From assembly GCA_030704845.1 (NCBI GenBank), contig JAUYKZ010000001.1, positions 621-64,620 on the forward strand: DNA of 64,000 nt. Reading direction: 5' to 3'. The DNA is from an archaeon. Lineage in GTDB: Archaea; Nanobdellota; Nanobdellia; Woesearchaeales; GW2011-AR9. The notes beneath the pieces were generated by a model. The model saw only the letters and a program-made list of their open reading frames with translations, did not search any database and was not told the origin of the DNA. Of this stretch, positions 1-64,000 are shown one piece after another. The position numbers were made by a program, and so were the translations under genes. Each line of letters opens with the position of its first letter. Positions within the stretch are counted from its first letter, which is position 1.

Positions 1-785
1 AAGTTAAAAACATTCCAAAACTAAATAATCCGCTTTTCATTGAAGGACTTCCGGGCATAGGAAATGTTGGCAAAATAGCCGTAGATTTTATTATTGAAGA
101 ATTAAAAGCCGTAAAATTATATTCTTTTTTCTCGCACAAATTTCCTCATTCGGTTTTTGTGAATGAAGATAATTTAGTTGACATGCCTAAACTAGAGATT
201 TACTATAAAAAATCTAATGGAAAAAATAAAAAAAGAGATCTGATTTTATTAACTGGCGATATTCAACCAATTGATGAAGAAAGTTCTTATAACTTCTCTG
301 AAGAAATTCTGGGATTGTTAAAACTCCATAAATGTAATGAAATGGTTACGGTTGGCGGAATTGGTTTACAACAAATTCCAGAAGAACCAAAAGTTTATTG
401 TGCCGGAAATTCAGCAAGTCTCTATAAATCGTTTGTTAAGAAAGGGTCGGGAGTTGAGAAAAATATTTTCGGGGTAGTTGGTCCAATTATCGGCGTTTCT
501 GGAGTATTACTTGGATTGGGTCAAAAAAGAGGCATTTCAGGAGTAGCTCTTTTAGCGGAAACATTTGGTCATCCAATGTATCTAGGAATAAAAGGTGGGC
601 AAGAAGTGTTATCTGTACTTGAAAGAAGGTATCATTTTGGAATTAATCTTAAAAAATTAAATAAAGAAATTCTGGAAGTAGAAAAAGAACTGATTAAAAA
701 AACTAAAGAATGGACTTCAGAAGTTATAACTCATTCAGGAGCTGGCGCAAAACCCAAAAATGAAGAAGCAAGTTATATTGGATAG
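1..785 (+). CDS. PAC2-family protein (archaeal proteasome assembly chaperone-like), 5'-partial; the reading frame enters the window at position 3
   Basis: Open frame from nt 3 with no stop (VKNIPKLNNPLFIEGLPGIGNVGKIAVDFIIEEL...), continuous with the listed ORF 159-785. The IEGLPGIGNVG N-terminal motif and the G-rich GVVGPIIGVSGVLLGLG segment are typical of the PAC2/COG1938 family. Confidence 0.6.
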   Translation, partial: VKNIPKLNNPLFIEGLPGIGNVGKIAVDFIIEELKAVKLYSFFSHKFPHSVFVNEDNLVDMPKLEIYYKKSNGKNKKRDLILLTGDIQPIDEESSYNFSEEILGLLKLHKCNEMVTVGGIGLQQIPEEPKVYCAGNSASLYKSFVKKGSGVEKNIFGVVGPIIGVSGVLLGLGQKRGISGVALLAETFGHPMYLGIKGGQEVLSVLERRYHFGINLKKLNKEILEVEKELIKKTKEWTSEVITHSGAGAKPKNEEASYIG

Positions 786-945
786 GTTTTCTAGATATTC
801 ATTAATCTTCATTAATTTAATTGTAGCTAATTCTTAAGTTAAATAATTCAATTCAGGTTAAATGCAATCTTTTTTAACAAAATCATATTCCTATTTTTCA
901 AAAAGTTAAATAAAATATTATTAAAAATCTTGCTAAGTTTTACTC

Positions 946-2997
946 GTGATTGGGCATAATATTTATAAAGCATTAAGCTATTCTAAAACCATGCGTAAAA
1001 AGAGGTGTAATGTAGGTGAAGCTAGAGCTCTTTCTCTTAGAATTAACCCCGCAAAAAAAGGCCAGGTAACAATCTTTATCATACTTGGAATTCTTCTTGT
1101 TTTGGTTGCGATTCTTTACATTGCATTTCAAACTGAGATTGTAACTTTAACTCCTTCAGATATTATTCCAACTCAGAAAGGTAAAGTTGAAACTTTCATC
1201 TCTTCCTGTATTGAAAAAGTGGGTGATCAAGCTTTATTTTTAATTGGCTTACAAGGCGGATTTATTGAAGTTCCTTCCGAAATTAAATCTGACGGAGGTT
1301 CACATCTTAAACTTTCTCAGGATAATGTTGTACCATTCTGGGCGCAAGGACCGGTAACTTTTATTCCTCCGTTATCAGATATAAAATTAAGGGTTGATCG
1401 TTATGTTGAAGAAAATGTTCGTGATTGCTTAGTTAATTCCGAAGCATTCCAGGAATCTTATAATCTTCTTGAGAAAAGCGACATCACTGCCGATACTACT
1501 CTTGGTTCAAATAACGTTCAGTTTAACATTCGGTGGAACATTGAAGTTCGTAATAAAGATGGGGAAGTCGTAGCTGAACTAATCGACCATTCTGCTGAAT
1601 CTCCAATCCATTTCAAGAGTGCTTATGATCTTGCTACTCAAATTGTTACTCAGGAAATGCAGACCTTAAAATTGGAAGATCTTACCCAAGACTTGATTTC
1701 TTTAGAAGCTCCAAATGTTCCGGTTGCGGGAATTGAAGTAAGTTGCTCCCAGAAAAAATGGAAAGTAAGTAATGTTAAATCAGCTTTGAAAGAATTAATC
1801 CGAATAAATATTGGGCAATTAAAAGTTAGCGGCACTGAATTTGTTGAATTCCCCGACGAATTACCTTACTATCAGAATCATTATGTTTGGGATGTGGGAG
1901 AAGTTCCAAAAGATGTAAGCGCAAATTTCCAATTTGAAGAAACTTATCCATTCCAATTCCAAGTAACTCCTTCTGATGGTATTTCTCTTAAAAGTGATCA
2001 ACTTGGTGGAACAAGTTTACTTTCTGCGTTATGCATTCAATCCTGGAAATTTACTTACGATGTAACTTATCCAGTTCTGATAAAAGTTCGGGATGAAACT
2101 ACTGGTTATAATTTTAATATTGCCATGACTGTCCATTTAATCAGAAATATGCCTAACCGGAATGTTCCGTTACAAGCTCGCCCTTCATCTTCATTAGGAT
2201 TCCTTGATGATGAAGCGTTCTGTCAAAACAGAAGAATTCCGATGACTGTTGTTACGAATGAATTGGTGGAAAACAATTATGGTGTATATTTCACAGAACC
2301 TTTAGATGATGTAGATATCAGTTACACTTGCTTGAAATATCAATGTGAATATGATAAAACCGATCTTAACTTTGCTGAAAGAGGATATCAATCAGGATTC
2401 ACCACAAATTTCCCATATTGTGTTGGCGCAATTATGAGGGGAGAAAAAGAAGGATATAAAGAAGATTGGAAACGGGTAGTTACTCAATCAGGAGAAATTG
2501 TTGAATTAAATTTAGTTCCATTATATGACGTTCCTGCATCAAAGATTAAAGTTATCCAACATGAAGTTCGGGGAGATACTGTTCTTCCGGGAACTTCGCT
2601 TAATGAAGATTTAGCTGGTTCAATTCGAATTGCCTTTAGTAAACCGGGCAGTTTAACTCAAAATCAACAGATACCACCTCAGTTAAGACAACCATACCAC
2701 GAATCTAGAATTGGAATCTCTAAAGATATCGATCCTTCATTTGGCGATCGAGAGAAATTATCATTTTTAGCAAAAGCTGATTTCACTTATGAAGTTGACA
2801 TTCAACTTCTTGAAGGCGAAAAATTTGTTGGTGGCTATAAAGCTAATTGGACTGCTGATTGGTCAGCTTTAGAAAATGCGGAAGAAATTACATTTCATAT
2901 AGTTAATCTGAGAAATCCAAGTAATGAAGAAAGTTTCGAATTACTGCTCAACTTAGGCGAATTAAGTGCACAAGTACCTAAGCCGGAGATTAAATAA
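946..2997 (+). CDS. Hypothetical membrane-anchored protein with a large extracytoplasmic domain (683 aa; the true start may be the MRKKR Met near 991)
   Basis: Long ORF with a single N-terminal hydrophobic helix (VTIFIILGILLVLVAILYIAF) followed by a ~600-aa hydrophilic domain. It lies immediately upstream of, and co-directional with, the giant secreted protein. Confidence 0.6.
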   Translation: MIGHNIYKALSYSKTMRKKRCNVGEARALSLRINPAKKGQVTIFIILGILLVLVAILYIAFQTEIVTLTPSDIIPTQKGKVETFISSCIEKVGDQALFLIGLQGGFIEVPSEIKSDGGSHLKLSQDNVVPFWAQGPVTFIPPLSDIKLRVDRYVEENVRDCLVNSEAFQESYNLLEKSDITADTTLGSNNVQFNIRWNIEVRNKDGEVVAELIDHSAESPIHFKSAYDLATQIVTQEMQTLKLEDLTQDLISLEAPNVPVAGIEVSCSQKKWKVSNVKSALKELIRINIGQLKVSGTEFVEFPDELPYYQNHYVWDVGEVPKDVSANFQFEETYPFQFQVTPSDGISLKSDQLGGTSLLSALCIQSWKFTYDVTYPVLIKVRDETTGYNFNIAMTVHLIRNMPNRNVPLQARPSSSLGFLDDEAFCQNRRIPMTVVTNELVENNYGVYFTEPLDDVDISYTCLKYQCEYDKTDLNFAERGYQSGFTTNFPYCVGAIMRGEKEGYKEDWKRVVTQSGEIVELNLVPLYDVPASKIKVIQHEVRGDTVLPGTSLNEDLAGSIRIAFSKPGSLTQNQQIPPQLRQPYHESRIGISKDIDPSFGDREKLSFLAKADFTYEVDIQLLEGEKFVGGYKANWTADWSALENAEEITFHIVNLRNPSNEESFELLLNLGELSAQVPKPEIK

Positions 2998-3049
2998 GAA
3001 AAGATAAGTAGCTCAAATACTTCAACGTAACAAAAAAAGGAAAAGATAG

Positions 3050-6000
3050 ATGAAAACGACAAAAGGAAGATGGATGCGAATATTTTCTTTACTAGTTATC
3101 ATTCTATTTGTAAATCTTCCAATTGTTTCCGCCCTTGAGATATCAAATGTAAGGGCGGATAGTATCACCGAAACAAGTGCAGTCGTTAACTGGGAAACAG
3201 ATAGTAACGCTGACTCTTTTGTGAATTATGGACAAAGTAAAGACAATTTGGTATCAATTGGTGACGCATCCCAATTAATGAGTCATGCTCTTCCATTATC
3301 TGGCTTATCTTCAGATACAACTTATTATTTCTCAGTTGAAAGTAATAGTTTTGTAAGCGATAATGGTGGCGACTTATATTCTTTCAAGACGGCTGCTCCA
3401 GATACTGAAGCACCTCAAATTACTGCTGTCATTCCTGAATTTATTCAAGGAAGTAGATTAGATATAACTGGAAATGTCGAAACTGGTTCTCAGGTAAGAC
3501 TTTTCGTTAATGGTATTTTCTTACAAACGGCAAGTTCAGTTGCAGGCAAATTTACATTTCAAGGTGTATTATTAAAAGCAGATCAAGAAAATATTATTTC
3601 TCTTGAAGCAACTGATCCAGCTGGCAATTCTATGTCATTATCTGGAACCGTGTTTGCTGATACTTCTGCTCCTAAAATTACTCTCCCAGTAATCCCTGAA
3701 TTTAGTGATAGTAATTCATTTCAGTTGAAAGCCTCTTTATCTGAGAATTCCATGATTGAGATATTTAACGGTGATAAATCGGTTTCAAAAACTGAAGGAA
3801 CGTTAATCGATGTTACGATCTCTTTACAAGAAGGAGAAAATAATATCAAAATAGTTGTTTCTGATAAAGCTGGTTGGACTGCTGAAGAAAATTTTACGAT
3901 ACTCTCCGATACGAAACCGCCAACGATCACTTTCGATTTAACTAAAGGCACAGAATATTATGAAGGAAGAGCCGAAACGGATGTAACTGGTAAAACTGAA
4001 GCTGGCGCTAGTGTTTATCTTTACGTGTTTAGATCTTTCGGTGATGAATATAAAGCAGATTTCAAAAGAGCTTATGCGAAAACTATCGCTGACGAAAATG
4101 GCGAATTTAAATTCAGTGAGGTAAGTTTTCCTCCGCCTCCTTTTACAAGTATAACTGAACTTGCTCCAAGAGAAGTTCCAGCAGGATTACAAGAAGTATT
4201 AATTTCTCCTCTCGGTCTTATCGGGAATGAACAACGGAAAGGGTATAAAGTTTATTTGGTTGCGGAAGACAAATCAGGTAAAACTGCTTACGCTCAAAAA
4301 CAAATTAACATCAATACTTGTTTCTCGGCTGCAAGTGATTTCATTATTGATGAACAGATTCAGTTCCATGCTCCATTTAGGTTAGATCCGTCTTTAATGG
4401 AAGAAGGAAGAGAAGCAATTCAAGCTGTGTTTAATTTAAGTTACCGCGGAGATGCAATTGCTCCAATTAATACGGCTACAAATCAACCACAGGAAGCGTT
4501 CAGGATTCAAAGCGTAACATTCCAGAAAGCATGTACTCAAGCTATGTTGGATGAAGACGAATTTAAGTACGGATGTCAATTGTTGCCATCTTCATTAAGA
4601 TATCAAGCAAATGGAGATAAATCTGCTTATTATGTCACAGCTAATCTTAATCGAGCTTTAGATTTTATAGATAAGGAAGATAACGTTTGGGATGATTTCC
4701 AAAAACGTGAATTAAAAATGCCGGTGAAAGTAATTGTTAATTACCAAGAACGTGATGCTCAAGGTGGTTGGGAGCAACAGAAAACTCAAACTTCTTGTTA
4801 CGATTTAGGATATTTTGTTGATGTCCCAATAGAAAGTGAAAATTTAATCCCTGACTTTTTAGCAGAAGAAGGAGTAGATGCGCTTAATTTTACTATTGAA
4901 CAAATTGAAAATGTTAAACCTTACTTAAAAACAGCAATGATTGTTTCTGGTGTAAGTTGTATCGGTTCATTCTTGGTAAAACTAATTGCAAGATTATATA
5001 GAAATTTCATGGCAAACTTTGAACCTTGGTTAACTAGGATAAAAGGGGAAGATGAAAGATGTCCAAATATAGCTGGTCAAAATAAATTATATCTCGATAG
5101 CACAATTCAGCAATGGCAGGATTTGAAAAATCATCCTGAAGCAAATGGAAAAAGTGGTATTCCTGATTTAGATGCTGAAAAAAATTCTCTTAGTAAAAGA
5201 TGTCCGCAAACAGCAAGTGCGTGGGAAGTTGAGACTTATATCGATTTAGCGTATAGATTTACTTGTGACAGATTCTTCTGTAGATCTGTTCCAGCTGCTT
5301 GGACATCTAAAGAAACTGATGAAAAAATTCAAGGTGTTATCGCTGAACAAACCATGTGTACAGCTACCACTACCTGTTCATTCCTTGAACCAGTTGAGAA
5401 TTGCCAAGAGAAGTTGAAAACAAGTGTAGCTAACACCGAAAGAGCAAGAATATTGGAACAGGAAGGAAAATCTTTCACTTGTTATCTTAACAGACAGAAC
5501 GGATTATATTACACTGTTGAAGGAGATCCTCTACAAGAAGAACGGTTCATCTGGAAATTAGTCCCTGAAGAAACAATTAATAGTATTGGAACATTATCAC
5601 AACCAAATCTTCTTGCTTACAAACCAGAAGGATCACAGAACTTCTGTATCGCAACTGATTTAAGTTGTTCTAGTGCATGTAAACGAAAGAGTGGATATCA
5701 AGCGGTAACGGATGGATATACTTTAGAAAAACAAGGAGATAAAGTTGTTGTTGCAGGAAACGGCGGAGCTTGTTACCGTGAAGATCCAAAGGGGGATAGT
5801 ACAGTTCTAAGGAATGCTGGCGAAAATACTCTTCGTGATGCTGGCGGAGATAAAGTTGCTTTCGGATATACTAACGATTGTTTCGTTCAAGATCAGCCTG
5901 AACAATTATATCAATGTGTTTGTGAACCATCGAAAGCACAAGCTGGAGTTTCATTGAAAGGAGCAAGGGAAGCAGTTCGTGAAGTGAATGGTCAGACTGA

Positions 6001-8389
6001 AGAATGGGTATTCCGTCAAGATAGAGTTTATGCTGAATCAAAAGCAACAGCAGGAACGCATTACTCTAAAGATAGATATTATAGTGGAAGAGATTTCAGT
6101 GGAGCATTCGGAACAAATTATGCTCTTGATGCATTCAAGACTGAAGATTTTAGTACGGCAAGAGTCGATCCACATAACCAATTACTTGGAACTTTCCAAA
6201 GTATGTGTCTTCCTGGAATTTATGCAAGATTACAATTATTGCAAAGCATTTTGATGGGACTTAGAAATTGTATCATTGAAGCAAAATATACTGGATTCCA
6301 TGATGCAGGTATGTGTAAAACATTATTCACTCAATATGTCTGTGGTTTAATTTACAAAACAATATCTTATGCGGCAAGTAGTTGTTCACCACTTTCCTTG
6401 AAAGATGTTGGTGAAGATGATCAATTAAGTGCTATCGAAGCAGCTTTAGGTGCCGGTTCGAAAGCAATTCCTGCAACTTTAGATTCATCAATCCAAGAAG
6501 TGAAATCAGATTATGGAAATTCTGCATTAGATCAATATTTTGCATCCGGCAGTCAAGGATTTGCTGAATCGTTATGTTTAGCTGCGTTCGGTTATGACTT
6601 CCCTCTGGGCATGGACTTTATTCAAGATGCTGCTTACGCTTTCCCGACGGCGACAAATGTAATATTCCCAATTGCTGAAAGAGAATTGGCTACATTTGAT
6701 CCGGTGAAAGGAAGCGCGGTGTTCAATTATAATTTAGGTGGTACGATTCTTCCAGGTTGTAAAATTCAAAGTTATAGGACATCATTGAAATGTATCGGTC
6801 CAAATGATTTAGGTAAAGCTGGTGTTGATTGTTCCCAACAAAGTTGTGATTGTTTACAATCAACGGGAGATGTAACTGCCTTTGAAACTCAGAAATCATA
6901 TGTAATCCAAGGTGGAACTGGCGTGGGTGGTATTACTAAAGGACAGATGGTTGATCTTCCAATTCCATCGCCACAAAAAGTAACTAGTCCATTCAGGTAT
7001 GATCACGTGGTACTTGAATTAACTTTAGCTCAAGGAGAAAGTCCAGATACATGTTTCGATGAACAATATAGAACCGGTAACGGCGGAATTTTCTATTTCC
7101 CAATTCAAGATACTTCTCCTCCATTCGCGGTATCATGTCATGTGAACCTGAATAATGGTAAATTTGAATGTCCACAAATCAGTGCATTCTTTGGTGGAGG
7201 ACAAAGTTACTTCGAATACCCATTCATGCGTTGTGCGGATGCAAAGACGGGAGATTTCGTATCTTGTGATCAACCAAATCTTTTCATTAACAATGATCCA
7301 CAGAGAGATCAGATTGTGATTAAACCTTACTTAAATCTAGGAAACGAGAAAGCTTGTTTAAGAATTGAAGATGAAAGAAATTTAATTCAGCCGAGAATTA
7401 TTCCTCTTCCGGATGGTCTGCAAGGTCAGTATTCGCCGGTAATCACGTTAGGTCCAGTTACTGAGAATATGGTTTCTGGTGGTAGCGCAGCAACAATCAC
7501 CAAGAATACTGTGTTAAGCGATTCTGGGTGTGGTGGATTCCAGAACGGTGATTTGAATGTAATTACTCGTTCAGAAAAATCTGTAGCTAATACTAATTTA
7601 GAATTTAAATATGAAAGAAATGTTGAAGGATTGTATAAACTGGAAATTGGAACAACGGGAGTAACGTTAGATCCTGCTAGTAATAATAACAGATTTTTAG
7701 TAAATCAAAATAATGTTTGGAAAGGTGAAAAACAATTCATGACATTCCAAGAAGCTAACGAAGCAATTTTCTCTTATGAAGGATTTAGGTTCAGCAATGT
7801 ACTCGGTCAACCTATACCTAAAGTTGGTTCTGGTGGAAGTTGTATTTATCAAGCTCAATTCCCCAGATCGAATGTTGGACAAACTCAAGGCGGATTAAGA
7901 GTTACTGCTAAATTACTTCAAGCAGTTGGAGATAATTGTTATGAAGCAACTCAATTAATACCTAAATCTGATCTTGGTGTAAATCTCCACACTGAAAATA
8001 TTAGAATCCAACTTGAACCGGTTGAAGTTACGGTTGGTAAAAATCTTGCAGAAGATTTCTTTAACAGGAATTATGAAATTGTTTTAAGTAAAGCGGAAGC
8101 TATCGCTAAAAGAAAATCAGGTTCTTTAGAAGATGCGGAAGCTCTTTATTATTGGGTGTTGAGTTATGTTGCTCAGAAAGATGGCACAACTAAATATAAG
8201 GAGAATATAATCAGTTTACTTGATTTATTCTTCAAACGGGAAAGTAATCAAGGTAAAAGTGATCCTTACACGGAAGATGTTGTGAAGACCGGGGAGTATC
8301 AAATTGTTGAAAAGAATTTATGTTGTGTTGCAAAGAAGATTGGTACTGATAACAACTATGGTGTCTGTGAAGGGGTAGATTGTAAATAA
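3050..8389 (+). CDS. Giant secreted Cys-rich surface protein (1779 aa) with an N-terminal FN3/purple-acid-phosphatase-N-like domain and Ig-like repeats
   Basis: Uninterrupted 5.3-kb ORF with a signal peptide (MRIFSLLVIILFVNLPIVSALE). The ISNVRADSITETSAVVNWETDSNADSFVNYGQSKDNL segment matches the FN3/PAP-N consensus, followed by repeated ~90-aa beta-rich segments (ITAVIPEF..., ITLPVIPEF...). The C-terminal 1200 aa are very Cys-rich with no transmembrane helix. Confidence 0.8.
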   Translation: MKTTKGRWMRIFSLLVIILFVNLPIVSALEISNVRADSITETSAVVNWETDSNADSFVNYGQSKDNLVSIGDASQLMSHALPLSGLSSDTTYYFSVESNSFVSDNGGDLYSFKTAAPDTEAPQITAVIPEFIQGSRLDITGNVETGSQVRLFVNGIFLQTASSVAGKFTFQGVLLKADQENIISLEATDPAGNSMSLSGTVFADTSAPKITLPVIPEFSDSNSFQLKASLSENSMIEIFNGDKSVSKTEGTLIDVTISLQEGENNIKIVVSDKAGWTAEENFTILSDTKPPTITFDLTKGTEYYEGRAETDVTGKTEAGASVYLYVFRSFGDEYKADFKRAYAKTIADENGEFKFSEVSFPPPPFTSITELAPREVPAGLQEVLISPLGLIGNEQRKGYKVYLVAEDKSGKTAYAQKQININTCFSAASDFIIDEQIQFHAPFRLDPSLMEEGREAIQAVFNLSYRGDAIAPINTATNQPQEAFRIQSVTFQKACTQAMLDEDEFKYGCQLLPSSLRYQANGDKSAYYVTANLNRALDFIDKEDNVWDDFQKRELKMPVKVIVNYQERDAQGGWEQQKTQTSCYDLGYFVDVPIESENLIPDFLAEEGVDALNFTIEQIENVKPYLKTAMIVSGVSCIGSFLVKLIARLYRNFMANFEPWLTRIKGEDERCPNIAGQNKLYLDSTIQQWQDLKNHPEANGKSGIPDLDAEKNSLSKRCPQTASAWEVETYIDLAYRFTCDRFFCRSVPAAWTSKETDEKIQGVIAEQTMCTATTTCSFLEPVENCQEKLKTSVANTERARILEQEGKSFTCYLNRQNGLYYTVEGDPLQEERFIWKLVPEETINSIGTLSQPNLLAYKPEGSQNFCIATDLSCSSACKRKSGYQAVTDGYTLEKQGDKVVVAGNGGACYREDPKGDSTVLRNAGENTLRDAGGDKVAFGYTNDCFVQDQPEQLYQCVCEPSKAQAGVSLKGAREAVREVNGQTEEWVFRQDRVYAESKATAGTHYSKDRYYSGRDFSGAFGTNYALDAFKTEDFSTARVDPHNQLLGTFQSMCLPGIYARLQLLQSILMGLRNCIIEAKYTGFHDAGMCKTLFTQYVCGLIYKTISYAASSCSPLSLKDVGEDDQLSAIEAALGAGSKAIPATLDSSIQEVKSDYGNSALDQYFASGSQGFAESLCLAAFGYDFPLGMDFIQDAAYAFPTATNVIFPIAERELATFDPVKGSAVFNYNLGGTILPGCKIQSYRTSLKCIGPNDLGKAGVDCSQQSCDCLQSTGDVTAFETQKSYVIQGGTGVGGITKGQMVDLPIPSPQKVTSPFRYDHVVLELTLAQGESPDTCFDEQYRTGNGGIFYFPIQDTSPPFAVSCHVNLNNGKFECPQISAFFGGGQSYFEYPFMRCADAKTGDFVSCDQPNLFINNDPQRDQIVIKPYLNLGNEKACLRIEDERNLIQPRIIPLPDGLQGQYSPVITLGPVTENMVSGGSAATITKNTVLSDSGCGGFQNGDLNVITRSEKSVANTNLEFKYERNVEGLYKLEIGTTGVTLDPASNNNRFLVNQNNVWKGEKQFMTFQEANEAIFSYEGFRFSNVLGQPIPKVGSGGSCIYQAQFPRSNVGQTQGGLRVTAKLLQAVGDNCYEATQLIPKSDLGVNLHTENIRIQLEPVEVTVGKNLAEDFFNRNYEIVLSKAEAIAKRKSGSLEDAEALYYWVLSYVAQKDGTTKYKENIISLLDLFFKRESNQGKSDPYTEDVVKTGEYQIVEKNLCCVAKKIGTDNNYGVCEGVDCK

Positions 8390-8390
8390 A

Positions 8391-8957
8391 ATGTTGAAAC
8401 AAAAAAAAGGCGGGCTTGTAATTCAAGTTTTAGTATTGATGGTTCTGGTAGTAATTAGCAGCAGCGTTTTATTATTCCTAATTAATAAAGGCGTGATTAC
8501 TGTTAAAGAATCTGGACAAACAGAACCAATCCTTCAAGCAAATTTTTTACCAATCGCTAGAACTGGAACGGTGGCTGTTAAAGAATTTGCTTTCTGTAGT
8601 GATGTTAACGAAGATTTTGAATGTATCGGTCAGCGTTCACTGTTCCAGAAAGGAGATAAAGTTCACTTTAAGTTTGTTGTTGAAACTAATCCGTATGGGG
8701 GAGATGTCATCATTTTTCAGAATTACCGTTTAATTAATCCTAATGGGGTTATAATCTTGGAAGCTGAAGATATGAATAATTATCAGTATGATGCAAGAAG
8801 CGATAAAACATTGGAAGAAATAGTGTTTAAAGATTATATTATCACGGAAGAGAATGATATTCCTGGAACTTATAGGTTTGAATTACTTGTGAGCAATCCA
8901 TTATTAGAAAAGGATATAACTGTTACGGAGGAGTTCACTCTTGCTGGAAATGAATAA
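8391..8957 (+). CDS. Hypothetical membrane-anchored protein (188 aa)
   Basis: Starts 2 nt after the giant-protein stop. N-terminal transmembrane helix (LVIQVLVLMVLVVISSSVLLFLI). Overlaps the next gene by 17 nt, which suggests translational coupling. Confidence 0.55.
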   Translation: MLKQKKGGLVIQVLVLMVLVVISSSVLLFLINKGVITVKESGQTEPILQANFLPIARTGTVAVKEFAFCSDVNEDFECIGQRSLFQKGDKVHFKFVVETNPYGGDVIIFQNYRLINPNGVIILEAEDMNNYQYDARSDKTLEEIVFKDYIITEENDIPGTYRFELLVSNPLLEKDITVTEEFTLAGNE

Positions 8958-10647
8958 AATTTATTGGAAGAGAACTTTAGTATTACTTCTCCTACTTTCA
9001 ATAACATTAAGCATATCTGTATTTGCTGCAACTAAATCCCCTGAGGGATCAACAGCTAAGAGTATCAGTTTAGCTAGCGGAACAACTTGTAATAGTATCA
9101 CCCGATGTAAACAGATTCATCAAGCTTGGTTGCAGGTGTATGACTCTTTGGGTTACAGCAGGCTAGTGTTTAATCCGTCTTTAGGGAAATGGGTTAGTTT
9201 TGAGAGTGTTTATCTTCCCCAATTAGAAGATGCTCCATCTAGCACGGAAATTACCAATGAAGCAGAATCTTCAGAAGCAGTTAATCTTAATGAGATTAGT
9301 GGCAGGTATGCTGTTTTTATTAATGCTGCTGCTGGACATTTTGGAATCCAGCCGGCTTTAATTGCTGTTTTTATTAAGTATGAATCCGGGGGAAATCTTA
9401 AACCTTCCCCTACGGGTTGTCAAGGATTGATGCAGGTTTGTAACTGGAATGCTAATTATAATGGGTTCACCTCTGAGAATCCAAATATAAAAATTAAGGA
9501 TGATGCTCTCGATCCAGAAGCTAACATTTATGTGGGAACATACATATTGTCCCAGAAATTCAAAAGTGTTAGCGGATGTAAAGAAGGTAGTGATAGAATT
9601 AAATGTGTAATTGCAGCTTACAATGCGGGGGAAGGGCTGATTAATTATGCTACCAAGGGTTTTGAGGGTGAAGCAACTTGGCAGCAAGTAATAACCATAC
9701 TTCAAAATGAAGAGTTTGTGAAGGGATTAAAAGCATATTCTGATGAAAGATTTTGGATTAATTCGAATGGAGTAAACCAAACTTGGACTGATTCAGTTTC
9801 ATGTCAAGGTTTTAAAGATAAGGTTACTAGAAGAGGATGCAAGATGTACAATTTACAGTTTTATGTGAATAAAATCTTTGCTTCTGTATATGGAGCTTCT
9901 CAAGAACAGACTTCTTCAAGTGATGAAACAATTGCTACGGCAAGTGGCGTCGGTAAGAAAGTCTTACTAATTGGAGACTCTCATACGGCAGGTTATTATG
10001 GGGAATTACTCCATAACTCTTTGGTTAATGTAAATTATGAAGTGAGAACTTATGGTTGTGGTGGAAAAGTTGCAACAGCCTTTGCTAACAACAGGGAGGT
10101 TAGTTGTAGTCTGTCTTACAAATGGATTGGTAATGAAAAAACCTTGCTAACAAAACTCACTCCTAATTTTTTCCAGACTGAAATTAATTCATTCAATCCA
10201 GATATCGTTGTAATCAGTCTTGGGACAAATTATTGGCTCAGAGAAAGTAGTATTGCTAATCCAGGAAGCGTACATTATGCTTCTGTAAATTCATTATTGG
10301 ATAGTGCTCTAGGAAAAACTTGTTATTGGGTTGGGGCACCAGTGTCAACTATTAAATTTGGAGATAGTAAATTGAATTATGATGGTACTTGTACCAAAAA
10401 CCATCCCAATGATTATGAAACTAGTTGTTCTCTGGTGAATATACCTGGAATAAATCGGGGAGATATATACGATTATAATTTAGTTAATACAAATCTAAGA
10501 AAACTAGTTGAAGATAAAGGATGTAACTTTATAGACCCAACGCAGATTGCTGGTTTAACGGAAGATAAATTAAGAGACAAGTTACATTTTAATAATGACG
10601 GTTATACTATCTGGGCAAACTACGTCTTCAAGAAGATAATCAAGTAA
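8941..10647 (+). CDS. Secreted lytic transglycosylase (SLT domain) fused to a C-terminal SGNH/GDSL-type hydrolase domain
   Basis: Signal peptide is present. The SLT motifs are YESGGNL...GCQGLMQV and AYNAGEG. The C-terminal half carries the GDSH block (LLIGDSHTAGYYG) and the distal block (HFNNDGYTIWANYV) characteristic of SGNH hydrolases. Confidence 0.75.
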   Translation: MLEMNKIYWKRTLVLLLLLSITLSISVFAATKSPEGSTAKSISLASGTTCNSITRCKQIHQAWLQVYDSLGYSRLVFNPSLGKWVSFESVYLPQLEDAPSSTEITNEAESSEAVNLNEISGRYAVFINAAAGHFGIQPALIAVFIKYESGGNLKPSPTGCQGLMQVCNWNANYNGFTSENPNIKIKDDALDPEANIYVGTYILSQKFKSVSGCKEGSDRIKCVIAAYNAGEGLINYATKGFEGEATWQQVITILQNEEFVKGLKAYSDERFWINSNGVNQTWTDSVSCQGFKDKVTRRGCKMYNLQFYVNKIFASVYGASQEQTSSSDETIATASGVGKKVLLIGDSHTAGYYGELLHNSLVNVNYEVRTYGCGGKVATAFANNREVSCSLSYKWIGNEKTLLTKLTPNFFQTEINSFNPDIVVISLGTNYWLRESSIANPGSVHYASVNSLLDSALGKTCYWVGAPVSTIKFGDSKLNYDGTCTKNHPNDYETSCSLVNIPGINRGDIYDYNLVNTNLRKLVEDKGCNFIDPTQIAGLTEDKLRDKLHFNNDGYTIWANYVFKKIIK

Positions 10648-10664
10648 ATTAAATCAATCAACAA

Positions 10665-11132
10665 TCAATGTTTCCTTAATTCAGCTACTAAGTTCTCAAT
10701 TAAAGAAAGAATTTTAAGCGGAGAATTAACATCTTTAATATCAAACGTGCTTTCTTGAACACCTGCTGAACGCAAATAAACCGAACCATAATTTAAAATA
10801 CGTCCTATCCTATTTTGATTTACGTTTAAATCTGGGACGTAAGCTAGTGATCCAAAGTATACAGTCTTTTTATGTTGTTTAATAATACCATCTATGACAA
10901 CTAATTTAGTATTTGTTATTTTATATCGTGTAACCAATCGAGATAATTCCGCAAAAGAAACTGCGAAAAATCCCACAAATAATCCTGTATATAAAATCAC
11001 ATCTGGAATTGCAACTCCCCTTGTGTTAGCAAGAAGAATCATTAAAAGAATTACCACGCCACAAAAATATTCTGGAAGATAAGCTTTCCTCGTTTTACGC
11101 AGTATTTTCAAAACTTGCTCCTTTTCTTCCAT
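10665..11132 (-). CDS. Membrane protein, bacterial-PH-domain (DUF304/YdbT-like) family
   Basis: Two N-terminal transmembrane helices followed by a YKITNTKLVVIDGII...RIGRILNYGSVYL beta-rich domain resembling bPH_2. Confidence 0.5.
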   Translation of the reverse strand: MEEKEQVLKILRKTRKAYLPEYFCGVVILLMILLANTRGVAIPDVILYTGLFVGFFAVSFAELSRLVTRYKITNTKLVVIDGIIKQHKKTVYFGSLAYVPDLNVNQNRIGRILNYGSVYLRSAGVQESTFDIKDVNSPLKILSLIENLVAELRKH

Positions 11133-11185
11133 TTTGTAATTTTATGTCCTAAACCTTTATATATTTTATGCGAAAAGATAGACAA

Positions 11186-11986
11186 ATGCCAGAACTTCCA
11201 GAGGTGGAAACTGTCGTTAGACAATTACGGCAGAAAGTACTTGAAAAGAAAGTGGTCAATGTTGAGGTGTTTGATCCTAAAGTAGTAGACACTCGCCTTC
11301 AACAATTAGCTCCTTTTAAATTTAAAAATATCACCCGGAGAGGCAAATCTATCATCGCTTCTTTAGATAATGATAACTATTTAATCATTCAATTAAGGAT
11401 GACTGGTCATTTTTATTACGTTCCTAAACTTCCTTCATCAGATACACATAACGAACATCTAGCTGCCGTATTTCATTTCACCGATAAATCTATTTTAACT
11501 CACAATTCTATTCGTCGTTTTGGAAAGATTCAATTAGCAACAAAGAAAGAAGTTGATGAATATGTATCTAAGCTAGGTCCTGAACCGTTAGAAATGACTT
11601 CGAGCGAATTTATTTCATCTTTACAGAAAACTCCCTCAGCTGTTATCAAAAGTAAACTTCTCGAACAAGATTGCATTGCGGGAATTGGTAACATTTACGC
11701 TCAGGAAGCATTATATCACGCTAAAATTCTTCCTTCTAAAAAGATAAATCAAATTTCAGAGTCACAATTAACAAAATTACACAAAGAATTACAAAGTGTT
11801 CTTCTTAAGTCAATCGAACATAATGGGAGTACTGTTTCTAATTATACCCACATTGCTGGTAAAGGCGAATTTCAGAATTTTCTTGCAGTTTATCAAAAAG
11901 ATAAATGTCCAAAGAGTCATAAAATCCGAAAAGTACAAATAGGAGGAAGAAGTACCTACTATTGTAAAGACTGTCAAAAATCATAA
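11186..11986 (+). CDS. Fpg/Nei-family DNA glycosylase (formamidopyrimidine-DNA glycosylase-like)
   Basis: Met-Pro-Glu-Leu-Pro-Glu-Val N-terminus (catalytic Pro2), a helix-two-turn-helix region, and a C-terminal zinc finger CPKSHKIRKVQIGGRSTYYCKDCQ. The start is placed at the MPELPEVE Met rather than the upstream ATG at 11168. Confidence 0.8.
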   Translation: MPELPEVETVVRQLRQKVLEKKVVNVEVFDPKVVDTRLQQLAPFKFKNITRRGKSIIASLDNDNYLIIQLRMTGHFYYVPKLPSSDTHNEHLAAVFHFTDKSILTHNSIRRFGKIQLATKKEVDEYVSKLGPEPLEMTSSEFISSLQKTPSAVIKSKLLEQDCIAGIGNIYAQEALYHAKILPSKKINQISESQLTKLHKELQSVLLKSIEHNGSTVSNYTHIAGKGEFQNFLAVYQKDKCPKSHKIRKVQIGGRSTYYCKDCQKS

Positions 11987-12145
11987 AAATGCGTAAAAGC
12001 GTTCCATGTTCTGGATGCTTTTTTTGATCACGCATTTTTAGGATCCCAAAAAAGCATAAGCTGTTGTAGTGTTATATCCACAATCTTAAGGAAGTGGTAT
12101 TACGCTTTTTTTAGGATAAAATCTGTCTTTACGAGAGGTAGATAA

Positions 12146-12382
12146 ATGTTAAAGAAACTCCTTAGCAGGTTTAGGAAAAAAACTGAGTATTCAAATAGAT
12201 TTCTAAAATTTTATCATGAGAACAGAAACAGATTAATCAAGGAACGTAGATCAATATATCATCAGAAACGTGAGAAAGGGATTTGTGTGCGTTGTAATCG
12301 CAAAGCTTTATCAAAAATTGTTTTTTGTTCATATCATCAAGAATGTCAAAAAGGATATAATCAAAAAGCGAGGAGTTCTTAA
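12146..12382 (+). CDS. Small basic Cys/His-rich protein (78 aa), hypothetical
   Basis: ORF with CVRCNRKALSKIVFCSYHQEC, a putative zinc-binding motif, and a lysine/arginine-rich N-terminus. Confidence 0.4.
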   Translation: MLKKLLSRFRKKTEYSNRFLKFYHENRNRLIKERRSIYHQKREKGICVRCNRKALSKIVFCSYHQECQKGYNQKARSS

Positions 12383-12506
12383 TGAATTTTTTCGAGAAAA
12401 AAAAGAAAACTAAGAAAAAACAAAAAGGAGATCCCTGGGAAGTAGATGATTCTGACCATCCGGTACATGAGAAATATACTGAACAAGGACCTGTGAAAGA
12501 ATAATC

Positions 12507-13850
12507 TTAGGCAAGATATTTTCTATAAATGGCTGTTATTGCCTTTCCTAAATCTACCGATTCAATCCCATATACCATTGAACTTTCTCTCGGCCCTTGA
12601 GACATAAATTTAATGTTTATCCCCTGATTACTTAACGTATCTGCTGTTTCTGCAAGAATTCCTCTTCTTCCCTTTAATCCTTTTCCGGCAATAACAACTC
12701 CGCTGAGATGATCATCGAACTCAACTGATGAATCATCTCCAAGATATCCTTGAAGTTCTTGCATGATCTCATCGACGGCAGTTGGATATTTCGGCAATTT
12801 ATTTCTTTTAAGCATAATGGCTGTGTCGTCAATTCCGGTGGTTATGAATTCGACTGGAATTCTTCTCTTCTTGAAAATTCCAAGTAAATCGCAGACGGTC
12901 CCGATTTCTTCATTCATTCCTAATGATTCAATATTAAATGCACAAAGATTGTCGCGATAACCAATACCTACAATTGGTTTATCTGCATCACTTACTCTTT
13001 CTGAAACAATCCATGTTCCTTCCGAGGGATAAGTAAACGTATTTCTTACATGTACGGGTATACGTCCTTTACGTAGGGGAATCATAGCTTCTTCATGAAA
13101 TATGCTAAATCCGGATACTGAAAGATCTCTAATCTCTCGGTAGGTCATCACATCAATCTTTTTCGCATTAGGAATAATTTTCGGATTAACAGATCTAATT
13201 CCATCACTATCGGTAAAATTTTCATAAGTATACCTTAACGCTGCGGCGAGATGTGCACCAGTTAGATCAGAACCACCCCGACTGAATGTAACAATTTTAC
13301 CATCTAAGGTTTGACCATAAAATCCTGGAACAACATGGAGTTGATCTCCACCTAATCTTTGTCTAATTAATTCCTCAGACACAGATAACACTTTTCCGTC
13401 TAAAGTAACTTTCAGAACTTCGCCTGCATTAACATATTCAGCACCAAGGTATGGGGCCATTATTCTTGCAGAAGCTTCTTCGCCAAAAGCTTTAACTGCA
13501 TCTTCGGCTTCTCTTCCACCATCACTAAGATCATTTATTCTTTGATTTAATATTTCATGAAATGCTTCTTCAAATCTATACGCGACTGTTCCAAAAGCAT
13601 GAGCATAATTTCCAAAAACAGATTTGATATCGTGTTCGGGGTTATAATCTGTATCTTTTTTTTTCTTATCAATAATAGAAATTAATTTATCGGTAACTTT
13701 CTTATCTTCTTCGAAAGCTTTCCCAGGCGCAGAAACAACTATAACTTTCCTTCTTGGATCATCTAGTACTATCTTCTTAATTCTTTCAGCTCCTCCAGCT
13801 CCTCCAGATATGGAACTTCCACCAAATTTGCAAATTATATTTTCAAGCAT
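12507..13850 (-). CDS. Aspartate kinase
   Basis: N-terminal ICKFGGSSI glycine loop of the amino-acid kinase family and C-terminal ACT-like regulatory repeats; 447 aa. Confidence 0.8.
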   Translation of the reverse strand: MLENIICKFGGSSISGGAGGAERIKKIVLDDPRRKVIVVSAPGKAFEEDKKVTDKLISIIDKKKKDTDYNPEHDIKSVFGNYAHAFGTVAYRFEEAFHEILNQRINDLSDGGREAEDAVKAFGEEASARIMAPYLGAEYVNAGEVLKVTLDGKVLSVSEELIRQRLGGDQLHVVPGFYGQTLDGKIVTFSRGGSDLTGAHLAAALRYTYENFTDSDGIRSVNPKIIPNAKKIDVMTYREIRDLSVSGFSIFHEEAMIPLRKGRIPVHVRNTFTYPSEGTWIVSERVSDADKPIVGIGYRDNLCAFNIESLGMNEEIGTVCDLLGIFKKRRIPVEFITTGIDDTAIMLKRNKLPKYPTAVDEIMQELQGYLGDDSSVEFDDHLSGVVIAGKGLKGRRGILAETADTLSNQGINIKFMSQGPRESSMVYGIESVDLGKAITAIYRKYLA

Positions 13851-13898
13851 TTTATTTTTTCCAATTATGTTATATTTATTATTTTACCTGTTCCAACA

Positions 13899-14603
13899 TC
13901 AATTCTGTGGCACATCCTTCACTTTTCCGAAATCAAACACTTCTCCGTTATTTACGATAAACACCGAGAAATCTCCTACTCTTTTTAAGAATGGACTTAA
14001 TATCATCTCTTTCAGAATGTCCGTGCCTTCTAATAATGGGTTAAAACTTGGAACAGCAATTAATACTTTCTTTTTCCAAGAACCTTTAAGGAAACATTTG
14101 AATTTCTCCCATTTACTCCCTTGTCGAATTGTAATTGCTGGATGTTCATGGCCGATAATTATTGTATTTGCATCAGTTTCAACTAATTCGTCCCCGTGAA
14201 TAACTAGTATATCTCCGATTTTATATTCGGTAACAACTTGCACTCCTCTTTTTTCAGCAATTGGTGCAATGATTGGGTCATGATTTCCTTTAATGATTAT
14301 TACTTCATCACATCTTTGAAGAAGGAAATCAAGAAATTGAAGAACTTCTCGCCATTCTTGTCTTAGAACTCTCCCAAATTCATGTTTTAAATCTCCGTTA
14401 ATTACAATAGTTTTTGGCTTAACTTTAAGAAGTATTTCTTCCATGTTTTTGAGAATTTCATCTAACTGGTGTCTTGGAACTAGAATTCCTTTATGGTGAA
14501 GAGCTTCTTCATACCCAATATGGAGGTCATTAATTATCAAAACTTTATTTTCTTTGATCCATAAAGAAGCCCGGATGATTTCAATACCTGGGCTGATTTC
14601 CAT
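13899..14603 (-). CDS. Calcineurin-like metallophosphoesterase
   Basis: Motifs NDLHIGYEE, GDL(K)HEF, GNHD and GHEH in canonical order. Confidence 0.75.
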   Translation of the reverse strand: MEISPGIEIIRASLWIKENKVLIINDLHIGYEEALHHKGILVPRHQLDEILKNMEEILLKVKPKTIVINGDLKHEFGRVLRQEWREVLQFLDFLLQRCDEVIIIKGNHDPIIAPIAEKRGVQVVTEYKIGDILVIHGDELVETDANTIIIGHEHPAITIRQGSKWEKFKCFLKGSWKKKVLIAVPSFNPLLEGTDILKEMILSPFLKRVGDFSVFIVNNGEVFDFGKVKDVPQN

Positions 14604-14626
14604 ATCAACTCTATTTCAAAGAAATC

Positions 14627-14636
14627 TTTATAAATA
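14627..14636 (+). promoter_or_regulatory. Archaeal TATA box (TTTATAAATA) about 23 nt upstream of the tRNA-Asn 5' end
   Basis: AT-rich TATA-like element at the spacing typical of archaeal promoters. Confidence 0.5.
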
Positions 14637-14658
14637 GTTTGTCTATTTGGAGAATTAT

Positions 14659-14806
14659 GCCCCAGTGGCTCAGCGGTTAGAGCATTCGGCTGTTAACCGG
14701 AGGGTCGTCGGTTCAAAACAGATCTCCCGGATCTGGTAGAGGGATTCGCGGTCACTCGCGTTCCCGCTCATAAGATTTGGAGATTGGGAAAGTCCGACCT
14801 GGGGCG
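14659..14806 (+). tRNA. tRNA-Asn (anticodon GUU) with a ~74-nt intron in the T-loop
   Basis: Acceptor GCCCCAG/CUGGGGC, D-arm GCUC-AGCGGUUAG-AGC, anticodon stem-loop UUCGG-CUGUUAA-CCGGA, variable loop GGGUC, T-stem GUCGG...CCGAC. The T-loop (UUCAAAA...U) is interrupted by 14719-14792. The intron ends can pair (CAGAUCUCC with GGAGAUUG), which is BHB-like. Confidence 0.75.
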
Positions 14807-14915
14807 CTCATTTGGGGGATAATATCCCCCTCTTTTTCTAAGATTATCGGTTCGTTATAGATAATTCTAACAAAATAAAGAAACATTTATATATCCTCAC
14901 TGCTGAGTAATAACT

Positions 14916-15662
14916 ATGCGCAAACTCTCCTTGGTAGCTCTGGTCTTAAAATTTGGTTTAGGTCTAGCGAATGCTACACCTCCGGCTTTAGACCTTCCGA
15001 TAGTTAGTATTATGGGCGATTCACTTTCGGTAAGAGCCACTTCAAAAGGGGGATATGCAACTTATCTGCAGGATTTATGTTCTGATTTAGAAATTGATAC
15101 TTACGGGATTGGCGGACAAAATACTCGGCAGATGGTTAATCGTTTTAAGAAAGACATTGTCGATAAAACTCTTGGCAGTTATAGGATGTATGATGATGTT
15201 ATAATCTTTGCTGGGATAAATGATATTGCTATGATAGATAATGATTATGTTAAAACCGGCAAGGTTTGGTCTGAAGAAAGAGTAGATGAACATACTCTGG
15301 GAATCATAGAAAGACTAGACTCTATGTATAAAGAAGCAAGAGATTCCGGAATGAGGGTTATTGCGGTAACAATCACTCCTTGGGGCGGATATAAGGGAAA
15401 AGTTACAAGATACGGACAATCTCACTGGTCAGAAAATAGTCAGAAAGCGATAGATGCAATAAACTTGTGGCTTCGCTCAAAACCTGAAAATGTAGATGTC
15501 GTGATTGATGCTTATGATGTTTTGGAAGATTCTAATCGTCCAGATGCATTAAAGAAAGAATTTACCGGAGACCGACTTCATCTCAGTTCAAAAGGTAATA
15601 AAGTTCTTGCTAATGGAATCTATAATGCTGCATATCAGACAATCTGTTCACCAGATAATTAG
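14916..15662 (+). CDS. Secreted SGNH/GDSL-family hydrolase (esterase/lipase-like)
   Basis: Signal peptide, GDS block (IMGDSLS), and the C-terminal DRLHLSSKGNKVLANGI block with the catalytic Asp/His arrangement. Confidence 0.7.
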   Translation: MRKLSLVALVLKFGLGLANATPPALDLPIVSIMGDSLSVRATSKGGYATYLQDLCSDLEIDTYGIGGQNTRQMVNRFKKDIVDKTLGSYRMYDDVIIFAGINDIAMIDNDYVKTGKVWSEERVDEHTLGIIERLDSMYKEARDSGMRVIAVTITPWGGYKGKVTRYGQSHWSENSQKAIDAINLWLRSKPENVDVVIDAYDVLEDSNRPDALKKEFTGDRLHLSSKGNKVLANGIYNAAYQTICSPDN

Positions 15663-15664
15663 TA

Positions 15665-15919
15665 TCATAGCCCAATAGAATAAATTCTTTCAGCAATTTT
15701 TGTCATAAGATTTTTATCCTGGCATTTCTTAAATAGAAGTTCTCCGTAACTGTGGACAATAACTTCAACTTCTTCAATTTTAATCACTAGGAGAATTGGA
15801 GTTTCTAAAAGAACTTCAAAATGTTCTTTAATCTTGTTAAAGTTTAAAGTTTGTTTTTTAGCTAACTTGGCTGAATATGCAGCTTTTGTTTTGCACTTCT
15901 CAATTATAAATTCAGGCAT
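15665..15919 (-). CDS. Hypothetical protein (84 aa)
   Basis: ORF only; no recognisable motif. Confidence 0.35.
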   Translation of the reverse strand: MPEFIIEKCKTKAAYSAKLAKKQTLNFNKIKEHFEVLLETPILLVIKIEEVEVIVHSYGELLFKKCQDKNLMTKIAERIYSIGL

Positions 15920-16068
15920 TATTTAATTAAAATGACTTGTTTATAAAAAGTTATAGTGCTAAATGTATTAAATATAACTCCTAATAACTCCTTATTGCTC
16001 CTAACATTTTTCGTTACATTTATATACTCTAATAATTTTATTACACCTATCATTAGAGGTGATAGTAG

Positions 16069-16464
16069 ATGGTTAAAAGGAGAGCTTCAAATTCAAAAAA
16101 AGCAAGCGCTGTTGCGCGAAAAGGATCTATAGAGATTCATAGAGTTGCACATTATACTTTCTTTGTAGGATTACTTATTGCAATTGTTGCAGGATTATTC
16201 AGAAATTTATTAAGACCTGAAGTACTTGTGACTACTTTGGTAATTCTTGGATTTATCGTTGGTTTGTTTAATCTTACTGCTAAAGAAACTCAAGCATTTT
16301 TAGTTGCTTCAATCGCATTGATGTTAGCGGGCATAGTTAACCTTGGTTTAATTCCTGGTGTTGGTTTATACCTAAGATCAATCTTAAGTAACATAGTTGT
16401 TTTCGTAGTACCTGGAGCAATTATTGTTGGTCTGAAAGCAATTTGGAAAATGGCTTCTGATTAA
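16069..16464 (+). CDS. Hypothetical membrane protein (131 aa, three transmembrane helices)
   Basis: Basic N-terminus followed by three hydrophobic helices. Confidence 0.5.
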   Translation: MVKRRASNSKKASAVARKGSIEIHRVAHYTFFVGLLIAIVAGLFRNLLRPEVLVTTLVILGFIVGLFNLTAKETQAFLVASIALMLAGIVNLGLIPGVGLYLRSILSNIVVFVVPGAIIVGLKAIWKMASD

Positions 16465-16547
16465 TTTTTTTATTACTTTTTTATTACTTTTTATTATCTT
16501 TAAATTAAATAATTAGTAGTGATTACGCTTAATTATGGGGTGGATTA

Positions 16548-16661
16548 ATGAAACATGCACAGATAAATTGCTCTTTGTGTTCAAAAACTTTTAATGCATT
16601 TACTTTCTCTCACGTAGTTGGTGTATGCTGTCCTTACTGCCGTACTTCCACAAAAGTTTAA
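16548..16661 (+). CDS. Small zinc-ribbon protein (37 aa), not in the ORF track
   Basis: Reads MKHAQINCSLCSKTFNAFTFSHVVGVCCPYCRTSTKV, with CxxC...CxxC spacing typical of a zinc ribbon. Sits in a 220-bp intergenic region. Confidence 0.35.
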   Translation: MKHAQINCSLCSKTFNAFTFSHVVGVCCPYCRTSTKV

Positions 16662-16685
16662 AAAGAATAAATCTTCTTTGAATTT

Positions 16686-17516
16686 ATGAACAAAGTTACT
16701 CAATTTTTCTCATTTCTTGGAAGAGGTCTCGCTATGGGCATTGCTGACGTAATTCCTGGCATATCTGGGGGAACTATTGCCTTCGTAACCGGAATTTACG
16801 ATCGTTTAATCTCCAGTCTTAGTTTATTGAAATTTTCATTAATACCTCTTATCTTTAAAGGGAAATTTAAAGAATTTTCAAAACAGATTGATTTTGCTCT
16901 TTTCATTCCTTTGGGGATTGGAATTCTTACTTCAATATTTTTTTTCTCTGGCATAATCACTTCGCTTCTTATTAATCATCCTTCCATAACTTATTCCTTC
17001 TTTTTCGGATTAATCTTATCATCTGCGATTGTTTTATTGCACAAAATTAAGCGAATTAATGTTGAAAATGTAATCTTTTTAATTCTTGGTTTTTTGTTTG
17101 CTTACAGCATTTCTAGTGTACATATTCTAGAAATAACTAATTCTTTACCGATTATCTTTTTCTCGGGAGCCATAGCAATCTCTGCAATGTTACTTCCTGG
17201 GATCTCTGGTGCATTTATTTTACTATTGCTTAACCAATACCAATTCATCTTAAATTCGGTGCAAGACCTTAATTTCGCAGTGTTAATAGTTTTTGCTCTG
17301 GGAGCAATAACTGGTTTACTTGCCTTTTCCAGATTTATCCATTATCTCTTAACAAGATACAAATCTATCGCTCTAGCTGCTTTAGTCGGGGTAATGCTTG
17401 GGGCACTGAAATCTCCTTTACAACAGATAACTTTTGGAACAAATACTGGTTATTTGGTTCTTGCAACCTTGTTAGGTGTGCTAATCGTTTTTATTGTTCA
17501 GAAATTTGATAATTGA
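16686..17516 (+). CDS. DUF368-family membrane protein (putative polyprenyl-phosphate transporter)
   Basis: The GISGGTIAFVTGIYDRLI motif is repeated later as GISGAFILLLL. Two-fold internal symmetry and 7-8 transmembrane helices are typical of DUF368. Confidence 0.7.
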   Translation: MNKVTQFFSFLGRGLAMGIADVIPGISGGTIAFVTGIYDRLISSLSLLKFSLIPLIFKGKFKEFSKQIDFALFIPLGIGILTSIFFFSGIITSLLINHPSITYSFFFGLILSSAIVLLHKIKRINVENVIFLILGFLFAYSISSVHILEITNSLPIIFFSGAIAISAMLLPGISGAFILLLLNQYQFILNSVQDLNFAVLIVFALGAITGLLAFSRFIHYLLTRYKSIALAALVGVMLGALKSPLQQITFGTNTGYLVLATLLGVLIVFIVQKFDN

Positions 17517-17638
17517 ATGTTTCTTGATTTCTTGCTTGGGTATCATACCCCGCAGTTCTATTGCAATATTGATCCCAAGAAAGATTAAAAAATACCCAGG
17601 AGCTCTGCTCCGATTGGGATTTTTTATTAATCTAGGGT

Positions 17639-18034
17639 TTAATTAATCCTTTCATCTATATCTTTGGCAACTTCTTGTAGTTCTCTAAAGATATTTTCCA
17701 TATCCACTTTGATATCTTTTACAATATTCAATAAATGTTGTTCTCTAAGAATATAGCCTCCCTTAATGCGGACTACAATTCCTGTGTCCATCAGTTTTGT
17801 AAGGTGGTGAACTACGGTCCCTCGACTTAAATGAAGTTGTTCAGCAATATCATCTGAAGTTGCCGTCCTTTCTCTTTTTGCATTTTTTACTAATGTAATA
17901 AACACTCTGAAGCAACTACTATCTTTGTCTCGTAGATTAAAAAGACCTAAAGAATTTCCCAACCATTGTAACTCCTGATTGATATTTCCTTCTTCTTTTC
18001 TTCTTAGCTTCAAAATGGTTATTTTAGTTGCCAT
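17639..18034 (-). CDS. Winged-helix transcriptional regulator (TrmB/ArsR-like), divergent from the grpE-dnaK-dnaJ operon
   Basis: HTH segment DIAEQLHLSRGTVVHHLTKLMDTGIVV. Divergent arrangement with the chaperone operon. Confidence 0.6.
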   Translation of the reverse strand: MATKITILKLRRKEEGNINQELQWLGNSLGLFNLRDKDSSCFRVFITLVKNAKRERTATSDDIAEQLHLSRGTVVHHLTKLMDTGIVVRIKGGYILREQHLLNIVKDIKVDMENIFRELQEVAKDIDERIN

Positions 18035-18079
18035 TTTAAAAGATAATGAACTCTCCTTTTTTAACTTTTCTCCAAAAGG

Positions 18080-18089
18080 TTTAAATATA
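18080..18089 (+). promoter_or_regulatory. BRE/TATA element (AAAGG-TTTAAATATA) about 20 nt upstream of the grpE start codon
   Basis: TATA-like element with an upstream purine-rich BRE; implies a leaderless or short-leader transcript. Confidence 0.45.
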
Positions 18090-18109
18090 AGTATTGTCCC
18101 AGAGCAACC

Positions 18110-18652
18110 ATGTCGAGCTTAAATCAACAAGAACCTGAAGAAAATGGCGGAGAATCTCCTAAAAATGAAGGAGAAACATCGTCTGATGAACTGAACGAAC
18201 TGAAAGAACTTCTCCAACGAACGCAGGCAAATTTTGAGAATTATCGAAAACAGACTGAGAAGCGGGTTGAAGAAATGATTCAAATAGCTACAAAAGGAAT
18301 AATCGCTCAAATTTTACCAATTCTTGATAATTTTGAGTTGGCCTTACAAACTGCTGAAACATCTTCGGAACAACCAGAATTCGTTCAAGGAATTACTTTG
18401 ATTCATTCCCAGTTAACCAAAACTCTCAAAGATAACGGGGTTAAAGAAATTAAGGTAGAAGGAACATTTGATCCGCATATTCATGAAGCATTAATGAAGA
18501 TGCCTTCGGAACTTCCAGAGAATTCAATCGTTGGGATTATTCAGAAAGGTTACACTCTTCATGGTAAGCTTTTACGTCCAGCAAGAGTAACATTAAGTGC
18601 AGGACAAATAAAATCAACAGACGAACAGAACAAAACTAAAAATAAAAACTAA
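18110..18652 (+). CDS. grpE: Nucleotide exchange factor GrpE
   Basis: Coiled-coil N-terminal region (ELKELLQRTQANFENYRKQTEKR) and a C-terminal beta-domain. Position is immediately upstream of dnaK. Confidence 0.85.
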   Translation: MSSLNQQEPEENGGESPKNEGETSSDELNELKELLQRTQANFENYRKQTEKRVEEMIQIATKGIIAQILPILDNFELALQTAETSSEQPEFVQGITLIHSQLTKTLKDNGVKEIKVEGTFDPHIHEALMKMPSELPENSIVGIIQKGYTLHGKLLRPARVTLSAGQIKSTDEQNKTKNKN

Positions 18653-18685
18653 AAATAAAAACTAATAATACTGGAGGAACATACA

Positions 18686-20557
18686 ATGACAAACGAACAA
18701 AAAGTAACAGGAGCAACAATTGGTATCGATTTAGGTACTACATTCTCTGCAATGGCAGTACTTGAAGGTGGAAAATCTACAATTATTACAAATTCTGAGG
18801 GAACAAGAACAACCCCAAGCGTAGTTCATATTAAAGATGGGGAAGTTATCGTCGGACAAATTGCCCGAAACCAGGCAATTATCGATCCAACTCATACCAT
18901 TAGATCTATTAAAAGAAAAATTGGAACTTCAGAGAAGATTAGGATAGATGATAAGGATTATACTCCTGAACAAATATCTGCAATGATTCTTCAGAAATTG
19001 AAACGGGATGCGGAAGCATATCTCGGTCAACCGGTAAAAAATGCGGTAGTTACCGTTCCAGCTTATTTCAATGATTCTCAACGTCAAGCAACAAAGAATG
19101 CTGGTGAAATTGCCGGTTTAAATGTTTTAAGAATTATTAACGAACCAACTGCTGCATCGTTAGCATATGGTTTAGATAAACAAGAAACAGAACATACTAT
19201 CTTAGTATTTGACTTTGGTGGCGGTACTTTTGACGTATCTATCCTTGAACTAGGAGATGGTATCTTTGAAGTAAAATCCACTAGCGGAGATAACCTGCTT
19301 GGTGGAGATGATGTTGATACCTTAATCATGGATTGGATTATGGGAAATTTCAAAAATTCAACCGGTATTGATTTAAGAAATGATCCTACAGCTATTCAAA
19401 GATTAAAAGAAGCTTCAGAGAAAGCTAAGATTGAATTATCTTCAAAGGCAAAAGTAGAGATAAGTATTCCATTTATCACTGCAGATCAGAATGGTCCAAA
19501 ACATATCAAAGAAGAATTGTCTAAAGCAAAATTCGAAGAATTAATTTCAGACATCTTAAGACGATTAGAAGGACCTGTTAAACAAGCATTGAAAGATGCA
19601 AGTTTAACTCCAGATAAACTTAATAAAGTAATTTTTGTCGGCGGTTCAACAAGAATCCCGGCTGTACAAGATTTAGTTAGAAAAATTACTGGCAAGGAAG
19701 GAGATAAATCTGTAAATCCGGATGAAGCTGTTGCAGTTGGTGCGGCAATTCAAGCGGGAGTTATCTCTGGGGATATCAAAGATGTTCTCTTACTTGACGT
19801 AACTCCATTAAGTTTTGGAATTGAAACTCTTGGGGGAGTATTCACAAAATTGATTGAAAGAAATACTACGATTCCGACAAAGAAATCTCAAGTATTCTCA
19901 ACAGCTGCCGATAATCAGCAAGCGGTAACAATCAGAGTTGCGCAAGGTGAACGTTCAATGTTTAATGATAACAAACACCTTGGTCAGTTCGATCTAATGG
20001 GAATCCCACCCGCTCCGCGAGGTGTACCTCAGATTGAAGTAGCTTTCGACATTGACGCTAACGGGATACTTAATGTAAGCGCAAAAGATATGGGTACTGG
20101 TAAAGAACAAAAAATCAAGATTACTGGTTCAAGTGCATTAAGTAAAGATGAAGTTGAAAAGATGCGACAAGATGCAGAACAAAATGCTGCTGACGATGAA
20201 AAAAAGAAAGCTAAAGTTGAAGCAGAAAATAATGCGGATGCAGTAGTTTATCAATCAAGAAAAGTCTTGGAAGAATTTAAAGATAAAGTTAACGAATCAA
20301 CCAAGACCAAAATTGAAGCAGCAATTGAAGCTGTTGAAAATTCCCGTAAAGATGGGAATGCTGAAGTGATTAACAAAAAAATTGAAGAATTAAACAAACT
20401 TATGCAGGAAATCGGTACTCAAATGTATCAAGAAGCTGCAGCACAACAACCTGAGCAAACTTCAGGAGAAGAAACGACTGGAAGTAATGCAAAAGATGAA
20501 AACATTGTTGATGCAGAGTTTAAAGAGAAAAAAGAGAAAAAAGAAGAGAAAGCTTAG
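18686..20557 (+). CDS. dnaK: Molecular chaperone DnaK (Hsp70)
   Basis: [26 protein letters not shown] and the substrate-binding domain motifs; 623 aa. Confidence 0.95.
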
Positions 20558-20591
20558 AGCTTTCTCTTAAAACCAATTCGGAGGTACGAAA

Positions 20592-21020
20592 ATGGTAGAA
20601 AAATATAGAAGATTAGTAGATGGTTTAGAGAATAATCTAGACGAAGGGTTACAACATGGTGACCAAGGCGGAGTTCCACAATTTGATTATGGGGGAAGGT
20701 TACCTCAATATGGCGGTAGCGGAAGATATTCTAGTTCAAATTCATTAGATGGGAGATTGGGATTAGCTGGTTATGTGCACAAGATGTTAGATAATGACGA
20801 TTATTTCTCTGCATTAACTGCTGTTGATGCTTCGAATGGTTTAAACGAACCAGGCGTTTCTAATCGCATACTTTATGCAGCTTTAGCAATTTACGGTGCA
20901 ACAAGATTAGGTGATTTAGATAAAGGGTGTAAGGCATACAATCTAATGGAAACTCTCGTTGCTTACTGTGTTAAAAACGCGGGTGATCTATTAAAGGGGT
21001 CTGAACAATCAGATGAGTAA
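20592..21020 (+). CDS. Hypothetical Gly/Ser-rich protein inserted between dnaK and dnaJ (142 aa)
   Basis: ORF with an RBS-like GGAGGT 8 nt upstream. Its stop overlaps the dnaJ start by 8 nt. No known motif. Confidence 0.45.
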   Translation: MVEKYRRLVDGLENNLDEGLQHGDQGGVPQFDYGGRLPQYGGSGRYSSSNSLDGRLGLAGYVHKMLDNDDYFSALTAVDASNGLNEPGVSNRILYAALAIYGATRLGDLDKGCKAYNLMETLVAYCVKNAGDLLKGSEQSDE

Positions 21021-22122
21021 GAATTACTATGAACTCCTTGGTGTTGATAAAAAATCAACCAAGGAAGAAATAAAGAAAGCCTACAAAAAGTTGGCGATGA
21101 AATATCATCCAGATAGAGCGCCAACTGATAAAAAGGCTGAGTATGAAGAAAAGTTTAAAGAAATAAATGAAGCAGCTTCAGTTCTAGGTGACGAGAAAAA
21201 ACGTCAACAGTATGATCAATTTGGTTCTGCAGGTCCACAAAGTGGCGGTTTCCAACAAGGTTACGATTTCTCAGATATCATGTCGCAATTTCGTTCTGGT
21301 TCTTTCGGAGATTTTGGCGACGTCTTTGATCAAATTTTTGGTGGCGGAGGAAGAAGAAGTAATACTCGAGCACGAAGAGGTTCAGATTTATTATACGAAA
21401 CTGAAATAACTTTAGAAGATGCAGCTAAAGGTGCTTCTAAAACAATTCCGCTAAATAAATTGGAATATTGTTCTGATTGTCAGGGGAAAGGAGCTCATAA
21501 ATTTGAAAGTTGTCATCATTGTCATGGTTCAGGTCAGGTGAAACAAACTCAAAGAACTCCATTCGGAATTTTCCAACAAACTGGTCCATGTCCATATTGT
21601 CACAGTAAAGGTGAATTGCCACAAGATTCATGTTCTAGTTGTAACGGTGACGGTTTAGTCAGAAAAAGAAAAGAGATTGAAGTTTCAATCCCCGCAGGTA
21701 TTCAAACGGGGATGCGTTTAAGGGTAACTCGGGAAGGAGAAGTTGGAGAGAATGGTGGGCCTTCAGGAGATTTATATGTTCAAGTTTCCGTTAGTGAACA
21801 TCGTTATTTTAAGAGGAGAAATGATGATTTACATATCACTGTCCCTATATCATATTCACAAGCTGTAATTGGTGACGAAATTGAAGTGCCAACAATTAAA
21901 GGGACTGCCGAATTAAAAATTCCTGCAGGCACGGATTCAGAAACAATCTTTAGAATGAAAGATAAGGGAATGCCTCATTTACAAAGTTCTGGTCATGGCG
22001 ACCAGATGGTTAAGGTAAAAATAGAAGTTCCTAAAAAGATAAACAAGAAACAGAAAGATTTGATTTCTCAATTGAAAGAAGAAAAACCAATCAAGAATTT
22101 TTTAAAGAAAATATTTGGATAA
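21013..22122 (+). CDS. dnaJ: Co-chaperone DnaJ (Hsp40)
   Basis: J-domain (YYELLGV...KYHPDR), a G/F-rich linker and four CxxCxGxG zinc-finger repeats. Confidence 0.95.
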   Translation: MSKNYYELLGVDKKSTKEEIKKAYKKLAMKYHPDRAPTDKKAEYEEKFKEINEAASVLGDEKKRQQYDQFGSAGPQSGGFQQGYDFSDIMSQFRSGSFGDFGDVFDQIFGGGGRRSNTRARRGSDLLYETEITLEDAAKGASKTIPLNKLEYCSDCQGKGAHKFESCHHCHGSGQVKQTQRTPFGIFQQTGPCPYCHSKGELPQDSCSSCNGDGLVRKRKEIEVSIPAGIQTGMRLRVTREGEVGENGGPSGDLYVQVSVSEHRYFKRRNDDLHITVPISYSQAVIGDEIEVPTIKGTAELKIPAGTDSETIFRMKDKGMPHLQSSGHGDQMVKVKIEVPKKINKKQKDLISQLKEEKPIKNFLKKIFG

Positions 22123-22540
22123 TAATATGAAGACTTACCAAACTGTCGGAATTATAGTTGTGGGTGTAGCTTTAGGGGTTTCTGCGTTATTTTGTGGATT
22201 GAGTTCTTATAATAATTATCACCTCTCTAACGAAAATCTAGTATCTAACTCCAGAGCGACAGGCTTTTATGATTTTACTGGCAAAATGGAATATACCCAG
22301 TTAGGGGATGGGTCTGAAGAGATCCAATTAAGAACAGAAAATGGTTCAAAGGTGGTGCTATATCAAAACTTAAATGGCGATGATACTGTTGATAGGATCA
22401 GAATTGAGAGGTATCAAACAAGGGACATTTTTAGATTAGAAGAAATTTTAATAAGGGCATTAAACTATCCTAAGCATGAATCTGAATTTAATCAAGCAGA
22501 TGAAATCTTACTAGAAGAAAGACAAAGATATTCACCGTAA
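22115..22540 (+). CDS. Hypothetical membrane-anchored protein (141 aa)
   Basis: N-terminal transmembrane helix; overlaps the dnaJ stop. Confidence 0.45.
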   Translation: MDNNMKTYQTVGIIVVGVALGVSALFCGLSSYNNYHLSNENLVSNSRATGFYDFTGKMEYTQLGDGSEEIQLRTENGSKVVLYQNLNGDDTVDRIRIERYQTRDIFRLEEILIRALNYPKHESEFNQADEILLEERQRYSP

Positions 22541-22579
22541 TAACAATATTTAAATAACTCTAAATCTCCTATTACTTCT

Positions 22580-24286
22580 ATGGATTTTGAGAAACTAGTT
22601 GAGGTCTATGAAGAACTGGAAAAAACATCTTCAGGCAATGCCCTGCGGGAAATTCTATCCGGTTTCTTCAAGAAAGTTCCCGCGGAAGATATCGCTGTTA
22701 TCTCTTACTTAACTCTTGGCCAGATATCTTCCGATTACGATTCTTCGGTACTTGGTTTAGCTGAAAAATCTGTCTTGAAAGGAATTGCTAAAGCCGGCGG
22801 AATTAGCGAAAAAGAAGTTAAATTAATCATGGATAAAAAAGGGGACGTTGGATTGACAGCTGAACAAGTTTTACACAAAAAACCAAGAACTCTTGTTCCG
22901 GTTGGAAAACTTACGGTCAACGAATTATTTGAAAAATTAAATAAAATTGCTGTAACTAGCGGATCAGGATCCCAAGATCAAAAAACAAACATTCTCGTTT
23001 CTTTATTTCAGAAATCTTCTCCTATCGGCGCCAAATATATCGCACGGATGGTTTTAGGAACTTTAAGGATGGGCGTAGGCGATATGACAGTTATAGATTC
23101 ATTAACTATCGCTTTTACGGGAGATAAAAAGGGTAAAGAAGAAGTTGAGAAAGCTTACAACATTTGTCCAGATGTAGGAATTATTGCTGAAACTTTAGCC
23201 AAGCATGGTTTGAAAGGAATTAACAAAATTGATATTCATGTTGGAAGACCAATAAAAATGATGTTGGCTCAGCGTCTTAAATCACTCGACGAATTACCCA
23301 AAAAAATTGGTGAGAAATGGGCCGTTGAAGGAAAATATGATGGTGAAAGATTACAAGCTCATAAAGACAAGAATGGTAAAATAACTTTGTTCTCTAGAAA
23401 GTTAGATGACATCACATCTCAATTTCCCGATTTAGTTCGGTATTTAGAAAAACAGATCAAAGCAAAAGAATTTGTTGTTGAAGCTGAAGTTATTGCGATT
23501 GATGATCAAGGTAAACATCAACCATTTCAAGTTCTTATGCAAAGAAAAAGAAAACATGACATTGAAGAATATGTCAAAAAGATACCTGTTCAAGCGAAAA
23601 TGTTTGACGTCTTATATTATAATGGTAAATCTTATCTTCATGAATCTTATGAGAAGAGATATGAGATTCTTCATAAAATAGTTTCAAAGAGTAAAAATGT
23701 AACTTTAAGTGATCGCATTATAACTGATGATCTTAGCAAATTGAATGATTTCTTTAAACAGATGTTACATGAAAAATATGAAGGGGTTATGATTAAAGAT
23801 CTTAATGGAGAATATCAAGCCGGAACGCGAGGATGGAATTGGATTAAATGGAAAAAAGAATATGTGAAAGATTTGAGCGATACTTTTGATTTAGTTGTTA
23901 TTGGAGCATTCCATGGTCGAGGTAAAAGGGCGGGAGTTTATGGAGCTTTACTTTGTGCATCTTATAATCCTAAGAATGATCAGTTTGAAACTGTGTGTAA
24001 ACTTGGAACAGGTTTAACTGATGAAGCTCTCGCTGAATTACCGAATAGATTAGAGAAATATAAAGTTAATAAGAAGCCATCACGGGTTGTTATTTCAAAA
24101 GAGATGATACCCGACGTTTGGTTTGAACCTAAAGTTGTCGTCGAAGTTCTTGCTGCTGAGATTACAAAAAGCCCATATCACACTTGTGCAAATGGTTTAG
24201 CATTAAGATTCCCCAGATTTATTAGGTATCGTGAGAAAAAACCGGAACAAGCCACAACAAGTAAAGAGATTGAGGAGATGGCTTGA
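22580..24286 (+). CDS. ATP-dependent DNA ligase
   Basis: Adenylation motif I KYDGERLQAHK and downstream OB-fold region; 568 aa, typical of archaeal Lig. Confidence 0.9.
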   Translation: MDFEKLVEVYEELEKTSSGNALREILSGFFKKVPAEDIAVISYLTLGQISSDYDSSVLGLAEKSVLKGIAKAGGISEKEVKLIMDKKGDVGLTAEQVLHKKPRTLVPVGKLTVNELFEKLNKIAVTSGSGSQDQKTNILVSLFQKSSPIGAKYIARMVLGTLRMGVGDMTVIDSLTIAFTGDKKGKEEVEKAYNICPDVGIIAETLAKHGLKGINKIDIHVGRPIKMMLAQRLKSLDELPKKIGEKWAVEGKYDGERLQAHKDKNGKITLFSRKLDDITSQFPDLVRYLEKQIKAKEFVVEAEVIAIDDQGKHQPFQVLMQRKRKHDIEEYVKKIPVQAKMFDVLYYNGKSYLHESYEKRYEILHKIVSKSKNVTLSDRIITDDLSKLNDFFKQMLHEKYEGVMIKDLNGEYQAGTRGWNWIKWKKEYVKDLSDTFDLVVIGAFHGRGKRAGVYGALLCASYNPKNDQFETVCKLGTGLTDEALAELPNRLEKYKVNKKPSRVVISKEMIPDVWFEPKVVVEVLAAEITKSPYHTCANGLALRFPRFIRYREKKPEQATTSKEIEEMA

Positions 24287-24293
24287 TTACTGT

Positions 24294-25307
24294 TTAAGAA
24301 ATTTCTAACAACCTAAACAACTCGCCAGTATCACTTCCAATAATCAAATCAGTTTTCTCTTTAATGATCTCGTTAGTTATAATCTCTGGGAATTGTAACG
24401 GATTATCACCACAAGAAGTTCCAGGCCGACATTGTGAAGAAGTATATCCCTGAAGTTCTTTCACAATTCTTAGAACACACTGTTCATTGCAATTATAATC
24501 TTCTTTTAAGCCCATAATCCATAATGCTCCTATTGTGTGAGAATCTCTTTTTTCCCTTTCACTTAAGGAGACATCTCCTTGTTTTAATCTTAAATAATAA
24601 TTGTTATCTAGCATGGATCCATCATCCATTCTTATACCTCCTGACGAAAGTAAATCCGTTCCAGTTTCTCTGAGGTATGCATCTCCTTTCTTAGCAAATT
24701 CTTTTGCATTACCCTCCAAATCCATTGCCACAACATCACAATTTACTCTTTCATTTACTTCAATCGCTATAGCTTCACTAAACCAGTTAGGATGTCCTCT
24801 TAACATGTAATATAAGAAGAAATGGGTTGTTTCATGTTCTTCAGCAATGATATCTGAAAGATCTTTCGCTACTTTCTCTCCAAATTGGGTGTTACCAAAA
24901 AGATTTGATTGAGAAATCCCAGACCAACTAGTACTCCCACCGGTAGTGCAGCAACATCCTTCTTCTTGTTCACATTCAGGTTTTTCAATTGATGATATTT
25001 TGTAAATAACTCTCGGTGCAGAGAACTGAAAATGGTTTTCTAGACATTGAACAACTTTGGTTTGTAATTGTAAATAATATTGTAACAATTCTGAATTGCA
25101 ATTGTTATCTTGGCATAACATTTCCACGTAGCTGTTACATAATTCTCCTTGGCATTGAGTTTCCGATAAAGTATCCGTTTTGGTTACTTTTTTAATCGGC
25201 TGATTTAATGTTGAATAACTTACGATAGCGACGATTATCAGTGCTAGAAATAACATTGCTAAGATTATTTTTTTCCATTTCATTTTGATTAACAAGATGT
25301 TAATCAT
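24294..25307 (-). CDS. Secreted Cys-rich protein with an HExxH motif (possible zinc metalloprotease-like); the likely start is the MKWKK Met near 25283
   Basis: Signal peptide or transmembrane helix, many Cys pairs, and EHETTHFF (HExxH). Confidence 0.5.
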   Translation of the reverse strand: MINILLIKMKWKKIILAMLFLALIIVAIVSYSTLNQPIKKVTKTDTLSETQCQGELCNSYVEMLCQDNNCNSELLQYYLQLQTKVVQCLENHFQFSAPRVIYKISSIEKPECEQEEGCCCTTGGSTSWSGISQSNLFGNTQFGEKVAKDLSDIIAEEHETTHFFLYYMLRGHPNWFSEAIAIEVNERVNCDVVAMDLEGNAKEFAKKGDAYLRETGTDLLSSGGIRMDDGSMLDNNYYLRLKQGDVSLSEREKRDSHTIGALWIMGLKEDYNCNEQCVLRIVKELQGYTSSQCRPGTSCGDNPLQFPEIITNEIIKEKTDLIIGSDTGELFRLLEIS

Positions 25308-25425
25308 TTTATTTCTTTCTATTGATGATCATGGTGGTTTCATTCAGATTATGGAGTTATTGTTCACTCTTCAGTGTTTAGAAACATTTTTATAAGATTA
25401 TGTTTTCTGAATTTTTATTGTTTGC

Positions 25426-25595
25426 GGGAGAATTGATCTGAAATCGCTTTTTAACTTCGGTTGAGAAGTCTTTTGATGTGACACTTCGGACGCAGGCAAT
25501 ATAAAAGTTGCTCACGGGAGAATTGAATTGATATCGCTTTTTAACTTCGGTTGAAAAGTCTTTATTGATGATACTTCGGACGTGAGTAGCCTTTT
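25426..25595. repeat. Tandem direct repeat, two copies of a ~75-bp unit (period 90 bp) in the 380-bp intergenic region upstream of gatE
   Basis: Copy 1 is GGGAGAATTGATCTGAAATCGCTTTTTAACTTCGGTTGAGAAGTCTTTTGATGTGACACTTCGGACGCAGG. Copy 2 is about 90% identical (GGGAGAATTGAATTGATATCGCTTTTTAACTTCGGTTGAAAAGTCTTTATTGATGATACTTCGGACGTGAG). Confidence 0.7.
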
Positions 25596-25687
25596 TCTTT
25601 TGATGGATTTTTTAAGTCATGAGAAATTCGTCGAAAGCGTCTCAATCTGCTTAGCAATCCTAAACATTTTTAAAACTCGACATCTTT

Positions 25688-27514
25688 TTGATAGTAATGT
25701 CTATAGATAAACTAGGTTTAACCTGCGGAATTGAAATCCACCAGCAATTAGATGGGAAAAAGTTGTTCTGTAATTCTCCAACAATTATTCGAGAAGATAA
25801 ACCTCATTTCAGGATAGTTCGTAAATTGAGAGCATCTGCTGGAGAATCTGGAATAATCGATGTTGCCGCAAAGCAGGAACAATCTCGAAACAGAAGATAT
25901 GTCTATGAAGGATATTATGATACTACCTGTCTTGTAGAAACTGATTCCGAACCTCCGCATGAAATTAATAAAGATTCATTATTAACCACTCTTCAATTTT
26001 GTAAGATAGTTAACGCCAGAATTTCTCCGGTTGTTCAAGTAATGAGAAAAATTGTTGTTGATGGGTCAAACACTTCCGGTTTTCAAAGAACAGCTTTAAT
26101 TGGCCGGGAAGGAATTCTTGCTACTAGTCTTGGTAATGTTGGGATTACCAACATCTCCTTGGAAGAAGATTCTTGTAAGATTATTAAAGATACTCCGGAA
26201 GAAAAAGTTTATCGTCTTGACCGGTTAGGAATCCCATTGATTGAAATTGGAACGGCTCCAGATATAAAATCACCCGAACATTGTTTAGAAACTGCAAAAA
26301 AGATAGGTATGCTTCTTAGATCTTTACCTTTTGTTAAAAGAGGTTTAGGTACTATTAGACAAGATGTTAACGTTTCAATTAAAGGGGGAACTAGGGTCGA
26401 AATTAAAGGTGCTCAAGATTTGCGCCAAATTCCGCAATTAGTAGAATTGGAAGCTAAACGACAGCATGAATTATTAGAACTAAAAAGAGAATTGAAAGGG
26501 AAAAAATTAAATTCTTTATCTCTGGTTGATTTGACTTCTGTTCTAGAAAAATCTCCGTCTAAAATTATTCAAAGAACGGTATCTAACGTTGGAAAAATTC
26601 TTGGTATTAAAGTGGCTGGATTTGCAGGTATTATTGGTAGAGAGTTACAACCGGGATATCGGGTGGGAACAGAGTTATCTGGAAGGGCAAAAATAAAAGC
26701 TGGTGTAGGCGGAATATTTCATTCAGATGAATTACCTAATTATGGAATTACTGAAAATGATGTTCTTTTAATTAGAAAAAAATTGAATTGTACAACCAAA
26801 GATGCGTTCATTATAGTTGCAGATAAAGAAACTAAAACTAAGATGGCTTTAGAAGCTGTATATGAACGTCTTGAAGAACTCTTTTTAGGTGTTCCTAAAG
26901 AAGTTAGGAAAGCTAACCAGGATGGCACAACGTCTTATCTACGTCCAATGCCTGGTGCTTCCAGAATGTATCCAGAAACAGATGTGCCTTTAATTTATCC
27001 AGATTTATCGGTAGTTGAACTTCCGGAATTATTAGAAGAAAAGATTTCTCGGTATCAAAAAAGATTAGGGTTAAGTGGCGATCTTGCTTCGTTTATAGCA
27101 AAATCTGACAAAGTGCTGTTATTTGAAGAATTGGTTAAAACTCATCCAAAACAGAAACCAGCATTTATTGCGGAAACTTTGATTTCGACTCCTCTTGAAA
27201 TGAAACGTAAATTTGAAGTTGATTCAGATTCACTTACTGAAGATAATTTCAGAGATCTATTTAGGTTCTTAGAAGAGGAAAAAATTCACAAGGATATTGT
27301 TCTTGATGTCCTTATTGACATGGCTAAGGGCCAATTTTCACTACAAAAATATGCTTCCCTTTCTACTGAAGATCTGCATAAAATCATCGCTGAAGTGGTT
27401 AACAGCAATCCTAAAGCACCTTTTGGAGCTCTCATGGGCCAATGCATGAAACAGTTAGCCGGAAAGGCTTCTGGAGAAGTAATTTCTAAAGAATTGAAGA
27501 GGATTTTAGGATAA
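25688..27514 (+). CDS. gatE: Glutamyl-tRNA(Gln) amidotransferase subunit E (archaeal GatE)
   Basis: N-terminal KLGLTCGIEIHQQL, a GatB/E-like catalytic core, an inserted AspRS-like domain and a C-terminal YqeY-like tail; 608 aa. Confidence 0.85.
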   Translation: MIVMSIDKLGLTCGIEIHQQLDGKKLFCNSPTIIREDKPHFRIVRKLRASAGESGIIDVAAKQEQSRNRRYVYEGYYDTTCLVETDSEPPHEINKDSLLTTLQFCKIVNARISPVVQVMRKIVVDGSNTSGFQRTALIGREGILATSLGNVGITNISLEEDSCKIIKDTPEEKVYRLDRLGIPLIEIGTAPDIKSPEHCLETAKKIGMLLRSLPFVKRGLGTIRQDVNVSIKGGTRVEIKGAQDLRQIPQLVELEAKRQHELLELKRELKGKKLNSLSLVDLTSVLEKSPSKIIQRTVSNVGKILGIKVAGFAGIIGRELQPGYRVGTELSGRAKIKAGVGGIFHSDELPNYGITENDVLLIRKKLNCTTKDAFIIVADKETKTKMALEAVYERLEELFLGVPKEVRKANQDGTTSYLRPMPGASRMYPETDVPLIYPDLSVVELPELLEEKISRYQKRLGLSGDLASFIAKSDKVLLFEELVKTHPKQKPAFIAETLISTPLEMKRKFEVDSDSLTEDNFRDLFRFLEEEKIHKDIVLDVLIDMAKGQFSLQKYASLSTEDLHKIIAEVVNSNPKAPFGALMGQCMKQLAGKASGEVISKELKRILG

Positions 27515-27618
27515 AATAACCATCATTCTACAATCTCCAGATTAAAAACCTCGAAAGTGCCACTTGAAAGTGGTTAAAAAGCGGAAGGTTTATATACCAA
27601 AAGCTCTAAAAGTTAGAT

Positions 27619-28716
27619 ATGGCTTTAGATGATATCTTAACTAGTGTACGAAGAACTGCGGGAGACACAATTATAGCTAGCGGTGTTACAGCTGGAGCTT
27701 CAATGCTAGCTGAGAACTACCTTGAAAATTCTACTGGTTCAGATCCATTAATTACTCTCCTTGAGGTTGGCTGTGGATTAGCTGGAGGATATCTTATTAA
27801 AAAAGCTATGTTGGGCAATTTTAGTAACAAAAGAAGTAGAAAAACAAAGAAGAATCTTCTTGACCGAGGAATTGGAACAACCGCTGCAACTGTTGCCGGA
27901 AATGTTTTCGCTCTTAATGAAATCGTTAATTATGTGTCAAATCAAGAACCTGGATATGCTCAAGCTTTAATTGCGGCAGGTTTAGGGGCAGGAATGTATG
28001 TTGCAAATAAAATCGTTCCCCCAGCTGTTGAGTTTATTGGAAAATTATTACCGAAGAAAAATTTATTTGAAGTCCTGAAAAGATTTGGTCTCGCCGCATC
28101 ATTAGTTTATGCTGGAGTTAGCGGAGCAGGATATGTAAATGAAAGAGAATCTAGAGGTAATATTAGCAGAGATTATAATACTAAAATAAACTATAATAAT
28201 CACAAAGTTAAAAATTTACTTGAAACTGATAAAGTGGATCAGAATTTTTTATCTTCCTTAGAAGGCATGTGTAATAGATTAAATATGAATTGTATGGCAG
28301 TATTATCTGTTATGCATTATGAAACAGGTGGCAGTTTTAGTCCAAGTATCAAAAACCCTGGAAGTTCGGCAACTGGGTTAATTCAATTTATGGGTTCAAC
28401 AGCAAAGGGACTTGGAACTACAACCAAAAAACTTTCAGAAATGACCCAAACTGAACAATTAGAATATGTCGAGAAATATTTTAATCTCATAAAAGATAAT
28501 TTTGATGAAGTTAATTATATGGATCCTAAAAATGTTGCTCTAGCAGTATTTTATCCAAGTGCTATCGGTAAAGGGGATAATCATATCATTGCAGAGGAAG
28601 GTAGAAGTAAGCTTGATGATAGAATATTAAAAGCTAATAAGGATCATAATGGTGATGGTAAAATTACTGCTAAGGAATATACTGGCAAAGCTTTGAGTAT
28701 GGGGTATTTGCAATAG
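27619..28716 (+). CDS. Membrane-associated lysozyme-like/SLT-domain protein with a C-terminal EF-hand calcium-binding loop
   Basis: Gly-zipper hydrophobic N-terminal region. The SLT-like catalytic segment is MHYETGGSFSPSIKNPGSSATGLIQFMGST. The canonical EF-hand loop is DHNGDGKITAKE. Confidence 0.6.
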   Translation: MALDDILTSVRRTAGDTIIASGVTAGASMLAENYLENSTGSDPLITLLEVGCGLAGGYLIKKAMLGNFSNKRSRKTKKNLLDRGIGTTAATVAGNVFALNEIVNYVSNQEPGYAQALIAAGLGAGMYVANKIVPPAVEFIGKLLPKKNLFEVLKRFGLAASLVYAGVSGAGYVNERESRGNISRDYNTKINYNNHKVKNLLETDKVDQNFLSSLEGMCNRLNMNCMAVLSVMHYETGGSFSPSIKNPGSSATGLIQFMGSTAKGLGTTTKKLSEMTQTEQLEYVEKYFNLIKDNFDEVNYMDPKNVALAVFYPSAIGKGDNHIIAEEGRSKLDDRILKANKDHNGDGKITAKEYTGKALSMGYLQ

Positions 28717-28722
28717 ATAAAA

Positions 28723-29736
28723 ATGGAAGAATTAAAATCATATAGTTTATTTAATCTTAATAACAAATACGGTAGTTATAACTACTCTTCATTGGAAAAA
28801 ATAATTAAACCAAAAATAATTAAACCATTATATAATTCTAACCCCATAGAATACATAGAATTCTCAAGAAAAGAAATCTCTCCAGTGAGATCTAAAAATC
28901 TAGATAACAGAATTTTACCCCCAGAACGTAATCTTAATAAAATAAAAATTTATTCCTCTAATCCATCTGGGTCATTTGCAAAGGATATTGATTTTAGTAA
29001 ATTGCCTAAAACTCCTAGTTATGCTTTTGAGGAAGCTAAATTGTCAGAACTTCTAAAAGAGATTGAATCTCAAAGAGATCCAAGAAAATTTAAAGAAGCA
29101 GTTTTAAAAGGTATTCAGCTTTATTTCGATGGATTAGTTGAGGGAAGAAGCGAAATTAAAGATTCCGAAGTTTGGGAAGAACAGTTGGAAGTATTAAATG
29201 CCATGTTAAGAGGAGTAGGAATGACGGTTGTAGCATTTTATAGACAAAACCAAGAAATTCCTTTTGATGATATTCGTAATGCAATAATGCCCTATGATTC
29301 AAGATTAATAAGACATGGATCACAAAAAGGATGTAAAAAGAGACATCTTGATGGAAGTGAAGATCAAGTTGGACGGTATGCAATGAAAGTGGCTAATGCT
29401 TTAGAAGGTGAAGAAGTTGATTTAATTATCCCTGTTGCTTCAGGTGGTTTTGAGCCTGCGGTTTTGGTAGCAGATTATTTGGGAGTAAATCAATTATTTC
29501 CTATAAGATGTTCAAGAATGAGTAGAAATGATAGTGGAGTTTTAGTTCCAGTTCAAGCACCTTTAGATTATCCTATACATCAAATTTCAGGCAACAGAAT
29601 TTTATTGGTAGAAGATATTGTAGCCAGTGGGGCAACTGCTTCTAAATTGGCGCAGTGGGTTGAAAATTATGATCCTGCAAAAGTTTATTTTGCTGTTGTG
29701 CAATGTAGAGGAACAGATTTAGTCATAGGATGGTAA
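28723..29736 (+). CDS. Protein with a C-terminal phosphoribosyltransferase (PRTase type I) domain and a novel N-terminal region
   Basis: PRPP-binding motif ILLVEDIVASGATASKL. The ~200-aa N-terminal half has no recognisable motif. Only 7 nt downstream of the SLT/EF-hand gene. Confidence 0.55.
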   Translation: MEELKSYSLFNLNNKYGSYNYSSLEKIIKPKIIKPLYNSNPIEYIEFSRKEISPVRSKNLDNRILPPERNLNKIKIYSSNPSGSFAKDIDFSKLPKTPSYAFEEAKLSELLKEIESQRDPRKFKEAVLKGIQLYFDGLVEGRSEIKDSEVWEEQLEVLNAMLRGVGMTVVAFYRQNQEIPFDDIRNAIMPYDSRLIRHGSQKGCKKRHLDGSEDQVGRYAMKVANALEGEEVDLIIPVASGGFEPAVLVADYLGVNQLFPIRCSRMSRNDSGVLVPVQAPLDYPIHQISGNRILLVEDIVASGATASKLAQWVENYDPAKVYFAVVQCRGTDLVIGW

Positions 29737-29881
29737 CACAGAAATAACCTAGACCTTAATTGATAGTGAGCAGAGCGACGTTATATGGCGCATTTGGTAT
29801 AACTTTATAATTTCTTGATAGGCACTTTTACAAATAATTGTACAAATACTTTTATATCCTAATTTAATTTTTCTTACTTAA

Positions 29882-30484
29882 ATGAAAAATAAATTAATGA
29901 ATCCTAAATTAACTAATAAATCAGTTTACCTTATTATCCTATTCTCCTTAATATCCTTGTTATTCTTAACTCTGTTATCCTATAAAATTGTTCTTTTTTT
30001 AACACCTTTCACGGACTCACAGCAAAAAACAATTGATTTTCTTTATGATCATCTTAATGACGATAACCAATTAGATTTACAATACGCTTCTGATGAGTAT
30101 TCTCATCTTCTTGATGTAAAAAGAATAATGAACATAGCAAATGTTATTTTTTATCTCTCTTTGCTTGCTTTCACTTCAATTATCACTCTTACTAAAAGAG
30201 ACCCCGATCTTCAAAGAAAAATGTTTAAGACTGCCGGAATAACAACCATTTCCGTGTTATTATTACTTGTTATCCTCTCTTTATTTGCTTTTAATGGTCT
30301 TTTTAATTCATTTCATCAGATTTTCTTCCCGCAAGGAAATTGGATATTTGCGAATGATTCTCTTCTTATTACAACCTTTCCGACCTCGTTTTTCATAAAA
30401 ATGGCAAGAAATATCTTTATTCTTTCATTAACAAGCGGAATCTTTTTATTCTCTTTATCTTTACTAAAGAAAAATGTTCGTTAA
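29882..30484 (+). CDS. Hypothetical integral membrane protein (4 transmembrane helices)
   Basis: Four hydrophobic helices. Confidence 0.45.
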   Translation: MKNKLMNPKLTNKSVYLIILFSLISLLFLTLLSYKIVLFLTPFTDSQQKTIDFLYDHLNDDNQLDLQYASDEYSHLLDVKRIMNIANVIFYLSLLAFTSIITLTKRDPDLQRKMFKTAGITTISVLLLLVILSLFAFNGLFNSFHQIFFPQGNWIFANDSLLITTFPTSFFIKMARNIFILSLTSGIFLFSLSLLKKNVR

Positions 30485-30666
30485 AGCTACCGGATTGAAG
30501 GCATGGATTGTTATTTTGATAATAATCATTATAATTATATTGTTCTTAATTTTCCTATTTAACTTTATATTATTCCTTCTTCCGTTAATTCTATTGATAA
30601 TTGTTCTAGGTTACTTCTTTAAGGTACTCAACAAACTTAAAAAAGGCTAGCTCAGATAGTTGTCTT

Positions 30667-31323
30667 ATGAAACCATTAATTATTCTTAATTTTAAAGTAT
30701 ACGAAGAATCATCTGGAAGAAGAGGAGTAAACCTTGCCAGAAAATTATCTTCAATAAGAACGAAAGGGTACGATGTTATTCTTGCGCCAACCCTACCTAC
30801 CTTAAGTGAAATTTCCCATAAAGTAAAATTACCTGTATTTTCACAACATGCAGATCCGGTAGGATTGGGAGCACATACAGGGCAAGTTTCTGTTGACGAA
30901 TTAAAAAAGATTGGAGTTAGGGGAGTAATTTTAAATCATTCTGAGAGAAAAATTCCATTTTCTACTTTAAAGAAAACCGTTGAATTATGTAAAAAAAATA
31001 GACTTGTTACCGTAATCTGTGCTTCTTCTCTTTCGGAGATAAGAAAAGTTGCTCATCTTCAACCACAATACGTTTGTTATGAACCTAAGGAGTTGATTGG
31101 CGGGAAAGTTTCGGTTACCGAAGCACGACCAAATATCATTGTTAAAGCTGTAGATATCGTACGGCAGGCAAGTCCACGAACATTAGTGTTATGTGGAGCA
31201 GGAATCCATTCTAAAGCTGATTTGGGTCTGGCCTTGATGCTCGGTGCTCATGGAGTAATGATAGGTCATGCAGTTCCTAAAGCCGCTAATCCCAAGAAGT
31301 TCTTGCAAGAAATGTTGTTGTGA
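30667..31323 (+). CDS. tpiA: Triosephosphate isomerase, archaeal short form
   Basis: MKPLIILNFKVYEES N-terminus, catalytic NHSERK segment, ~220 aa as for archaeal TIMs. Confidence 0.8.
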   Translation: MKPLIILNFKVYEESSGRRGVNLARKLSSIRTKGYDVILAPTLPTLSEISHKVKLPVFSQHADPVGLGAHTGQVSVDELKKIGVRGVILNHSERKIPFSTLKKTVELCKKNRLVTVICASSLSEIRKVAHLQPQYVCYEPKELIGGKVSVTEARPNIIVKAVDIVRQASPRTLVLCGAGIHSKADLGLALMLGAHGVMIGHAVPKAANPKKFLQEMLL

Positions 31324-31376
31324 TTCTAGTAAAGTAAACTATAAATGTTTAAAAAAGCTGGTGCTCTGAAAGTTTT

Positions 31377-32216
31377 ATGCAGAAATTAATAGCTGGATTG
31401 ATATCGTCTCTCGCTACTCTTTCTATTGCTTCAGGCCTTGGAGCTATTTATTATAATCCTGACAAAAATAAGAATGAAAAACCATATTCCTGGCAGATTG
31501 ATTCAGTATCTCTGAATTCGGTAACTGACGAATTTGAAACAGATATTGGACTAGTTAATGATGATAACGAGAATGAGAATTTACCTTCGGTTAACGAAGA
31601 TCTTCTTGAAGTTTTTAAAGAAACTTATACTGATTATGTAAACAGAAGAAAGAGATGGAGAGAAAATGGGGCAGTAGATTCTAGGTGGTCTGTGGATTCA
31701 GTATCTGGAGCTTCCTCATGGAAAGCACCTTCGTTAAGATATACCTCTTCTACAGGTAATAAATGTGTGGAAGATATTATTGGTCAGGATGGAACTGTTG
31801 TTGGTTGTTATATGACTAAATGGAGACCTGTTGGCGAGAAACCAAAAGCAGGCGTTCTTCAAATTAAAAATTATCCTTGGGAACATTGGTGGAATAATTA
31901 TGATCACAAAGGTCGTTTAACAGTGTATCTCTCTCCTAAAAAAACAACAATTATCGTTAAAGGAAAATCGGATCAGCCAATTCCCATTGAAAAAAAGGAA
32001 GATGTGGAAGATATTCTTAGGCCGTGTTTTTCAGGGAATGATTATGATATTGATAATGCTCAAAGAGTTATTGAAGAAGAAGGAGAAATCTCAAATTTAG
32101 AAAGTGCTATTTTCATAGCAGATTTATTATTGTCTTGTCCTGAAATAAAAGATCATTATTGCGAGATTGAATCACATAGCTTTGAAGATCTTTGTTGGGA
32201 TACTGAGAATTTTTAG
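31377..32216 (+). CDS. Hypothetical secreted protein (279 aa)
   Basis: Signal peptide; Trp-rich, acidic. Confidence 0.45.
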   Translation: MQKLIAGLISSLATLSIASGLGAIYYNPDKNKNEKPYSWQIDSVSLNSVTDEFETDIGLVNDDNENENLPSVNEDLLEVFKETYTDYVNRRKRWRENGAVDSRWSVDSVSGASSWKAPSLRYTSSTGNKCVEDIIGQDGTVVGCYMTKWRPVGEKPKAGVLQIKNYPWEHWWNNYDHKGRLTVYLSPKKTTIIVKGKSDQPIPIEKKEDVEDILRPCFSGNDYDIDNAQRVIEEEGEISNLESAIFIADLLLSCPEIKDHYCEIESHSFEDLCWDTENF

Positions 32217-32222
32217 ACAATC

Positions 32223-32786
32223 TTATTGAATAACAACTGTAAATTGTTGAGTGTTACCGTACTGGTTATCATCGGTACAATCTTGTCTTACTGGTTGTAA
32301 AGTACATACCTTTGCTTTAAAAATATATTGACCGCGAGGCGCATTCTCTGGAACTGAAACCAGGATTGGTTCTTTTCTATTATCGGCCGGTTCCACGTTT
32401 AATTTTTGATCATTATATAATATCCATTCATCTAAAACTCCTTGCGGGAATTTTTTAACAATTCCATCATCATCGATATAATTTACTTCATCTATGGCGA
32501 TAAAGTAATCCTGTTTTTCTTCACCAATGTTAAGAATTCCAATCCCAAATGTGTGCGATTCTCCTGGTAAAACATTTGCGGTATGTAATGGCAAAGCAAC
32601 TCTTTTTCCTTGATCAGTTAGTAAATGTTCTAATTCTTCTTCAGTTCTTTGATCCAGATGTCCTTGAATTTCTGTGGCTCCACCGATGAATTGGTACAAT
32701 AGATTGACTCCTAAACCAAGGATAACTAAAGAAATGATTACAACTACCAGAATGTTAACCGATAAACCAATCGATCCTCTTTTCAT
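32223..32786 (-). CDS. Archaeal type-IV-pilin-like protein (class III signal peptide)
   Basis: MKRG/SIGLSVNILVVVIISLVILGL matches the prepilin peptidase recognition pattern (basic residues-G then a hydrophobic helix). The start is placed at the MKRGS Met. Confidence 0.6.
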   Translation of the reverse strand: MKRGSIGLSVNILVVVIISLVILGLGVNLLYQFIGGATEIQGHLDQRTEEELEHLLTDQGKRVALPLHTANVLPGESHTFGIGILNIGEEKQDYFIAIDEVNYIDDDGIVKKFPQGVLDEWILYNDQKLNVEPADNRKEPILVSVPENAPRGQYIFKAKVCTLQPVRQDCTDDNQYGNTQQFTVVIQ

Positions 32787-32857
32787 ATGGCTATTGTAAA
32801 CACAGAAACTATATAAAATCTGCTTTTTCCACAAATGTATTCGTTGGTGGTGTAAAG

Positions 32858-34123
32858 ATGAGAAAAGTAGTTCCGTTAGTTATTGTTAATGCATTATTAT
32901 TTTCCTGTGGAGATAAAAGTGAAATAAAAAATAATTCTGGTTTTTCAACAAATCAAAATAATCCTTTAGTAGAAGTCTTGAAAGGTAAAACAAATTCAAG
33001 TGGAGAAGTTTCTCTGGATGATATTGTGTTTAAAGTGAATGATAATTTTGGAAATCCTTTAAATGACATCTTGGTGTACCATCTGCAAGGGAAATCCGAG
33101 ACTCTTTCGATTGCGGTTGATGAACAGAGAAAATATTTTCCTAGTTTTCCAACAATTGGTTATTCTCAATATGGTTTATCTTCACAAGAAGGTTTAGAAT
33201 CTTTAGAGAAACATCTATTGGAAGAAATAACATTCGTTTTATCAACTTTAAATGAAGAAAATGGTGAATATGTAGATTCTAATGGTGTCGGAGAAAGATT
33301 CTTAGGGGAGCAAGGAAATAGTAATCGTTATTGTCTTTCTAAAGAAGCTATGGCTCACGATTATATTGATGTTCCTCTCGGTATTGTTTCTTTAGGTAAA
33401 AGTAATGAAGAGGGAAGCTTACTAAATCTTCTTGTTTCTAGGCCACTACATCAAATATTTGAAAAATATATATTAAGAAATTATGGTGACCATGAAGGAT
33501 ATGAAGTTTGGGTTCCTAAAACAGCAATTTCTTTATGTGATGAAGATTACGACGGTGTAGTTTGTCCTATTACCTCAGAAAGATTGTCTCAAGAAATTTG
33601 GCAAAATAATGGGGTTCCTTATTGGCATATTGCGGGTTCATGTTCACTTAATGAAATCCTTGCTGAGGATCTTAGTTCTGATCAAAATAATACCCCGGAC
33701 AATTCTAATAATCCAAGAGTCCAGCCTGATTATCCCGTCAATGAAAATAATTCTTCAGATAATGATGCTTCAGTTCCCGGATGCTCTTTAAACCCTTGCA
33801 TTAAGTTTGATGCAAATCATTGTGAAGAACCATGCGTTTCTGTTCCTAGCGGAAATAGGTGTGTTTATCCTTGCATAAGTGATAGAGATTGCGAGAATAA
33901 TGATTTTCCCTCACGATGTTACGACTTATCAATTTTTGGCGGACAGGAAGGGAAAGGTTGTTTGATAATACCTTGTGATGAAGGTTGTCCTGTTGGAACT
34001 GAATGTATAGATTTAACTGAATATCCTTTCCAGAGAACAGCTTCTGGAGCTGAACCTGCCGCGGCAGTTTTTACTTACGAGAATTGTTATAATGTTGAAT
34101 GTGTGCCAGAAAATAGGTTTTGA
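32858..34123 (+). CDS. Hypothetical secreted Cys-rich (lipo)protein (421 aa)
   Basis: Signal peptide with an LLFSCG lipobox-like motif. The C-terminal region has about 20 Cys in EGF-like spacing. Confidence 0.5.
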   Translation: MRKVVPLVIVNALLFSCGDKSEIKNNSGFSTNQNNPLVEVLKGKTNSSGEVSLDDIVFKVNDNFGNPLNDILVYHLQGKSETLSIAVDEQRKYFPSFPTIGYSQYGLSSQEGLESLEKHLLEEITFVLSTLNEENGEYVDSNGVGERFLGEQGNSNRYCLSKEAMAHDYIDVPLGIVSLGKSNEEGSLLNLLVSRPLHQIFEKYILRNYGDHEGYEVWVPKTAISLCDEDYDGVVCPITSERLSQEIWQNNGVPYWHIAGSCSLNEILAEDLSSDQNNTPDNSNNPRVQPDYPVNENNSSDNDASVPGCSLNPCIKFDANHCEEPCVSVPSGNRCVYPCISDRDCENNDFPSRCYDLSIFGGQEGKGCLIIPCDEGCPVGTECIDLTEYPFQRTASGAEPAAAVFTYENCYNVECVPENRF

Positions 34124-34153
34124 TAATAAAAAAGATAATAAATTAAAACAAAA

Positions 34154-34378
34154 TTAAGTTCTTACAACTTCGTATTCCTTAACGATGATCATCAGGAATA
34201 AGAACAACAACACTGCACCAGCAATCAGGTACCATAATCCCGGAAGAACAGTTGATGTTTGAATTGCAAGGTACATTCCCCAGCCCATCACGATAAATCC
34301 TAACCAAAGGAACTTGTCTAAGACAAGTCTCATGATTTCAAATTCTTGATCTTTACTTAATCTTTTTTTCTTTGCCAT
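34154..34378 (-). CDS. Small membrane protein (74 aa, 2 transmembrane helices)
   Basis: Two hydrophobic helices; lies between the pilin-like genes. Confidence 0.4.
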   Translation of the reverse strand: MAKKKRLSKDQEFEIMRLVLDKFLWLGFIVMGWGMYLAIQTSTVLPGLWYLIAGAVLLFLFLMIIVKEYEVVRT

Positions 34379-34389
34379 GTGTATCGCCC

Positions 34390-34962
34390 TTATGAAGTTT
34401 TAATGAAGAATGTTCTTTCATCGAATACGGTCTCACCGGATGCTTCTACTTTCATTACCAATACTTTGTAAAGGTAAGTACCAGTTTTATCTGGAGCAGT
34501 AATCGTTACTGGAATCACTCTAGTTTCACCAGGAGAGAAACTTAATTCTGAATTATCCCAGATTACCTTTGTTGAAAATGGAACACCACCTTTTGTTGTA
34601 AAGCTTTCATCTGATTCAGATTCTATAGATTCAAATTGATCTCCTGCTTTAATTTGGAATGCAACTTTTAATACTAATTCACTATCTGCAGTATTTTTAA
34701 TACCGATTGCCTGAACATCATCAGATCCGGTTTCAAGTCTTAATTCGGTTGCAGGAAAACTTAATTTTTTATTACCAGTTCTCAAATCATCTAAGATTTG
34801 CTGGCTAATCTGTTCTTGTACTGCAGTTGTAGTACTACCAATACCCGCAAATTGTTCACGAACAAAACCTAAGCCTAAGCCTAAAACAACAAAAGCAATA
34901 ACAACTATGATAATCGTTTGAATAGAAAGTTCAAGGGATCCTCTATTATTCATTACATCCAC
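34390..34962 (-). CDS. Archaeal type-IV-pilin-like protein (class III signal peptide)
   Basis: MDVMNNRG/SLELSIQTIIIVVIAFVVLGLGL fits the class III signal pattern. Confidence 0.6.
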   Translation of the reverse strand: MDVMNNRGSLELSIQTIIIVVIAFVVLGLGLGFVREQFAGIGSTTTAVQEQISQQILDDLRTGNKKLSFPATELRLETGSDDVQAIGIKNTADSELVLKVAFQIKAGDQFESIESESDESFTTKGGVPFSTKVIWDNSELSFSPGETRVIPVTITAPDKTGTYLYKVLVMKVEASGETVFDERTFFIKTS

Positions 34963-35022
34963 CTCTTTTTTTAATTACTATTTGACAATATCTTTATATT
35001 TAAAAATGTATCGGAAAGGTGA

Positions 35023-35868
35023 TTATAAAAAATAGAGACCAATGTGGTACATTTTAACTATTAAGAGTACAATAAATCCTAATAAGAAGCTTGGTACAAA
35101 AGGAACACCTTCTTTAATAAGAACGCTAGTAAGTTTCTTTTCTCGATAAAATTTCTGTAATTTTTGCAGATGTCTTTTTTCGATAGTTCTCTTTGTAACA
35201 ATGATTTCTTTACCTACCACGACTTCTTCAGCTAACCAATCGCCTTCTGTAACATCTGAAATCTTTTTCCGTTGCAGGAAACAACTATCTTCAACTGCAT
35301 TTACAAATAAAAACAAATAGAACAAAGCTGGAGGAAAAAACATTAATGGCCAAATTGTGGGGTAAAAGAATGTAAATATTAAAGTCGCTACAAACAGAAG
35401 CATGACTATACTATGAACAATCCATTGCTGTTTAATTTTTTCTTTCCATTCTTTAACAAATGTTTCTCTTTTTTTAATAGCCAGGAATCCCATCCAAAGT
35501 ACTCCGTAAATCGCGCCAAGGAATAAAAGACCGATGAAAAATATAACCAAATTGAAACTTTCAAGACTTAAAGGGAGGTTAATTCCAATAGCCGCGCCCA
35601 TGCCCATTAATAATTTACTATCTCCACCGCCCCATTGATTAGAATAATAAAACAGAACGGCAATTAAAAAACAAAGAATGAACCCAAGAAAACCACTTAC
35701 AATAATATGCCAATCAACAATTACCGAAAAAATTCCCCTTATCCCAAGCACAGCGAAAAGAAAACCGTAATTTAACCAATCTGGGATTTCCCTAGTTTTA
35801 AGGTCGCTATATGAGGATAATAGCAAAACTAGAATGGTAATCGTGATTATTATAGTCTCAAAAAGCAT
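35023..35868 (-). CDS. Prepilin/preflagellin peptidase (A24 family, PibD/FlaK-like)
   Basis: Polytopic membrane protein with a first catalytic Asp in SDLKTREIPD and a second in WGGGDSKLL. Confidence 0.7.
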   Translation of the reverse strand: MLFETIIITITILVLLLSSYSDLKTREIPDWLNYGFLFAVLGIRGIFSVIVDWHIIVSGFLGFILCFLIAVLFYYSNQWGGGDSKLLMGMGAAIGINLPLSLESFNLVIFFIGLLFLGAIYGVLWMGFLAIKKRETFVKEWKEKIKQQWIVHSIVMLLFVATLIFTFFYPTIWPLMFFPPALFYLFLFVNAVEDSCFLQRKKISDVTEGDWLAEEVVVGKEIIVTKRTIEKRHLQKLQKFYREKKLTSVLIKEGVPFVPSFLLGFIVLLIVKMYHIGLYFL

Positions 35869-36011
35869 GAATCTGGTAAGTTTGTAAGGGTATATTAATA
35901 TTTGGGATGCTGCTGCGCAGAAACTTTTATAAACAAAATACCTTTAGTAGACCTATAGATAATATCAGATTTTAGATATTTAAAAAAGTTTAAAAAAGTC
36001 GGTGGTATACT

Positions 36012-36584
36012 ATGGCTGATGAAGAATATGAAATTATCCCGCATCAACTGCTCTCAGATTTAAAATTTGAAGTTGAAGCTTTAAAGAAGAAATTAACGCA
36101 ACCTGATGCAAAAATCAATGAACTTGTTCTTGAGATTGAAGGTCTTAAAGATAGTATTCATGATTTACATACTATTTTCCAGAAAGCTCTCGAAGAAGTT
36201 AAAGGAGATGATCTTGGAAGAACCGTATCTCTTCTTCGTGAAAGAATGGAAACTATTTCCAGACAAAATGAAACAATTGCTCAAGGGATGGTTGCAATTT
36301 CAGAGAAAGTGGATGATTGGATGAGATCTAGCAGCTCTCAAAAAGCACCACCCACACAAAGACCAACTTCCCAAATGCCCCCTACAGATATGCAATCTCC
36401 TAGAATGGGTATGCCTTCTTCTATGGCAAGACCACAACATCAATTAGGTATGCCACCAATAAGAGGTCCAGCAAGAGTAGCACCTTCACCAATGCCACCT
36501 ATGACTTCAGGTATGCCGGATTTACCTCCTCCACCTCCCCCTGGTCCTTCATTAGGAAAGAAACGACGGGGAATATTCTCTTAG
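36012..36584 (+). CDS. Hypothetical coiled-coil protein with a Pro/Met-rich low-complexity tail
   Basis: Heptad-like N-terminal half. The C-terminal segment is MPPTDMQSPRMGMPSSMARP...PPPPPPGPS. Confidence 0.45.
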   Translation: MADEEYEIIPHQLLSDLKFEVEALKKKLTQPDAKINELVLEIEGLKDSIHDLHTIFQKALEEVKGDDLGRTVSLLRERMETISRQNETIAQGMVAISEKVDDWMRSSSSQKAPPTQRPTSQMPPTDMQSPRMGMPSSMARPQHQLGMPPIRGPARVAPSPMPPMTSGMPDLPPPPPPGPSLGKKRRGIFS

Positions 36585-36591
36585 GAGGGGT

Positions 36592-37254
36592 TTGATGGTT
36601 TCAATTAATGCTTATTTACTTTTACAGAAAGCTGCAACTATTTCCCAACAGAAATGGGATGCAGTATCTAAGCAAGAAATTCAGAAAAAAATTAACGAAA
36701 TAAAATATCTATCTTCTCAAAAAAAAGTACCTAAGCTTTCTTTAAGGAAAGAAGTGATTCATCTTGAAAATAAACTTGAAAGAGTTTTTGAAATGGAAGA
36801 ATCATTTTCAAGCAGAAAACGTGAAGAATCATTAAAAATAACTTCTTTAAAACGTCAAATTGCGGCAATGCAAAAACGGTTAGCGGCATGTGATGAGAAA
36901 GATCTTCAAAAGAAAGTGGATAGATTAACCCATCTTCTTGGCGATTATTTAGCGAGGCAGGAAGTAGAGAAAGCAACTCAACCAATTCCATTATTGCCCA
37001 AAAAAGCAACTCCTTTGTTGTTATCAGTTAAACCACAATTAAAACTACCTATAAACAATTTAAGTCAAAAATTAAGTCAACTCAGAGAAAGTTTAGCTAA
37101 ACAAAAAGAACTTGACCCAGAACGAGCTAAACTATTAGAGAAAAGGATTAATGAAGTTGAGATAAAAATATCTGGAAGTAATAAATCTGAAATAAAACAT
37201 GATGTCTTGTGGGAAACTACCACAAATAAAGTGTCAAAGAATATTAAAAAATAG
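36592..37254 (+). CDS. Hypothetical coiled-coil protein (220 aa)
   Basis: Charged, lysine/glutamate-rich heptad-like sequence. Confidence 0.45.
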   Translation: MMVSINAYLLLQKAATISQQKWDAVSKQEIQKKINEIKYLSSQKKVPKLSLRKEVIHLENKLERVFEMEESFSSRKREESLKITSLKRQIAAMQKRLAACDEKDLQKKVDRLTHLLGDYLARQEVEKATQPIPLLPKKATPLLLSVKPQLKLPINNLSQKLSQLRESLAKQKELDPERAKLLEKRINEVEIKISGSNKSEIKHDVLWETTTNKVSKNIKK

Positions 37255-37547
37255 TTTTACAAATCTCTACTCATCACAGTCCTTCTACCATTATCTTTCG
37301 CTCTTTTAACGGCAGCAAGAATTAATTCTTTGGTTTTCTGATCAACGACATCCATGAAATCTGCTGACATATTATCCACCCCGGCTTCTTTAAGGATATC
37401 TTTAACTTGTGTTCTTACGGTAATCATAATTTAAGTGCGGGGAATATAGTTTTTAAAGGTTATGGTCGTTTTACTAATTGGTTATTTACTCCATTCTAAT
37501 ACCCCGCAATAACAAAGTTTATAAAAAATCTTTTTACTAATGGTCTT

Positions 37548-37955
37548 ATGGTTGAATCAATATTCCTAAAAATTGCAAGAAAAGAAATTCCCGTCCATAT
37601 AATCTATGAAGATGAAAATTGTCTTTCATTCCTGGATGTTAAACCGCATGTAAAGGGACATACTTTGGTTATCCCTAAAAAAGAGGGGGTAACTATTTTT
37701 GATTTTGAGGAAGAAACTTTAAAAAATTTGATGATTGCTGTTAGAAATACCATGGCAAAACTGCAAGAAGTTCTTTCTCCAGATGGTTTTAATGTTGGCT
37801 GGAATCATAACACAGCTGGCGGACAAGTAGTTCCTCATCTTCATGTTCACATCATGCCTCGCTGGCAAGGGGACGGTGGTGGTAGCATGCATTCTATAGT
37901 AAGTAATCCGGGAGAATTAAGTGTGGATGAAGTTGCAGAGTTATTCAAGATTTAG
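37548..37955 (+). CDS. HIT-family nucleotide hydrolase
   Basis: Histidine triad HLHVHIMPR. Confidence 0.8.
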   Translation: MVESIFLKIARKEIPVHIIYEDENCLSFLDVKPHVKGHTLVIPKKEGVTIFDFEEETLKNLMIAVRNTMAKLQEVLSPDGFNVGWNHNTAGGQVVPHLHVHIMPRWQGDGGGSMHSIVSNPGELSVDEVAELFKI

Positions 37956-38183
37956 ATATTCTTTTATTTTCTTAACCAATTCAGAAGAATTTTCATCTGC
38001 TAGAATTTTCATCAATGGAGATAAGACTTCAACATATGGGCTATCTTTGCATTCTAAATTACATCTACCTAAACAACCATAAATAGAAACTTTTACTTTG
38101 CCATCCTTAATAAATTCTTCATAAATACTAGGGCCAAATCTTTCGCAATTAGTATAACACAAATTAATTTCGGGAAGAGTCAT
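37941..38183 (-). CDS. Small Cys-rich protein (DUF1450/YuzB-like), hypothetical
   Basis: CYTNCERFG...CLGRCNLECKDSPYVEV Cys pattern. Confidence 0.4.
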   Translation of the reverse strand: MTLPEINLCYTNCERFGPSIYEEFIKDGKVKVSIYGCLGRCNLECKDSPYVEVLSPLMKILADENSSELVKKIKEYLNLE

Positions 38184-38237
38184 ATGGCAATTATAATCTT
38201 GTGTTTTTGATAAACCTATTTGTTCAGAAGCGATAGC

Positions 38238-38247
38238 TTTTTATAAG
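38238..38247 (+). promoter_or_regulatory. TATA box (TTTTTATAAG) about 25 nt upstream of the tandem tRNA pair
   Basis: Spacing and composition typical of an archaeal tRNA promoter. Confidence 0.5.
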
Positions 38248-38272
38248 AACCGGCATATTTTTGCCTTGGAAT

Positions 38273-38440
38273 GGCGATGTAGCTAAGCCTGGCAGCGAGA
38301 AAGCAGAGCTTTCTAAGTTTCCCTGCTTTCGCTGGGAAATTATAGCGCAACGCTCATATATATTGAGCGATGAGACATTATATGTCGATGACTAGCTTTG
38401 GGCAACGTTGAGGTCGCGTGTTCAAATCACGCCATCGCCA
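38273..38440 (+). tRNA. Intron-containing class-II-like tRNA (Ser/Leu type); anticodon and intron positions unresolved
   Basis: Acceptor GGCGAUG/CAUCGCC, a 3-bp D-stem with the archaeal AAGCCUGGC D-loop, T-arm GCGUG-UUCAAAU-CACGC. The gene is 168 nt, so it must contain about 80 nt of intron(s). A long alternative helix (AGCGAGAAAGCAG with CUGCUUUCGCU) competes with a simple anticodon-arm reading. Confidence 0.5.
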
Positions 38441-38449
38441 CTTCCTTAC

Positions 38450-38551
38450 GCCAACGTGGCACAACTCGGTACTGCGCAAGCCTGGAACTCAGGAAAGTAT
38501 CAGCGAGCTTGTTTCCTTCGGGATATCCCGGTTCAAATCCGGGCGTTGGCG
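38450..38551 (+). tRNA. tRNA-Ser (anticodon GGA) with a canonical 18-nt intron after position 37
   Basis: Acceptor GCCAACG/CGUUGGC. D-arm GCA(C)-AACUCGGUA-(C)UGC. Anticodon stem CAAGC/GCUUG with loop CUGGAA-[CUCAGGAAAGUAUCAGCG]-A. Class II variable arm UCC-UUCG-GGA. T-arm CCCGG-UUCAAAU-CCGGG. Confidence 0.7.
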
Positions 38552-38617
38552 CTCCTTTTTCTTCGAAAAATTAGATAAAACCGCAACTTTTTTAAACAAC
38601 TGATATTCCTTAAACAC

Positions 38618-38953
38618 ATGTTTTTCAGAACTCTCGGAACGCTGGATTTCATCACAGTTCTAATTCTGCTTGGAGCAGCCCTTCTTCCAGAGAAGTTATT
38701 ACTTTTAGCGGCATTTTATTTAGTTGTGAAAGGCGCCACATTTGCATATAGTTCCAGTGACTGGGCAAGTTATGGTGATCTAATCAGCGGGTGTTACCTA
38801 TTCCTTTTTTCTTTAGGAATCGAAATTCCAGTAGTACATACCATTATTATTCTATATTTAATTCAGAAAACAATGTTGACATTTATTGCACTGGGTGTGA
38901 AAGCTAGCTTATACTATCATCACCATAACAAACGTAAAAATTTCATCAATTAA
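38618..38953 (+). CDS. Hypothetical membrane protein (111 aa)
   Basis: Three hydrophobic helices. Confidence 0.45.
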   Translation: MFFRTLGTLDFITVLILLGAALLPEKLLLLAAFYLVVKGATFAYSSSDWASYGDLISGCYLFLFSLGIEIPVVHTIIILYLIQKTMLTFIALGVKASLYYHHHNKRKNFIN

Positions 38954-39219
38954 TTTTAAATATATCTTCTACGGGTATAATCATGACTAATTTGAAAAAA
39001 GATAGAACAATTAAGCGTAATCCATTAGATGATGTTCTAGAAACATTAGAAGAATATTCTGAAGGAGTTTCTTCAGAAGATTTAATGTCATCTGGGGAAT
39101 AAGATGGAAATTATTAAAAAAGAATTTAAAGTTAGTTGTTGCAAATCTTATTTAACATCTAAAGGGAGATGTTATTCTTGTCCTGAACAAGATTTAGATC
39201 AAGACCCTGATGAAGAAAA

Positions 39220-39978
39220 ATGGTAATCAAATTAATTTCATGGAACGTGAACGGAATTCGCGCAATTCTTAATAAGAATTTCAAGGAATATGTCCTGAAA
39301 GAAAATCCGGATATTCTTTGTTTGCAGGAAACCAAAGCTCATCCTGATCAAGTGGATAAAATCTTAGATGAGTATGAACACCATTTCTGGAATTCAGCAG
39401 AAAAAAAAGGTTACTCCGGCACAGCAATCTTCAGTAAAATAAAACCAATTTCTGTAAAGTACGGCGATGGGCCGATGGAAGATAATGAAGGTAGAGTTAT
39501 CACGATTGAATTTGAAGAATTTATTTTAGTTACTGTTTATACCCCTAATTCTGGGCAGGAACTTAAACGACTTAGTTATCGTAAAGAATGGGATAAAAAG
39601 TTTTTAATCTTCCTGAAAGAACTTGAAAAAAATAAACCGGTTGTTGTCTGTGGTGATCTAAATGTGGCTCACACTAATATTGATTTAGCAAATCCGAAAA
39701 GTAATTACAACAAAACTGCCGGTTACACTCAAGATGAAATTGATGGGTTGGAACGATACTTTAAATCGGGGTTTATTGATTCATTTAGGGAATTTAACAA
39801 AGAACCAGGAAATTATAGTTATTGGAGTTATCGTTTCAGTGCCAGAAAGAAAAATATTGGTTGGCGGATAGATTATTTTTTGACATCTTCTTCATTAAAA
39901 AATAAATTAAAAGAAGCATTCATTCGTAAGGATGTTCAAGGTTCGGATCATTGCCCGGTGGGAATAATCCTAAAATAA
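39220..39978 (+). CDS. xth: Exodeoxyribonuclease III / AP endonuclease (Xth family)
   Basis: KLISWNVNGIRA, LCLQETK, the GD...N..H block and the C-terminal SDHCPV motif. Confidence 0.9.
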   Translation: MVIKLISWNVNGIRAILNKNFKEYVLKENPDILCLQETKAHPDQVDKILDEYEHHFWNSAEKKGYSGTAIFSKIKPISVKYGDGPMEDNEGRVITIEFEEFILVTVYTPNSGQELKRLSYRKEWDKKFLIFLKELEKNKPVVVCGDLNVAHTNIDLANPKSNYNKTAGYTQDEIDGLERYFKSGFIDSFREFNKEPGNYSYWSYRFSARKKNIGWRIDYFLTSSSLKNKLKEAFIRKDVQGSDHCPVGIILK

Positions 39979-39998
39979 TCTTAAAATAATTGTATTTA

Positions 39999-40604
39999 CT
40001 AAATTTCTTTATTGTCTTGAATTTTCAATCTGTTCAATAATTCTTCTGCTCTCTCTTTATCCAAGTCATATATCATTGCCAAATATTTTTTTGCTAAAAT
40101 TATACTTTCTTTGCATTCAGAACTACACGGGAAATGTGATAATAAAACCAAATCTTGATCTCTTCTAGTAATATTTGTCCAAGCATTTGTTGGTTGATGA
40201 ATGGGGTTAGGATTTTCTGAAGTGAAATTTTTGGTAAAATAATCTATGCAGCATGACGGGTATCCCAATAATTTTCCCAATTCTTCATGATTTTCTACCA
40301 GTTCATAATATGCTGCCAATAAAGATTTTTCTTCATTTTTTGAGATATAAATAAAATACATCCCTGGACGTTTATCCTTTTCTAAAATTCTAATTCCCTT
40401 GTTAGAATATGCTGTATCCTCTGCAAGTAAAACTTTAAATTTTGATTTCACATAATGTAGATTTTGTTTTTCACAGAATTTGATGACGCTAGGTAATTCT
40501 GATTCATAGAAACCATGTCTAACGACGTTTTTAAGATTGTGTTGTAACAGAAGTATCTCTTGAACTTTCGTGTGAGAGCCGAAAACTTGCAGAAGTTTAT
40601 TCAT
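39999..40604 (-). CDS. Hypothetical protein with a GYPSCC motif (201 aa)
   Basis: ORF only; conserved-looking LGYPSCCIDYF and HFPCSSEC Cys motifs. Confidence 0.45.
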   Translation of the reverse strand: MNKLLQVFGSHTKVQEILLLQHNLKNVVRHGFYESELPSVIKFCEKQNLHYVKSKFKVLLAEDTAYSNKGIRILEKDKRPGMYFIYISKNEEKSLLAAYYELVENHEELGKLLGYPSCCIDYFTKNFTSENPNPIHQPTNAWTNITRRDQDLVLLSHFPCSSECKESIILAKKYLAMIYDLDKERAEELLNRLKIQDNKEI

Positions 40605-40633
40605 TAGTAATTAAGAATGAAGAGTTCCTTATA

Positions 40634-41413
40634 TTAATTGTGGGTTTTGTTTCCAACAATCTCTCGGTAAACTTCCCACGCACTTTTTTGTTCCATCTTT
40701 TTGATTACTCTAGAGAAAGCCACATCATGTAATCCGTTATGGGCTGGATTCTCTAAAACAATTGCGTCTTGCAGATTAGCAATATTATTTTCTTTAATGA
40801 CTTTCATCCAAGCAAAAGAGAATGCATACGCTTTAGCTTCTTCATCACGAGAATCATCTAACGGTTGAGTTAGAACATGTCCCAACTCGTGACCTAAAGT
40901 AAGCATGACTCTTCCTAATGAACCTTCGGGAATGAAAACTTCTGAAAGAAGTCCATGTTTAGTTCTATTTATGGATAATCCTACCACACTTGGAGTGGGA
41001 GCAATTTTTTTGAATTCCTCTGGTTTACAGATACTAATTTTAATATTGCCGGGGAGAGTTTTTCCAAAAATCTTTTCGAATGCATTTTCAATGTGAGGTC
41101 TAATTTCTTCAGCCTTACCTACAAATATTCCTTCTTTCCCAGGGATCAGAAATTGTTCGGGTAAGAAATGGTATTCCGATTTTGTTGGAAATAAATCATA
41201 CAATACTTGCTGCTGTAAATGGTATTTATTTTCCGTTTGATCATTAGAATAAGAAAACGGAATCGTTGGTGTAAACAGGCTATACGGTCGAAAAGAATCT
41301 TGTTGTGCTGGGTGATAAGAAGCTGTAGAATGTGCGATGTATTCTAATCTACTTTCTACCTCTGTTCTTTGTTCGTACAATCTTCCGGTCGTATATCTTG
41401 TCCCTGAATACAT
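40634..41413 (-). CDS. Putative zinc metallopeptidase (ImmA/IrrE-like HExxH protein)
   Basis: LTLGHELGHVL HExxH motif about 85 aa from the C-terminus. Confidence 0.5.
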   Translation of the reverse strand: MYSGTRYTTGRLYEQRTEVESRLEYIAHSTASYHPAQQDSFRPYSLFTPTIPFSYSNDQTENKYHLQQQVLYDLFPTKSEYHFLPEQFLIPGKEGIFVGKAEEIRPHIENAFEKIFGKTLPGNIKISICKPEEFKKIAPTPSVVGLSINRTKHGLLSEVFIPEGSLGRVMLTLGHELGHVLTQPLDDSRDEEAKAYAFSFAWMKVIKENNIANLQDAIVLENPAHNGLHDVAFSRVIKKMEQKSAWEVYREIVGNKTHN

Positions 41414-41498
41414 TTTGGTGCCATTCTCATCCTCAGCCTACTTCGATTATCCCATGATGGGATTTTATAAAGTTCTTCATTGGATCTTGAGGGTAAAG

Positions 41499-41658
41499 CG
41501 GACCCGGGAGGACTTTCCCAGTCTCTCTAGGAGATCTGTTTTGAACCCCCGACCTACAGCTCTCTTCCATATTGGTAGGAGGCTGTCGCCCTATTTGGCT
41601 CACGCCTAATTCTCTCTTTTGGAGAGAATTATAGGTATCCAGTCTAGGCTACGGGTCC
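41499..41658 (-). tRNA. tRNA-Arg (anticodon CCU) with three introns (D-loop, anticodon loop, T-loop)
   Basis: Minus-strand read: acceptor GGACCCG/CGGGUCC. D-stem GCCU/GGGC enclosing about 55 nt, including an 8-bp hairpin AUUCUCUC/GAGAGAAU. Anticodon stem ACAGC/GCUGU with loop CUCCUA-[CCAAUAUGGAAGAG]-A. T-stem GGGGG with loop UUCAAAA-[CAGAUCUCCUAGAGAGACUGGGAAAG]-U. 160 nt minus about 86 nt of introns gives 74 nt. Confidence 0.65.
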
Positions 41659-41683
41659 TTGAAAGCTCGGAAATGACTCTGCT

Positions 41684-41693
41684 TTTTATACTT
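41684..41693 (-). promoter_or_regulatory. TATA box (AAGTATAAAA on the minus strand) 25 nt upstream of tRNA-Arg(CCU)
   Basis: Canonical spacing to the tRNA 5' end. Confidence 0.5.
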
Positions 41694-41716
41694 TGGGGAG
41701 AAATATCCGATTATAT

Positions 41717-42169
41717 TTAGTTAGAATGTATTACAATTAATGACTGAGTTTTTTCAATACCTTCAATTTGTTGCAATTTACTTAATAGGACTTTATCAAA
41801 TTCTTCTACATCTTTAACTCTAACTAAAGCTATTAAATCTGTGCCACCCGAAACGATATCTACTTTCTCCACGAAATCATATTTTCCAACTTCTTTTGCA
41901 ATATCATACTGGGTCTTCTTTTTTTGTTTTAATAACGGCAAGTTTACAGAGATTAAAATGTATGAAGAAAATCCCTTATCAATTTTTTTATTATCCAACT
42001 CAATTGTATATCTAGTGATTACTTTCTCTTTCTTTAATTTTTGGATTCTGTGGTGGATTGTAGTTATCGGTAGCAATGTCTTTTTTGCGATTTGCCTAGT
42101 AGTATAATCGCCATGTTCTTTAAGGACTTCTAAGATTTTTTTATCTTTCTCGTCTATTGTTATTGGCAT
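41717..42169 (-). CDS. Lrp/AsnC-family transcriptional regulator
   Basis: N-terminal HTH (ILEVLKEHGDYTTRQIAKKTLLPITTIHHRIQKL) plus a C-terminal RAM-like domain; 150 aa. Confidence 0.75.
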   Translation of the reverse strand: MPITIDEKDKKILEVLKEHGDYTTRQIAKKTLLPITTIHHRIQKLKKEKVITRYTIELDNKKIDKGFSSYILISVNLPLLKQKKKTQYDIAKEVGKYDFVEKVDIVSGGTDLIALVRVKDVEEFDKVLLSKLQQIEGIEKTQSLIVIHSN

Positions 42170-42288
42170 GGTTGAACAGATGTTCCATTTATTATATAAA
42201 TCTTGCTATTTTTTGTGTTTTTTTCCACTATTTGTGGGGTATTTATTAATATTAGCAGACTTTACACTGGTGATAATCAAGATGAATC

Positions 42289-43380
42289 TTGATCTTGGAG
42301 GAAAATAAAATGACATTAACAGATCAAATAGAACACTCAACACAAACACAACGCATGTACGTATTTCCAGAAGGTTATACTCCTAAATTAGATTACTTCC
42401 AAACTGCAGAAGGAATTAAATTAATCAAAGATACTTTTGCTGGTGAACTGGCAGACAGATTAACTTTACAAAGAGTGACTGCTCCAAGATTTTTGATTGT
42501 CGGAACCGGATTACAGGATGATCTTGCGGGAACGCAAGTGCCGGTAAGTTTTCAGACTAAATTTTCTGATCAACCTGTCGAAGTTGTTCATAGCTTAGCT
42601 AAATGGAAAAGACAAACTTTAGGTAAATATAGGTTTCCTCACGGAACTGGTTTGTATACTGATATGGATGCTATAAGAAAAGATGAAGATGTAAGTCCAA
42701 TTCATAGCGTTTACGTAGATCAATGGGATTGGGAAAAAGTTATCTCGACTGAAGAAAGAACTTTACCATTTTTGCGAAGTATTGTAGATGGAATTTATCA
42801 AGCTTATCGGGAAACGGAAAAAGTTATTGCCAAAAGATTTCCGGAATTGAAAACTAGATTGCCAAAAGACATCGCTTTTATTCATTCTGAAGATCTAGAA
42901 AGAAGATTCCCAGAATTTACCCCAAAGGAAAGAGAAGATTTAGCTGCAAAAGAATATGGAGCTTTCTTTTTAGTCGGAATTGGTCATCCGTTAAAATCTG
43001 GACAACCACATGATTTAAGAGCTGCCGATTATGACGACTGGTCTGCCCAGACTGAATATGGCCGAGGTTTAAATGGTGATATTATTGTTTGGGATGATGT
43101 TCGAAAGAAATCATTGGAATTGTCTTCAATGGGAATCAGAGTAAATGCCGAATCTTTAAGCAGACAATTGGAGATGGCTGGATTGACAGAAAGAAAAAAC
43201 CTTGATTTTCATAAAGGAATCCTGGAAGACCGGATACCCTTATCCGTCGGCGGAGGGATAGGTCAATCTAGAACTTGTATGTATCTATTGCAGAAAGCCC
43301 ATATTGGAGAAGTTCAATCCAGTGTCTGGCCAAAGGAAGTTGAAGAAGAATTTGTGAGGAGAGAAGTGCCTCTTCTTTAA
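42289..43380 (+). CDS. asnA: Aspartate--ammonia ligase (asparagine synthetase A)
   Basis: C-terminal GGGIGQSRTCMYLLQKAHIGEVQ matches the AsnA signature; class II aaRS-like core. The start may be the MTLTDQ Met at 42310. Confidence 0.85.
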   Translation: MILEENKMTLTDQIEHSTQTQRMYVFPEGYTPKLDYFQTAEGIKLIKDTFAGELADRLTLQRVTAPRFLIVGTGLQDDLAGTQVPVSFQTKFSDQPVEVVHSLAKWKRQTLGKYRFPHGTGLYTDMDAIRKDEDVSPIHSVYVDQWDWEKVISTEERTLPFLRSIVDGIYQAYRETEKVIAKRFPELKTRLPKDIAFIHSEDLERRFPEFTPKEREDLAAKEYGAFFLVGIGHPLKSGQPHDLRAADYDDWSAQTEYGRGLNGDIIVWDDVRKKSLELSSMGIRVNAESLSRQLEMAGLTERKNLDFHKGILEDRIPLSVGGGIGQSRTCMYLLQKAHIGEVQSSVWPKEVEEEFVRREVPLL

Positions 43381-43422
43381 TTGAATAGAACACTTAAAGT
43401 ATGAAATAAAATTATAACTAAA

Positions 43423-44088
43423 ATGATACCCTCATATGTTTATGAACAAGCTAGAAAACTAGATATACCCCTTAAAACAGTTTATTTATCAGTAAGCACA
43501 GATACTTGTAATGAAAAAATTGAAGCACTAAGAAAAATAGATCCTAACCAACATTGGAACTTGTATCAAGTTGTGAAATCGGTCTATGTTTTGGTTGATT
43601 GGGATCCGTTCATCTTTGTTTTTCCAGAATTAACAACCAGATTTAATGGAAAAAGGAAACGGGTAAGTGGAGGAACTTTAAGAGCAAGAAGATCACTTTC
43701 GCATATAGGCAGAATCGATAAAGACCTGGTGTCTAAATTATTTGATCAGAAAGGATTGACCTATAAAGATCCAACTCCTTATGTTGGTGCTGACGGCATT
43801 CCAGATTCAATGGAATATGGAACCTGCACCCCATTCATATCCCCATTTGAAATGGAAAGATTAAATTATATTTCACCGGTTCCAGTTAAAGGAATATTTA
43901 TCCACGATGATTCCAGACTGGATAATCTTGTTGCTGACATTTCAATTGGAGGAAAAGGCGAAGAAGCTCACAAAGTTTCAATGCACTTGCCTTATCATGG
44001 AATTTATGATATTCTTAAAGCTGAGTTTGGAGATAAGGTCCATAAAATAAAAATATGGGGGAAATATTGTCTTACTGGCAAGGAATAA
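43423..44088 (+). CDS. Hypothetical protein between asnA and asnS (221 aa); possibly a YbaK/ProX-like deacylase (weak)
   Basis: ORF with GTCTPF and ISIGGKG segments faintly reminiscent of the YbaK fold; no firm motif. Confidence 0.4.
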   Translation: MIPSYVYEQARKLDIPLKTVYLSVSTDTCNEKIEALRKIDPNQHWNLYQVVKSVYVLVDWDPFIFVFPELTTRFNGKRKRVSGGTLRARRSLSHIGRIDKDLVSKLFDQKGLTYKDPTPYVGADGIPDSMEYGTCTPFISPFEMERLNYISPVPVKGIFIHDDSRLDNLVADISIGGKGEEAHKVSMHLPYHGIYDILKAEFGDKVHKIKIWGKYCLTGKE

Positions 44089-44150
44089 TTTGAGCTAACC
44101 TTTCCTACGGCAAGGAAATCTTTTTAAACGTATCAAGACTTTAAGGGATA

Positions 44151-45497
44151 ATGGCGAAAACAATTGCAAACCAAAAGACGAAAACAACGGCTAAATCCCC
44201 CAAATTTGTCTCAATTCAGGAAGCGATAAATGCTGGTGACGGGAAAACTGTATCTATTCGTGGCTGGGTTTATCGAGAAAGGGGTAGTAACAAATTCAAA
44301 TTCGTCGTATTAAGAGATTCCTCAAACATAATCCAATGTATCTTTGATCGGAAAGATTTTGAAAAATCTTGGGAAGAAATTGATCAATTACAAGTTGAAT
44401 GTTCATTACATCTTACTGGAACAATATCTAAAGATGAAAGAGCACCAACTGGTTTTGAACTTCACGTTACAAAATATGAATTAATCGGTAAAAGTGACAG
44501 TTATCCGATAACAAAAGATCAATCTGTAGAATTTCTTGCCGATAACAGGCATCTATGGCTTAGAAGTAGAAGGATGACTTCTATCTTAAAAATTAGATCA
44601 ACTGTTTTTGGAGCAATTGATGAATATTTTAAAGGGGAAGGATTCTATGAATATCATTCTCCTATTTTCCAAGCAGTACAATGTGAAGGTGGAGCTGAAT
44701 TATTCAGCGTAGATTATTTTGGCAAGAAAGACGTTTTCCTTGGTCAAACCTGGCAACTTTATGCCGAACCAGCAATTTTTGCTTTAGAAAAGATTTATAC
44801 CATCTCGCCAAGTTTCCGTGCAGAAAAATCTAAAACTTCAAGACATCTTACAGAATACTGGCACGCTGAAATGGAAATGGCCTGGGCAGATTTTGATGAC
44901 ATCATGGATCATGGAGAAAAACTACTCAAACATATTGTTAAAACAGTTCTCGCGACAAATTTTGAAGAACTTAAACTTCTTGAAAGAGACATTTCAAAAT
45001 TGAAACCAATTGTGGAAAAACCATTTATTAGAATGACCTACGATGATGCATTGAAAATTCTTAAAGATAAATGTAAAATGAAAGTAGAATGGGGAAAGGA
45101 TTTACGGACAATTGAAGAAGAAGAACTCACTAAACTTTATGATGTTCCAGTAATCTGCACAAGATACCCTAAAAAAGTTAAAGCTTTTTACATGACGGAA
45201 GATCCTAAAAACCCGGATGTTGTTTTGGGCTGTGATTTCCTTGCTCCAGAAGGATATGGTGAAATTATTGGTGGTTCTCATCGAGAAGCTGATTTGGAAA
45301 AAGTTAAGCAACGCCTTATTGATGACGGAGAAGATCCTATCGAATACGAATTCTATTTAGATACTAGAAGATACGGAAGTGTTCCACATGGTGGATTTGG
45401 AATGGGAGTTGAAAGAGTAGTTCGTTGGATTTGTGGTCTTGAGAATATTAAAGATGCAATACCTTTCCCGAGAACAATGGAACGATACAAACCATAA
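44151..45497 (+). CDS. asnS: Class IIb aminoacyl-tRNA synthetase, most likely asparaginyl-tRNA synthetase (AsnRS/AspRS family)
   Basis: N-terminal OB-fold anticodon-binding domain. Motif 2 is FRAEKSKTSRHLTEYWHAEMEM. Motif 3 is GSVPHGGFGMGVERVVRW. Located 3' of asnA. Confidence 0.8.
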   Translation: MAKTIANQKTKTTAKSPKFVSIQEAINAGDGKTVSIRGWVYRERGSNKFKFVVLRDSSNIIQCIFDRKDFEKSWEEIDQLQVECSLHLTGTISKDERAPTGFELHVTKYELIGKSDSYPITKDQSVEFLADNRHLWLRSRRMTSILKIRSTVFGAIDEYFKGEGFYEYHSPIFQAVQCEGGAELFSVDYFGKKDVFLGQTWQLYAEPAIFALEKIYTISPSFRAEKSKTSRHLTEYWHAEMEMAWADFDDIMDHGEKLLKHIVKTVLATNFEELKLLERDISKLKPIVEKPFIRMTYDDALKILKDKCKMKVEWGKDLRTIEEEELTKLYDVPVICTRYPKKVKAFYMTEDPKNPDVVLGCDFLAPEGYGEIIGGSHREADLEKVKQRLIDDGEDPIEYEFYLDTRRYGSVPHGGFGMGVERVVRWICGLENIKDAIPFPRTMERYKP

Positions 45498-45540
45498 TAA
45501 ATATTGACTGTTTTAATCTTCTTAAAGTGTTTCTTACTCA

Positions 45541-46251
45541 CTATTTAGATATTTTCCATAAAATATTAAAATATTCGGTTTGTGCTTTAGCTAGTTGATT
45601 ATTTTCAATGCTTACTGCAAAGTATGGTTCTTTCCAAATGAAGAATATTACTTTATTTTTATAAATTAGGGTTGTGACTGGAGAAAGTAGTTTTTTGTCT
45701 AAGTGCTTATATTCCCCATTTTTTAACTTTATAAACTTTGCATTCTTTTCTACAATTGCTATCTCTTTGGCTTTAAATTCATCTAGTTTTAGTATTGCTT
45801 GCTCATTGAAATATCCAAGAATTTCTTCATATTCTTTTCTGATGCCGATAACCCGGTATTCTTCGGCATTATTGACAATATCTCTTCCAACAGATTTTAA
45901 TCCTTCTTTTCCATAAAATAATTCGCATTTTACAACTTCCGGATTTTGATTAGATATCTTTTTTAATTCAGGCAGAATACTTTCCAATGAGGAGTATTTT
46001 TCTTTGAAGTAAAACAATAACTTCTCTGGAGATAAAGCACTAAAATGCTTTGCTTTATTCTTTATATAAAATGAAATAATGCCTCTTCTAATTAGTCTTT
46101 CTAATAGGTCATAAGTAGTTGTTCTGTCAATACCAGTTTCTTTTGAAATTTTGAGTGCGGGAGAATCACTTAGTTTTAAAAGTGCCAGGTAGATTTTTAT
46201 CTCCCTTTCATCGAATTCCAAATCTTTCAAAATTTCAACTATTTTGTTCAT
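45541..46251 (-). CDS. TrmB-family transcriptional regulator
   Basis: N-terminal winged HTH (IYLALLKLSDSPALKISKETGIDRTTTYDLLERLIRRGII) plus a C-terminal sensor domain. Confidence 0.7.
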   Translation of the reverse strand: MNKIVEILKDLEFDEREIKIYLALLKLSDSPALKISKETGIDRTTTYDLLERLIRRGIISFYIKNKAKHFSALSPEKLLFYFKEKYSSLESILPELKKISNQNPEVVKCELFYGKEGLKSVGRDIVNNAEEYRVIGIRKEYEEILGYFNEQAILKLDEFKAKEIAIVEKNAKFIKLKNGEYKHLDKKLLSPVTTLIYKNKVIFFIWKEPYFAVSIENNQLAKAQTEYFNILWKISK

Positions 46252-46336
46252 GTATGGTCGATAGTAGTTATTGTATTTAAGTGTTGTGGGAATTCTACAA
46301 CACGGGTTAATATTCTACCTGTATTTTCATTAGAAT

Positions 46337-46903
46337 ATGACGCCGGATAATAAAGATCAATATGATGATACAGAACTATTTCGTAGATTTGCTTTATTTG
46401 GTGTATCAACCAAAGGAGAACACTTTGATACACAAATATCTAGAATTGAAGAAATTTGTAATGTTGATGGCAATGTCGTTATGCTTGAACTAGCACCAAA
46501 TTATGAGCAATGTGTTCATGAGGGTTTACTAAAACCGAATACATATCTGAAGATAGCAGATCGTTGGAAAGAGCGATGTTCTAAAATAATCGCAGGAGAT
46601 CAAGAATTAACTATCCCAGAAAATCCAGATTGGTTGGTAAGTCTTGTAATGGGTGAGAGTTACTTTTATCCAGATTGGAATCGTGAGGAAATTATGAGAG
46701 CAAATATTGTAAAAGAAAAACCAGATATTGTTATAGTAGGAAATGGAAACTCAGATCTGATTAAAGACCATTTTCCGCACGCATATTATATTGTATTTGA
46801 AATAAATGGGAGATATTCTGCAAGTTCAACAGGCCATAACAGAGGAATTCATAGATGGCATAATCCGAACAAAATAATTACATTACCTAGTAGAGAAGAA
46901 TAA
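46337..46903 (+). CDS. Hypothetical protein (188 aa)
   Basis: ORF only. Confidence 0.45.
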   Translation: MTPDNKDQYDDTELFRRFALFGVSTKGEHFDTQISRIEEICNVDGNVVMLELAPNYEQCVHEGLLKPNTYLKIADRWKERCSKIIAGDQELTIPENPDWLVSLVMGESYFYPDWNREEIMRANIVKEKPDIVIVGNGNSDLIKDHFPHAYYIVFEINGRYSASSTGHNRGIHRWHNPNKIITLPSREE

Positions 46904-47048
46904 TCAAAGGGGCATTTTTCTGATGTGGTTAGTTTAACTATTGTAGTTCGTTGTACAGTAATAGAAAAACGTTGATCTAGTAGCATTAATTGCCCAAAAC
47001 CCGAAACCTTAAAATACCCAGTTCATATTAAATCGGTGGAGGTAAAAT

Positions 47049-47441
47049 ATGGCATTTGAATTTTTAGTTTTAATAGGAAGAATACTTTTTGGCGGTTTTT
47101 TTATAAATAGTGGGATAAATCATCTTACAAAAAGAGAAGGTATGGCTCAATACGCACAATCAAAAGGTGTTCCGGCAGCAAAATTTTTTGTGGTTGTTTC
47201 TGGATTGATGATTCTTTTGGCTGGATTATATATCGTTTTTGGAGTATGGCCGCAGGTTGGCGTATTATTAATTGCAGCATTTCTTCTACCAGTATCTTTA
47301 GTGATGCATAACTTTTGGTCAATAAAAGATCCTCAACAAAAAATGACTGAAATGATTAGCTTCATGAAGAATATGGCTTTGCTTGGAGCTGCATTAATGT
47401 TTCTAGGAATAGCTACGCCTTGGGCTTTTAGTTTATTTTAA
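47049..47441 (+). CDS. DoxX-family membrane protein
   Basis: Four transmembrane helices and a DoxX-like RILFGGFFINSGINHL segment. Confidence 0.65.
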   Translation: MAFEFLVLIGRILFGGFFINSGINHLTKREGMAQYAQSKGVPAAKFFVVVSGLMILLAGLYIVFGVWPQVGVLLIAAFLLPVSLVMHNFWSIKDPQQKMTEMISFMKNMALLGAALMFLGIATPWAFSLF

Positions 47442-47955
47442 CACTATAACTAAGCCCATCTTTTATTTTTATTATTTTTGTTTTTAATTTTGAATTGTTT
47501 AAGATAGCTTCTTTAAAATCTTGACATCCTTCAGCAGAAATATTATCTGCGATTATTACCCCGCCTTTCTTCGATAATCTTAAACAATCATCTAGAATTT
47601 TTAAATAACCGTTTTTATAGAAATCGATAAAAATAAAATCAAAATAATTGGTTGGTAAGGATTTAACGACTTCGACACCATCTCCGGTGATAATCTTTCC
47701 ATCGATTGAAAATTTAGTATAATTAATGATGGCTTCTTCAACAATTTTAATGTTTATATCAATTGTAATCAATTCTCCGCCTTCGCTGCCAAGAATTATG
47801 CCACTATATCCATTTGCAGTTCCTAATTCTAAGATTGTTTTAGGTTGATGTTCTTTTACTTTTTGTAAAAGCCATTCTCCTTTCTCTTTTCCAATGATAG
47901 GAATGCCTCTACGTTTACTTTCTTCTTCAAGGTCATCCATCATTTTCCAGTTCAT
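47428..47955 (-). CDS. Class I SAM-dependent O-methyltransferase (family 3-like)
   Basis: ILELGTANGYSGIIL glycine-rich SAM motif and a downstream acidic loop. Confidence 0.7.
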   Translation of the reverse strand: MNWKMMDDLEEESKRRGIPIIGKEKGEWLLQKVKEHQPKTILELGTANGYSGIILGSEGGELITIDINIKIVEEAIINYTKFSIDGKIITGDGVEVVKSLPTNYFDFIFIDFYKNGYLKILDDCLRLSKKGGVIIADNISAEGCQDFKEAILNNSKLKTKIIKIKDGLSYSVKIN

Positions 47956-48132
47956 TGTTAATAACTTATACTAAAGTGCCAAAGCTTTCGAACTTATTTT
48001 TGGCACTTTATATATATAAAATGCGTTAATATATTCGAAATCTAACGCATTTTAGTATATTTTGCAACCTAATGCGAATGATCTCTAAATAGGTAGATTT
48101 ATTAAAAAACTTGCTTTAATTTATTATGAATT

Positions 48133-48384
48133 ATGGGCATACTTAAAACTCTTGGCAAAAACCTTCTAGTGATATTAATCGGTGGGTTAACTGGCGGAAT
48201 TATTTCAATTCCTTTTGCTATCGTCTGGATGAAAAGTATCGGCCCTCAAGTTGGTTTAGGAATTATCGCTTTATTACCAATAATTTTGATTCTTTATTTT
48301 ATTATAGGAGCTTTCATTGGTGCAGTTCTAGGATTATTTATCTACCATCTATTTATCAAACGAAAATCTAAAACCAAACGTTAG
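48133..48384 (+). CDS. Small membrane protein (83 aa, 2 transmembrane helices)
   Basis: Two hydrophobic helices and a basic C-terminal tail. Confidence 0.45.
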   Translation: MGILKTLGKNLLVILIGGLTGGIISIPFAIVWMKSIGPQVGLGIIALLPIILILYFIIGAFIGAVLGLFIYHLFIKRKSKTKR

Positions 48385-48400
48385 AAAAACATAAATCAAA

Positions 48401-49540
48401 CTATTCACTTGCTTCTTGTTTTTCTAACCACTTCTGTTTAAGAATTTTAAAAGTCTCTTCCGAGATAGAACTTCTAATATCTTCCATTAATTTACAATAA
48501 AAGTAAAGGTTGTGGTAAGTCATTAATGAATAAAATAATAATTCTTTTACTTTATAGAGATGATGAATATATCCTTTTGAATAATTCTTACAGACGAAAC
48601 AGGAACAATTTGGATCTAATGATGAATTATCCTCTTTAAATTGCGAATTACCAATTCTCACTCTAAACTTGTTATCGACATTTCCGCCAGATTCTGGTCT
48701 AACAAAAAAGTAACCCAATCTAGCTAGTCGTGTTGGAAGAACACAATCAAATGTATCCGCGCCGCATTCAACATAATCAAAAATATCTTCCACGCTACCT
48801 ATCCCTAACATGTGTTTAGGTTTATCTTCTGGAAGAAATGTCATGGTATGTTTAACTATCCCATGAATCTCTTTGGTAGGATCACCAAATATTCCGCCAA
48901 TACCATAGCCGGGGAAGGGGAGAGAAGCGATAAATTTGGCTGATTCTTCTCTAAGATCTTTAAATCTACCTCCTTGAACGATTCCAAAGAGTGCTTGATT
49001 TGAATTGCTTTTTTGATGTTCTTTTAAACATCTTAATGTCCATTGATGAGTTCTTCCCATGGCTTCTTTTGTTCTTTCAAGACTGTCATTAAAATGGACG
49101 CATTCGTCAAAAGTGAAAATGATATCTGCTCCGATATTCTGCTGAATTTGCATAGATTTTTCCGGAGTAAACCTGTGAGAAGAGTTGTCAATGTAAGATT
49201 TGAAATCAACTCCTTCGTCATCTGTCTTTGAAAGTCGACCGTTTAAACTGAATACTTGAAATCCTCCGCTGTCGGTAAATGTCGTTCCATCCCATGCCAT
49301 GAATGAATTTAATCCTCCTAATTTAGAAATAATTTCATCTCCTGGTTTAAGATAAAGATGATAAGTATTCGCTAAAGTTGCTTCGTATCCAATTTCTTTT
49401 AATTGTTGTGCAGATAATCCTTTGATAGCTGCTCGTGTTGCAACCGGAATAAAAGCTGGCGTTTTAAGATTACCATGGGCGGTTGTAATTATACCACATC
49501 TAGCCAGGCCGTCTTTGTGAATTATTTGAAAGGATAGCAT
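48401..49540 (-). CDS. tgt: tRNA-guanine transglycosylase, bacterial QueTgt-like
   Basis: MLSFQIIHKDGLARCG...TPAFIPVAT...DSGGFQV and the zinc site CSCFVCKNY...H. The N-terminal region resembles bacterial Tgt rather than archaeosine ArcTGT. Confidence 0.85.
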   Translation of the reverse strand: MLSFQIIHKDGLARCGIITTAHGNLKTPAFIPVATRAAIKGLSAQQLKEIGYEATLANTYHLYLKPGDEIISKLGGLNSFMAWDGTTFTDSGGFQVFSLNGRLSKTDDEGVDFKSYIDNSSHRFTPEKSMQIQQNIGADIIFTFDECVHFNDSLERTKEAMGRTHQWTLRCLKEHQKSNSNQALFGIVQGGRFKDLREESAKFIASLPFPGYGIGGIFGDPTKEIHGIVKHTMTFLPEDKPKHMLGIGSVEDIFDYVECGADTFDCVLPTRLARLGYFFVRPESGGNVDNKFRVRIGNSQFKEDNSSLDPNCSCFVCKNYSKGYIHHLYKVKELLFYSLMTYHNLYFYCKLMEDIRSSISEETFKILKQKWLEKQEASE

Positions 49541-49545
49541 TTTTG

Positions 49546-50205
49546 TTATATCCGTTTATACCAATTACCATCATCACTTTCCACAAATCCCATCTGTTTA
49601 GCAATCTGGTCATATCGCTCAAAAAGTCTTAAACTAGAGGTTTTAGACTTCCATTCGTTGTTAACTGATCCTTGAATGCCAAGACATTTTGTTCTTAAAT
49701 TTTTAGCAATATACTCAACGCTTTTTACAAGAAGTTCTTCCCATTTTAATGGAGCTAATCCCCTGGAGTGAAAACATTTACTTTTATCGCTGTGTCTAAT
49801 CCTAGCTTGGATACCTTGAATTTGAGTAATCATCAACGTATCAACCGCGGGACATTTTATCCCGGTAATGGCTTCTGGCCAACCTTTGTACAATAAAGCA
49901 ATCCCAACCGGTGCATCAAGATAAATAACATTATTATAAGATCGACCATCTGGAAAGATTGTTCTTGACCAATAATCATCTCTTCCATGATCGAATTCTG
50001 CTCTTAACGGGGATAATTCATAATCACTTTTTCTTTTTTCAGAAAGTATTACTCCTTCCTTTGTAGAAGATTCTAATAGTTCTTCAAGAGGGATATGATT
50101 TAGTATCTTACTCCCAGAAACACTTCTTATTAGTCTCTCTTCCAATATTCGAACTTTTTTTTCTTTATCCCCAATTAATCTAATTAATTCTTTGATTATT
50201 CTCAT
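49546..50205 (-). CDS. Hypothetical protein, paralog A of a tandem pair (219 aa)
   Basis: Shares blocks with the next gene: GRDDYWSRTIF, LALLYKGWP, ITQIQGI, HSRGLAPLKWEELLVK. Separated from tgt by 5 nt. Confidence 0.55.
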   Translation of the reverse strand: MRIIKELIRLIGDKEKKVRILEERLIRSVSGSKILNHIPLEELLESSTKEGVILSEKRKSDYELSPLRAEFDHGRDDYWSRTIFPDGRSYNNVIYLDAPVGIALLYKGWPEAITGIKCPAVDTLMITQIQGIQARIRHSDKSKCFHSRGLAPLKWEELLVKSVEYIAKNLRTKCLGIQGSVNNEWKSKTSSLRLFERYDQIAKQMGFVESDDGNWYKRI

Positions 50206-50861
50206 TGCAGTTCCTTATACCAATTACTATCTGTTTCTTTAATATATCCAATTTTTTCAGCCGTTTCATCATATCTTTTTTTAACATTAGATCTAAATTG
50301 ATTTGAACCAAAACACCACCCGTTATTAGTTGATCCTTGTATTAAAATTCTGGTATATCCCGCTTTCTTAGAAATTTCTTCCATTAATTTAACTAAAAGT
50401 TCTTCCCATTTTAATGGAGCTAACCCTCTTGAATGTTTATGGCCAACGATTTTGTAACCTTTCCTAATTTCGGCTTTTACTCCTTGGATTTGAATTATTT
50501 GAACCGCATCTTCTTCGTCAGATTCCACTGTTGAACAGATTACCGCATTTGGTAATCCTTTGTATAATAAAGCGAGACCACTACGACTGTCCAAATAAAT
50601 ATCGTATCCTAGATTTTCTTTGAATATTCTTTGTGACCAATAATCATCATGTCCACAATTTAAGTTAAATTTAGGTTTAACTAGTCCTATCTTATAATCT
50701 TTTAATCTTTTATCAGAAAGCTTAACATTTTCAAGAGCTGAATCCTTAAGAAGTTTTTCAAGGTCTATGGTATGGTGTAATTTACCAACTACTTCTTGTA
50801 GTCTTCTATCTGGGTCCAATTTAATTCTCGAAATTGAGGGAATTAAGTCTTCTGTTTCCAT
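50202..50861 (-). CDS. Hypothetical protein, paralog B of a tandem pair (219 aa)
   Basis: GHDDYWSQRIF, LALLYKGLP, IQIQGV, HSRGLAPLKWEELLVK. Overlaps paralog A by 4 nt. Confidence 0.55.
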   Translation of the reverse strand: METEDLIPSISRIKLDPDRRLQEVVGKLHHTIDLEKLLKDSALENVKLSDKRLKDYKIGLVKPKFNLNCGHDDYWSQRIFKENLGYDIYLDSRSGLALLYKGLPNAVICSTVESDEEDAVQIIQIQGVKAEIRKGYKIVGHKHSRGLAPLKWEELLVKLMEEISKKAGYTRILIQGSTNNGWCFGSNQFRSNVKKRYDETAEKIGYIKETDSNWYKELQ

Positions 50862-51199
50862 AATGCCCTTTTTTACTTTTTTCTTTATAAATTTTCATGC
50901 TCAAAATGTTAAAAGAAAACCTTTAATAATATCCTTTCTTTACTAATAAAAAAGAGGTATAACAAAACATTTTTAAGCTGAATTGTTTTTATTGCCAATT
51001 CTAAGGAAAATGTATTCGAATTATATCCTTATATCCAATCGTATATAACTTGGAGGAGTGGTTTTTATCGTAAGCAATAACAAAGAATGTCGAAAAATTT
51101 TATTTTTGTATTGAAAAAGAATATCTCTTTGTTTCTTCTAAATCCAACTCTCAACCAAAAGCAAGTTTGTTTCTTAAATAAATTCGAGGTAAAATAGCA

Positions 51200-51751
51200 A
51201 TGAATGTTAATAATCGTAAGTCTAAAGTGGTTATTGGATGTCGTATTCCAAAAGATTTCTTCATCACTGAAGGTGTTGGCGAAAGCAACATTACAATTCA
51301 TGCGGGTTCTTATCATCTTGCTTTAAAGAATGCGGGGATAGAAATGTGTAATATTATGACTTATTCTTCAATTCTTCCTAGCATTGCTAATGAGATTAAA
51401 CGACCTTCAAAATTGGTTCACGGTTCAGTCATGGAAACGATAATGGCTACAACAAATTCTAAAAAAGGTCAACTAGCAACGGTAGGAATCATTTTTGGAT
51501 GGTTGTATAACAAAAAAAATGGTAAAAAATACGGTGGTCTTGTTTGCGAATATAATGGACATATTGCGGAATCATTAGCTAGAAAACAATTAGCTGAAAG
51601 TATTCAAGAATTGTATACTAACGGTTTCTCTAAAGATTTTGATTTAAAAGAGATTAAAACAATCTCCGAAAGTTTCATCCCAAAAAAGAAATTTGGTACG
51701 GCTATAGTTGCTCTTTGTTTTACTAATTATGTGGTGCCTTTATTGAAATAA
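51200..51751 (+). CDS. pdaD: Pyruvoyl-dependent arginine decarboxylase
   Basis: PKDFFITEGVGES...YHLALKNAGIEMCNIMTYSSILP matches the PdaD proenzyme cleavage region (Ser of the pyruvoyl site). Confidence 0.8.
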   Translation: MNVNNRKSKVVIGCRIPKDFFITEGVGESNITIHAGSYHLALKNAGIEMCNIMTYSSILPSIANEIKRPSKLVHGSVMETIMATTNSKKGQLATVGIIFGWLYNKKNGKKYGGLVCEYNGHIAESLARKQLAESIQELYTNGFSKDFDLKEIKTISESFIPKKKFGTAIVALCFTNYVVPLLK

Positions 51752-51895
51752 TCAAAATTCATTATTTTTTTAATTTATTACATTAATTAAATAATACCTT
51801 TCGTAATCATTTTTCGGTAGTAAATCATCCAAAAGGTTTATAAATCATAAACCCAATTTGCTTCTATACAAATTAAAATTTAAGAGTTAGCAAAA

Positions 51896-52387
51896 ATGAC
51901 AATTGACGAAAATGTTTTGGAACAACTTTCAGTTGCTAGAACTTTTGCTGAAAGAGGAAATGTCTCATCAATGGACTGTGTTCTTAATTATGTAAGAGCC
52001 TGTTCTAAAAGAACCGGCGAAAATTTGTCTAATGAAGTAAAAGAAATTGAAAAAGCGGGGTATAGGGCAGCTATTCCTATTGAACTTTTGATTGCTAGAT
52101 ATCATGCAGAAACTGGCGAGATTGAAATTGCAGAACAGATTCTTTCTCTTGTAAAAGTATATGCTAACAGAACTGGTGAAGACGTTTCTGATGATATCAA
52201 AGAAATTGAGAAATCTGGATATATTGCGGCAATTCCGGTAGAACTTTCGGTTGCAAGATATCATGCTTTGGATGGTAATTCTCCCGCTGCAGAGAATTTC
52301 ATATCTTATGCAATGCGATATGCTAGGAAAGCAGGACAAGATATTTCTGAGATGGTTGCCGAAATTAGGGCATTGATTAAAAAATAA
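51896..52387 (+). CDS. Hypothetical protein built from three ~48-aa tandem repeats
   Basis: The unit RTGE(N/D)(L/V)S(N/D)(E/D)(V/I)KEIEK(A/S)GY(R/I)AAIP(I/V)EL(L/S)(I/V)ARYHA recurs three times. Confidence 0.5.
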   Translation: MTIDENVLEQLSVARTFAERGNVSSMDCVLNYVRACSKRTGENLSNEVKEIEKAGYRAAIPIELLIARYHAETGEIEIAEQILSLVKVYANRTGEDVSDDIKEIEKSGYIAAIPVELSVARYHALDGNSPAAENFISYAMRYARKAGQDISEMVAEIRALIKK

Positions 52388-52465
52388 TTTATTCGGTTCA
52401 GTTAAAGGCAGTTTAAACTAAATCTTTAAATAATAGTTTTTTTTATTAAGTAAAAAGAGGTTTGT

Positions 52466-53485
52466 TTGATGAAGAAAATAATTTACTTAATTTTAATAAT
52501 TTTTTTAATAAGTGGTTGTTCTAGACCATTAGAAAATGTTCCAACGAATGAACTTGTTCCATCAAACGAACAAATAATTCCCCCAGATTATTCTAATCAA
52601 TTACCAAGAGAAATGCCTGAATCTCCCGGACATGCGATTGTAGATGAACCTGAAGTAGTTCAATTAGTGTCAAAATGGAAAATTGGTGGATCGGCTATCC
52701 CCGGAAATTATGCTGATGCCGATATAATAAAATTAGATGATGGCAAATATCGTATGTATTATTCTCCCGAACCGGAAGTGCCTGGTTTCAAAGGACAAAT
52801 CTATTCAGCTTTATCTTCAGATGGGATAACTTGGAGTCAAGAAAGTGGCGAAAGAAAACAAGGAGCAACTTTTCCTTCGTTGATTAAGCTTTCAGATGGC
52901 AAATATAGAATGTATTTCCAAAGTCAAGGAGTTATAAATAGTGCATCTTCTTCAGATGGTTTAAATTGGAAAGACGATTCCGGAACAAGAATTGATACAC
53001 AAAATAATGTTGGATTAAATTTAGATAATGTTGCAGCTCCAACTGTGATAAAATTTGATAATCAATACTTGATGGTTTATCGAGGAACAATAAACGAAAA
53101 ATATCCTGGACAAGTTCCTAACAATAACATTCAATTACTTCTTTGGGCAGTTTCTAGTGATGGGCTGAAATTTGACAAAAAAGGAATAGCTCTTGATAGT
53201 AGAAATGATGAGTTTCAAGGATTACTGGACGGACCTGAACTTGTAACTTGGGATGATGGTTCTCTTAGTTTATATTTTTGGTCATATAAAGGGGTTTATC
53301 ATGTTCAATTTGAGAATGGCAAGTTCTCACAAACATCAGAATTTGACTTTACAACCTCTACTAATCCTCGCATGATCTTCCCAGAGAATCCTCCCGGAGA
53401 TCCTACTATAACTAGGATTGGAAATAAATGGTTCATGTATTATGGTCAGCATAAAGAAGGGATATTCTATGCTACAATTGGATAA
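52466..53485 (+). CDS. BNR-repeat (sialidase/glycoside-hydrolase-like beta-propeller) lipoprotein
   Basis: Lipobox LISGCS. Three S-x-D-G-x-x-W BNR motifs: SSDGITWSQ, SSDGLNWKD, SSDGLKFDK. Confidence 0.65.
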   Translation: MMKKIIYLILIIFLISGCSRPLENVPTNELVPSNEQIIPPDYSNQLPREMPESPGHAIVDEPEVVQLVSKWKIGGSAIPGNYADADIIKLDDGKYRMYYSPEPEVPGFKGQIYSALSSDGITWSQESGERKQGATFPSLIKLSDGKYRMYFQSQGVINSASSSDGLNWKDDSGTRIDTQNNVGLNLDNVAAPTVIKFDNQYLMVYRGTINEKYPGQVPNNNIQLLLWAVSSDGLKFDKKGIALDSRNDEFQGLLDGPELVTWDDGSLSLYFWSYKGVYHVQFENGKFSQTSEFDFTTSTNPRMIFPENPPGDPTITRIGNKWFMYYGQHKEGIFYATIG

Positions 53486-53536
53486 GGATTCTGATGAATC
53501 ACAACTTTTTAATACCTTAGTCTTTATCTCAGTTTT

Positions 53537-54631
53537 ATGAAAGATTTCACAATATTATCAAGACTTGCAAATCTTCCAACGGCTCCTTTTTATGAAGATG
53601 CGGTGCGGGAAGAGATTGAAAAAATTTTTCTAAAACTATTTCCAAAAAAAGAAGTTCAATGGAAAACTGATAAATATCAAAATTTAATTGTTACTTATAA
53701 TGGAGGTTCCGAAAAGAAACTAGCTTACGTAGTACATATGGATCATCCAGCATTTCATATCATTAAAGGCAAAGCAAAAATGATGGGCGGACTTAATCCG
53801 AACATTCTTCCAGGAACTCCCATTATTCTTCATGGGAAAAACAAATCAGAAAGGGCGATTTTGGGTTCACTAGGGGAAGATGGATTATTCTCTTTAAACA
53901 TCTCTGCTAGTGGTTATGTTTTTGCAACGTTAGATTTGTCTCCGTTGACGGTTGAAAATAACATCATTCGAGCTCCGGTTTTAGACGATCTAGCTTCTGC
54001 AGCTATGTCCTTGGCAGCATTAAAAAATATTGTTGAAAAAAAACTTCCAATTACAATTTATATTGTTTTTCATCGAGCAGAAGAAGTTTCATTCCAAGGA
54101 GCTTATGGTGTTGCGTCACAATATATCTTTCCTAAAGAGACATTAGTTTATTCCGTTGAAACAAGTTCTCACCTTGCCGATGGGAAGGAAATTGCTAAAG
54201 TAGGGGCAGGAGTTGTTCTTAGGACTGGAGATGCCTTAACTCCTATGTATGAAGAGACAGCGCTAACTTTGCTTAGGAAAGCAAAAAAAACTTTCAAAGG
54301 CAAAATTCAAGAAGTTCTAATGAATGCTGGAAGTTGTGAAGGATCGTTATATTATGCATTAGGTTATCGGGCAGCTGGAATTTGTTTGCCTTTAATTTCT
54401 TGGCATAATAACGGGGTGTTGGAAGGAAAAAATAGTGTTGTTCCAGAGGGTGTGCATAAGGATGATTTCCATGCAGGTACTGCTTATTTAATTCACGTCG
54501 CGGAAATTTTAGCTGATGATAATGTTCTTTATAAGAAACCATTAGAAGATAATTCAACAGAGAATCATAAGAAACTTGTTGAGTCTGTAAAGAAATCTTT
54601 TGAAAAATTTCATCAGGAAGGATTGATCTGA
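53537..54631 (+). CDS. M42-family (FrvX/CelM-like) metallopeptidase homolog
   Basis: VVHMDHPAF (the HMD block), LDDLASAA (in place of DDRAG), a AEEVSFQGA Glu-Glu block, and C-terminal His residues; 364 aa. Confidence 0.55.
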   Translation: MKDFTILSRLANLPTAPFYEDAVREEIEKIFLKLFPKKEVQWKTDKYQNLIVTYNGGSEKKLAYVVHMDHPAFHIIKGKAKMMGGLNPNILPGTPIILHGKNKSERAILGSLGEDGLFSLNISASGYVFATLDLSPLTVENNIIRAPVLDDLASAAMSLAALKNIVEKKLPITIYIVFHRAEEVSFQGAYGVASQYIFPKETLVYSVETSSHLADGKEIAKVGAGVVLRTGDALTPMYEETALTLLRKAKKTFKGKIQEVLMNAGSCEGSLYYALGYRAAGICLPLISWHNNGVLEGKNSVVPEGVHKDDFHAGTAYLIHVAEILADDNVLYKKPLEDNSTENHKKLVESVKKSFEKFHQEGLI

Positions 54632-54692
54632 TAAGTCCATTTTGTGATTAATCTAACTAAAGTTTTTATAAAATGAAGAAAACTTACTGTTT

Positions 54693-55700
54693 ATGTATAA
54701 ACTTAAACAAATCCCGGAAGACTTTTTGGTAACAGAAATAAGTTCTATTCCCCGCAGTGATAACGGAAGATATCATTATTATAAACTGAAGAAAAAGAAT
54801 AGAAATACAATAGATGCTGTTAAACAACTTGCTAAGACTTTAGGGATTAAAGAGAAACAAATCGGTTTTGCAGGTAACAAAGATAGAAATGCCGTGACAG
54901 AACAAATAATTTCGATAATTGGGGTAAATAAAGAAAAAATATCTAGCATAGCTCTCTCTGATATGTCTTTAGAATTCATTGGTTACGCTGATAAACCTAT
55001 CTCGCTAGGGGATTTGAATGGAAATGCTTTTGAAATCGTTGTAAGAAATCTTGATGATAATCAAATCACCAATAATCCCATCTCTTTCTGTGAAAATTAT
55101 TTTGATGAACAAAGATTTTCAAAGAATAATGTCGAGATAGGTAAGATGTTCCTTAAAAAGAATTTTGAAAAAGCTGTTGAGTTGATAGATCATCCTGTTT
55201 GTTTGAATCATTTAAAAAAATTTCCCAAAGATTTTGTTGGAGCAATAAGAAGAATACCCATTCGTTCATTAAGAATATATGTTAACGCTTATCAAAGCAT
55301 GTTATGGAATAAAACAGTTGTTTCTTATTTAGAAAGGCATTGTTCGGTTGTAAAGAAAGTACCTTATTCTCAGGGGGAACTTGTTTTTGTGAAAGATAAA
55401 ATAGATTTAAAAGTCCCGATTGTTGGTTTTGATAGTCGTTCGTTAGAATCTGGTGAGATTAAACAGATTATTGTAGATTTATTGAAAAAAGAAGAAATGG
55501 AATATTCAGATTTTCTAATAAAACAAATACCTCAGCTAAGTCTAGAAGGAGAGTTAAGGACTGTTTTCATTGATGTGAATAATTTCGTTTTAGGTAAATC
55601 AGAGGATGATGAATTAAATTTTGAGAAGAAAAAAATTAAGATTTCTTTTACTTTGCCGAAAGGCAGTTATGCTACAATGGTTGTTAAGAAAGTTTTTTAA
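54693..55700 (+). CDS. truD: tRNA pseudouridine(13) synthase TruD/Pus7
   Basis: Signature IGFAGNKDRNAVTEQ (the catalytic Asp in GxKD) and a C-terminal TruD domain. Confidence 0.8.
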   Translation: MYKLKQIPEDFLVTEISSIPRSDNGRYHYYKLKKKNRNTIDAVKQLAKTLGIKEKQIGFAGNKDRNAVTEQIISIIGVNKEKISSIALSDMSLEFIGYADKPISLGDLNGNAFEIVVRNLDDNQITNNPISFCENYFDEQRFSKNNVEIGKMFLKKNFEKAVELIDHPVCLNHLKKFPKDFVGAIRRIPIRSLRIYVNAYQSMLWNKTVVSYLERHCSVVKKVPYSQGELVFVKDKIDLKVPIVGFDSRSLESGEIKQIIVDLLKKEEMEYSDFLIKQIPQLSLEGELRTVFIDVNNFVLGKSEDDELNFEKKKIKISFTLPKGSYATMVVKKVF

Positions 55701-55768
55701 GGTGATTTTTATAATCTTTAATGGCGATTATTAGTAAAGTTTAAAAGCTTCTATCTCATTTTAAGAAC

Positions 55769-56542
55769 ATGCATACTCAATCAATTTACATTTTAGGTAG
55801 TGTGATCTTGGTATCTTTAATATCTTTAATTGGATTAATTTCTCTTTCAATGGATCGTAAATTTCTGAACAGAATCCTTTTAATTTTGGTTAGTATCTCT
55901 GCTGGAACTCTTTTTGGTGGTGCATTCTTACATCTGCTACCGGAAGCCGTGGAAATGGCGGGTGGATTTACGATTAATATCTCATTATATGTTTTAGGTG
56001 GGATTGTAGTATTCTTTATTCTAGAGAAAATAATTCATTTCCATCACCATCATCACGCTCATAATCATAAAGAATCTTTACTTCACGAACCACACCCACA
56101 TCATATTGGGGTAATGAATCTTATCGGCGATGGATTACACAACTTTCTTGATGGACTGATTATCGCGGGGGCATATTTTGTTAGTATTCCGGTGGGTATC
56201 GCTACTACTGTAGCAGTTATTTTCCATGAGATCCCTCAAGAATTAGCTGATTTTGGGGTTTTGTTATATGCTGGTTTCTCGAAAGGAAAAGCAATTGTTC
56301 TTAACCTTATTTCAGCTTTAGTTGCAGTGGTTGGAGCCTTAATTGGTATATTTTTTGGAGCATCTTCTCAACAATTTATTGCTGTCATTCTTCCTTTTGC
56401 TGCCGGCGGATTTTTATATATTGCTGGATCAAATTTAATCCCGGAACTGCATAAACATTGCAAGTTGAAAGAATCTTTTATTCATTTATTTGCGTTGCTT
56501 CTAGGGATAGGTATAACTGCGGGGTTGTTGTTCGTTAAATAA
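55769..56542 (+). CDS. ZIP-family zinc transporter
   Basis: His-rich loop HFHHHHHAHNH, the HEIPQELADF motif, and 8 transmembrane helices. Confidence 0.8.
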   Translation: MHTQSIYILGSVILVSLISLIGLISLSMDRKFLNRILLILVSISAGTLFGGAFLHLLPEAVEMAGGFTINISLYVLGGIVVFFILEKIIHFHHHHHAHNHKESLLHEPHPHHIGVMNLIGDGLHNFLDGLIIAGAYFVSIPVGIATTVAVIFHEIPQELADFGVLLYAGFSKGKAIVLNLISALVAVVGALIGIFFGASSQQFIAVILPFAAGGFLYIAGSNLIPELHKHCKLKESFIHLFALLLGIGITAGLLFVK

Positions 56543-56609
56543 TCTTGGGCAGGAATCTCTTTATTATTAGAAAAGCTTAATAAATGGGCTAGAAAACTAT
56601 AGTTTAGAT

Positions 56610-56728
56610 GGGCTTGTAGTATAGTGGATAGTACGGCCGGCTTCGGGAAGTGGAAGTATTGTCTTCACTTGCAGTCACCGGCTAACCGGGGTTCGAATTT
56701 GAAAAAAACGAAAGTCCCTGCAAGCCCA
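56610..56728 (+). tRNA. tRNA-Arg (anticodon UCG) with two introns (30 nt after position 37; about 17 nt in the T-loop region)
   Basis: Acceptor GGGCUUG/CAAGCCC. D-arm GUAU-AGUGGAUA-GUAC. Anticodon stem GCCGG/CCGGC with loop CUUCGG-[30 nt]-A. T-region CGGGG-UUCGAAU-[UUGAAAAAAACGAAAG]-(U)CCCUG. Confidence 0.7.
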
Positions 56729-56738
56729 TTCATTTCAA

Positions 56739-57248
56739 ATGAATTTGCAAATAGGAGTATTCGGAAGTGCATCTACGACTAATAAGAAATACCTAGATCT
56801 TGCTCAGGAAACTGGGAAACTTTTAGCTGAAAATGAAGTGACTATTTTTTGTGGTAATGTTACAGGGATTTTAGGCGCAACCATTAAGGGAGCTAAATTA
56901 GTTAATGGAAAGACAGTTGTTGTTGCTCCATATGATCATAAAAATTTAGATTTATCTAATGTTGATGTTTACATCGCAAGTTCATTAAATTGGTTCTCTA
57001 GAGGTCCATCATTGGTAAATTCTTTGAACGGAATAATTGTAATCAGCGGAGGCGTTGGAACTCTAACTGAAATGGCCTACGCCTGGTGGGAAGAAGTACC
57101 TATTGTAATTGTAAGAACTGGGGGGATTAATGACCAATATATTGGAAAAACATTTGATCCAAGGAAGAAGCATAAACTTTTAGGTGCAGATACACCTAAA
57201 GAAGCAGTTGATTTATTACTGAAAACGATCTCTAAAAGAAAAAGTTAG
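56739..57248 (+). CDS. LOG/TIGR00725-family Rossmann-fold nucleotide-binding protein
   Basis: IGVFGSAS...FCGNVTG...VISGGVGTLTEM motifs. Confidence 0.7.
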   Translation: MNLQIGVFGSASTTNKKYLDLAQETGKLLAENEVTIFCGNVTGILGATIKGAKLVNGKTVVVAPYDHKNLDLSNVDVYIASSLNWFSRGPSLVNSLNGIIVISGGVGTLTEMAYAWWEEVPIVIVRTGGINDQYIGKTFDPRKKHKLLGADTPKEAVDLLLKTISKRKS

Positions 57249-57269
57249 TTTCATCGCTACTTATTATCA

Positions 57270-58094
57270 TTAAGAATTCTTTTTAGTTAACTGCAAATAA
57301 TTTTCAGAAGATATTAACGATTTTCCTATTTTTTGTTCTAGTTCTTTTCGAGTATTCTTCGCGATATTACCGCCTTCCTTAGCAGTCTCTTTTAGTTCTG
57401 GAACACCTTGTGCGTTTTTGGCAATAGTGATATCTGTAGTTGCCTTCTCTCCAACCATATTCAAGATCAATTCCCAATCCGTCATATAATCTCTTAGATT
57501 CTGATTAGGCTTGGCTAAATCTTTAAACTTCTTGTATTCTCCGACGGTCTTACCAAATGCTGCTTTAGAGATTTCGTCTGTTAATATTGCAAAGTCTCTC
57601 TTTTCTTCAGCACCCCTGTTTTTCCATTCGTTAGTAAGATCCTGCCTTATTGCAATACCTCTCAGCCTTTTGTCAATCCACTCTTTAGGGTAACCCTTTA
57701 GTTTATAGTATTCTTTTACTCTATCTTGAGCAAGCTCTGGGTTTTCAATTTCTTCGATACGCTCTTTTCCAATTTGAGCTAACCACATCTTGAATGGTTC
57801 AGCTTTCTTGGAAGGTATGGATTGTATAATTCTAAAAATAGACCTAGTATTAGCACAGTCTGTTAGTCTCATCTTACCATCTGTAGCAGGTAATTTCAAC
57901 TGGTGACAAATTGTCACCACTTCGCTTCCTTCTTCATTTAGCCTTTGACTAAGTTTATTCCAATATTTTCTAGCCATTAGGTGGTCTTCTTGCTCAGTCA
58001 AAGCTGTAACTATATCAACTACAGAAAAATACCATTCATTATTAAACCAAATTCTTCTAATTTTCTTATCCTGAAACACAATTAACGACTTCAT
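57270..58094 (-). CDS. Bro-N domain protein (phage antirepressor-like) with a C-terminal KilA-C/ORF6C-like region
   Basis: N-terminal FQDKKIRRIWFNNEWYFSVVDIVTALTE matches Bro-N. Confidence 0.65.
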   Translation of the reverse strand: MKSLIVFQDKKIRRIWFNNEWYFSVVDIVTALTEQEDHLMARKYWNKLSQRLNEEGSEVVTICHQLKLPATDGKMRLTDCANTRSIFRIIQSIPSKKAEPFKMWLAQIGKERIEEIENPELAQDRVKEYYKLKGYPKEWIDKRLRGIAIRQDLTNEWKNRGAEEKRDFAILTDEISKAAFGKTVGEYKKFKDLAKPNQNLRDYMTDWELILNMVGEKATTDITIAKNAQGVPELKETAKEGGNIAKNTRKELEQKIGKSLISSENYLQLTKKNS

Positions 58095-58219
58095 AAGTAA
58101 TTTGTATCACCGATGGTATATAAAATCTATCTGCGGTTGACCAGTGGGAAGTGGCTCTTAAAACACCAATGATGGAGGTGGGGCGCTATTTCCCTTGGTA
58201 CAGAAATGGGATAATTTTC

Positions 58220-58570
58220 TCATTTCTTGTAACCAAACTTTTTATCGTAAGTTTTGTGATCCGTAATGTCAAGAACGAATGCAACAATTTCAACTTCGCT
58301 TTCTCCGTCGGTTAATGAATACAACATCCTCCAAAAAACAGGAAGTTCGACATGGAAAAGGTTTGTTGCTCCATATCTAAGTTTGTATTCTCCTGGAATG
58401 AGATTTTTAGCAATGGGTTCTCCATAATGGGGATTTGATTTAATCAGTTCTACTTTTTGATTGACGGCTTTGAGAATCATCCGTTCCGTTTTGGATGTTG
58501 GCGCTTCTTCATTAAGATGCTTATAGACTTCTTCTGCCTCGGGAGATAATTTTACGCGAACAATTTTCAT
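58220..58570 (-). CDS. RelE/ParE-like type II toxin
   Basis: 116 aa. The C-terminal VEIVAFVLDITDHKTYDKKFGY resembles the RelE-family catalytic tail. Overlaps the upstream small gene by 4 nt. Confidence 0.5.
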   Translation of the reverse strand: MKIVRVKLSPEAEEVYKHLNEEAPTSKTERMILKAVNQKVELIKSNPHYGEPIAKNLIPGEYKLRYGATNLFHVELPVFWRMLYSLTDGESEVEIVAFVLDITDHKTYDKKFGYKK

Positions 58571-58845
58571 AATTCGAGCCCCTCAGCAATTGCTTTCCGT
58601 AAGTTCGGATTAGGATTGTGAATCCAAGTTATGCCTCGCATGGTTACTAAAATTTTGTTGCTTAATTCGAGATATTCAAGAATAACTTTAAGGGTGTTAT
58701 GGTTTATTTGCCTGGGAAGTATGCGTTTAAGTTCTGCAACAGTTATAACGCTTTCATTCATGTTCTTGAGAATATCTTCTACCATAAGTACAGTGTTTAA
58801 AGTAGGGCTATGTTCCAGTTTGTGTTCTTGTTGTAATTCAGGCAT
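58567..58845 (-). CDS. Putative antitoxin partner (92 aa)
   Basis: Small acidic protein whose stop overlaps the toxin start (ATGA). Its own TATA-like element sits about 30 nt upstream. Confidence 0.45.
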   Translation of the reverse strand: MPELQQEHKLEHSPTLNTVLMVEDILKNMNESVITVAELKRILPRQINHNTLKVILEYLELSNKILVTMRGITWIHNPNPNLRKAIAEGLEL

Positions 58846-59029
58846 TTTGGTATTTAATATTTATTAACTTATAACTAATATTTATCAACTGATATTTAAA
58901 TCTTTTGCTTGGTTAGGACACTTTAGGCGAATTTTTCATGACATTAGTAGTGTACCAGTGTTTAAGATTGATAATTTCTCCACAAAGAGTGCAAAGTTCT
59001 AGACGACAAAAAAATCCTTCACAATAACC

Positions 59030-59038
59030 TTTATATAA
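59030..59038 (+). promoter_or_regulatory. TATA box (TTTATATAA) 21 nt upstream of the SRP54 start codon
   Basis: Canonical archaeal TATA; leaderless configuration. Confidence 0.45.
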
Positions 59039-59059
59039 GCACCCTTCTTCTAGCATCTG

Positions 59060-60412
59060 ATGGTACTTGGCAAACTTGGAGATTCTTTAAAGGAGACGTT
59101 AAGCAAAATTACGTCCTCAGTTTTCGTAGATGAAAAACTAATAAACGAACTTGTTAAAGACATCCAACGAGCACTTCTTCAGTCTGATACTAACGTTCAG
59201 TTAGTTTTTGATTTAAGTAAAAATATCAAAGAACGAGCTAAAGAAAAAACTCCCGCGGGCATTACAAAACGTGAACAATTAGTTAAAATTGTCTATGAAG
59301 AATTAACAAACTTCTTAGGTAAGGGAGCTCGTGAAATTAAACTTGAAAAGAAACCATTACAAATCATGTTGGTCGGTCTTTTTGGTTCAGGAAAAACTAC
59401 TACGGCGGGTAAGCTTGCCAAATATTACAAGAAAAGGGGATATAAAGTTGCAGTTATTCAGACTGACACTTGGCGTCCTGCTGCATATGAACAGCTGAAA
59501 CAATTAGCATCTCAAGTCGGTGTTGATTTCTATGGTATCAAGGAAGAGAAAGATCCGGTAAATATTTATCTTTCAGTTGAAAAGAAACTTCCAGACTACG
59601 ATTTAGTGATTGTTGATACTGCTGGAAGAGACGCTTTGTCTGAAGAATTAATCGCGGAACTTAACGCTCTAAATGAAGCGGTGAAAGCTGATGAAAGGTT
59701 ATTAGTTATTTCTGCGGATATCGGTCAGGCTGCACAAAAACAGGCTCAAGCTTTCCATGACACTTGTAATGTTACCGGCGTTATTGTCACAAAACTGGAA
59801 GGGACAGCTAAAGGTGGTGGAGCATTATCTGCTTGCGCTGTAACTAATTCTCCGATCATGTTTATCGGGATTGGTGAGAAAATTGACGATTTGGAAATGT
59901 TTCATCCGCAACGTTTCGTTGGAAGATTATTAGGTATGGGTGACATTGAATCTTTACTTGAGAAAGCAAGAGAAGTCATGTCTGAAGATACGGCTAAAGA
60001 TATGCAAGAAAAATTCTTGAAAGGCGATTTTAATTTGATAGATCTTTATGAACAAATGAAATCTCTAAAAAAGATGGGTTCGTTTGGCAAACTTATGGAG
60101 ATGATTCCGGGTATGGGTCAATTAAAACTTCCAAAAGAAGCTTTAGATATCCAAGAAGGAAAATTAGAAAAATGGAAATTTGCAATGGATAGCATGACTC
60201 GGGAAGAGTTAGAAGATCCGGATATAATCTCTTCTGAGAGGGTTGATCGGGTTTCTTCTGGGTCAGGTTTAGCTGTTAGTGAAATCAGAGAGTTGCTTAA
60301 ACAATATCGTCAAAGTAAGAAGATGATGAAGATGTTTAAAGGTGGGGATAAAGACATTTCTAAAATGATGAAACGAATGGGCGGTAAAATGCCGAAAGGC
60401 ATGGGTTTCTAG
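59060..60412 (+). CDS. srp54: Signal recognition particle protein SRP54
   Basis: N domain, G domain (MLVGLFGSGKTTTAGKLA, DTAGR, TKLEG) and a Met-rich M domain (MMKMFKGGDKDISKMMKRMGGKMP). Confidence 0.95.
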   Translation: MVLGKLGDSLKETLSKITSSVFVDEKLINELVKDIQRALLQSDTNVQLVFDLSKNIKERAKEKTPAGITKREQLVKIVYEELTNFLGKGAREIKLEKKPLQIMLVGLFGSGKTTTAGKLAKYYKKRGYKVAVIQTDTWRPAAYEQLKQLASQVGVDFYGIKEEKDPVNIYLSVEKKLPDYDLVIVDTAGRDALSEELIAELNALNEAVKADERLLVISADIGQAAQKQAQAFHDTCNVTGVIVTKLEGTAKGGGALSACAVTNSPIMFIGIGEKIDDLEMFHPQRFVGRLLGMGDIESLLEKAREVMSEDTAKDMQEKFLKGDFNLIDLYEQMKSLKKMGSFGKLMEMIPGMGQLKLPKEALDIQEGKLEKWKFAMDSMTREELEDPDIISSERVDRVSSGSGLAVSEIRELLKQYRQSKKMMKMFKGGDKDISKMMKRMGGKMPKGMGF

Positions 60413-60434
60413 TTTAGTTTCTAGTTTTTCTTAT

Positions 60435-60610
60435 GTCGTGAGATTTTTAAACGCTGAGAATTCTACCACTTTATTGAATGATGGCTTATAAGTAAACCAT
60501 TATTAATGGTGGAATTCTGGCGTGTTCAAAAAGAAACTGATCCGACCGAACGGAGCATGTCGCAGGTGTATTCGCTGGTGGGGGTCAGTTTCTCTTTTTG
60601 ACATCTCACT
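60435..60610 (+). ncRNA. Candidate structured ncRNA (possibly a reduced SRP/7S RNA) downstream of srp54
   Basis: The terminal helix pairs GUGAGAUUUUUAAA with UUUUUGACAUCUCAC. A long imperfect hairpin spans 60452-60530 (CGCUGAGAAUUCUACCAC with GUGGAAUUCUGGCG, apical AAUGAUGG/CCAUUAUU). A second hairpin pairs GAAACUGA with UCAGUUUC. Its interior, CCGACCGAACGGAGCAUGUCGCAGG, is reminiscent of SRP RNA helix 8 (tetraloop, AGCA, GCAGG). Confidence 0.35.
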
Positions 60611-60628
60611 GGACTGAATTTTCAATTA

Positions 60629-61153
60629 TTATTGTCCTGAACTCCACGGATAAAATGATGCAAGGAGCAGTAAACAATCTAAAGCTGGGGTTCTCTGTTC
60701 TCCAGAAACATAAACCTGAGTTTCAGGATATTTAATGATTTCTCCTTTACAGTTAGTGTGATGTTCTTTTAATTGATCATGAATCTCTGAGACCAAAATA
60801 AAACTTTCATAGTTTTCTCCATCAACTTCTTCATGGAGAATTCTATCTAATTGGTTAACATAATCTGCTACAGCAGCATTTGCAACCCATACCTGAGCTG
60901 AATAATCCGAATGATTTTCTTCACGTTTAAAATAAACAATACTCTCCCGGAATAAATTTTCTTTTAAATTAACAACTCGCTTTGCGGAAAGCATTTCTTG
61001 GTCTGGACAAATGCTGGCAAAGAGTGAAATTGGTCCTTTGTTTGCCAAGAAACGAAGACGGTTTGCAACGGCAGTATTTCTTCGTTCTAGTTCAATCTCA
61101 TGTCCTTGACAAAAGAATTTCATTACATCATACATATCATTAATAAGTTCCAT
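60629..61153 (-). CDS. Hypothetical protein (174 aa)
   Basis: ORF only. Confidence 0.45.
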   Translation of the reverse strand: MELINDMYDVMKFFCQGHEIELERRNTAVANRLRFLANKGPISLFASICPDQEMLSAKRVVNLKENLFRESIVYFKREENHSDYSAQVWVANAAVADYVNQLDRILHEEVDGENYESFILVSEIHDQLKEHHTNCKGEIIKYPETQVYVSGEQRTPALDCLLLLASFYPWSSGQ

Positions 61154-61249
61154 CGGGTCTTCATAGCCCTATTTCTTTAAAAATATTATCTTCAGAATCG
61201 AAAAGATTAAAGATGCAATCATTTTTATTAGATTTAGGAGGATGATATT

Positions 61250-61534
61250 ATGGTTAAACTTGTAAGAGTTGAGATGTTAAATAAAAGTAAATTAGAGTGT
61301 ACGGTAAAAGCAATAGGTCTTTTAATGAAGGATTTGTTAGATCTTAGGGATGAAATTAATCCGATAATTCATTCTATGGGAACATCAAAACATGCAGCAA
61401 AATTGATACCTAATGAAAGCAGAGTTAATCAGATAAGAACGTTATTCGCTAATACCGAGCTACATTCAAGAAACATGCAAAAATTTGCTAAAGAAACAAT
61501 AGCATCATTAGAAGTATCATTAGCAGAGTTATAA
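61250..61534 (+). CDS. Hypothetical protein (94 aa)
   Basis: ORF only; GGAGGA RBS-like element upstream. Confidence 0.4.
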   Translation: MVKLVRVEMLNKSKLECTVKAIGLLMKDLLDLRDEINPIIHSMGTSKHAAKLIPNESRVNQIRTLFANTELHSRNMQKFAKETIASLEVSLAEL

Positions 61535-61542
61535 GTTAACGA

Positions 61543-61668
61543 TTAATCTAGCGGCACTTCTTTTCGGAAACCGCAGGATTTACAGTACCACACTTTGAAC
61601 ATTCCATCAGAGAATTTGTGCTGTCCTTCATGAAGTTGTTTTTTACATTCTGGGCAATGGTCTAGCAT
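61543..61668 (-). CDS. Small zinc-ribbon protein (41 aa), not in the ORF track
   Basis: Reads MLDHCPECKKQLHEGQHKFSDGMFKVWYCKSCGFRKEVPLD (CPEC...CKSC). Confidence 0.35.
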   Translation of the reverse strand: MLDHCPECKKQLHEGQHKFSDGMFKVWYCKSCGFRKEVPLD

Positions 61669-61744
61669 GGTTTAAGATAATGTGCACCTATTAATAACCT
61701 TTTCGGGAGAAAGATTAAATACTTGAATTATTTTCTATTTATCG

Positions 61745-62503
61745 ATGGCGTCATATAAACAATTATCAAGATTTCAATCAATTTTAAATGAAGATAGTTT
61801 TACTTATATCTCATCGATTCAAATTATAAGACAGATGTCTCAGTTGATTAGGTCGTTAAAACATACAATCCCTCCTGGCGGAAGAGATTTTGCTAAACAA
61901 TATCTTCTAAATTTTGAAAAGTTTATTTCCGTGATTAATTATGAAAAAATAAATCAGTTAGAAACAGGTATCAATCTTTGTTTAAGTACGGTCAGATTTG
62001 TTTCAGACATTCTTAATCAGAGAAGAGAACAACAATTGCCTTCTGGGCGATTAAGGGTAATGGAAAAAGAATACCTTTACAGTCTTGGAAAAATTCTTTC
62101 CGGGTTAAGAATTGCGTTTAGGGTTGATATCAAAACTTTCTCTCCACCAAAAGATGTTGCATTACGTTATTTCTTTGACAAGAAAGAAGGCGTTGGTAGA
62201 AACTATGCATTCAATAAGATTGGCGGCGATTCTCCAGATAAAGTTTTACCTTCTTTATCAATTGAAAACATTTATCTTGCTATTTCTTTATTAGAACTAC
62301 ACCGAGATACTAAAAATATTGGTAGTTGGACTATTTTTGGAACAACAGCTACTCCGATTAGAATCATTGCATCAGAAAGGCTAATTGGTAAAAAGAGGAT
62401 TTTTGCAATATTTAAGGCTGAGGGCCACACTAAACAAAAAAGTGGGTATCTTATACTAACCAAAGAAAGTACGCCTCAAAATACTCCGTTCGAAGAACTA
62501 TAA
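61745..62503 (+). CDS. Hypothetical protein (252 aa)
   Basis: ORF only. Confidence 0.45.
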   Translation: MASYKQLSRFQSILNEDSFTYISSIQIIRQMSQLIRSLKHTIPPGGRDFAKQYLLNFEKFISVINYEKINQLETGINLCLSTVRFVSDILNQRREQQLPSGRLRVMEKEYLYSLGKILSGLRIAFRVDIKTFSPPKDVALRYFFDKKEGVGRNYAFNKIGGDSPDKVLPSLSIENIYLAISLLELHRDTKNIGSWTIFGTTATPIRIIASERLIGKKRIFAIFKAEGHTKQKSGYLILTKESTPQNTPFEEL

Positions 62504-63094
62504 TTCAATTATCTTTCCAGATTTTCCAACGTTTATTACTTTAGTATTGCCTATCTTTTCTTCGATACCATGCGTTTCATGGATATGGCCACAAATATGA
62601 ATATCTGGCTTAAATTCTTCAATGGCTCTTCGCACACCTTTACTTCCCCACCCAATAGTTTTCATGCTTATAATGGAATCATTTGGTTCTATGTGAGTTA
62701 CCATCAATTTTTTCTTGGCATCCTTAATCTCTTCGTGAGCTTTTCTAAGAGTTTCAAAAAATTCATCTTCTGATAATGTTCGCATGATATCTGCATACCC
62801 GCAGCCGAAAATACCCACATCGCCGATTCTTAAGGAATATCCGTGGATGTTTTTAATTTTGTAATGTTCTGCAAGAGCGTTAATTTCAGCCAATCCTTCG
62901 TGATTTCCAGGAATGATCGCAACTTCAAGTCCTTTAGCTTTAAATGGACCAATCATGCCCTCTTTATGCTGATCAAAATTGAAAATATCGCCTGCAATGA
63001 CAACTAAGTCGACTTTTTCTTTAGCTCCTTTCTCAGCCATTTCTTTCATGAAAGATTGGTCTCCATGAATATCACTTATTGCTAATATTTTCAT
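62498..63094 (-). CDS. Metallophosphoesterase (MJ0936/YfcE-like)
   Basis: ISDIHGD, GDIFN, GNHE and GHIHE motifs. Confidence 0.75.
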   Translation of the reverse strand: MKILAISDIHGDQSFMKEMAEKGAKEKVDLVVIAGDIFNFDQHKEGMIGPFKAKGLEVAIIPGNHEGLAEINALAEHYKIKNIHGYSLRIGDVGIFGCGYADIMRTLSEDEFFETLRKAHEEIKDAKKKLMVTHIEPNDSIISMKTIGWGSKGVRRAIEEFKPDIHICGHIHETHGIEEKIGNTKVINVGKSGKIIEL

Positions 63095-63193
63095 ATGATT
63101 TTAGGGTCATGCCCACTTTATAAGCGTTTCGGTTACTATTGCTGAGTGGTTAAAACCAGAAGGTTTATAAATGAAAGGCTACCTAAAAAAAGT

Positions 63194-64000
63194 ATGATGG
63201 ACTATGTAGCGGAATTGAAACAGAATCCTAACGATTGGGATACATGGCTTATTTATTCTGACACTCTTCTACGTCAAGGCAATCCTCTTGGAGAATTGAT
63301 TGGTTTGGAGCATCGTTTATTTTTCTCACCAGGTCATCTTGAAGGGAATAATTATTCTGCTTTAATGGAAGCTAGAGAACAAGCCCGGAATGATGTAGAA
63401 GAAGATCTGAAAGAAAAAGGCGTTTCACGTGTTCTTGATTGGTATCATGGTCTTCCTCGTGATGTTGACTTTAATGGTAATAATGAACAGAAAGCCAAAT
63501 TAATTAGGGAGAATCCATTCATTCAGCTTATCGAGACAATTAGAGGAGGTTACAAAGCATTTTCTAAATTAGTTCCAGGCACTAGAAGACATGCGGATGA
63601 ATTGTGGCAAGATCGGTTGGTTCTTCATGAACTGAGAGAGATGGGGTTTTATATTGCTGATGGAGCAGTTTATTTTCTTAGCAAAGATGGCAAGAGTCAA
63701 CATCTAGGAGGCGAGCCTTATCTTGCTCTTACGAGAGAAGGCAGCAATCCTTTATTAAAGAATCTTGGTGAGGCATATAAACAATTATCAGAAACAAGAG
63801 ATTATCGTGTGCCTGAGGAAGATTTAGAGTCTGCTCTTGCCGATCCTGAAACGGAAGTTTTTGAGTTATCTAAATTGGGTTTGGATAGATACTATGATGA
63901 TTATTCTATTTTAGAAATTCCTACTCGACTAATTAGCCAATCTCTAAATGATGATCAGAGAAGATTAGTCGAGCGCGTTTATGGGAAAGGAGATGACTTT
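63194..64000 (+). CDS. Hypothetical protein, 3'-partial (runs off the window); the N-terminus resembles the TIGR02996 repeat-companion domain
   Basis: Open frame of 269 codons with no stop. The N-terminal NPNDWDTWLIYSDTLLRQGNPLGELIGLE resembles the W-x-x-YADWL-x-E-x-GDP-x-GE-x-IRLQ repeat-companion consensus. Confidence 0.5.
   Translation, partial: MMDYVAELKQNPNDWDTWLIYSDTLLRQGNPLGELIGLEHRLFFSPGHLEGNNYSALMEAREQARNDVEEDLKEKGVSRVLDWYHGLPRDVDFNGNNEQKAKLIRENPFIQLIETIRGGYKAFSKLVPGTRRHADELWQDRLVLHELREMGFYIADGAVYFLSKDGKSQHLGGEPYLALTREGSNPLLKNLGEAYKQLSETRDYRVPEEDLESALADPETEVFELSKLGLDRYYDDYSILEIPTRLISQSLNDDQRRLVERVYGKGDDF

Follow-up and report, generated by a model that had tools for sequence, protein, structure and literature searches.

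A family of putative BHB introns at T-loop position 59/60 of Woesearchaeota-type tRNA genes

Introduction

Three tRNA genes in one stretch of archaeal DNA, those for tRNA-Asn, tRNA-Arg(CCU), and tRNA-Arg(UCG), are interrupted between the T-loop and the 3′ strand of the T-stem, and all three interruptions end in the same bases. A sequence-only reading of this stretch proposed that the insertions are related, possibly mobile, introns at position 59/60 with a conserved splice context, GAAAG before UCC. Does the shared junction reflect common descent, or does it follow from the structure that an intron at this site has to form? Here, we address this question in the 64-kb stretch that contains the three genes (hereafter, the window), together with related loci collected from other genomes and metagenomes.

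Marck and Grosjean in 2003 and Sugahara in 2008 are said to have described archaeal BHB tRNA introns at noncanonical positions. Archaeal introns of this kind are cut by EndA and ligated by RtcB, and their noncanonical positions are documented (PMC4090602, PMC4033280). For position 59/60 itself, use as a BHB junction is established from the permuted tRNAs that occur in Thermofilum pendens and Cyanidioschyzon merolae (PMC3218864).

Results

tRNA genes of the window

The window has a G+C content of 34.6%. It encodes archaeal-type proteins (a PAC2 proteasome chaperone, a pyruvoyl arginine decarboxylase, a short TIM, and DUF483, based on a Pfam scan), and also bacterial-type GrpE-DnaK and Fpg. Several of its ORFs are 56–82% identical to ORFs on contigs that belong to, or are syntenic with, “Candidatus Woesearchaeota archaeon RIFOXYD1_FULL_40_14,” and JGI metagenome contig L159 aligns to the window with ~94% DNA identity over 14.6–20 kb. 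From this similarity, we regard the source as a probable Woesearchaeota-like DPANN archaeon. Neither EndA nor RtcB was found among the 20 window ORFs (150–220 aa) scanned against Pfam.

A default ARAGORN run on the window called no tRNA genes. We identified five in the 64 kb, and all five are interrupted. The tRNA-Ser(GGA) gene (positions 38450–38552, forward strand; 42.7 bits with the Rfam tRNA model) has an uninterrupted T-arm and serves as the empty-site comparator. It carries a canonical intron with a standard BHB; when paired by hand, positions 32–35 pair with intron positions −3 to −6, and the two bulges consist of positions 36 and 37 with the first intron base and of intron bases −2 and −1 with position 38.

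T-loop insertions in three tRNA genes

The tRNA-Asn(GUU) gene (14659–14806, forward strand) has one intron, at 59/60, based on sequence reading and on ARAGORN after excision; the 5′ exon spans 14659–14717, the 3′ exon spans 14793–14805, and the discriminator base is at 14806. In the T-arm, we read the T-stem strand GTCGG at 14707–14711, the T-loop bases TTCAAA at 14712–14717, T60 at 14793, and the opposing strand CCGAC at 14794–14798. The 75-nt intron between them (14718–14792) ends in GGGAAAG and is a full-length member of the family described below, as it matches R1, our covariance model of the T-arm, BHB, and rod, with 95.7 bits (E = 1e-24; span 14707–14798). The Rfam tRNA model aligns to 14664–14725 only, and after in silico removal of the intron at 59/60, ARAGORN reported a tRNA-Asn(gtt) in a run on the identical L001 copy. 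Based on alignments A1 and A5, segments A (CAGATCTCC) and B (CGGATCTGG) of the intron (14719–14736) form the near-invariant 5′ strand of a rod and contain two AGATCT-type palindromes. A conserved core follows at 14741–14774, where the hairpin GGGATTCGCGGTCACTCGCGTTCCC precedes GCTCATAAG; this core is unique in the window. Segments C and D (AGATTTGGAGATTG; 14773–14786) make up the variable 3′ strand of the rod and align as pairing partners of B and A, respectively.

The tRNA-Arg(CCU) gene (41499–41658, reverse strand) has three introns based on BHB scanning and ARAGORN: 44 nt in the D-loop, 14 nt at 37/38, and 27 nt at 59/60. We had also considered four introns; this arrangement was dropped, as a single 44-nt D-loop intron gives a better BHB score and a canonical D-arm. 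With the 44-nt and 27-nt segments excised, ARAGORN identified tRNA-Arg(cct) with a 14-nt anticodon-loop intron. The T-arm reads GGGGG (41550–41546), TTCAAA (41545–41540), T60 (41512), and CCTCC (41511–41507). The 27-nt T-loop intron, ACAGAUCUCCUAGAGAGACUGGGAAAG (41539–41513), ends in GGGAAAG and matches R1 with 24.1 bits (E = 0.0018; BHB score 9/10), consistent with a short derivative of the family. As the sequence-only reading had noticed, it begins like the Asn intron: the window contains exactly two copies of CAGATCTCC, one at the 5′ end of each of these insertions, and the partner strand, with a single bulged base, is GGAGATTG in Asn and GAGAGACTG in Arg(CCU). The first 10 of 10 nt of the two introns are identical and 12 of the last 13 match, including the lineage-specific GGGAAAG; their common end is UGGGAAAG. 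The 27-nt intron thus looks like an internal-deletion copy that may have arisen from the long form of the family in the same genome.

The tRNA-Arg(UCG) gene (56610–56728, forward strand; ARAGORN) is interrupted by two introns, of 30 nt at 37/38 and of 17 nt at 59/60. Its T-arm reads CGGGG (56687–56691), TTCGAA (56692–56697), T60 (56715), and CCCTG (56716–56720), and the 17-nt T-loop intron, UUUGAAAAAAACGAAAG (56698–56714; BHB score 9/10), ends in CGAAAG. Removal of the T-loop intron allowed ARAGORN to identify tRNA-Arg(tcg) i(40,30). The R1 match to this intron (21.7 bits, E = 0.009) is driven by the T-arm and junction, and the intron has only the structurally forced CGAAAG in common with the Asn and Arg(CCU) introns. 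Judged by its sequence, it could be either a decayed remnant of the family or an insertion of independent origin; the former is plausible, given that the tRNA-Arg(UCG) gene of DATDXI01 carries a full-length family copy (L086) at the same 59/60 site.

All three insertions therefore agree with the original description: each lies exactly between T-loop positions 59 and 60, and U60-C61-C62 follows directly on its GAAAG end. Counted simply as an 8-mer, GAAAGTCC shows no enrichment across the window (four matches vs. 2.1 expected); its placement is nonrandom, as three of its four copies are at the identical T-loop/T-stem junction of tRNA genes.

Predicted BHB geometry of the 59/60 junction

T-arm and anticodon arm are built alike, so that 59/60 is equivalent to 37/38, U54-U55-C56-R57 is equivalent to positions 32–35, and the T-stem is equivalent to the outer helix. 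From this equivalence, it follows that an intron at 59/60 must end in Y-G-A-A, pairing with R57-C56-U55-U54, and then two bulged bases, as seen. GAAAG before U is conserved because its pairing partner in the T-loop is nearly universal, which also lets a single intron sequence fit into any tRNA. The junction is mainly a structural requirement and so does not, taken alone, count as evidence for common descent. The idea of a conserved splice context thus stands as a structural one, with the intron end pairing to U54-U55-C56, but its full extent does not, as only GAAA is invariant across the family: the last intron base is G, U, or C (A in the short L107 intron), and position 60 is U or C.

In the Asn gene, U54-U55-C56 of the T-loop (14712–14717, U54 to A59) form the 5′ strand of the central BHB helix, and A58-A59 with intron base 1 form the 5′ bulge. 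At the 3′ junction (14787–14793), GAA (14788–14790) pairs with C56-U55-U54, AGU (14791–14793) forms the 3-nt 3′ bulge, and A57 and G(−6) face each other in an A·G mismatch. The Arg(CCU) intron likewise has G at −6 facing A57, and its central helix has three Watson-Crick pairs plus the A·G mismatch. By the BHB criterion of two 3-nt bulges and a 4-bp helix, all four pairs are formed in Arg(UCG) and in most relatives, and a relaxed form is seen in Asn and Arg(CCU).

Across the family, the pairs U54:A, U55:A, and C56:G are present in 29 of 29 members in the model-based alignment; since these three pairs never vary, they are uninformative on covariation. Position 57 and intron position −6 do vary. 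A raw count in 26 related introns gave A:U in 14, G:C in seven, A·G in five, and no other combination (15, seven, and four, respectively, in the model-based alignment), and G57 never faces U or G. Each T-stem pair shows 8–14 double changes in the family alignment.

We folded the introns in their T-arms, as the sequence-only reading had suggested. Without constraint, the minimum-energy folds of most family members contain the T-stem, a helix of 4–5 bp, a 3-nt bulge (A, then G/U/C, then U60/C60), and a long rod. The Arg(UCG) T-arm also reaches the BHB unaided, with the T-stem, a 4-bp UUCG:CGAA helix, and a 3-nt AGU bulge. The Asn intron and its T-arm together have a folding energy of −35.5 kcal/mol (z = −3.2). 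In the minimum-energy fold of the whole pre-tRNA-Asn, the acceptor stem and T-stem are retained and the intron protrudes as a rod; for Asn, constraining the fold to the BHB costs only 1.2 kcal/mol. For the isolated Arg(CCU) T-arm, another fold is favored, and forcing the BHB costs 3.6 kcal/mol. We used a naive BHB scanner only as a consistency check, as it returned many equally high-scoring false sites.

ARAGORN recognizes the product of excision at 59/60 as a tRNA for 24 of the 30 family members and for each of the three window genes, and the spliced T-arm predicted for the family is exactly the T-arm of the uninterrupted orthologue. We propose that the precursor would adopt a BHB with the T-stem (49–53:61–65) as the outer helix; U54-U55-C56-R57 paired with the Y-G-A-A at the intron 3′ end as the central 4-bp helix; A58-A59 plus the first intron base as the 5′ bulge; the last two intron bases plus N60 as the 3′ bulge; and the intron ends, CAGAUCUCC with GGAGAYUG, as the inner helix. 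EndA would then cleave within each bulge, and the exons would be joined again as UUCRAAU by an RtcB-type ligase; in tRNA-Asn, this would join …GGUUCAAA to UCCGAC….

A family of T-loop introns in related genomes

The suggestion that relatives might carry the same intron led to a much larger family than the three window genes had indicated. A genome scan with the pattern GGTTCRAANCAGATCTCC (the 18-nt junction), covering one genome per species, returned mainly bacterial matches, in line with an estimated ~139 chance matches. Nine loci were genuine, from five Woesearchaeota/Nanoarchaeia MAGs: JAGVYN01 (four loci), PFNQ01, JACOZM01, DATDXI01 (two loci), and JABHXC01. Eight of these nine have a 75–77 nt insertion almost identical to the Asn intron, within the T-loops of different tRNAs. 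Matches in Methanoregulaceae and Bathyarchaeota were set aside because they are not in tRNAs. A metagenome scan with a pattern of the core, which left the 5′ and 3′ parts unspecified, returned 92 stretches; about half of these were genuine, and every genuine copy was in a T-loop.

With R1, we recovered 29 distinct full-length copies (58–108 bits), one of which had escaped the pattern search; scores were 22–30 bits for the three short introns, namely L107 and those in the Arg(CCU) and Arg(UCG) genes of the window. No copy was found outside a tRNA in the 372 kb of loci searched with R1, and the reverse-strand matches were weak palindromic echoes of the same loci. In total, the 73–77 nt family occurs in at least five Woesearchaeota/Nanoarchaeia MAGs and ~35 metagenome contigs. 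Based on ARAGORN or anticodon-arm reading, the host tRNAs include Asn, Ser (GGA, UGA, and GCU), Gly(UCC), Leu, Arg (UCG and UCU), and others. The insertion site is 59/60 in all 29 full-length copies and in the short variants. If the junction is a family trait, T-loop introns elsewhere should share it, and with respect to GAAA they do: in a generic search for T-arm insertions among the archaeal loci collected, only this family and its short variants appeared, all at 59/60, and all T-loop insertions found end in GAAA plus one base, before U or C. The proposed relationship applies to the Asn and Arg(CCU) introns, and it does not extend with the same force to Arg(UCG), which shares the forced motif only.

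We found no Rfam family for the intron, either at gathering thresholds or at E values up to 10, in the whole window or with a focused 191-nt query. In viral contigs, the core and 5′-strand patterns gave one match each, both coding-looking and unrelated to tRNAs. A full-text literature search, whose coverage excludes most subscription journals, found no description of such a T-loop intron family, and the 73–77 nt family has apparently not been described before.

A predicted rod-shaped structure with a conserved core

The long-form consensus is (0–3 nt) CAGAUCUCC C AGAUCUGG UAG GGGGAUUCGCGGUCAYUCGCGUUCCC GCUCAUAAG (AGAUYUG)(GRRGAYYN) YGAAAG. Individual sequences fold into a long irregular hairpin built from A:D and B:C pairing, which leads through a small junction to a GC-rich hairpin. 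In the family alignment, 92.4% of cells are paired in this structure, compared with 85.7% in shuffles (none of 500 reach the observed value) and 32–52% when the partners are slid by 1–3 columns; the alignment was collected by sequence patterns and fitted to a model of the proposed structure, which inflates both this paired fraction and the conservation of the selected segments. Most rod pairs vary on one side only, by wobble-neutral changes (G:U to G:C or A:U). True double changes are limited to the T-stem, the 57:−6 pair, and a few hairpin pairs; in the core hairpin, L087 has a compensatory change from G:C to A:U, and G:U variants occur elsewhere.

As AGAUCU is palindromic, segment A can instead pair with B as a local hairpin. 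RNAalifold favored this hairpin on the MAFFT alignment, and both copies on contig L138 carry a double change, CAGGUCU…AGACCUG, that is exactly compensatory in it. We rejected the A:B hairpin as the main fold, since folding of individual sequences favors the rod by ~6 kcal/mol on average, and kept it as a possible alternative.

Conservation is uneven along the intron. Mean pairwise identity is 0.89 in the hairpin (whose invariance comes partly from the search pattern), 0.96 in GCTCATAAG, and ~0.50 in segments C and D; segments A and B and GCUCAUAAG were unselected in the metagenome scan. In comparisons between genomes, identity is 90–93% over the first ~57 nt and 96% in GCUCAUAAG (90–96% altogether), whereas it is only 48–55% among the canonical 37/38 introns of the same orthologous Ser(GGA) genes. 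Conservation of the ~57-nt core while the canonical introns have been randomized points to purifying selection or horizontal movement; base pairing by itself would not keep the 5′ strand invariant while its 3′ partner drifts.

The consensus contains no C/D boxes, H/ACA boxes, or K-turn, and no snoRNA family in Rfam matches the intron. Readings of the core as a K-turn, loop-E, box C/D, H/ACA, or tRNA-fragment element were dropped after inspection by eye, and CUCAUAA was rejected as a tRNA-Met anticodon loop because it has no closing stem. A self-splicing group I or group II intron was also rejected, given the lack of an Rfam match at E values up to 10 and a length, 75 nt, that is far too short.

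Presence and absence of the intron

The window tRNA-Ser(GGA) gene reads CCCGGTTCAAA directly followed by TCCGGG, with no interruption. In L004 and L201, the syntenic orthologues of this gene, which adjoin a 72%-identical neighbor, have the 75-nt intron inserted precisely between A59 and U60. On these sequences, the difference is a precise gain or loss of the intron. Copies within one genome also have lineage-specific features in common, as in the two L138 copies, the near-identical L004 and L033 copies, and the window Asn and Arg(CCU) introns. Both observations support the possible mobility raised by the sequence-only reading.

In two genomes (that of the window and DATDXI01), the short introns match both ends of the long copy from their own genome. 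In DATDXI01, the first 12 bases of L107 and L086 match, and GUCAUUGAAAA lines up with AUCAUUGAAAG. This pattern would fit copying within a genome followed by internal deletion.

Discussion

We consider it very probable that the T-loop insertions are protein-spliced archaeal BHB introns at 59/60, and that the Asn intron is a member of a 73–77 nt family spread among Woesearchaeota-type tRNA genes, with Arg(CCU) as an internal-deletion copy and Arg(UCG) as a remnant or an independent insertion. If the GAAAG ends were instead convergent, three unrelated BHB introns would each have acquired them through pairing to UUC, with neither a family nor mobility. This pairing does fully account for the motif, and the 17-nt Arg(UCG) intron shares nothing beyond CGAAAG. 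The Asn and Arg(CCU) introns, however, agree at both ends beyond the forced GAA, and the Asn intron matches 28 other copies at 58–108 bits over a sequence that includes a ~57-nt core with no part in the BHB. For these two introns, convergence alone is already refuted, and as an account of all three, it is unlikely. A MITE-like DNA transposon that targets the T-loop, with RNA structure incidental, is a less probable explanation still. The inverted-repeat ends (CAGATCTCC … GGAGATTG) with their AGATCT palindromes have the appearance of such an element, copies occur in many genes with presence/absence differences, and at TTCGAA T-loops the insertion is flanked by an apparent direct repeat, TCGAAA…TCGAAA. 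At TTCAAA T-loops, however, the 3′ end reads TTGAAA, complementary rather than duplicated; we therefore rejected the apparent target-site duplication, and the complement fits RNA pairing. Further, every copy has the same orientation and register relative to its tRNA, none lies outside a tRNA in the loci searched, no transposase is associated with them, and an unspliced DNA element in the T-loop would inactivate essential tRNAs.

Alternatively, these genes could be pseudogenes, or encode tRNAs that retain an unspliced T-loop expansion. Standard tRNA finders do fail on the interrupted genes, but their exons are undamaged and form canonical cloverleaves once the insertion is removed, their T-stems show the covariation of functional tRNAs, and the BHB geometry is kept across genomes. 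Interruptions affect all five tRNA genes of the 64 kb, among them Asn(GUU), normally the sole Asn isoacceptor. Pseudogenes or unspliced tRNAs are thus highly improbable. An error of assembly or binning, in which a repeat was collapsed or chimerically joined, is the most remote of the explanations that we weighed. In L043 and L195, the 5′ and 3′ tRNA halves are mismatched across the intron, as if the assembler had jumped through the 75-nt repeat; yet independent assemblies from many projects and sites hold copies with matching exon halves, and the copies are individual in their variable 3′ segments, with T-stems that are complementary across the insertion.

Mechanistically, then, the T-loop family would represent an ordinary archaeal BHB intron at a known noncanonical site. 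It resembles other noncanonical archaeal BHB introns in being short and, by our prediction, protein-spliced at two 3-nt bulges around a 4-bp helix, with several introns per gene in hosts of the kind that have broad-specificity endonucleases; it differs in that a single conserved family occupies one site, with a 3′ end complementary to the universal T-loop. The permuted tRNAs of T. pendens and C. merolae are processed by BHB cleavage at the same T-loop nucleotide position, although the T. pendens genes have short intervening sequences (7 nt and 1 nt), in contrast to the conserved cis-intron family found here (PMC3218864). Within the same superphylum as our host, loop-bearing EndA is reported from DPANN archaea, as the epsilon2 form of ARMAN (PMC3239211) and as an alpha4 form with an L3 loop (PMC5829648), and it is combined with heavy tRNA gene disruption in DPANN that include a Woesearchaeota MAG (PMC5829648). 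These two papers report many noncanonical or multiple introns and tRNAs missed by predictors, as in the window, and are not known to describe a conserved T-loop intron family (PMC3239211, PMC5829648).

The closest parallel in terms of spread is in Thermoproteales, for which related introns have been attributed to “intron transposition” (Fujishima et al. 2010, as summarized in PMC4090602 and PMC4033280); intron gain there is described as recent and at the DNA level, by an unexplained mechanism. As in Thermoproteales, near-identical introns of the T-loop family occur in tRNAs of different identity, both within and between related genomes, and presence/absence differences are also seen. The Thermoproteales introns occupy canonical and various noncanonical positions, whereas the T-loop family is at 59/60 only. 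Its host is also a DPANN archaeon and not a member of Thermoproteota (TACK), and the introns are longer and rod-shaped, with a ~57-nt core maintained across genomes whose proteins are 56–82% identical. The T-loop family thus stands apart in four respects: its confinement to one site, its built-in complementarity to the T-loop, its DPANN host, and its conserved structured core.

The haloarchaeal pre-tRNA-Trp intron carries a box C/D guide. The T-loop family is similar in showing conservation beyond the needs of splicing, a hint that the intron RNA may have a function, but it differs in having no C/D or H/ACA boxes, K-turn, or Rfam match. Tentatively, the ~57-nt 5′ portion (two AGAUCU palindromes, the GC hairpin, and GCUCAUAAG) could be a functional module and not filler. 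It might be a recognition or propagation element of a self-spreading T-loop BHB intron, or it might belong to a stable, probably circular, rod-shaped RNA that is set free from many tRNA precursors and has its own cellular role; in either case, the universal T-loop would act as a generic docking site.

Pairing of the intron end with UUC of the universal T-loop offers a mechanistic reason why one intron can live in any tRNA. The family thereby provides a testable model for the multiplication of archaeal tRNA introns, a question open since “transposition” was proposed in Thermoproteales. It also accounts for DPANN tRNA genes that standard predictors miss, and a covariance model of the family would recover these tRNAs and improve estimates of MAG completeness. 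Finally, a core held at 90–96% identity beside randomized canonical introns points to an unrecognized functional or selfish RNA element in this little-studied lineage of archaea.

Structure of the interrupted tRNA genes

A tRNA gene with anticodon CAU (window positions 38273-38441) and tRNA-Ser(GGA) (38450-38552) form a tandem pair, with the tRNA(CAU) gene upstream and a gap of only 8 nt between them. The tRNA(CAU) gene, for either elongator Met or Ile2, has G1:C72 and lacks G3:U70. It is interrupted twice, by 43-46 nt in the D-loop and by ~46 nt at position 37/38, both introns. The 3' end of its D-loop intron (38294-38339) reads ...CUGGGAAAU|U, which resembles the GGGAAAG|U at the end of the T-loop introns. 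The remainder of this intron is unrelated to the T-loop introns, and its 3' end lacks the equivalent pairing with the upstream exon; the likeness is possibly a coincidence.

The tRNA-Arg(CCU) gene, located on the minus strand at 41499-41658, is interrupted by three introns. The D-loop holds one of 44 nt, which follows the G at position 20 of the gene; the other two measure 14 nt (at position 37/38) and 27 nt (at position 59/60). We also considered a four-intron structure, with the D-arm insertion split into 28 nt and 15 nt; however, this gave a poorer fit to the bulge-helix-bulge motif than the single 44-nt intron. The paper describing tRNAscan-SE 2.0 gives a maximum of three introns per archaeal tRNA gene.

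Copies of the conserved T-loop intron

In the consensus of the conserved T-loop intron family, many copies end in C-GAAA-G or U-GAAA-G. Within the excised intron, above all if circularised, this end could close as a GNRA tetraloop that caps the rod, an idea that we regard only as a lead; copies with U or C at position -1 are incompatible with such closure.

Two copies within contig L138 (8075-8166 and 12625-12716) interrupt different tRNAs, and both carry the double substitution CAGGUCU...AGACCUG, which is compensatory in the local hairpin between rod segments A and B. This shared change points to the two copies having evolved in concert, or to one having recently been copied in that genome. 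At L043:885-985 (from JACOZM01) and L195:1872-1963, the tRNA 5' and 3' halves flanking the conserved intron are mismatched: the T-stem and acceptor strands lack complementarity across the intron, and the 3' halves are identical to those of other tRNAs. Either the assembly is chimeric, having crossed between loci through the 75-nt repeat, or intron copies have genuinely recombined.

Genomic context and gene finding

Immediately 3' of tRNA-Asn, a perfect GC hairpin, GGGGGATAATATCCCCC, is followed by a T-rich run (14807-14840). This element looks like a terminator, and the hairpin is retained with one change in L159, a contig from a close relative.

Elsewhere, the archaeal contig has bacterial-type content (3050-10647, 11168-11986 and 18110-20557). 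This includes a 1779-aa ORF with a weak match to the purple acid phosphatase N-domain, a single ORF combining SLT lytic transglycosylase and GDSL domains, Fpg/MutM, and a GrpE-DnaK pair.

All five tRNA genes in the 64-kb window contain introns, and ARAGORN with default settings called no tRNAs; in intron mode, it mislabelled both genes of the tandem pair (Tyr-ata and Ala-ggc). Where the completeness of metagenome-assembled genomes is judged by tRNA counts, tRNA numbers in this lineage would be badly underestimated.

Follow-up and report, generated by a model that had tools for sequence, protein, structure and literature searches.

The genes for archaeal tRNA can carry up to three introns of the bulge-helix-bulge (BHB) type (PMC8450103; PMC4033280). 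There are 71 introns in the 46 tRNA genes of Pyrobaculum calidifontis, and multi-intron tRNAs are also found in other Crenarchaeota, in Thaumarchaeota, Korarchaeum and N. equitans, and in ARMAN-1/2 (PMC8450103; PMC4033280). The latter combine disrupted tRNA genes with an epsilon2 EndA (PMC3239211). Closer to the present case, the main text of Kaneta et al. (2018) reports that several DPANN lineages have EndAs of the alpha4 type bearing an 'L3' loop at the C-terminus, and ties these enzymes to marked disruption of tRNA genes; a Woesearchaeota genome was among those analysed, and disruption was noted in both Woesearchaeota and Pacearchaeota (PMC5829648). It also gives the DPANN tRNA sets found by tRNAscan-SE 2.0 as incomplete, probably as a result of disrupted genes that were not identified. 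That main text has no gene-level account of a three-intron tRNA-Arg(CCU), of intron positions or of an orthologue series (PMC5829648).

We have analysed a stretch of archaeal DNA of 64,000 nt, the whole of which is termed the window. Sequence comparison indicates that the minus strand between 41658 and 41499 is a real tRNA-Arg(CCU) gene that is split into four exons by three short introns. The reading we favour, with a probability of around 0.88, is that this is a functional, promoter-driven gene with protein-spliced introns of the BHB type at positions 19/20, 37/38 and 59/60, carried by a Woesearchaeota-like DPANN host whose tRNA genes are as a rule interrupted. The gene, whose assignment draws on its orthologues, is complete in 160 nt (41499..41658), would give a mature product of 75 nt and does not encode the CCA.

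All the pieces of a class-I tRNA are present in this interval, in order. Exon 1 (41639..41658) comprises the 5′ strand of the acceptor stem (GGACCCG), U8 and A9, the 5′ strand of the D-stem (GCCU) and the D-loop as far as G19 (AGACUGG). The 44-nt intron follows, and exon 2 (41576..41594) then provides the remainder of the D-loop (AUA), the 3′ strand of the D-stem (GGGC), G26, the 5′ strand of the anticodon stem (ACAGC) and C32 U33 C34 C35 U36 A37. Beyond the 14-nt intron lies exon 3 (41540..41561), with A38, the 3′ strand of the anticodon stem (GCUGU), the variable loop AGGUC, the 5′ strand of the T-stem (GGGGG) and the T-loop from U54 to A59 (UUCAAA). The 27-nt intron separates this from exon 4 (41499..41512), i.e. 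U60, the 3′ strand of the T-stem (CCUCC), the 3′ acceptor strand (CGGGUCC) and the discriminator G73. The acceptor stem GGACCCG/CGGGUCC has seven out of seven pairs, and the anticodon stem ACAGC/GCUGU closes the 7-nt loop CUCCUAA on splicing. ARAGORN calls the spliced 75-nt product tRNA-Arg(cct), with a clean cloverleaf, G18 and G19 in the D-loop and a T-loop UUCAAAU, although such acceptance is weak alone as combinatorial deletion of segments yields many false tRNA calls. The arginine-type features are present, namely the anticodon C34 C35 U36, A20 (which directly follows intron 1) and the purine discriminator G73. A20 and C35 are identity elements for ArgRS in bacteria and yeast. The orthologues spliced in silico (68 loci, among the matches listed) are also called tRNA-Arg.

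BHB motifs were sought as an outer helix h, a central 4-bp helix H flanked by 3-nt bulges that are cut after the second nucleotide, and an inner helix h′. A complete hBHBh′ motif, having both of its 3-nt bulges, is present at all three junctions, in the register that restores the cloverleaf. Intron 1 (41595..41638, minus strand, 44 nt), in the D-loop at 19/20, contains an internal 10-bp hairpin; its motif is CCUA GACU GG^A UAC...GUG AGCC AA^A UAGG (H 3/4, h 4 and h′ 3, where ^ marks the cut). Intron 2 (41562..41575, minus strand, 14 nt) lies at the canonical 37/38 position, with the motif ACAGC CUCC UA^C CA...UG GAAG AG^A GCUGU (H 3/4, h 5, h′ 2). Intron 3 (41513..41539, minus strand, 27 nt) is in the T-loop at 59/60, with the motif GGGGG UUCA AA^A CAG...CUG GGAA AG^U CCUCC (H 3/4, h 5, h′ 3). 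Each central helix thus has one mismatch, being A.C, C.A and A.G for introns 1 to 3 respectively. The initial annotation had proposed a tRNA-Arg(CCU) with introns in the D-, anticodon and T-loops, and this is borne out by the cloverleaf, the in-register BHBs and the syntenic orthologues. Its 14-nt intron after position 37 was exact. Its D-loop and T-loop introns were correctly located, and require adjustment from about 46 nt with an 8-bp hairpin to 44 nt after G19 with a 10-bp hairpin, and from 26 to 27 nt; the spliced length becomes 75 nt including G73, rather than 74 nt.

The quality of the motifs was compared with that of shuffled introns. The exons were held fixed and each intron was shuffled 20,000 times, scoring the central plus inner helix in the register that gives the same product. 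Shuffled sequences attained the observed quality in 0.35% of cases for intron 1, 1.1% for intron 2 and 0.9% for intron 3, giving a joint probability of ~3e-7 if the three introns are independent. A generic count of strict BHBs is uninformative, with about five arising by chance per 321 nt, and hence only register-specific tests were used. A fold containing all three BHBs and the acceptor stem lies ~22 kcal/mol above the minimum free energy (-41.4 compared with -63.1 kcal/mol), so that the D-loop and T-loop BHBs are not predicted by thermodynamics alone. The introns do not resemble self-splicing group I and group II introns, the catalytic core of which takes up hundreds of nucleotides; they are 14-44 nt in length, and match no Rfam intron family.

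These results bear on the possibility that the cloverleaf has been put together by chance from unrelated sequence, or that the region is coding. Many false tRNAs can indeed be built if segments are freely deleted, and a plus-strand ORF of 90 aa (41337-41609) overlaps the locus. However, the joint shuffle probability is very small and the orthologues are conserved and syntenic. Moreover, close relatives differ by indels of 44 and 22 nt (neither being a multiple of three) and of 39 nt, which excludes a conserved reading frame, and the ORF is not a gene. Chance or coding origin has a negligible probability, and is effectively refuted.

The decisive evidence for the interrupted tRNA-Arg(CCU) gene is, in our comparison of the sequences, that of syntenic relatives, in which the exons and junctions are kept and the introns vary or are absent. 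Genome contigs were searched for orthologues using exon 3, giving at least 120 loci (designated by L and a number) from many lineages, including the syntenic L110. Spliced-aligner artefacts near the acceptor ends (3/4, 5/6 and 69/70), occurring where acceptor stems differ, were left out. The syntenic orthologues compared were L121-123, L124/125 and L110, in which a neighbouring protein is 82%, 80% and 59% identical respectively. The mature tRNA matches the window product at 74/75 positions in L121, 71/75 in L124 and 73/75 in L110. The exons are 95-99% conserved among these loci and the introns diverge freely. The D-loop intron is 44 nt in the window and 0, 39 and 20 nt in L121, L124 and L110; the corresponding lengths are 14, 53, 38 and 33 nt for the anticodon intron, and 27, 27, 49 and 0 nt for that of the T-loop.

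Loci without a given intron continue directly across the predicted junction. L121-123 have no D-loop intron and read GACUGG^AUAGGG, L110 has no T-loop intron and reads UUCAAA^UCCUCC (UUCAAAUCCUCC), and many more distant orthologues have no 37/38 intron and read CUCCUA^AGCUGU (CUCCUAAGCUGU). Exon 1 is identical in L121-L125. The changes in stems that span introns are compensatory; in the acceptor stem C5:G68 becomes U5:A68 in L110 (the one change in its exon 1, compensated in exon 4), and in the T-stem G49:C65 becomes C49:G65 in L124. The central helix of the BHB covaries at 19/20 (GCCU:AGGC, GUUU:AAAC, GACU:AGUC and GUCU:GGAU) and at 59/60 (UUCA:UGAA and UUCG:CGAA) among the at least 120 loci. 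Among the matches listed, 68 orthologues aligned cleanly, with no intron in 14, one in 30, two in 19 and three in five. D-loop, anticodon and T-loop introns are all present in the window, L003, L038, L040 and L047, and also in L124/125.

We note two departures from the consensus in the relatives. The near-universal U33 is replaced by C (giving the loop CCCCUAA) in L124/L125, L041, L071 and L080, and the tRNA-Arg(CCU) of L121 has G51.A63.

The comparison also constrains how the gene may be parsed. A real tRNA might have other intron boundaries or another number of introns (e.g. two, with one loop enlarged), or its anticodon might not be CCU. Four cut pairs at the D-loop junction lead to the same product, so that this junction is degenerate, and alternative cuts in the anticodon loop could generate CCA. 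However, of these four D-loop cuts it is that at 19/20 alone which forms a BHB, the intron-less orthologues fix the three junctions and the CUCCUAA loop, and G73 and the orthologue set are those of tRNA-Arg. We regard such variants as very unlikely indeed, and retain tRNA-Arg(CCU) with introns at 19/20, 37/38 and 59/60.

The gene is preceded by an archaeal promoter, recognised from its sequence and conservation (41683..41696, minus strand). The TATA box TATAAAAA (41690-41683) lies 24 nt before G1; the initial annotation had put it 25 nt upstream. It is contained in a block TATTTCTCCCCAAAGTATAAAAAGCAG that is identical in L121-L125, the flanks of which have diverged. A purine-rich CCAAAG comes before the TATA box at a BRE-like position, and may act as a BRE.

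The window contains five tRNA genes, all of which are interrupted, with nine introns altogether. The remaining four are on the plus strand. They were parsed explicitly; automatic deletion of candidate BHBs followed by ARAGORN was dropped as it made many false calls. A tRNA-Asn(GUU) gene (14659-14806) has a 75-nt T-loop intron at 59/60 (14718-14792), with a BHB of H 3/4, h 5 and h′ 3; it was missed by ARAGORN, and Rfam gave a partial match (14664-14725). A tRNA with anticodon CAU (Met or Ile2; 38273-38441) has introns of 47 nt in the D-loop after G19 (38293-38339) and 46 nt at 37/38 (38359-38404). It was detected by neither ARAGORN nor Rfam, and 8 nt separate it from the tRNA gene that follows. 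This is a tRNA-Ser(GGA) (38450-38551) with an 18-nt canonical intron (38488-38505; H 4/4, h 6), scoring 42.7 bits with Rfam and not called by ARAGORN. Lastly, a tRNA-Arg(UCG) (~56612-56729) has introns of 30 nt at 37/38 (56647-56676) and 17 nt in the T-loop at 59/60 (56698-56714), the latter with a BHB of H 4/4, h 5 and h′ 2; it was found by neither program. Thus of the five genes ARAGORN detected none and Rfam two.

This behaviour extends to tRNA-Arg(CCU) itself. The unspliced locus gave no match with ARAGORN, either by default or with intron options, and none to Rfam RF00005 at 41499-41658 even at E<=10 (the gathering threshold being 29 bits). ARAGORN with intron models had been suggested as a check on the gene, and fails as such at the unspliced locus, recognising the spliced product alone. 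The absence of a match is as expected of a gene with three introns, and has no bearing on function. Rfam at E<=10 gave weak snoRNA-like matches on the opposite strand, which we regard as chance or as echoes of the C/D element described below.

It might be argued that the locus is a tRNA pseudogene in which insertions have built up during decay, so that the 'introns' are never removed. It is not recognised by standard tools, there is one mismatch in each BHB, and the relatives have the oddities of G51.A63 and C33 noted above. Yet the strong conservation of the exons alongside divergent introns, the compensatory changes in the stems and the conserved promoter are not what decay would leave, the insertions fall exactly in BHB registers, and the layout recurs in distant MAGs. 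Furthermore, five out of five tRNA genes in the window are similarly interrupted, and these cannot all be pseudogenes. We therefore consider a pseudogene very unlikely, and the functional gene remains our preferred reading.

The T-loop introns of tRNA-Arg(CCU) and tRNA-Asn(GUU) are related. They share their first 10 nt and 13 of the last 14 nt, both beginning ACAGATCTCC and ending GAGAYTGGGAAAG, and the 49-nt T-loop intron of L124 aligns with the tRNA-Asn intron over its whole length. From these sequences we conclude that they are homologous, and belong to one intron family. The occurrence of family members at the same position (59/60) in the two genes suggests that the intron has spread between tRNA genes, with later shortening through internal deletion.

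A further element lies in the 3′ trailer, 13 nt past the end of tRNA-Arg(CCU). This is a C/D-box-like sRNA of 62 nt (41424..41485, minus strand). A box C/D sRNA is expected to have a C box RUGAUGA and a D box CUGA that a terminal stem brings together, and before the D box a guide, 10-12 nt long, for which there is a target. Here the C box is AUGAAGA (41480-41474), the D guide is UCGAAGUAGG and the D box is CUGA (41436-41433). The element has its own BHB, CC CUCA AG^A UCC...GGA UGAG AA^U GG, that is complete (H 4/4, h 2, h′ 3), although it could be due to chance since about five such motifs are expected per 321 nt when the register is unconstrained. Excision through this BHB is therefore put forward as a putative event. 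The boxes, D guide and BHB flanks are kept in L121-L125 and the interior varies; in six loci the terminal stem UCC/GGA, the C box, the D box and an invariant D guide are kept, with C′ and D′ degenerate. In L002, L021 and L052 a homologue of the element is located inside the 37/38 intron of tRNA-Arg(CCU). There was no Rfam match on its strand. A search for the guide target CCUACUUCGAU (predicted CCUA[C]UUCGA) in the window and 125 loci returned only the complement of the guide itself, and the guide does not match tRNA-Arg(CCU).

A second C/D-box-like family, GAUGAUGA ... AGAGAGUUAGC-[CUGA/CAGA/CCGA], accompanies tRNA-Arg(CCU) in MAGs of Woesearchaeota and Theionarchaea, being found in the 37/38 intron in L022, L026, L028, L034, L042, L053, L054, L083, L109, L111 and L112, and directly 3′ of the tRNA in L006 and L095, i.e. 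in the same two placements as the first family. These observations can be joined in a tentative reading, which we think rather doubtful as a whole. A fourth BHB would excise, and possibly circularise, the 62-nt C/D guide from the trailer, and a BHB intron with its cargo would have moved between the anticodon loop and the trailer. EndA would then serve as a general system for release of sRNA, and the shared T-loop intron of tRNA-Arg and tRNA-Asn would be a case of intron spread outside the Thermoproteales.

The window has a G+C content of 34.6%. Around the tRNA gene the order is an AsnC/Lrp regulator, tRNA-Arg, a 259-aa protein with no Pfam family (NCBI MDP3989617.1; Q8Q01_00240), DUF483 and an ExoIII-like nuclease. 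The same order is found in Candidatus Woesearchaeota archaeon CG10_big_fil_rev_8_21_14_0_10_45_16 (L110) at 59-66% amino-acid identity, and in L121-L125 at 80-82%. Where homologues of the 259-aa protein carry the name of their source, it is given as Woesearchaeota, Nanoarchaeota or 'archaeon'. On the basis of the synteny with L110 and these labels we place the host as a Woesearchaeota-like DPANN archaeon, and not in the Thermoproteales. Several MAGs labelled 'uncultured Methanosarcinales archaeon' (e.g. L002, L007, L038, L040 and L052) carry DPANN-style multi-intron tRNA-Arg genes, and in L052 neighbouring genes (AspRS-like, DUF483 and Bro-N) are shared with those of the window, with amino-acid identities of 58-72%. 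These bins may be labelled with the wrong taxon.

By analogy with established archaeal biology, a precursor would be transcribed from the conserved TATA box, EndA would cut both 3-nt bulges of every BHB (six in all), and an RtcB-type ligase would join the four exons. Addition of CCA would then give a 75+3-nt tRNA that, once aminoacylated, would decode AGG codons. The window also encodes a TGT-family tRNA-guanine transglycosylase (48401-49540, minus strand; Pfam TGT, E = 9e-133), which probably modifies G15 as the archaeosine enzyme. Since G15 of tRNA-Arg(CCU) is one of the central-helix nucleotides of its D-loop BHB, there could be an interplay in the order of modification and splicing.

It had been proposed that the locus constrains the type of splicing endonuclease, through relaxed BHB recognition, and the lineage. 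These inferences reach beyond what the data permit. The BHBs are complete with both bulges, and not one-bulge relaxed forms, and the motifs in themselves consequently demand neither a particular endonuclease architecture nor an enzyme of relaxed specificity; relaxed recognition is not supported. Nor is the architecture of the enzyme readable from the window; there was no Pfam match to EndA (tRNA_int_endo) or RtcB in 48 of the 68 non-overlapping ORFs of at least 70 aa. Published work makes the crenarchaeal (alpha-beta)2 enzyme, which has a CSL loop, an improbable candidate here.

The main value of these data is for the annotation of DPANN genomes and for the dynamics of introns. Published DPANN tRNA sets are incomplete, with disrupted genes that the main text of Kaneta et al. 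predicts rather than describes, and the locus offers a case, worked out in detail and validated by comparison, of a tRNA gene with the maximal degree of interruption in a Woesearchaeota-type DPANN archaeon. With all five genes of the window interrupted and so few detected by the programs, it is likely that 'missing tRNAs' in DPANN MAGs are artefacts of annotation, and not evidence of dependence on a host. Among the orthologues BHB introns have been gained, lost, shortened and apparently copied at short evolutionary distance, a record against which models of archaeal intron gain can be tested, and the genes provide natural substrates with which to characterise a DPANN EndA with an L3 loop.

A close parallel in intron content is with the multi-intron tRNAs of the Thermoproteales and other Crenarchaeota, which likewise have as many as three BHB introns per gene, in both canonical and non-canonical places. 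In the Thermoproteales similar introns occur in different tRNA species, and have been read as the result of transposition (cited in PMC4033280); the homology of the tRNA-Arg and tRNA-Asn introns in the window resembles this. By contrast, the host here is a low-GC, Woesearchaeota-like DPANN archaeon, and the BHBs are complete with both bulges. The disrupted tRNAs of DPANN archaea (PMC3239211, PMC5829648) are the same phenomenon in the same superphylum. A eukaryotic nuclear tRNA gene with three introns is interrupted in the same three arms, but the endonuclease complex is different and the layout has thus arisen independently. The euryarchaeal tRNA-Trp intron encodes a C/D box sRNA that is released through BHB cleavage. 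The trailer element resembles this in linking a C/D guide to a tRNA gene with release by a BHB (putative here), and differs in that in the window and L121-L125 it is outside the body of the tRNA, in the 3′ trailer with its own BHB. The structure of the gene is therefore known in itself; the lineage is one that has barely been described for it, and the density of nine introns in five genes is less ordinary.

Follow-up and report, generated by a model that had tools for sequence, protein, structure and literature searches.

The 64-kb stretch of archaeal DNA analysed here (64,000 nt, hereafter the window) contains a set of three closely packed genes, referred to as parA, parB and tgt, all of which are located on the minus strand (Table 1). 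The parA and parB reading frames overlap by 4 nt (ATGA), with the parB start overlapping the parA stop, and 5 nt (CAAAA) lie between the parB stop and the ATG of tgt. The initial annotation had described a tight same-strand trio forming an operon, and the three genes do look co-transcribed in view of these junctions; joint transcription would start from a promoter 5′ of parA. The sequence TTTATAAA is a candidate archaeal promoter of a leaderless parA-parB-tgt transcript, with the caveat that TATA-like motifs are frequent by base composition in this AT-rich genome, and the oligo-T runs 3′ of tgt represent a candidate archaeal terminator. The 83-aa ORF that is convergent to tgt can be regarded as a real conserved gene because it shows 77% identity to the syntenic ORF at another locus (L016). 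In the lineage of the window, this gene stands between tgt and the gene for a TrmR-like methyltransferase.

Table 1. Genes and predicted signals at the parA-parB-tgt locus (positions in the window)
Feature	Position	Strand	Remarks
parA	50202..50861 (starts 50861)	-	219 aa; ORF call
parB	49546..50205	-	219 aa; tandem paralog of parA
tgt	48401..49540	-	379 aa; bacterial-type tRNA guanosine(34) transglycosylase
TATA-box-like TTTATAAA	50884..50891	-	centre ~27 nt 5′ of parA ATG; predicted from sequence
Oligo-T runs (TTTTT, TTTT, TTTT)	48363..48389	-	begin 12 nt past tgt stop; predicted from sequence
Small predicted membrane protein gene	48133..48384	+	83 aa; convergent to tgt
TrmR-like (Methyltransf_3) SAM methyltransferase gene	47428..47955	-	Pfam PF01596, 5e-16

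The gene content identifies the host as a Woesearchaeota-like DPANN archaeon, a small symbiont. The window encodes several archaeal markers (GatE, an ATP-dependent DNA ligase, TrmB/Lrp regulators, PvlArgDC, PAC2 and an archaeal prepilin peptidase), and the closest orthologues of its Tgt carry the Woesearchaeota label, both of which agree with the archaeal host assumed at the outset. The GC and GC3 values of parA, parB and tgt are native, lying within ~1.3 sd of the window mean, by which a recent acquisition of the trio through horizontal transfer was ruled out. Several genes in the neighbourhood are related to tRNA, namely those encoding TruD, the TrmR-like protein and AsnRS. The window also contains a 102-nt tRNA match, which was not called by ARAGORN in bacterial mode and is probably intron-containing.

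The Tgt protein matched the model for bacterial tRNA guanosine(34) transglycosylases (TIGR00430) over its full length with a score of 467.1 bits (cut-off, 306.75) and the Pfam TGT family (PF01702) with 443 bits (9e-133). The scores obtained with the ArcTGT/TgtA model (TIGR00432; 119.9 bits versus a cut-off of 350) and the DpdA model (NF041059; 26.4 bits versus a cut-off of 200) ruled out both of these identities. The enzyme matched Z. mobilis TGT with an E-value of 4e-95 and P. horikoshii ArcTGT with an E-value of 7e-13. The C-terminal ArcTGT extension (C1/C2/PUA domains) is absent from the 379-aa protein, and scanning of the window ORFs revealed no dpd-like neighbour genes. Among the QueTgt, ArcTgt and DpdA-like types, the model scores thus place the enzyme in the first, consistent with its earlier description as a bacterial-type Tgt; the accompanying idea of a DNA-targeting Tgt-like system is contradicted by the DpdA score. 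The bacterial zinc site proposed for this protein is also present, its ligands C312, C314, C317 and H343 aligning with C318, C320, C323 and H349 of the Z. mobilis enzyme, and D90 and D265 align with the catalytic residues D102 and D280. These aspartate and zinc-binding residues are kept in 116-120 of the 121 members of the Woesearchaeal Tgt clade. By the known Asp-nucleophile mechanism, the enzyme would replace G34 in tRNAs with GUN anticodons by a 7-deazaguanine base; for bacterial Tgt, the tRNAs are those for Asp, Asn, His and Tyr and the base is preQ1 or queuine.

Comparison with the substrate pocket of Z. mobilis TGT (e.g. PDB 1P0D) revealed both conservation and change. The substrate residues D156, C158 and Q203 are conserved in the window Tgt, in which D145 and C147 are the equivalents of the first two. 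In contrast, where the Z. mobilis enzyme has the GGLAVGE segment (G229-E235) with its L231/A232 peptide switch, V233 and E235, the window Tgt reads GGIFGD, having lost one residue. Because of this replacement and deletion, the base specificity of the remodelled pocket may differ from that of bacterial Tgt. The pocket segment reads IG(S/G)IFGDP in the Woesearchaeal Tgt clade, where DEC is often DQC. The remodelling is thus common to the archaeal clade, and it raises the question of which 7-deazaguanine gets inserted.

Hundreds of Tgt orthologues showing 59-84% identity were found in Woesearchaeota/Nanoarchaeia, and the presence of bacterial-type Tgt in DPANN genomes was reported in 2021 (Castelle et al. 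2021, PMC8204110). The initial annotation had treated the Tgt as acquired, but a special event of this kind is not supported: the gene is a lineage-wide trait of Woesearchaeota with native composition and has been described in that publication. It would be the usual bacterial-type tRNA guanosine(34) transglycosylase of this lineage, passed on vertically. Since such an enzyme is already known and lineage-wide, its occurrence in an archaeon adds little by itself.

In most relatives, tgt is placed between a gene for a TrhO-like tRNA U34 hydroxylase and one for a TrmR-like methyltransferase. Two loci (L030 and L031) contain a TrhO-like/Tgt/Methyltransf_3 operon, whose junctions are a 2-nt gap and a 4-nt overlap. 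A TrhO-like gene lies directly 5′ of tgt in L027 (scoring 249 bits with the NCBIfam model for TrhO, which has a cut-off of 170), and a Methyltransf_3 gene lies directly 3′ of tgt in L028. The genes directly 3′ of tgt in L028, L030 and L031 are orthologues of the TrmR-like gene of the window. The best PDB matches of the latter were a tRNA 5-hydroxyuridine methyltransferase (8k1f, 3e-19) and YrrM/TrmR (5zw3, 7e-17); it reached no NCBIfam equivalog, and catechol O-methyltransferases scored just below TrmR in the PDB search. On the basis of gene order, the TrmR-like methyltransferase is the conserved 3′ partner of tgt in Woesearchaeota, and the TrhO-like, Tgt and TrmR-like proteins all resemble bacterial enzymes that modify the wobble position of tRNA. 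That these genes are kept together suggests bacterial-style position-34 chemistry for decoding in Woesearchaeota. The family to which parA and parB belong is absent from the tgt loci of other Woesearchaeota, where the TrhO-like and TrmR-like genes are found. A search of the 64-kb window for TrhO homologues found none, and the scanned window ORFs included neither QueA and QueH nor any dpdB-like or other que genes.

ParA and ParB share 42% identity over 210 residues (E = 6e-49), which is far above chance, and are sisters in a neighbour-joining tree. The shared blocks previously noticed in these 219-aa paralogs are all present, namely GHDDYWSQRIF/GRDDYWSRTIF, [LI]ALLYKG[LW]P, I[IT]QIQG[VI] and HSRGLAPLKWEELLVK, the last of which is the same in both proteins. 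ParA contains all family-conserved residues, and ParB retains every invariant and nearly invariant one. Because both copies keep all conserved residues, both probably function as active enzymes, predicted to be acyl-CoA-dependent N-acyltransferases. ParA is a short form of the family, without the ~130-aa N-terminal extension. The possibility that a wrongly placed start conceals a long N-terminal domain was ruled out, as both ORFs begin at the first start codon after an in-frame stop. The N-termini of ParA and ParB are hydrophilic, with no signal peptide apparent, and the pI values of the two proteins are 8.6 and 9.2 (family range, 5.3 to 9.6).

An exhaustive search of cluster representatives identified 671 members of this family, distributed in DPANN archaea, Patescibacteria/Saccharimonadia and one ankyrin-rich bacterium. 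Most members contain an extra ~130-aa N-terminal domain of no assigned kind, and the motifs LSxKRxxDY, WLDxPxGxxLxYKGxPNA and NNxW characterize the family. The family tree has very long branches, and tandem duplication occurred independently in the window and in locus L002. As the initial annotation had stated, the paralogs could not be assigned to any family: neither ParA nor ParB matched any family in Pfam or NCBIfam, the paralogs had no match in PADLOC or PHROGs, and a profile search of PDB sequences yielded no match to the family. When 70 members were compared with Pfam (E ≤ 0.01 and E ≤ 10), only C-terminal SAM-methyltransferase domains were detected, in four members of ~600 aa, and none of the 70 matched a GNAT model even at E ≤ 10. 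An hhalign comparison with an approximate E. coli RimI sequence gave a probability of 0.6%.

In a Foldseek search of the PDB with the AlphaFold model of ParA (pLDDT, 92.2), all 50 of the 50 matches listed were GNAT proteins, although the matches were weak (E about 1e-3; TM, 0.30-0.35). GNAT-type proteins also predominate among the named fold matches in BFVD, and the fold matches include the KAT domain of Elp3, AtaT and a viral 'tRNA carboxymethyluridine synthase'. The order of strands and helices in the model is that of the GNAT core (beta4-alpha3-beta5-alpha4-beta6 in a mixed beta-sheet), and a conserved x-[SA]-R-G-L-A-P loop (SRGLAP) is located just before helix 152-166. In a comparison with the pyrophosphate-binding Q/R-x-x-G-x-G/A loop, which GNAT proteins have between beta4 and alpha3, G146 and A148 fit G-x-A, and the first position is neither Q nor R. 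The C-terminal Y-D-x-x-A-x-x-x-G-[FY] segment of the family resembles GNAT motif B. These weak structural matches, with no profile support, point tentatively to a GNAT-like predicted fold for the paralog family.

Linkage of the family to tgt is confined to a shallow clade. A single family copy is present 5′ of tgt in two other genomes of this clade (L013-L016 and L029), so that the conservation of the operon beyond the window genome holds for these genomes and nowhere beyond them. Identity between the single-copy relatives and the window paralogs is 39-42%, compared with 68-85% for the TruD, M42 peptidase, PvlArgDC and Tgt proteins; on this comparison, the family evolves much faster than its flanking genes. 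Approximately 15 independent family loci elsewhere have no tgt neighbour, and an all-against-all comparison of the neighbours revealed no recurrent partner, by which a conserved partner gene was ruled out. These numbers come from a modest number of independent loci with long flanks, the locus scans with a single narrow peptide pattern having yielded five genome loci and four metagenome loci; one viral-contig scan with a narrow peptide pattern yielded no viral locus. At L007, a Patescibacteria-like locus, ~9 kb separate the family gene from tgt, a NUDIX gene and QueA on the opposite strand, and this tgt was not counted as linkage because it is too distant and unique. Neighbours of the family at other loci include genes for Fic, SUKH/SMI1 and ankyrin proteins. 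The size of the family and its many loci without tgt do not support the earlier notion of two dedicated novel partners of the Tgt.

The explanation that we favour, with a probability of roughly 0.6, is that parA and parB represent a lineage-specific, duplicated accessory acyltransferase in a variable slot 5′ of a housekeeping tgt. In the shallow sub-lineage of the window, this slot would have been filled by a fast-evolving member of the GNAT-fold family, and tandem duplication in the window genome would have generated parA and parB. The adjacency to tgt would then be a lineage-specific accident of gene order and not evidence for a dedicated Tgt pathway. Several observations run counter to this explanation. 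The GNAT assignment comes from structural matches of low significance without a profile match, as described above. The tight packing (4-nt overlap and 5-nt gap), and the order of a GNAT-like gene followed by tgt, which is kept in three genomes despite ~60% sequence divergence, could reflect selection for co-expression. Furthermore, the slot 5′ of tgt is occupied in relatives by a tRNA-modification gene (TrhO-like), and the neighbourhood as a whole is related to tRNA (TruD and AsnRS).

Chance adjacency is also part of an alternative that we consider unlikely, in which ParA and ParB are GNAT proteins of the interaction, toxin or defence type that evolve rapidly in episymbionts; they might acetylate targets of hosts or competitors or act as GNAT toxins. 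Its appeal lies in the range of hosts (DPANN archaea, Patescibacteria/Saccharimonadia and an ankyrin-rich bacterium), in very long tree branches, in tandem duplications that arose separately in the window and in L002, in an evolutionary rate much higher than that of the neighbours, in the Fic, SUKH/SMI1 and ankyrin proteins encoded near family members and in the toxin AtaT among the fold matches. However, PADLOC and PHROGs gave no match, no small antitoxin-like gene adjoins the pair, no signal peptide is apparent at the hydrophilic N-termini, the single viral-contig scan with its narrow pattern found nothing, and the base composition is native.

It is more doubtful still that ParA and ParB are tRNA-directed acyltransferases within the wobble-modification programme of Tgt, functionally replacing the TrhO-like gene and, by analogy with TmcA, the Elp3 KAT domain and TacT/AtaT, perhaps targeting a tRNA base or aminoacyl-tRNA. 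The paralogs hold the position of the TrhO-like gene (as in L027, L030 and L031), are apparently co-transcribed with tgt, retain this order in three genomes and are surrounded by tRNA-related genes (for TruD, the TrmR-like protein and AsnRS), but the family at large has no such context. Elp3, AtaT and the viral 'tRNA carboxymethyluridine synthase' are among the fold matches, but Elp3 and AtaT match no better than generic GNAT proteins. The basic character of the window copies (pI 8.6 and 9.2) is set against the wide spread of pI in the family, and rapid divergence is unusual for enzymes that read conserved tRNA. We give little credence to a further proposal, that ParA, ParB and their single-copy relatives are founders of a new GNAT-fold clade recruited in this Woesearchaeal sub-lineage to the bacterial-type wobble operon, where they would transfer acyl groups to a nucleoside at position 34, of the Q family or another, or to its free-base precursor; if true, this recruitment, together with the remodelled Tgt pocket, would yield a tRNA modification of archaea that has not been observed in bacteria. 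A DpdA-like DNA-targeting 7-deazaguanine system, or a novel queuine/preQ salvage route with two dedicated partners, is hardly credible: tight gene packing and the remodelled pocket would suit it, but DpdA scored 26 bits (cut-off, 200) versus 467 for TIGR00430, the pocket occurs throughout the Woesearchaeal Tgt clade, mostly without paralogs, the scanned window ORFs include no dpdB-like or que genes, and the family shows no linkage to tgt at other loci.

With a lineage-specific accessory acyltransferase beside a housekeeping tgt as the preferred explanation, three smaller points add something, namely the GNAT-like family, the Woesearchaeal wobble operon and the Tgt pocket, none of which yet constitutes a new system. 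The first concerns a large, very divergent and unusually fast-evolving GNAT-like family in ultra-small symbionts that is not covered by Pfam, NCBIfam, PADLOC or PHROGs. ParA and ParB resemble members of the GNAT superfamily (GCN5/PCAF, Naa40/Naa50, Ard1 and RimI) in the predicted order of the elements and, in part, in the loop (G-x-A) before a long helix. The family differs from them in lacking profile-level similarity to the GNAT families of Pfam and in TM values of only 0.30-0.35, in an additional beta-hairpin (residues ~130-142) that separates the QxQG strand from the putative CoA loop, and in its family-specific motifs and the N-terminal domain of most members.

The operon invites comparison with the bacterial TrhO/TrmR pathway for ho5U/mo5U34 (Sakai et al. 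2019, PMC6599085). The relatives have TrhO-like and TrmR-like genes 5′ and 3′ of tgt, respectively, and the window keeps the TrmR-like gene, whereas parA and parB are found at the TrhO-like position. The window Tgt itself differs from the bacterial enzymes of TIGR00430 in being located in an archaeal host. The DPANN genomes with queuosine genes described previously (Castelle et al. 2021, PMC8204110) likewise encode bacterial-type Tgt, but tgt is co-located there with QueA and QueH, whereas the arrangement in the Woesearchaeota relatives is TrhO-like/Tgt/TrmR-like.

The tandem genes parA and parB, which lie directly upstream of tgt on the same strand (Table), encode paralogous proteins (42% identity over 210 residues, E = 6e-49) containing all of the shared sequence blocks quoted in the initial annotation. 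The short junctions described there were also found: a 4-nt overlap (ATGA) joins parA to parB, and the parB stop codon is 5 nt away from the tgt ATG. Both ORFs begin at the first possible start codon past an in-frame stop, indicating that parA and parB are truly short forms. The 5-nt gap leaves no space for a separate tgt promoter, and a single leaderless parA-parB-tgt transcript would be the simplest reading of this arrangement.

Table. Features of the window and of the compared tgt loci (window coordinates unless a locus is named)
Feature	Position	Strand	Remarks
1779-aa protein, then 568-aa SLT/GDSL protein	3050-10647		
tRNA, 62-nt partial match	14664-14725		Rfam, model positions 6-65; missed by ARAGORN in bacterial mode
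Bacterial-type GrpE-DnaK-DnaJ chaperone cluster	18110-22122		
tRNA, 102 nt	38450-38551		Rfam; missed by ARAGORN in bacterial mode
AsnC-type regulator, AsnA, asparaginyl-tRNA synthetase	41717-45497		Syntenic with tgt; also in L027 (AsnB there), L028, L030
TrmR-like methyltransferase	47428-47955		
83-aa predicted membrane protein	48133-48384	plus	Convergent with tgt
tgt	49540..48401	minus	379 aa
Pocket segments in Tgt	residues 211-221 and 143-148		Gene 48401-49540
parB	50205..49546	minus	219 aa
parA	50861..50202	minus	219 aa
Candidate promoter element TTTATAAA	~27 nt upstream of parA ATG		Motif-level call; AT-rich genome
Candidate terminator, oligo-T runs	after tgt stop		Motif-level call; AT-rich genome
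163-aa protein with internal repeats	51896-52387	plus	Repeats judged by eye
SLOG cluster4 (LOG-like) protein	56739-57248	plus	Adjoins Bro-N gene
Bro-N domain protein	57270-58094	minus	
tgt operon loci	L030:3898-6661; L031:1793-4556; L027:4848-9742; L028:6001-7670; window 47428-49540		

The initial annotation could assign the two paralogs to no family, and searches of Pfam, NCBIfam, PADLOC, PHROGs, and PDB sequences likewise yielded no match to the core region. An exhaustive profile search detected 671 cluster representatives at E <= 1e-3, 115 of them at E <= 1e-30. Most members are 300-400 aa long and carry an additional N-terminal region of ~130 aa. The conserved core motifs (LSxKRxxDY, WLDxPxGxxLxYKGxPNA, QxQG, RGLAPLDWxKLL, IQxGxNNxW, YDxxAxRLGF, and NWxK) are all present in both ParA and ParB. 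Four members of ~600 aa (P0077, P0103, P0135, and P0140) are fusions with a class-I SAM methyltransferase domain at the C terminus and have lost the QxQG glycine and the NNxW motif; their GNAT-like domain may therefore be inactive or repurposed. The AlphaFold model built from a 70-sequence alignment (pLDDT 92.2, pTM 0.88) starts with three antiparallel strands followed by a hairpin insertion and the SRGLAP loop, after which come two long helices with one strand between them and one more at the end, an order that fits the core of GCN5-related N-acetyltransferases (GNATs). Among the matches listed in a Foldseek search of the PDB, all were GNAT acetyltransferases (GCN5/PCAF, Naa40/50/60, Ard1, RimI, AtaT, and the Elp3 KAT domain), and the named matches in BFVD were mostly GNAT-type proteins, but the scores were marginal (E about 1e-3, TM 0.30-0.35). 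Therefore, we assign the family with moderate confidence to a divergent GNAT fold, the members of which are, with similar confidence, probably acyl-CoA dependent.

Outside the shallow clade described below, this family showed no link to tgt. At about 15 independent family loci, tgt was absent from the flanks, and all-against-all clustering of the neighbours revealed no recurrent partner, which does not support the proposal that the paralogs are two dedicated partners of Tgt. These loci belong to Woesearchaeota (L002), an unclassified archaeon (L004), Patescibacteria (L005), Saccharimonadales and Saccharimonas (L006 and L025), unclassified bacteria (L003 and L007), an ankyrin-rich bacterium (L021 and L023), and several metagenome contigs. 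The L007 contig does encode tgt, together with a NUDIX gene and queA, but ~9 kb from the family member and on the opposite strand. This locus (L007:10001-12615), from a bacterial MAG that also encodes sortase and DivIC, contains a Pup-ligase-family (PF03136) gene 50 nt 3' of the family member on the same strand. In another Woesearchaeota MAG (L002:6534-8609), two adjacent long-form copies with the N-terminal domain adjoin a Fic gene and a MoxR-type AAA ATPase; these copies cluster together in the tree, indicating a duplication independent of that in the window. Several paralogous small proteins, all starting with MTIEDSL, are encoded near this pair.

Conservation of the gene order upstream of tgt was found in two further cases, but not at the other loci inspected. 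Contigs L013-L018, apparently from one genome, carry the best non-self match (P0005) as a single copy 26 nt upstream of tgt and share synteny with the window at TruD, M42 peptidase, and PvlArgDC. The 765-nt contig L029 carries a single copy (P0037) followed, after 40 nt, by a tgt start reading MFSFQITHK. The position upstream of tgt is confined to a single shallow clade. When the window is compared with L013-L016, the GNAT-like proteins are only 39-42% identical, whereas the identities of Tgt, PvlArgDC, M42 peptidase, and TruD are 84, 85, 78, and 68%, respectively. Together with a neighbour-joining tree with long branches, in which parA and parB are sisters of the P0005/P0037 pair, this difference suggests that the duplication was lineage-specific and that evolution has been fast.

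As initially annotated, Tgt is of the bacterial type: it scored 467 bits against TIGR00430, the bacterial tRNA guanosine(34) transglycosylase equivalog (cut-off 307), versus 120 bits against the ArcTGT model (cut-off 350). A DpdA-like Tgt was ruled out (26 bits, cut-off 200). The best solved relatives are Z. mobilis TGT (E = 4e-95) and, next, eukaryotic QTRT1 (4e-75); ArcTGT is a much more distant match (7e-13). Conservation covers both catalytic aspartates (D90 and D265), residues D145, C147, and Q189, and the zinc site (C312/C314/C317/H343). The enzyme does not represent a singular acquisition: its best 120 relatives in the database share 57-84% identity with it, those named being Woesearchaeota, Nanoarchaeia, or Nanoarchaeota; its GC and GC3 do not stand out within the window; and bacterial Tgt in DPANN archaea is already reported (PMC8204110). 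It is a known, lineage-wide, housekeeping-type enzyme.

The usual partners of Tgt, as judged from four independent loci, are TrhO-like and TrmR-like genes rather than the ParA/ParB family. L030 and L031 (Tgt 65% identical) contain a tight operon of UPF0176/rhodanese, TGT, and Methyltransf_3 genes (2-nt gap, 4-nt overlap). In L027 (77%), a rhodanese gene that passes the TrhO NCBIfam model (249 bits, cut-off 170) lies directly 5' of tgt, and in L028 (66%), a response-regulator gene precedes tgt and a methyltransferase gene overlaps its 3' end. The window methyltransferase is 39-58% identical to its orthologues at these loci; its best solved relatives are the tRNA 5-hydroxyuridine methyltransferase 8k1f (3e-19) and B. 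subtilis YrrM/TrmR 5zw3 (7e-17). TrhO produces ho5U34, which TrmR methylates to mo5U34 (PMC6599085). Therefore, judged from gene content, the typical tgt arrangement in Woesearchaeota is a bacterial-style wobble-position modification operon in archaea, no description of which was found in the available portion of the 2021 DPANN paper (PMC8204110). In the window lineage, the slot upstream of tgt is filled by the GNAT-like genes, and no TrhO homologue was found within the 64-kb window. The small ORF for the 83-aa predicted membrane protein, which in this lineage separates tgt from the TrmR-like gene, is conserved, with 77% identity to a syntenic ORF in L016. The locus is surrounded by TruD, AsnRS, AsnA, and an AsnC regulator in the window, and relatives show the same set with some substitutions. 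tRNA-Asn is one classical Tgt substrate, and the synteny of the AsnC-type regulator, AsnA, and AsnRS with tgt across Woesearchaeota could be coincidence.

Taken together, the initial annotation was correct in its observation, and the meaning it proposed is mostly without support. The ParA/ParB family comprises fast-evolving, probable GNAT-fold proteins of ultra-small symbionts without a conserved genomic partner. The best-supported reading (probability about 0.6) is that ParA and ParB would act as a stand-alone accessory acyltransferase, co-expressed with tgt because the genes happen to be adjacent. Involvement in symbiont interaction, or toxin activity, agrees with the distribution and rate of change of the family but has no direct support, and we regard it as unlikely. 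Somewhat less likely still is a tRNA-directed role, in favour of which stand the operon position formerly held by a TrhO-like gene, the tRNA-rich neighbourhood, and a gene order retained in spite of strong divergence.

The contig is labelled 'MAG ... [archaeon]' by NCBI, and the window encodes GatE, an ATP-dependent DNA ligase, SRP54, TrmB and Lrp/AsnC regulators, pyruvoyl arginine decarboxylase, PAC2, and an archaeal prepilin peptidase. Murein-degrading proteins of the SLT/GDSL kind have been linked to Woesearchaeota with a possible bacterial association. The 568-aa protein has both an SLT lytic-transglycosylase and a GDSL lipase domain; the sole domain match of the preceding 1779-aa protein is a purple-acid-phosphatase N-terminal domain. 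Such SLT/GDSL proteins and GrpE-DnaK-DnaJ genes are traits reported for small-genome Woesearchaeota by Castelle et al. 2021 (PMC8204110). A 142-aa ORF without family assignment sits between dnaK and dnaJ. The 102-nt tRNA probably contains an intron, which would explain why ARAGORN missed it. The 163-aa protein, which has no confident family match, shows apparent ~60-aa repeats (...R(T/K)GE(N/D)(L/V)S..(V/I)KEIEK(A/S)GY.AAIP(I/V)EL..ARYHA), and a shorter homologue (108 aa) occupies the syntenic position in L013. Bro-N domains are known mainly from phage and virus-related genes, and the pair of Bro-N and SLOG cluster4 genes could be what is left of a mobile element or defence system.

In Z. mobilis TGT, residues G229-G230-L231-A232-V233-G234-E235 make up the substrate pocket and peptide switch. 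The corresponding segment of the window Tgt, GGIFGD, is one residue shorter than this GGLAVGE sequence. Throughout the Woesearchaeal Tgt clade, the segment reads IG(S/G)IFGDP with the same one-residue deletion, and DEC is often replaced by DQC. Because the pocket segment is remodelled across this archaeal clade, the inserted base may differ from the canonical preQ1, and the enzyme may have another 7-deazaguanine specificity.
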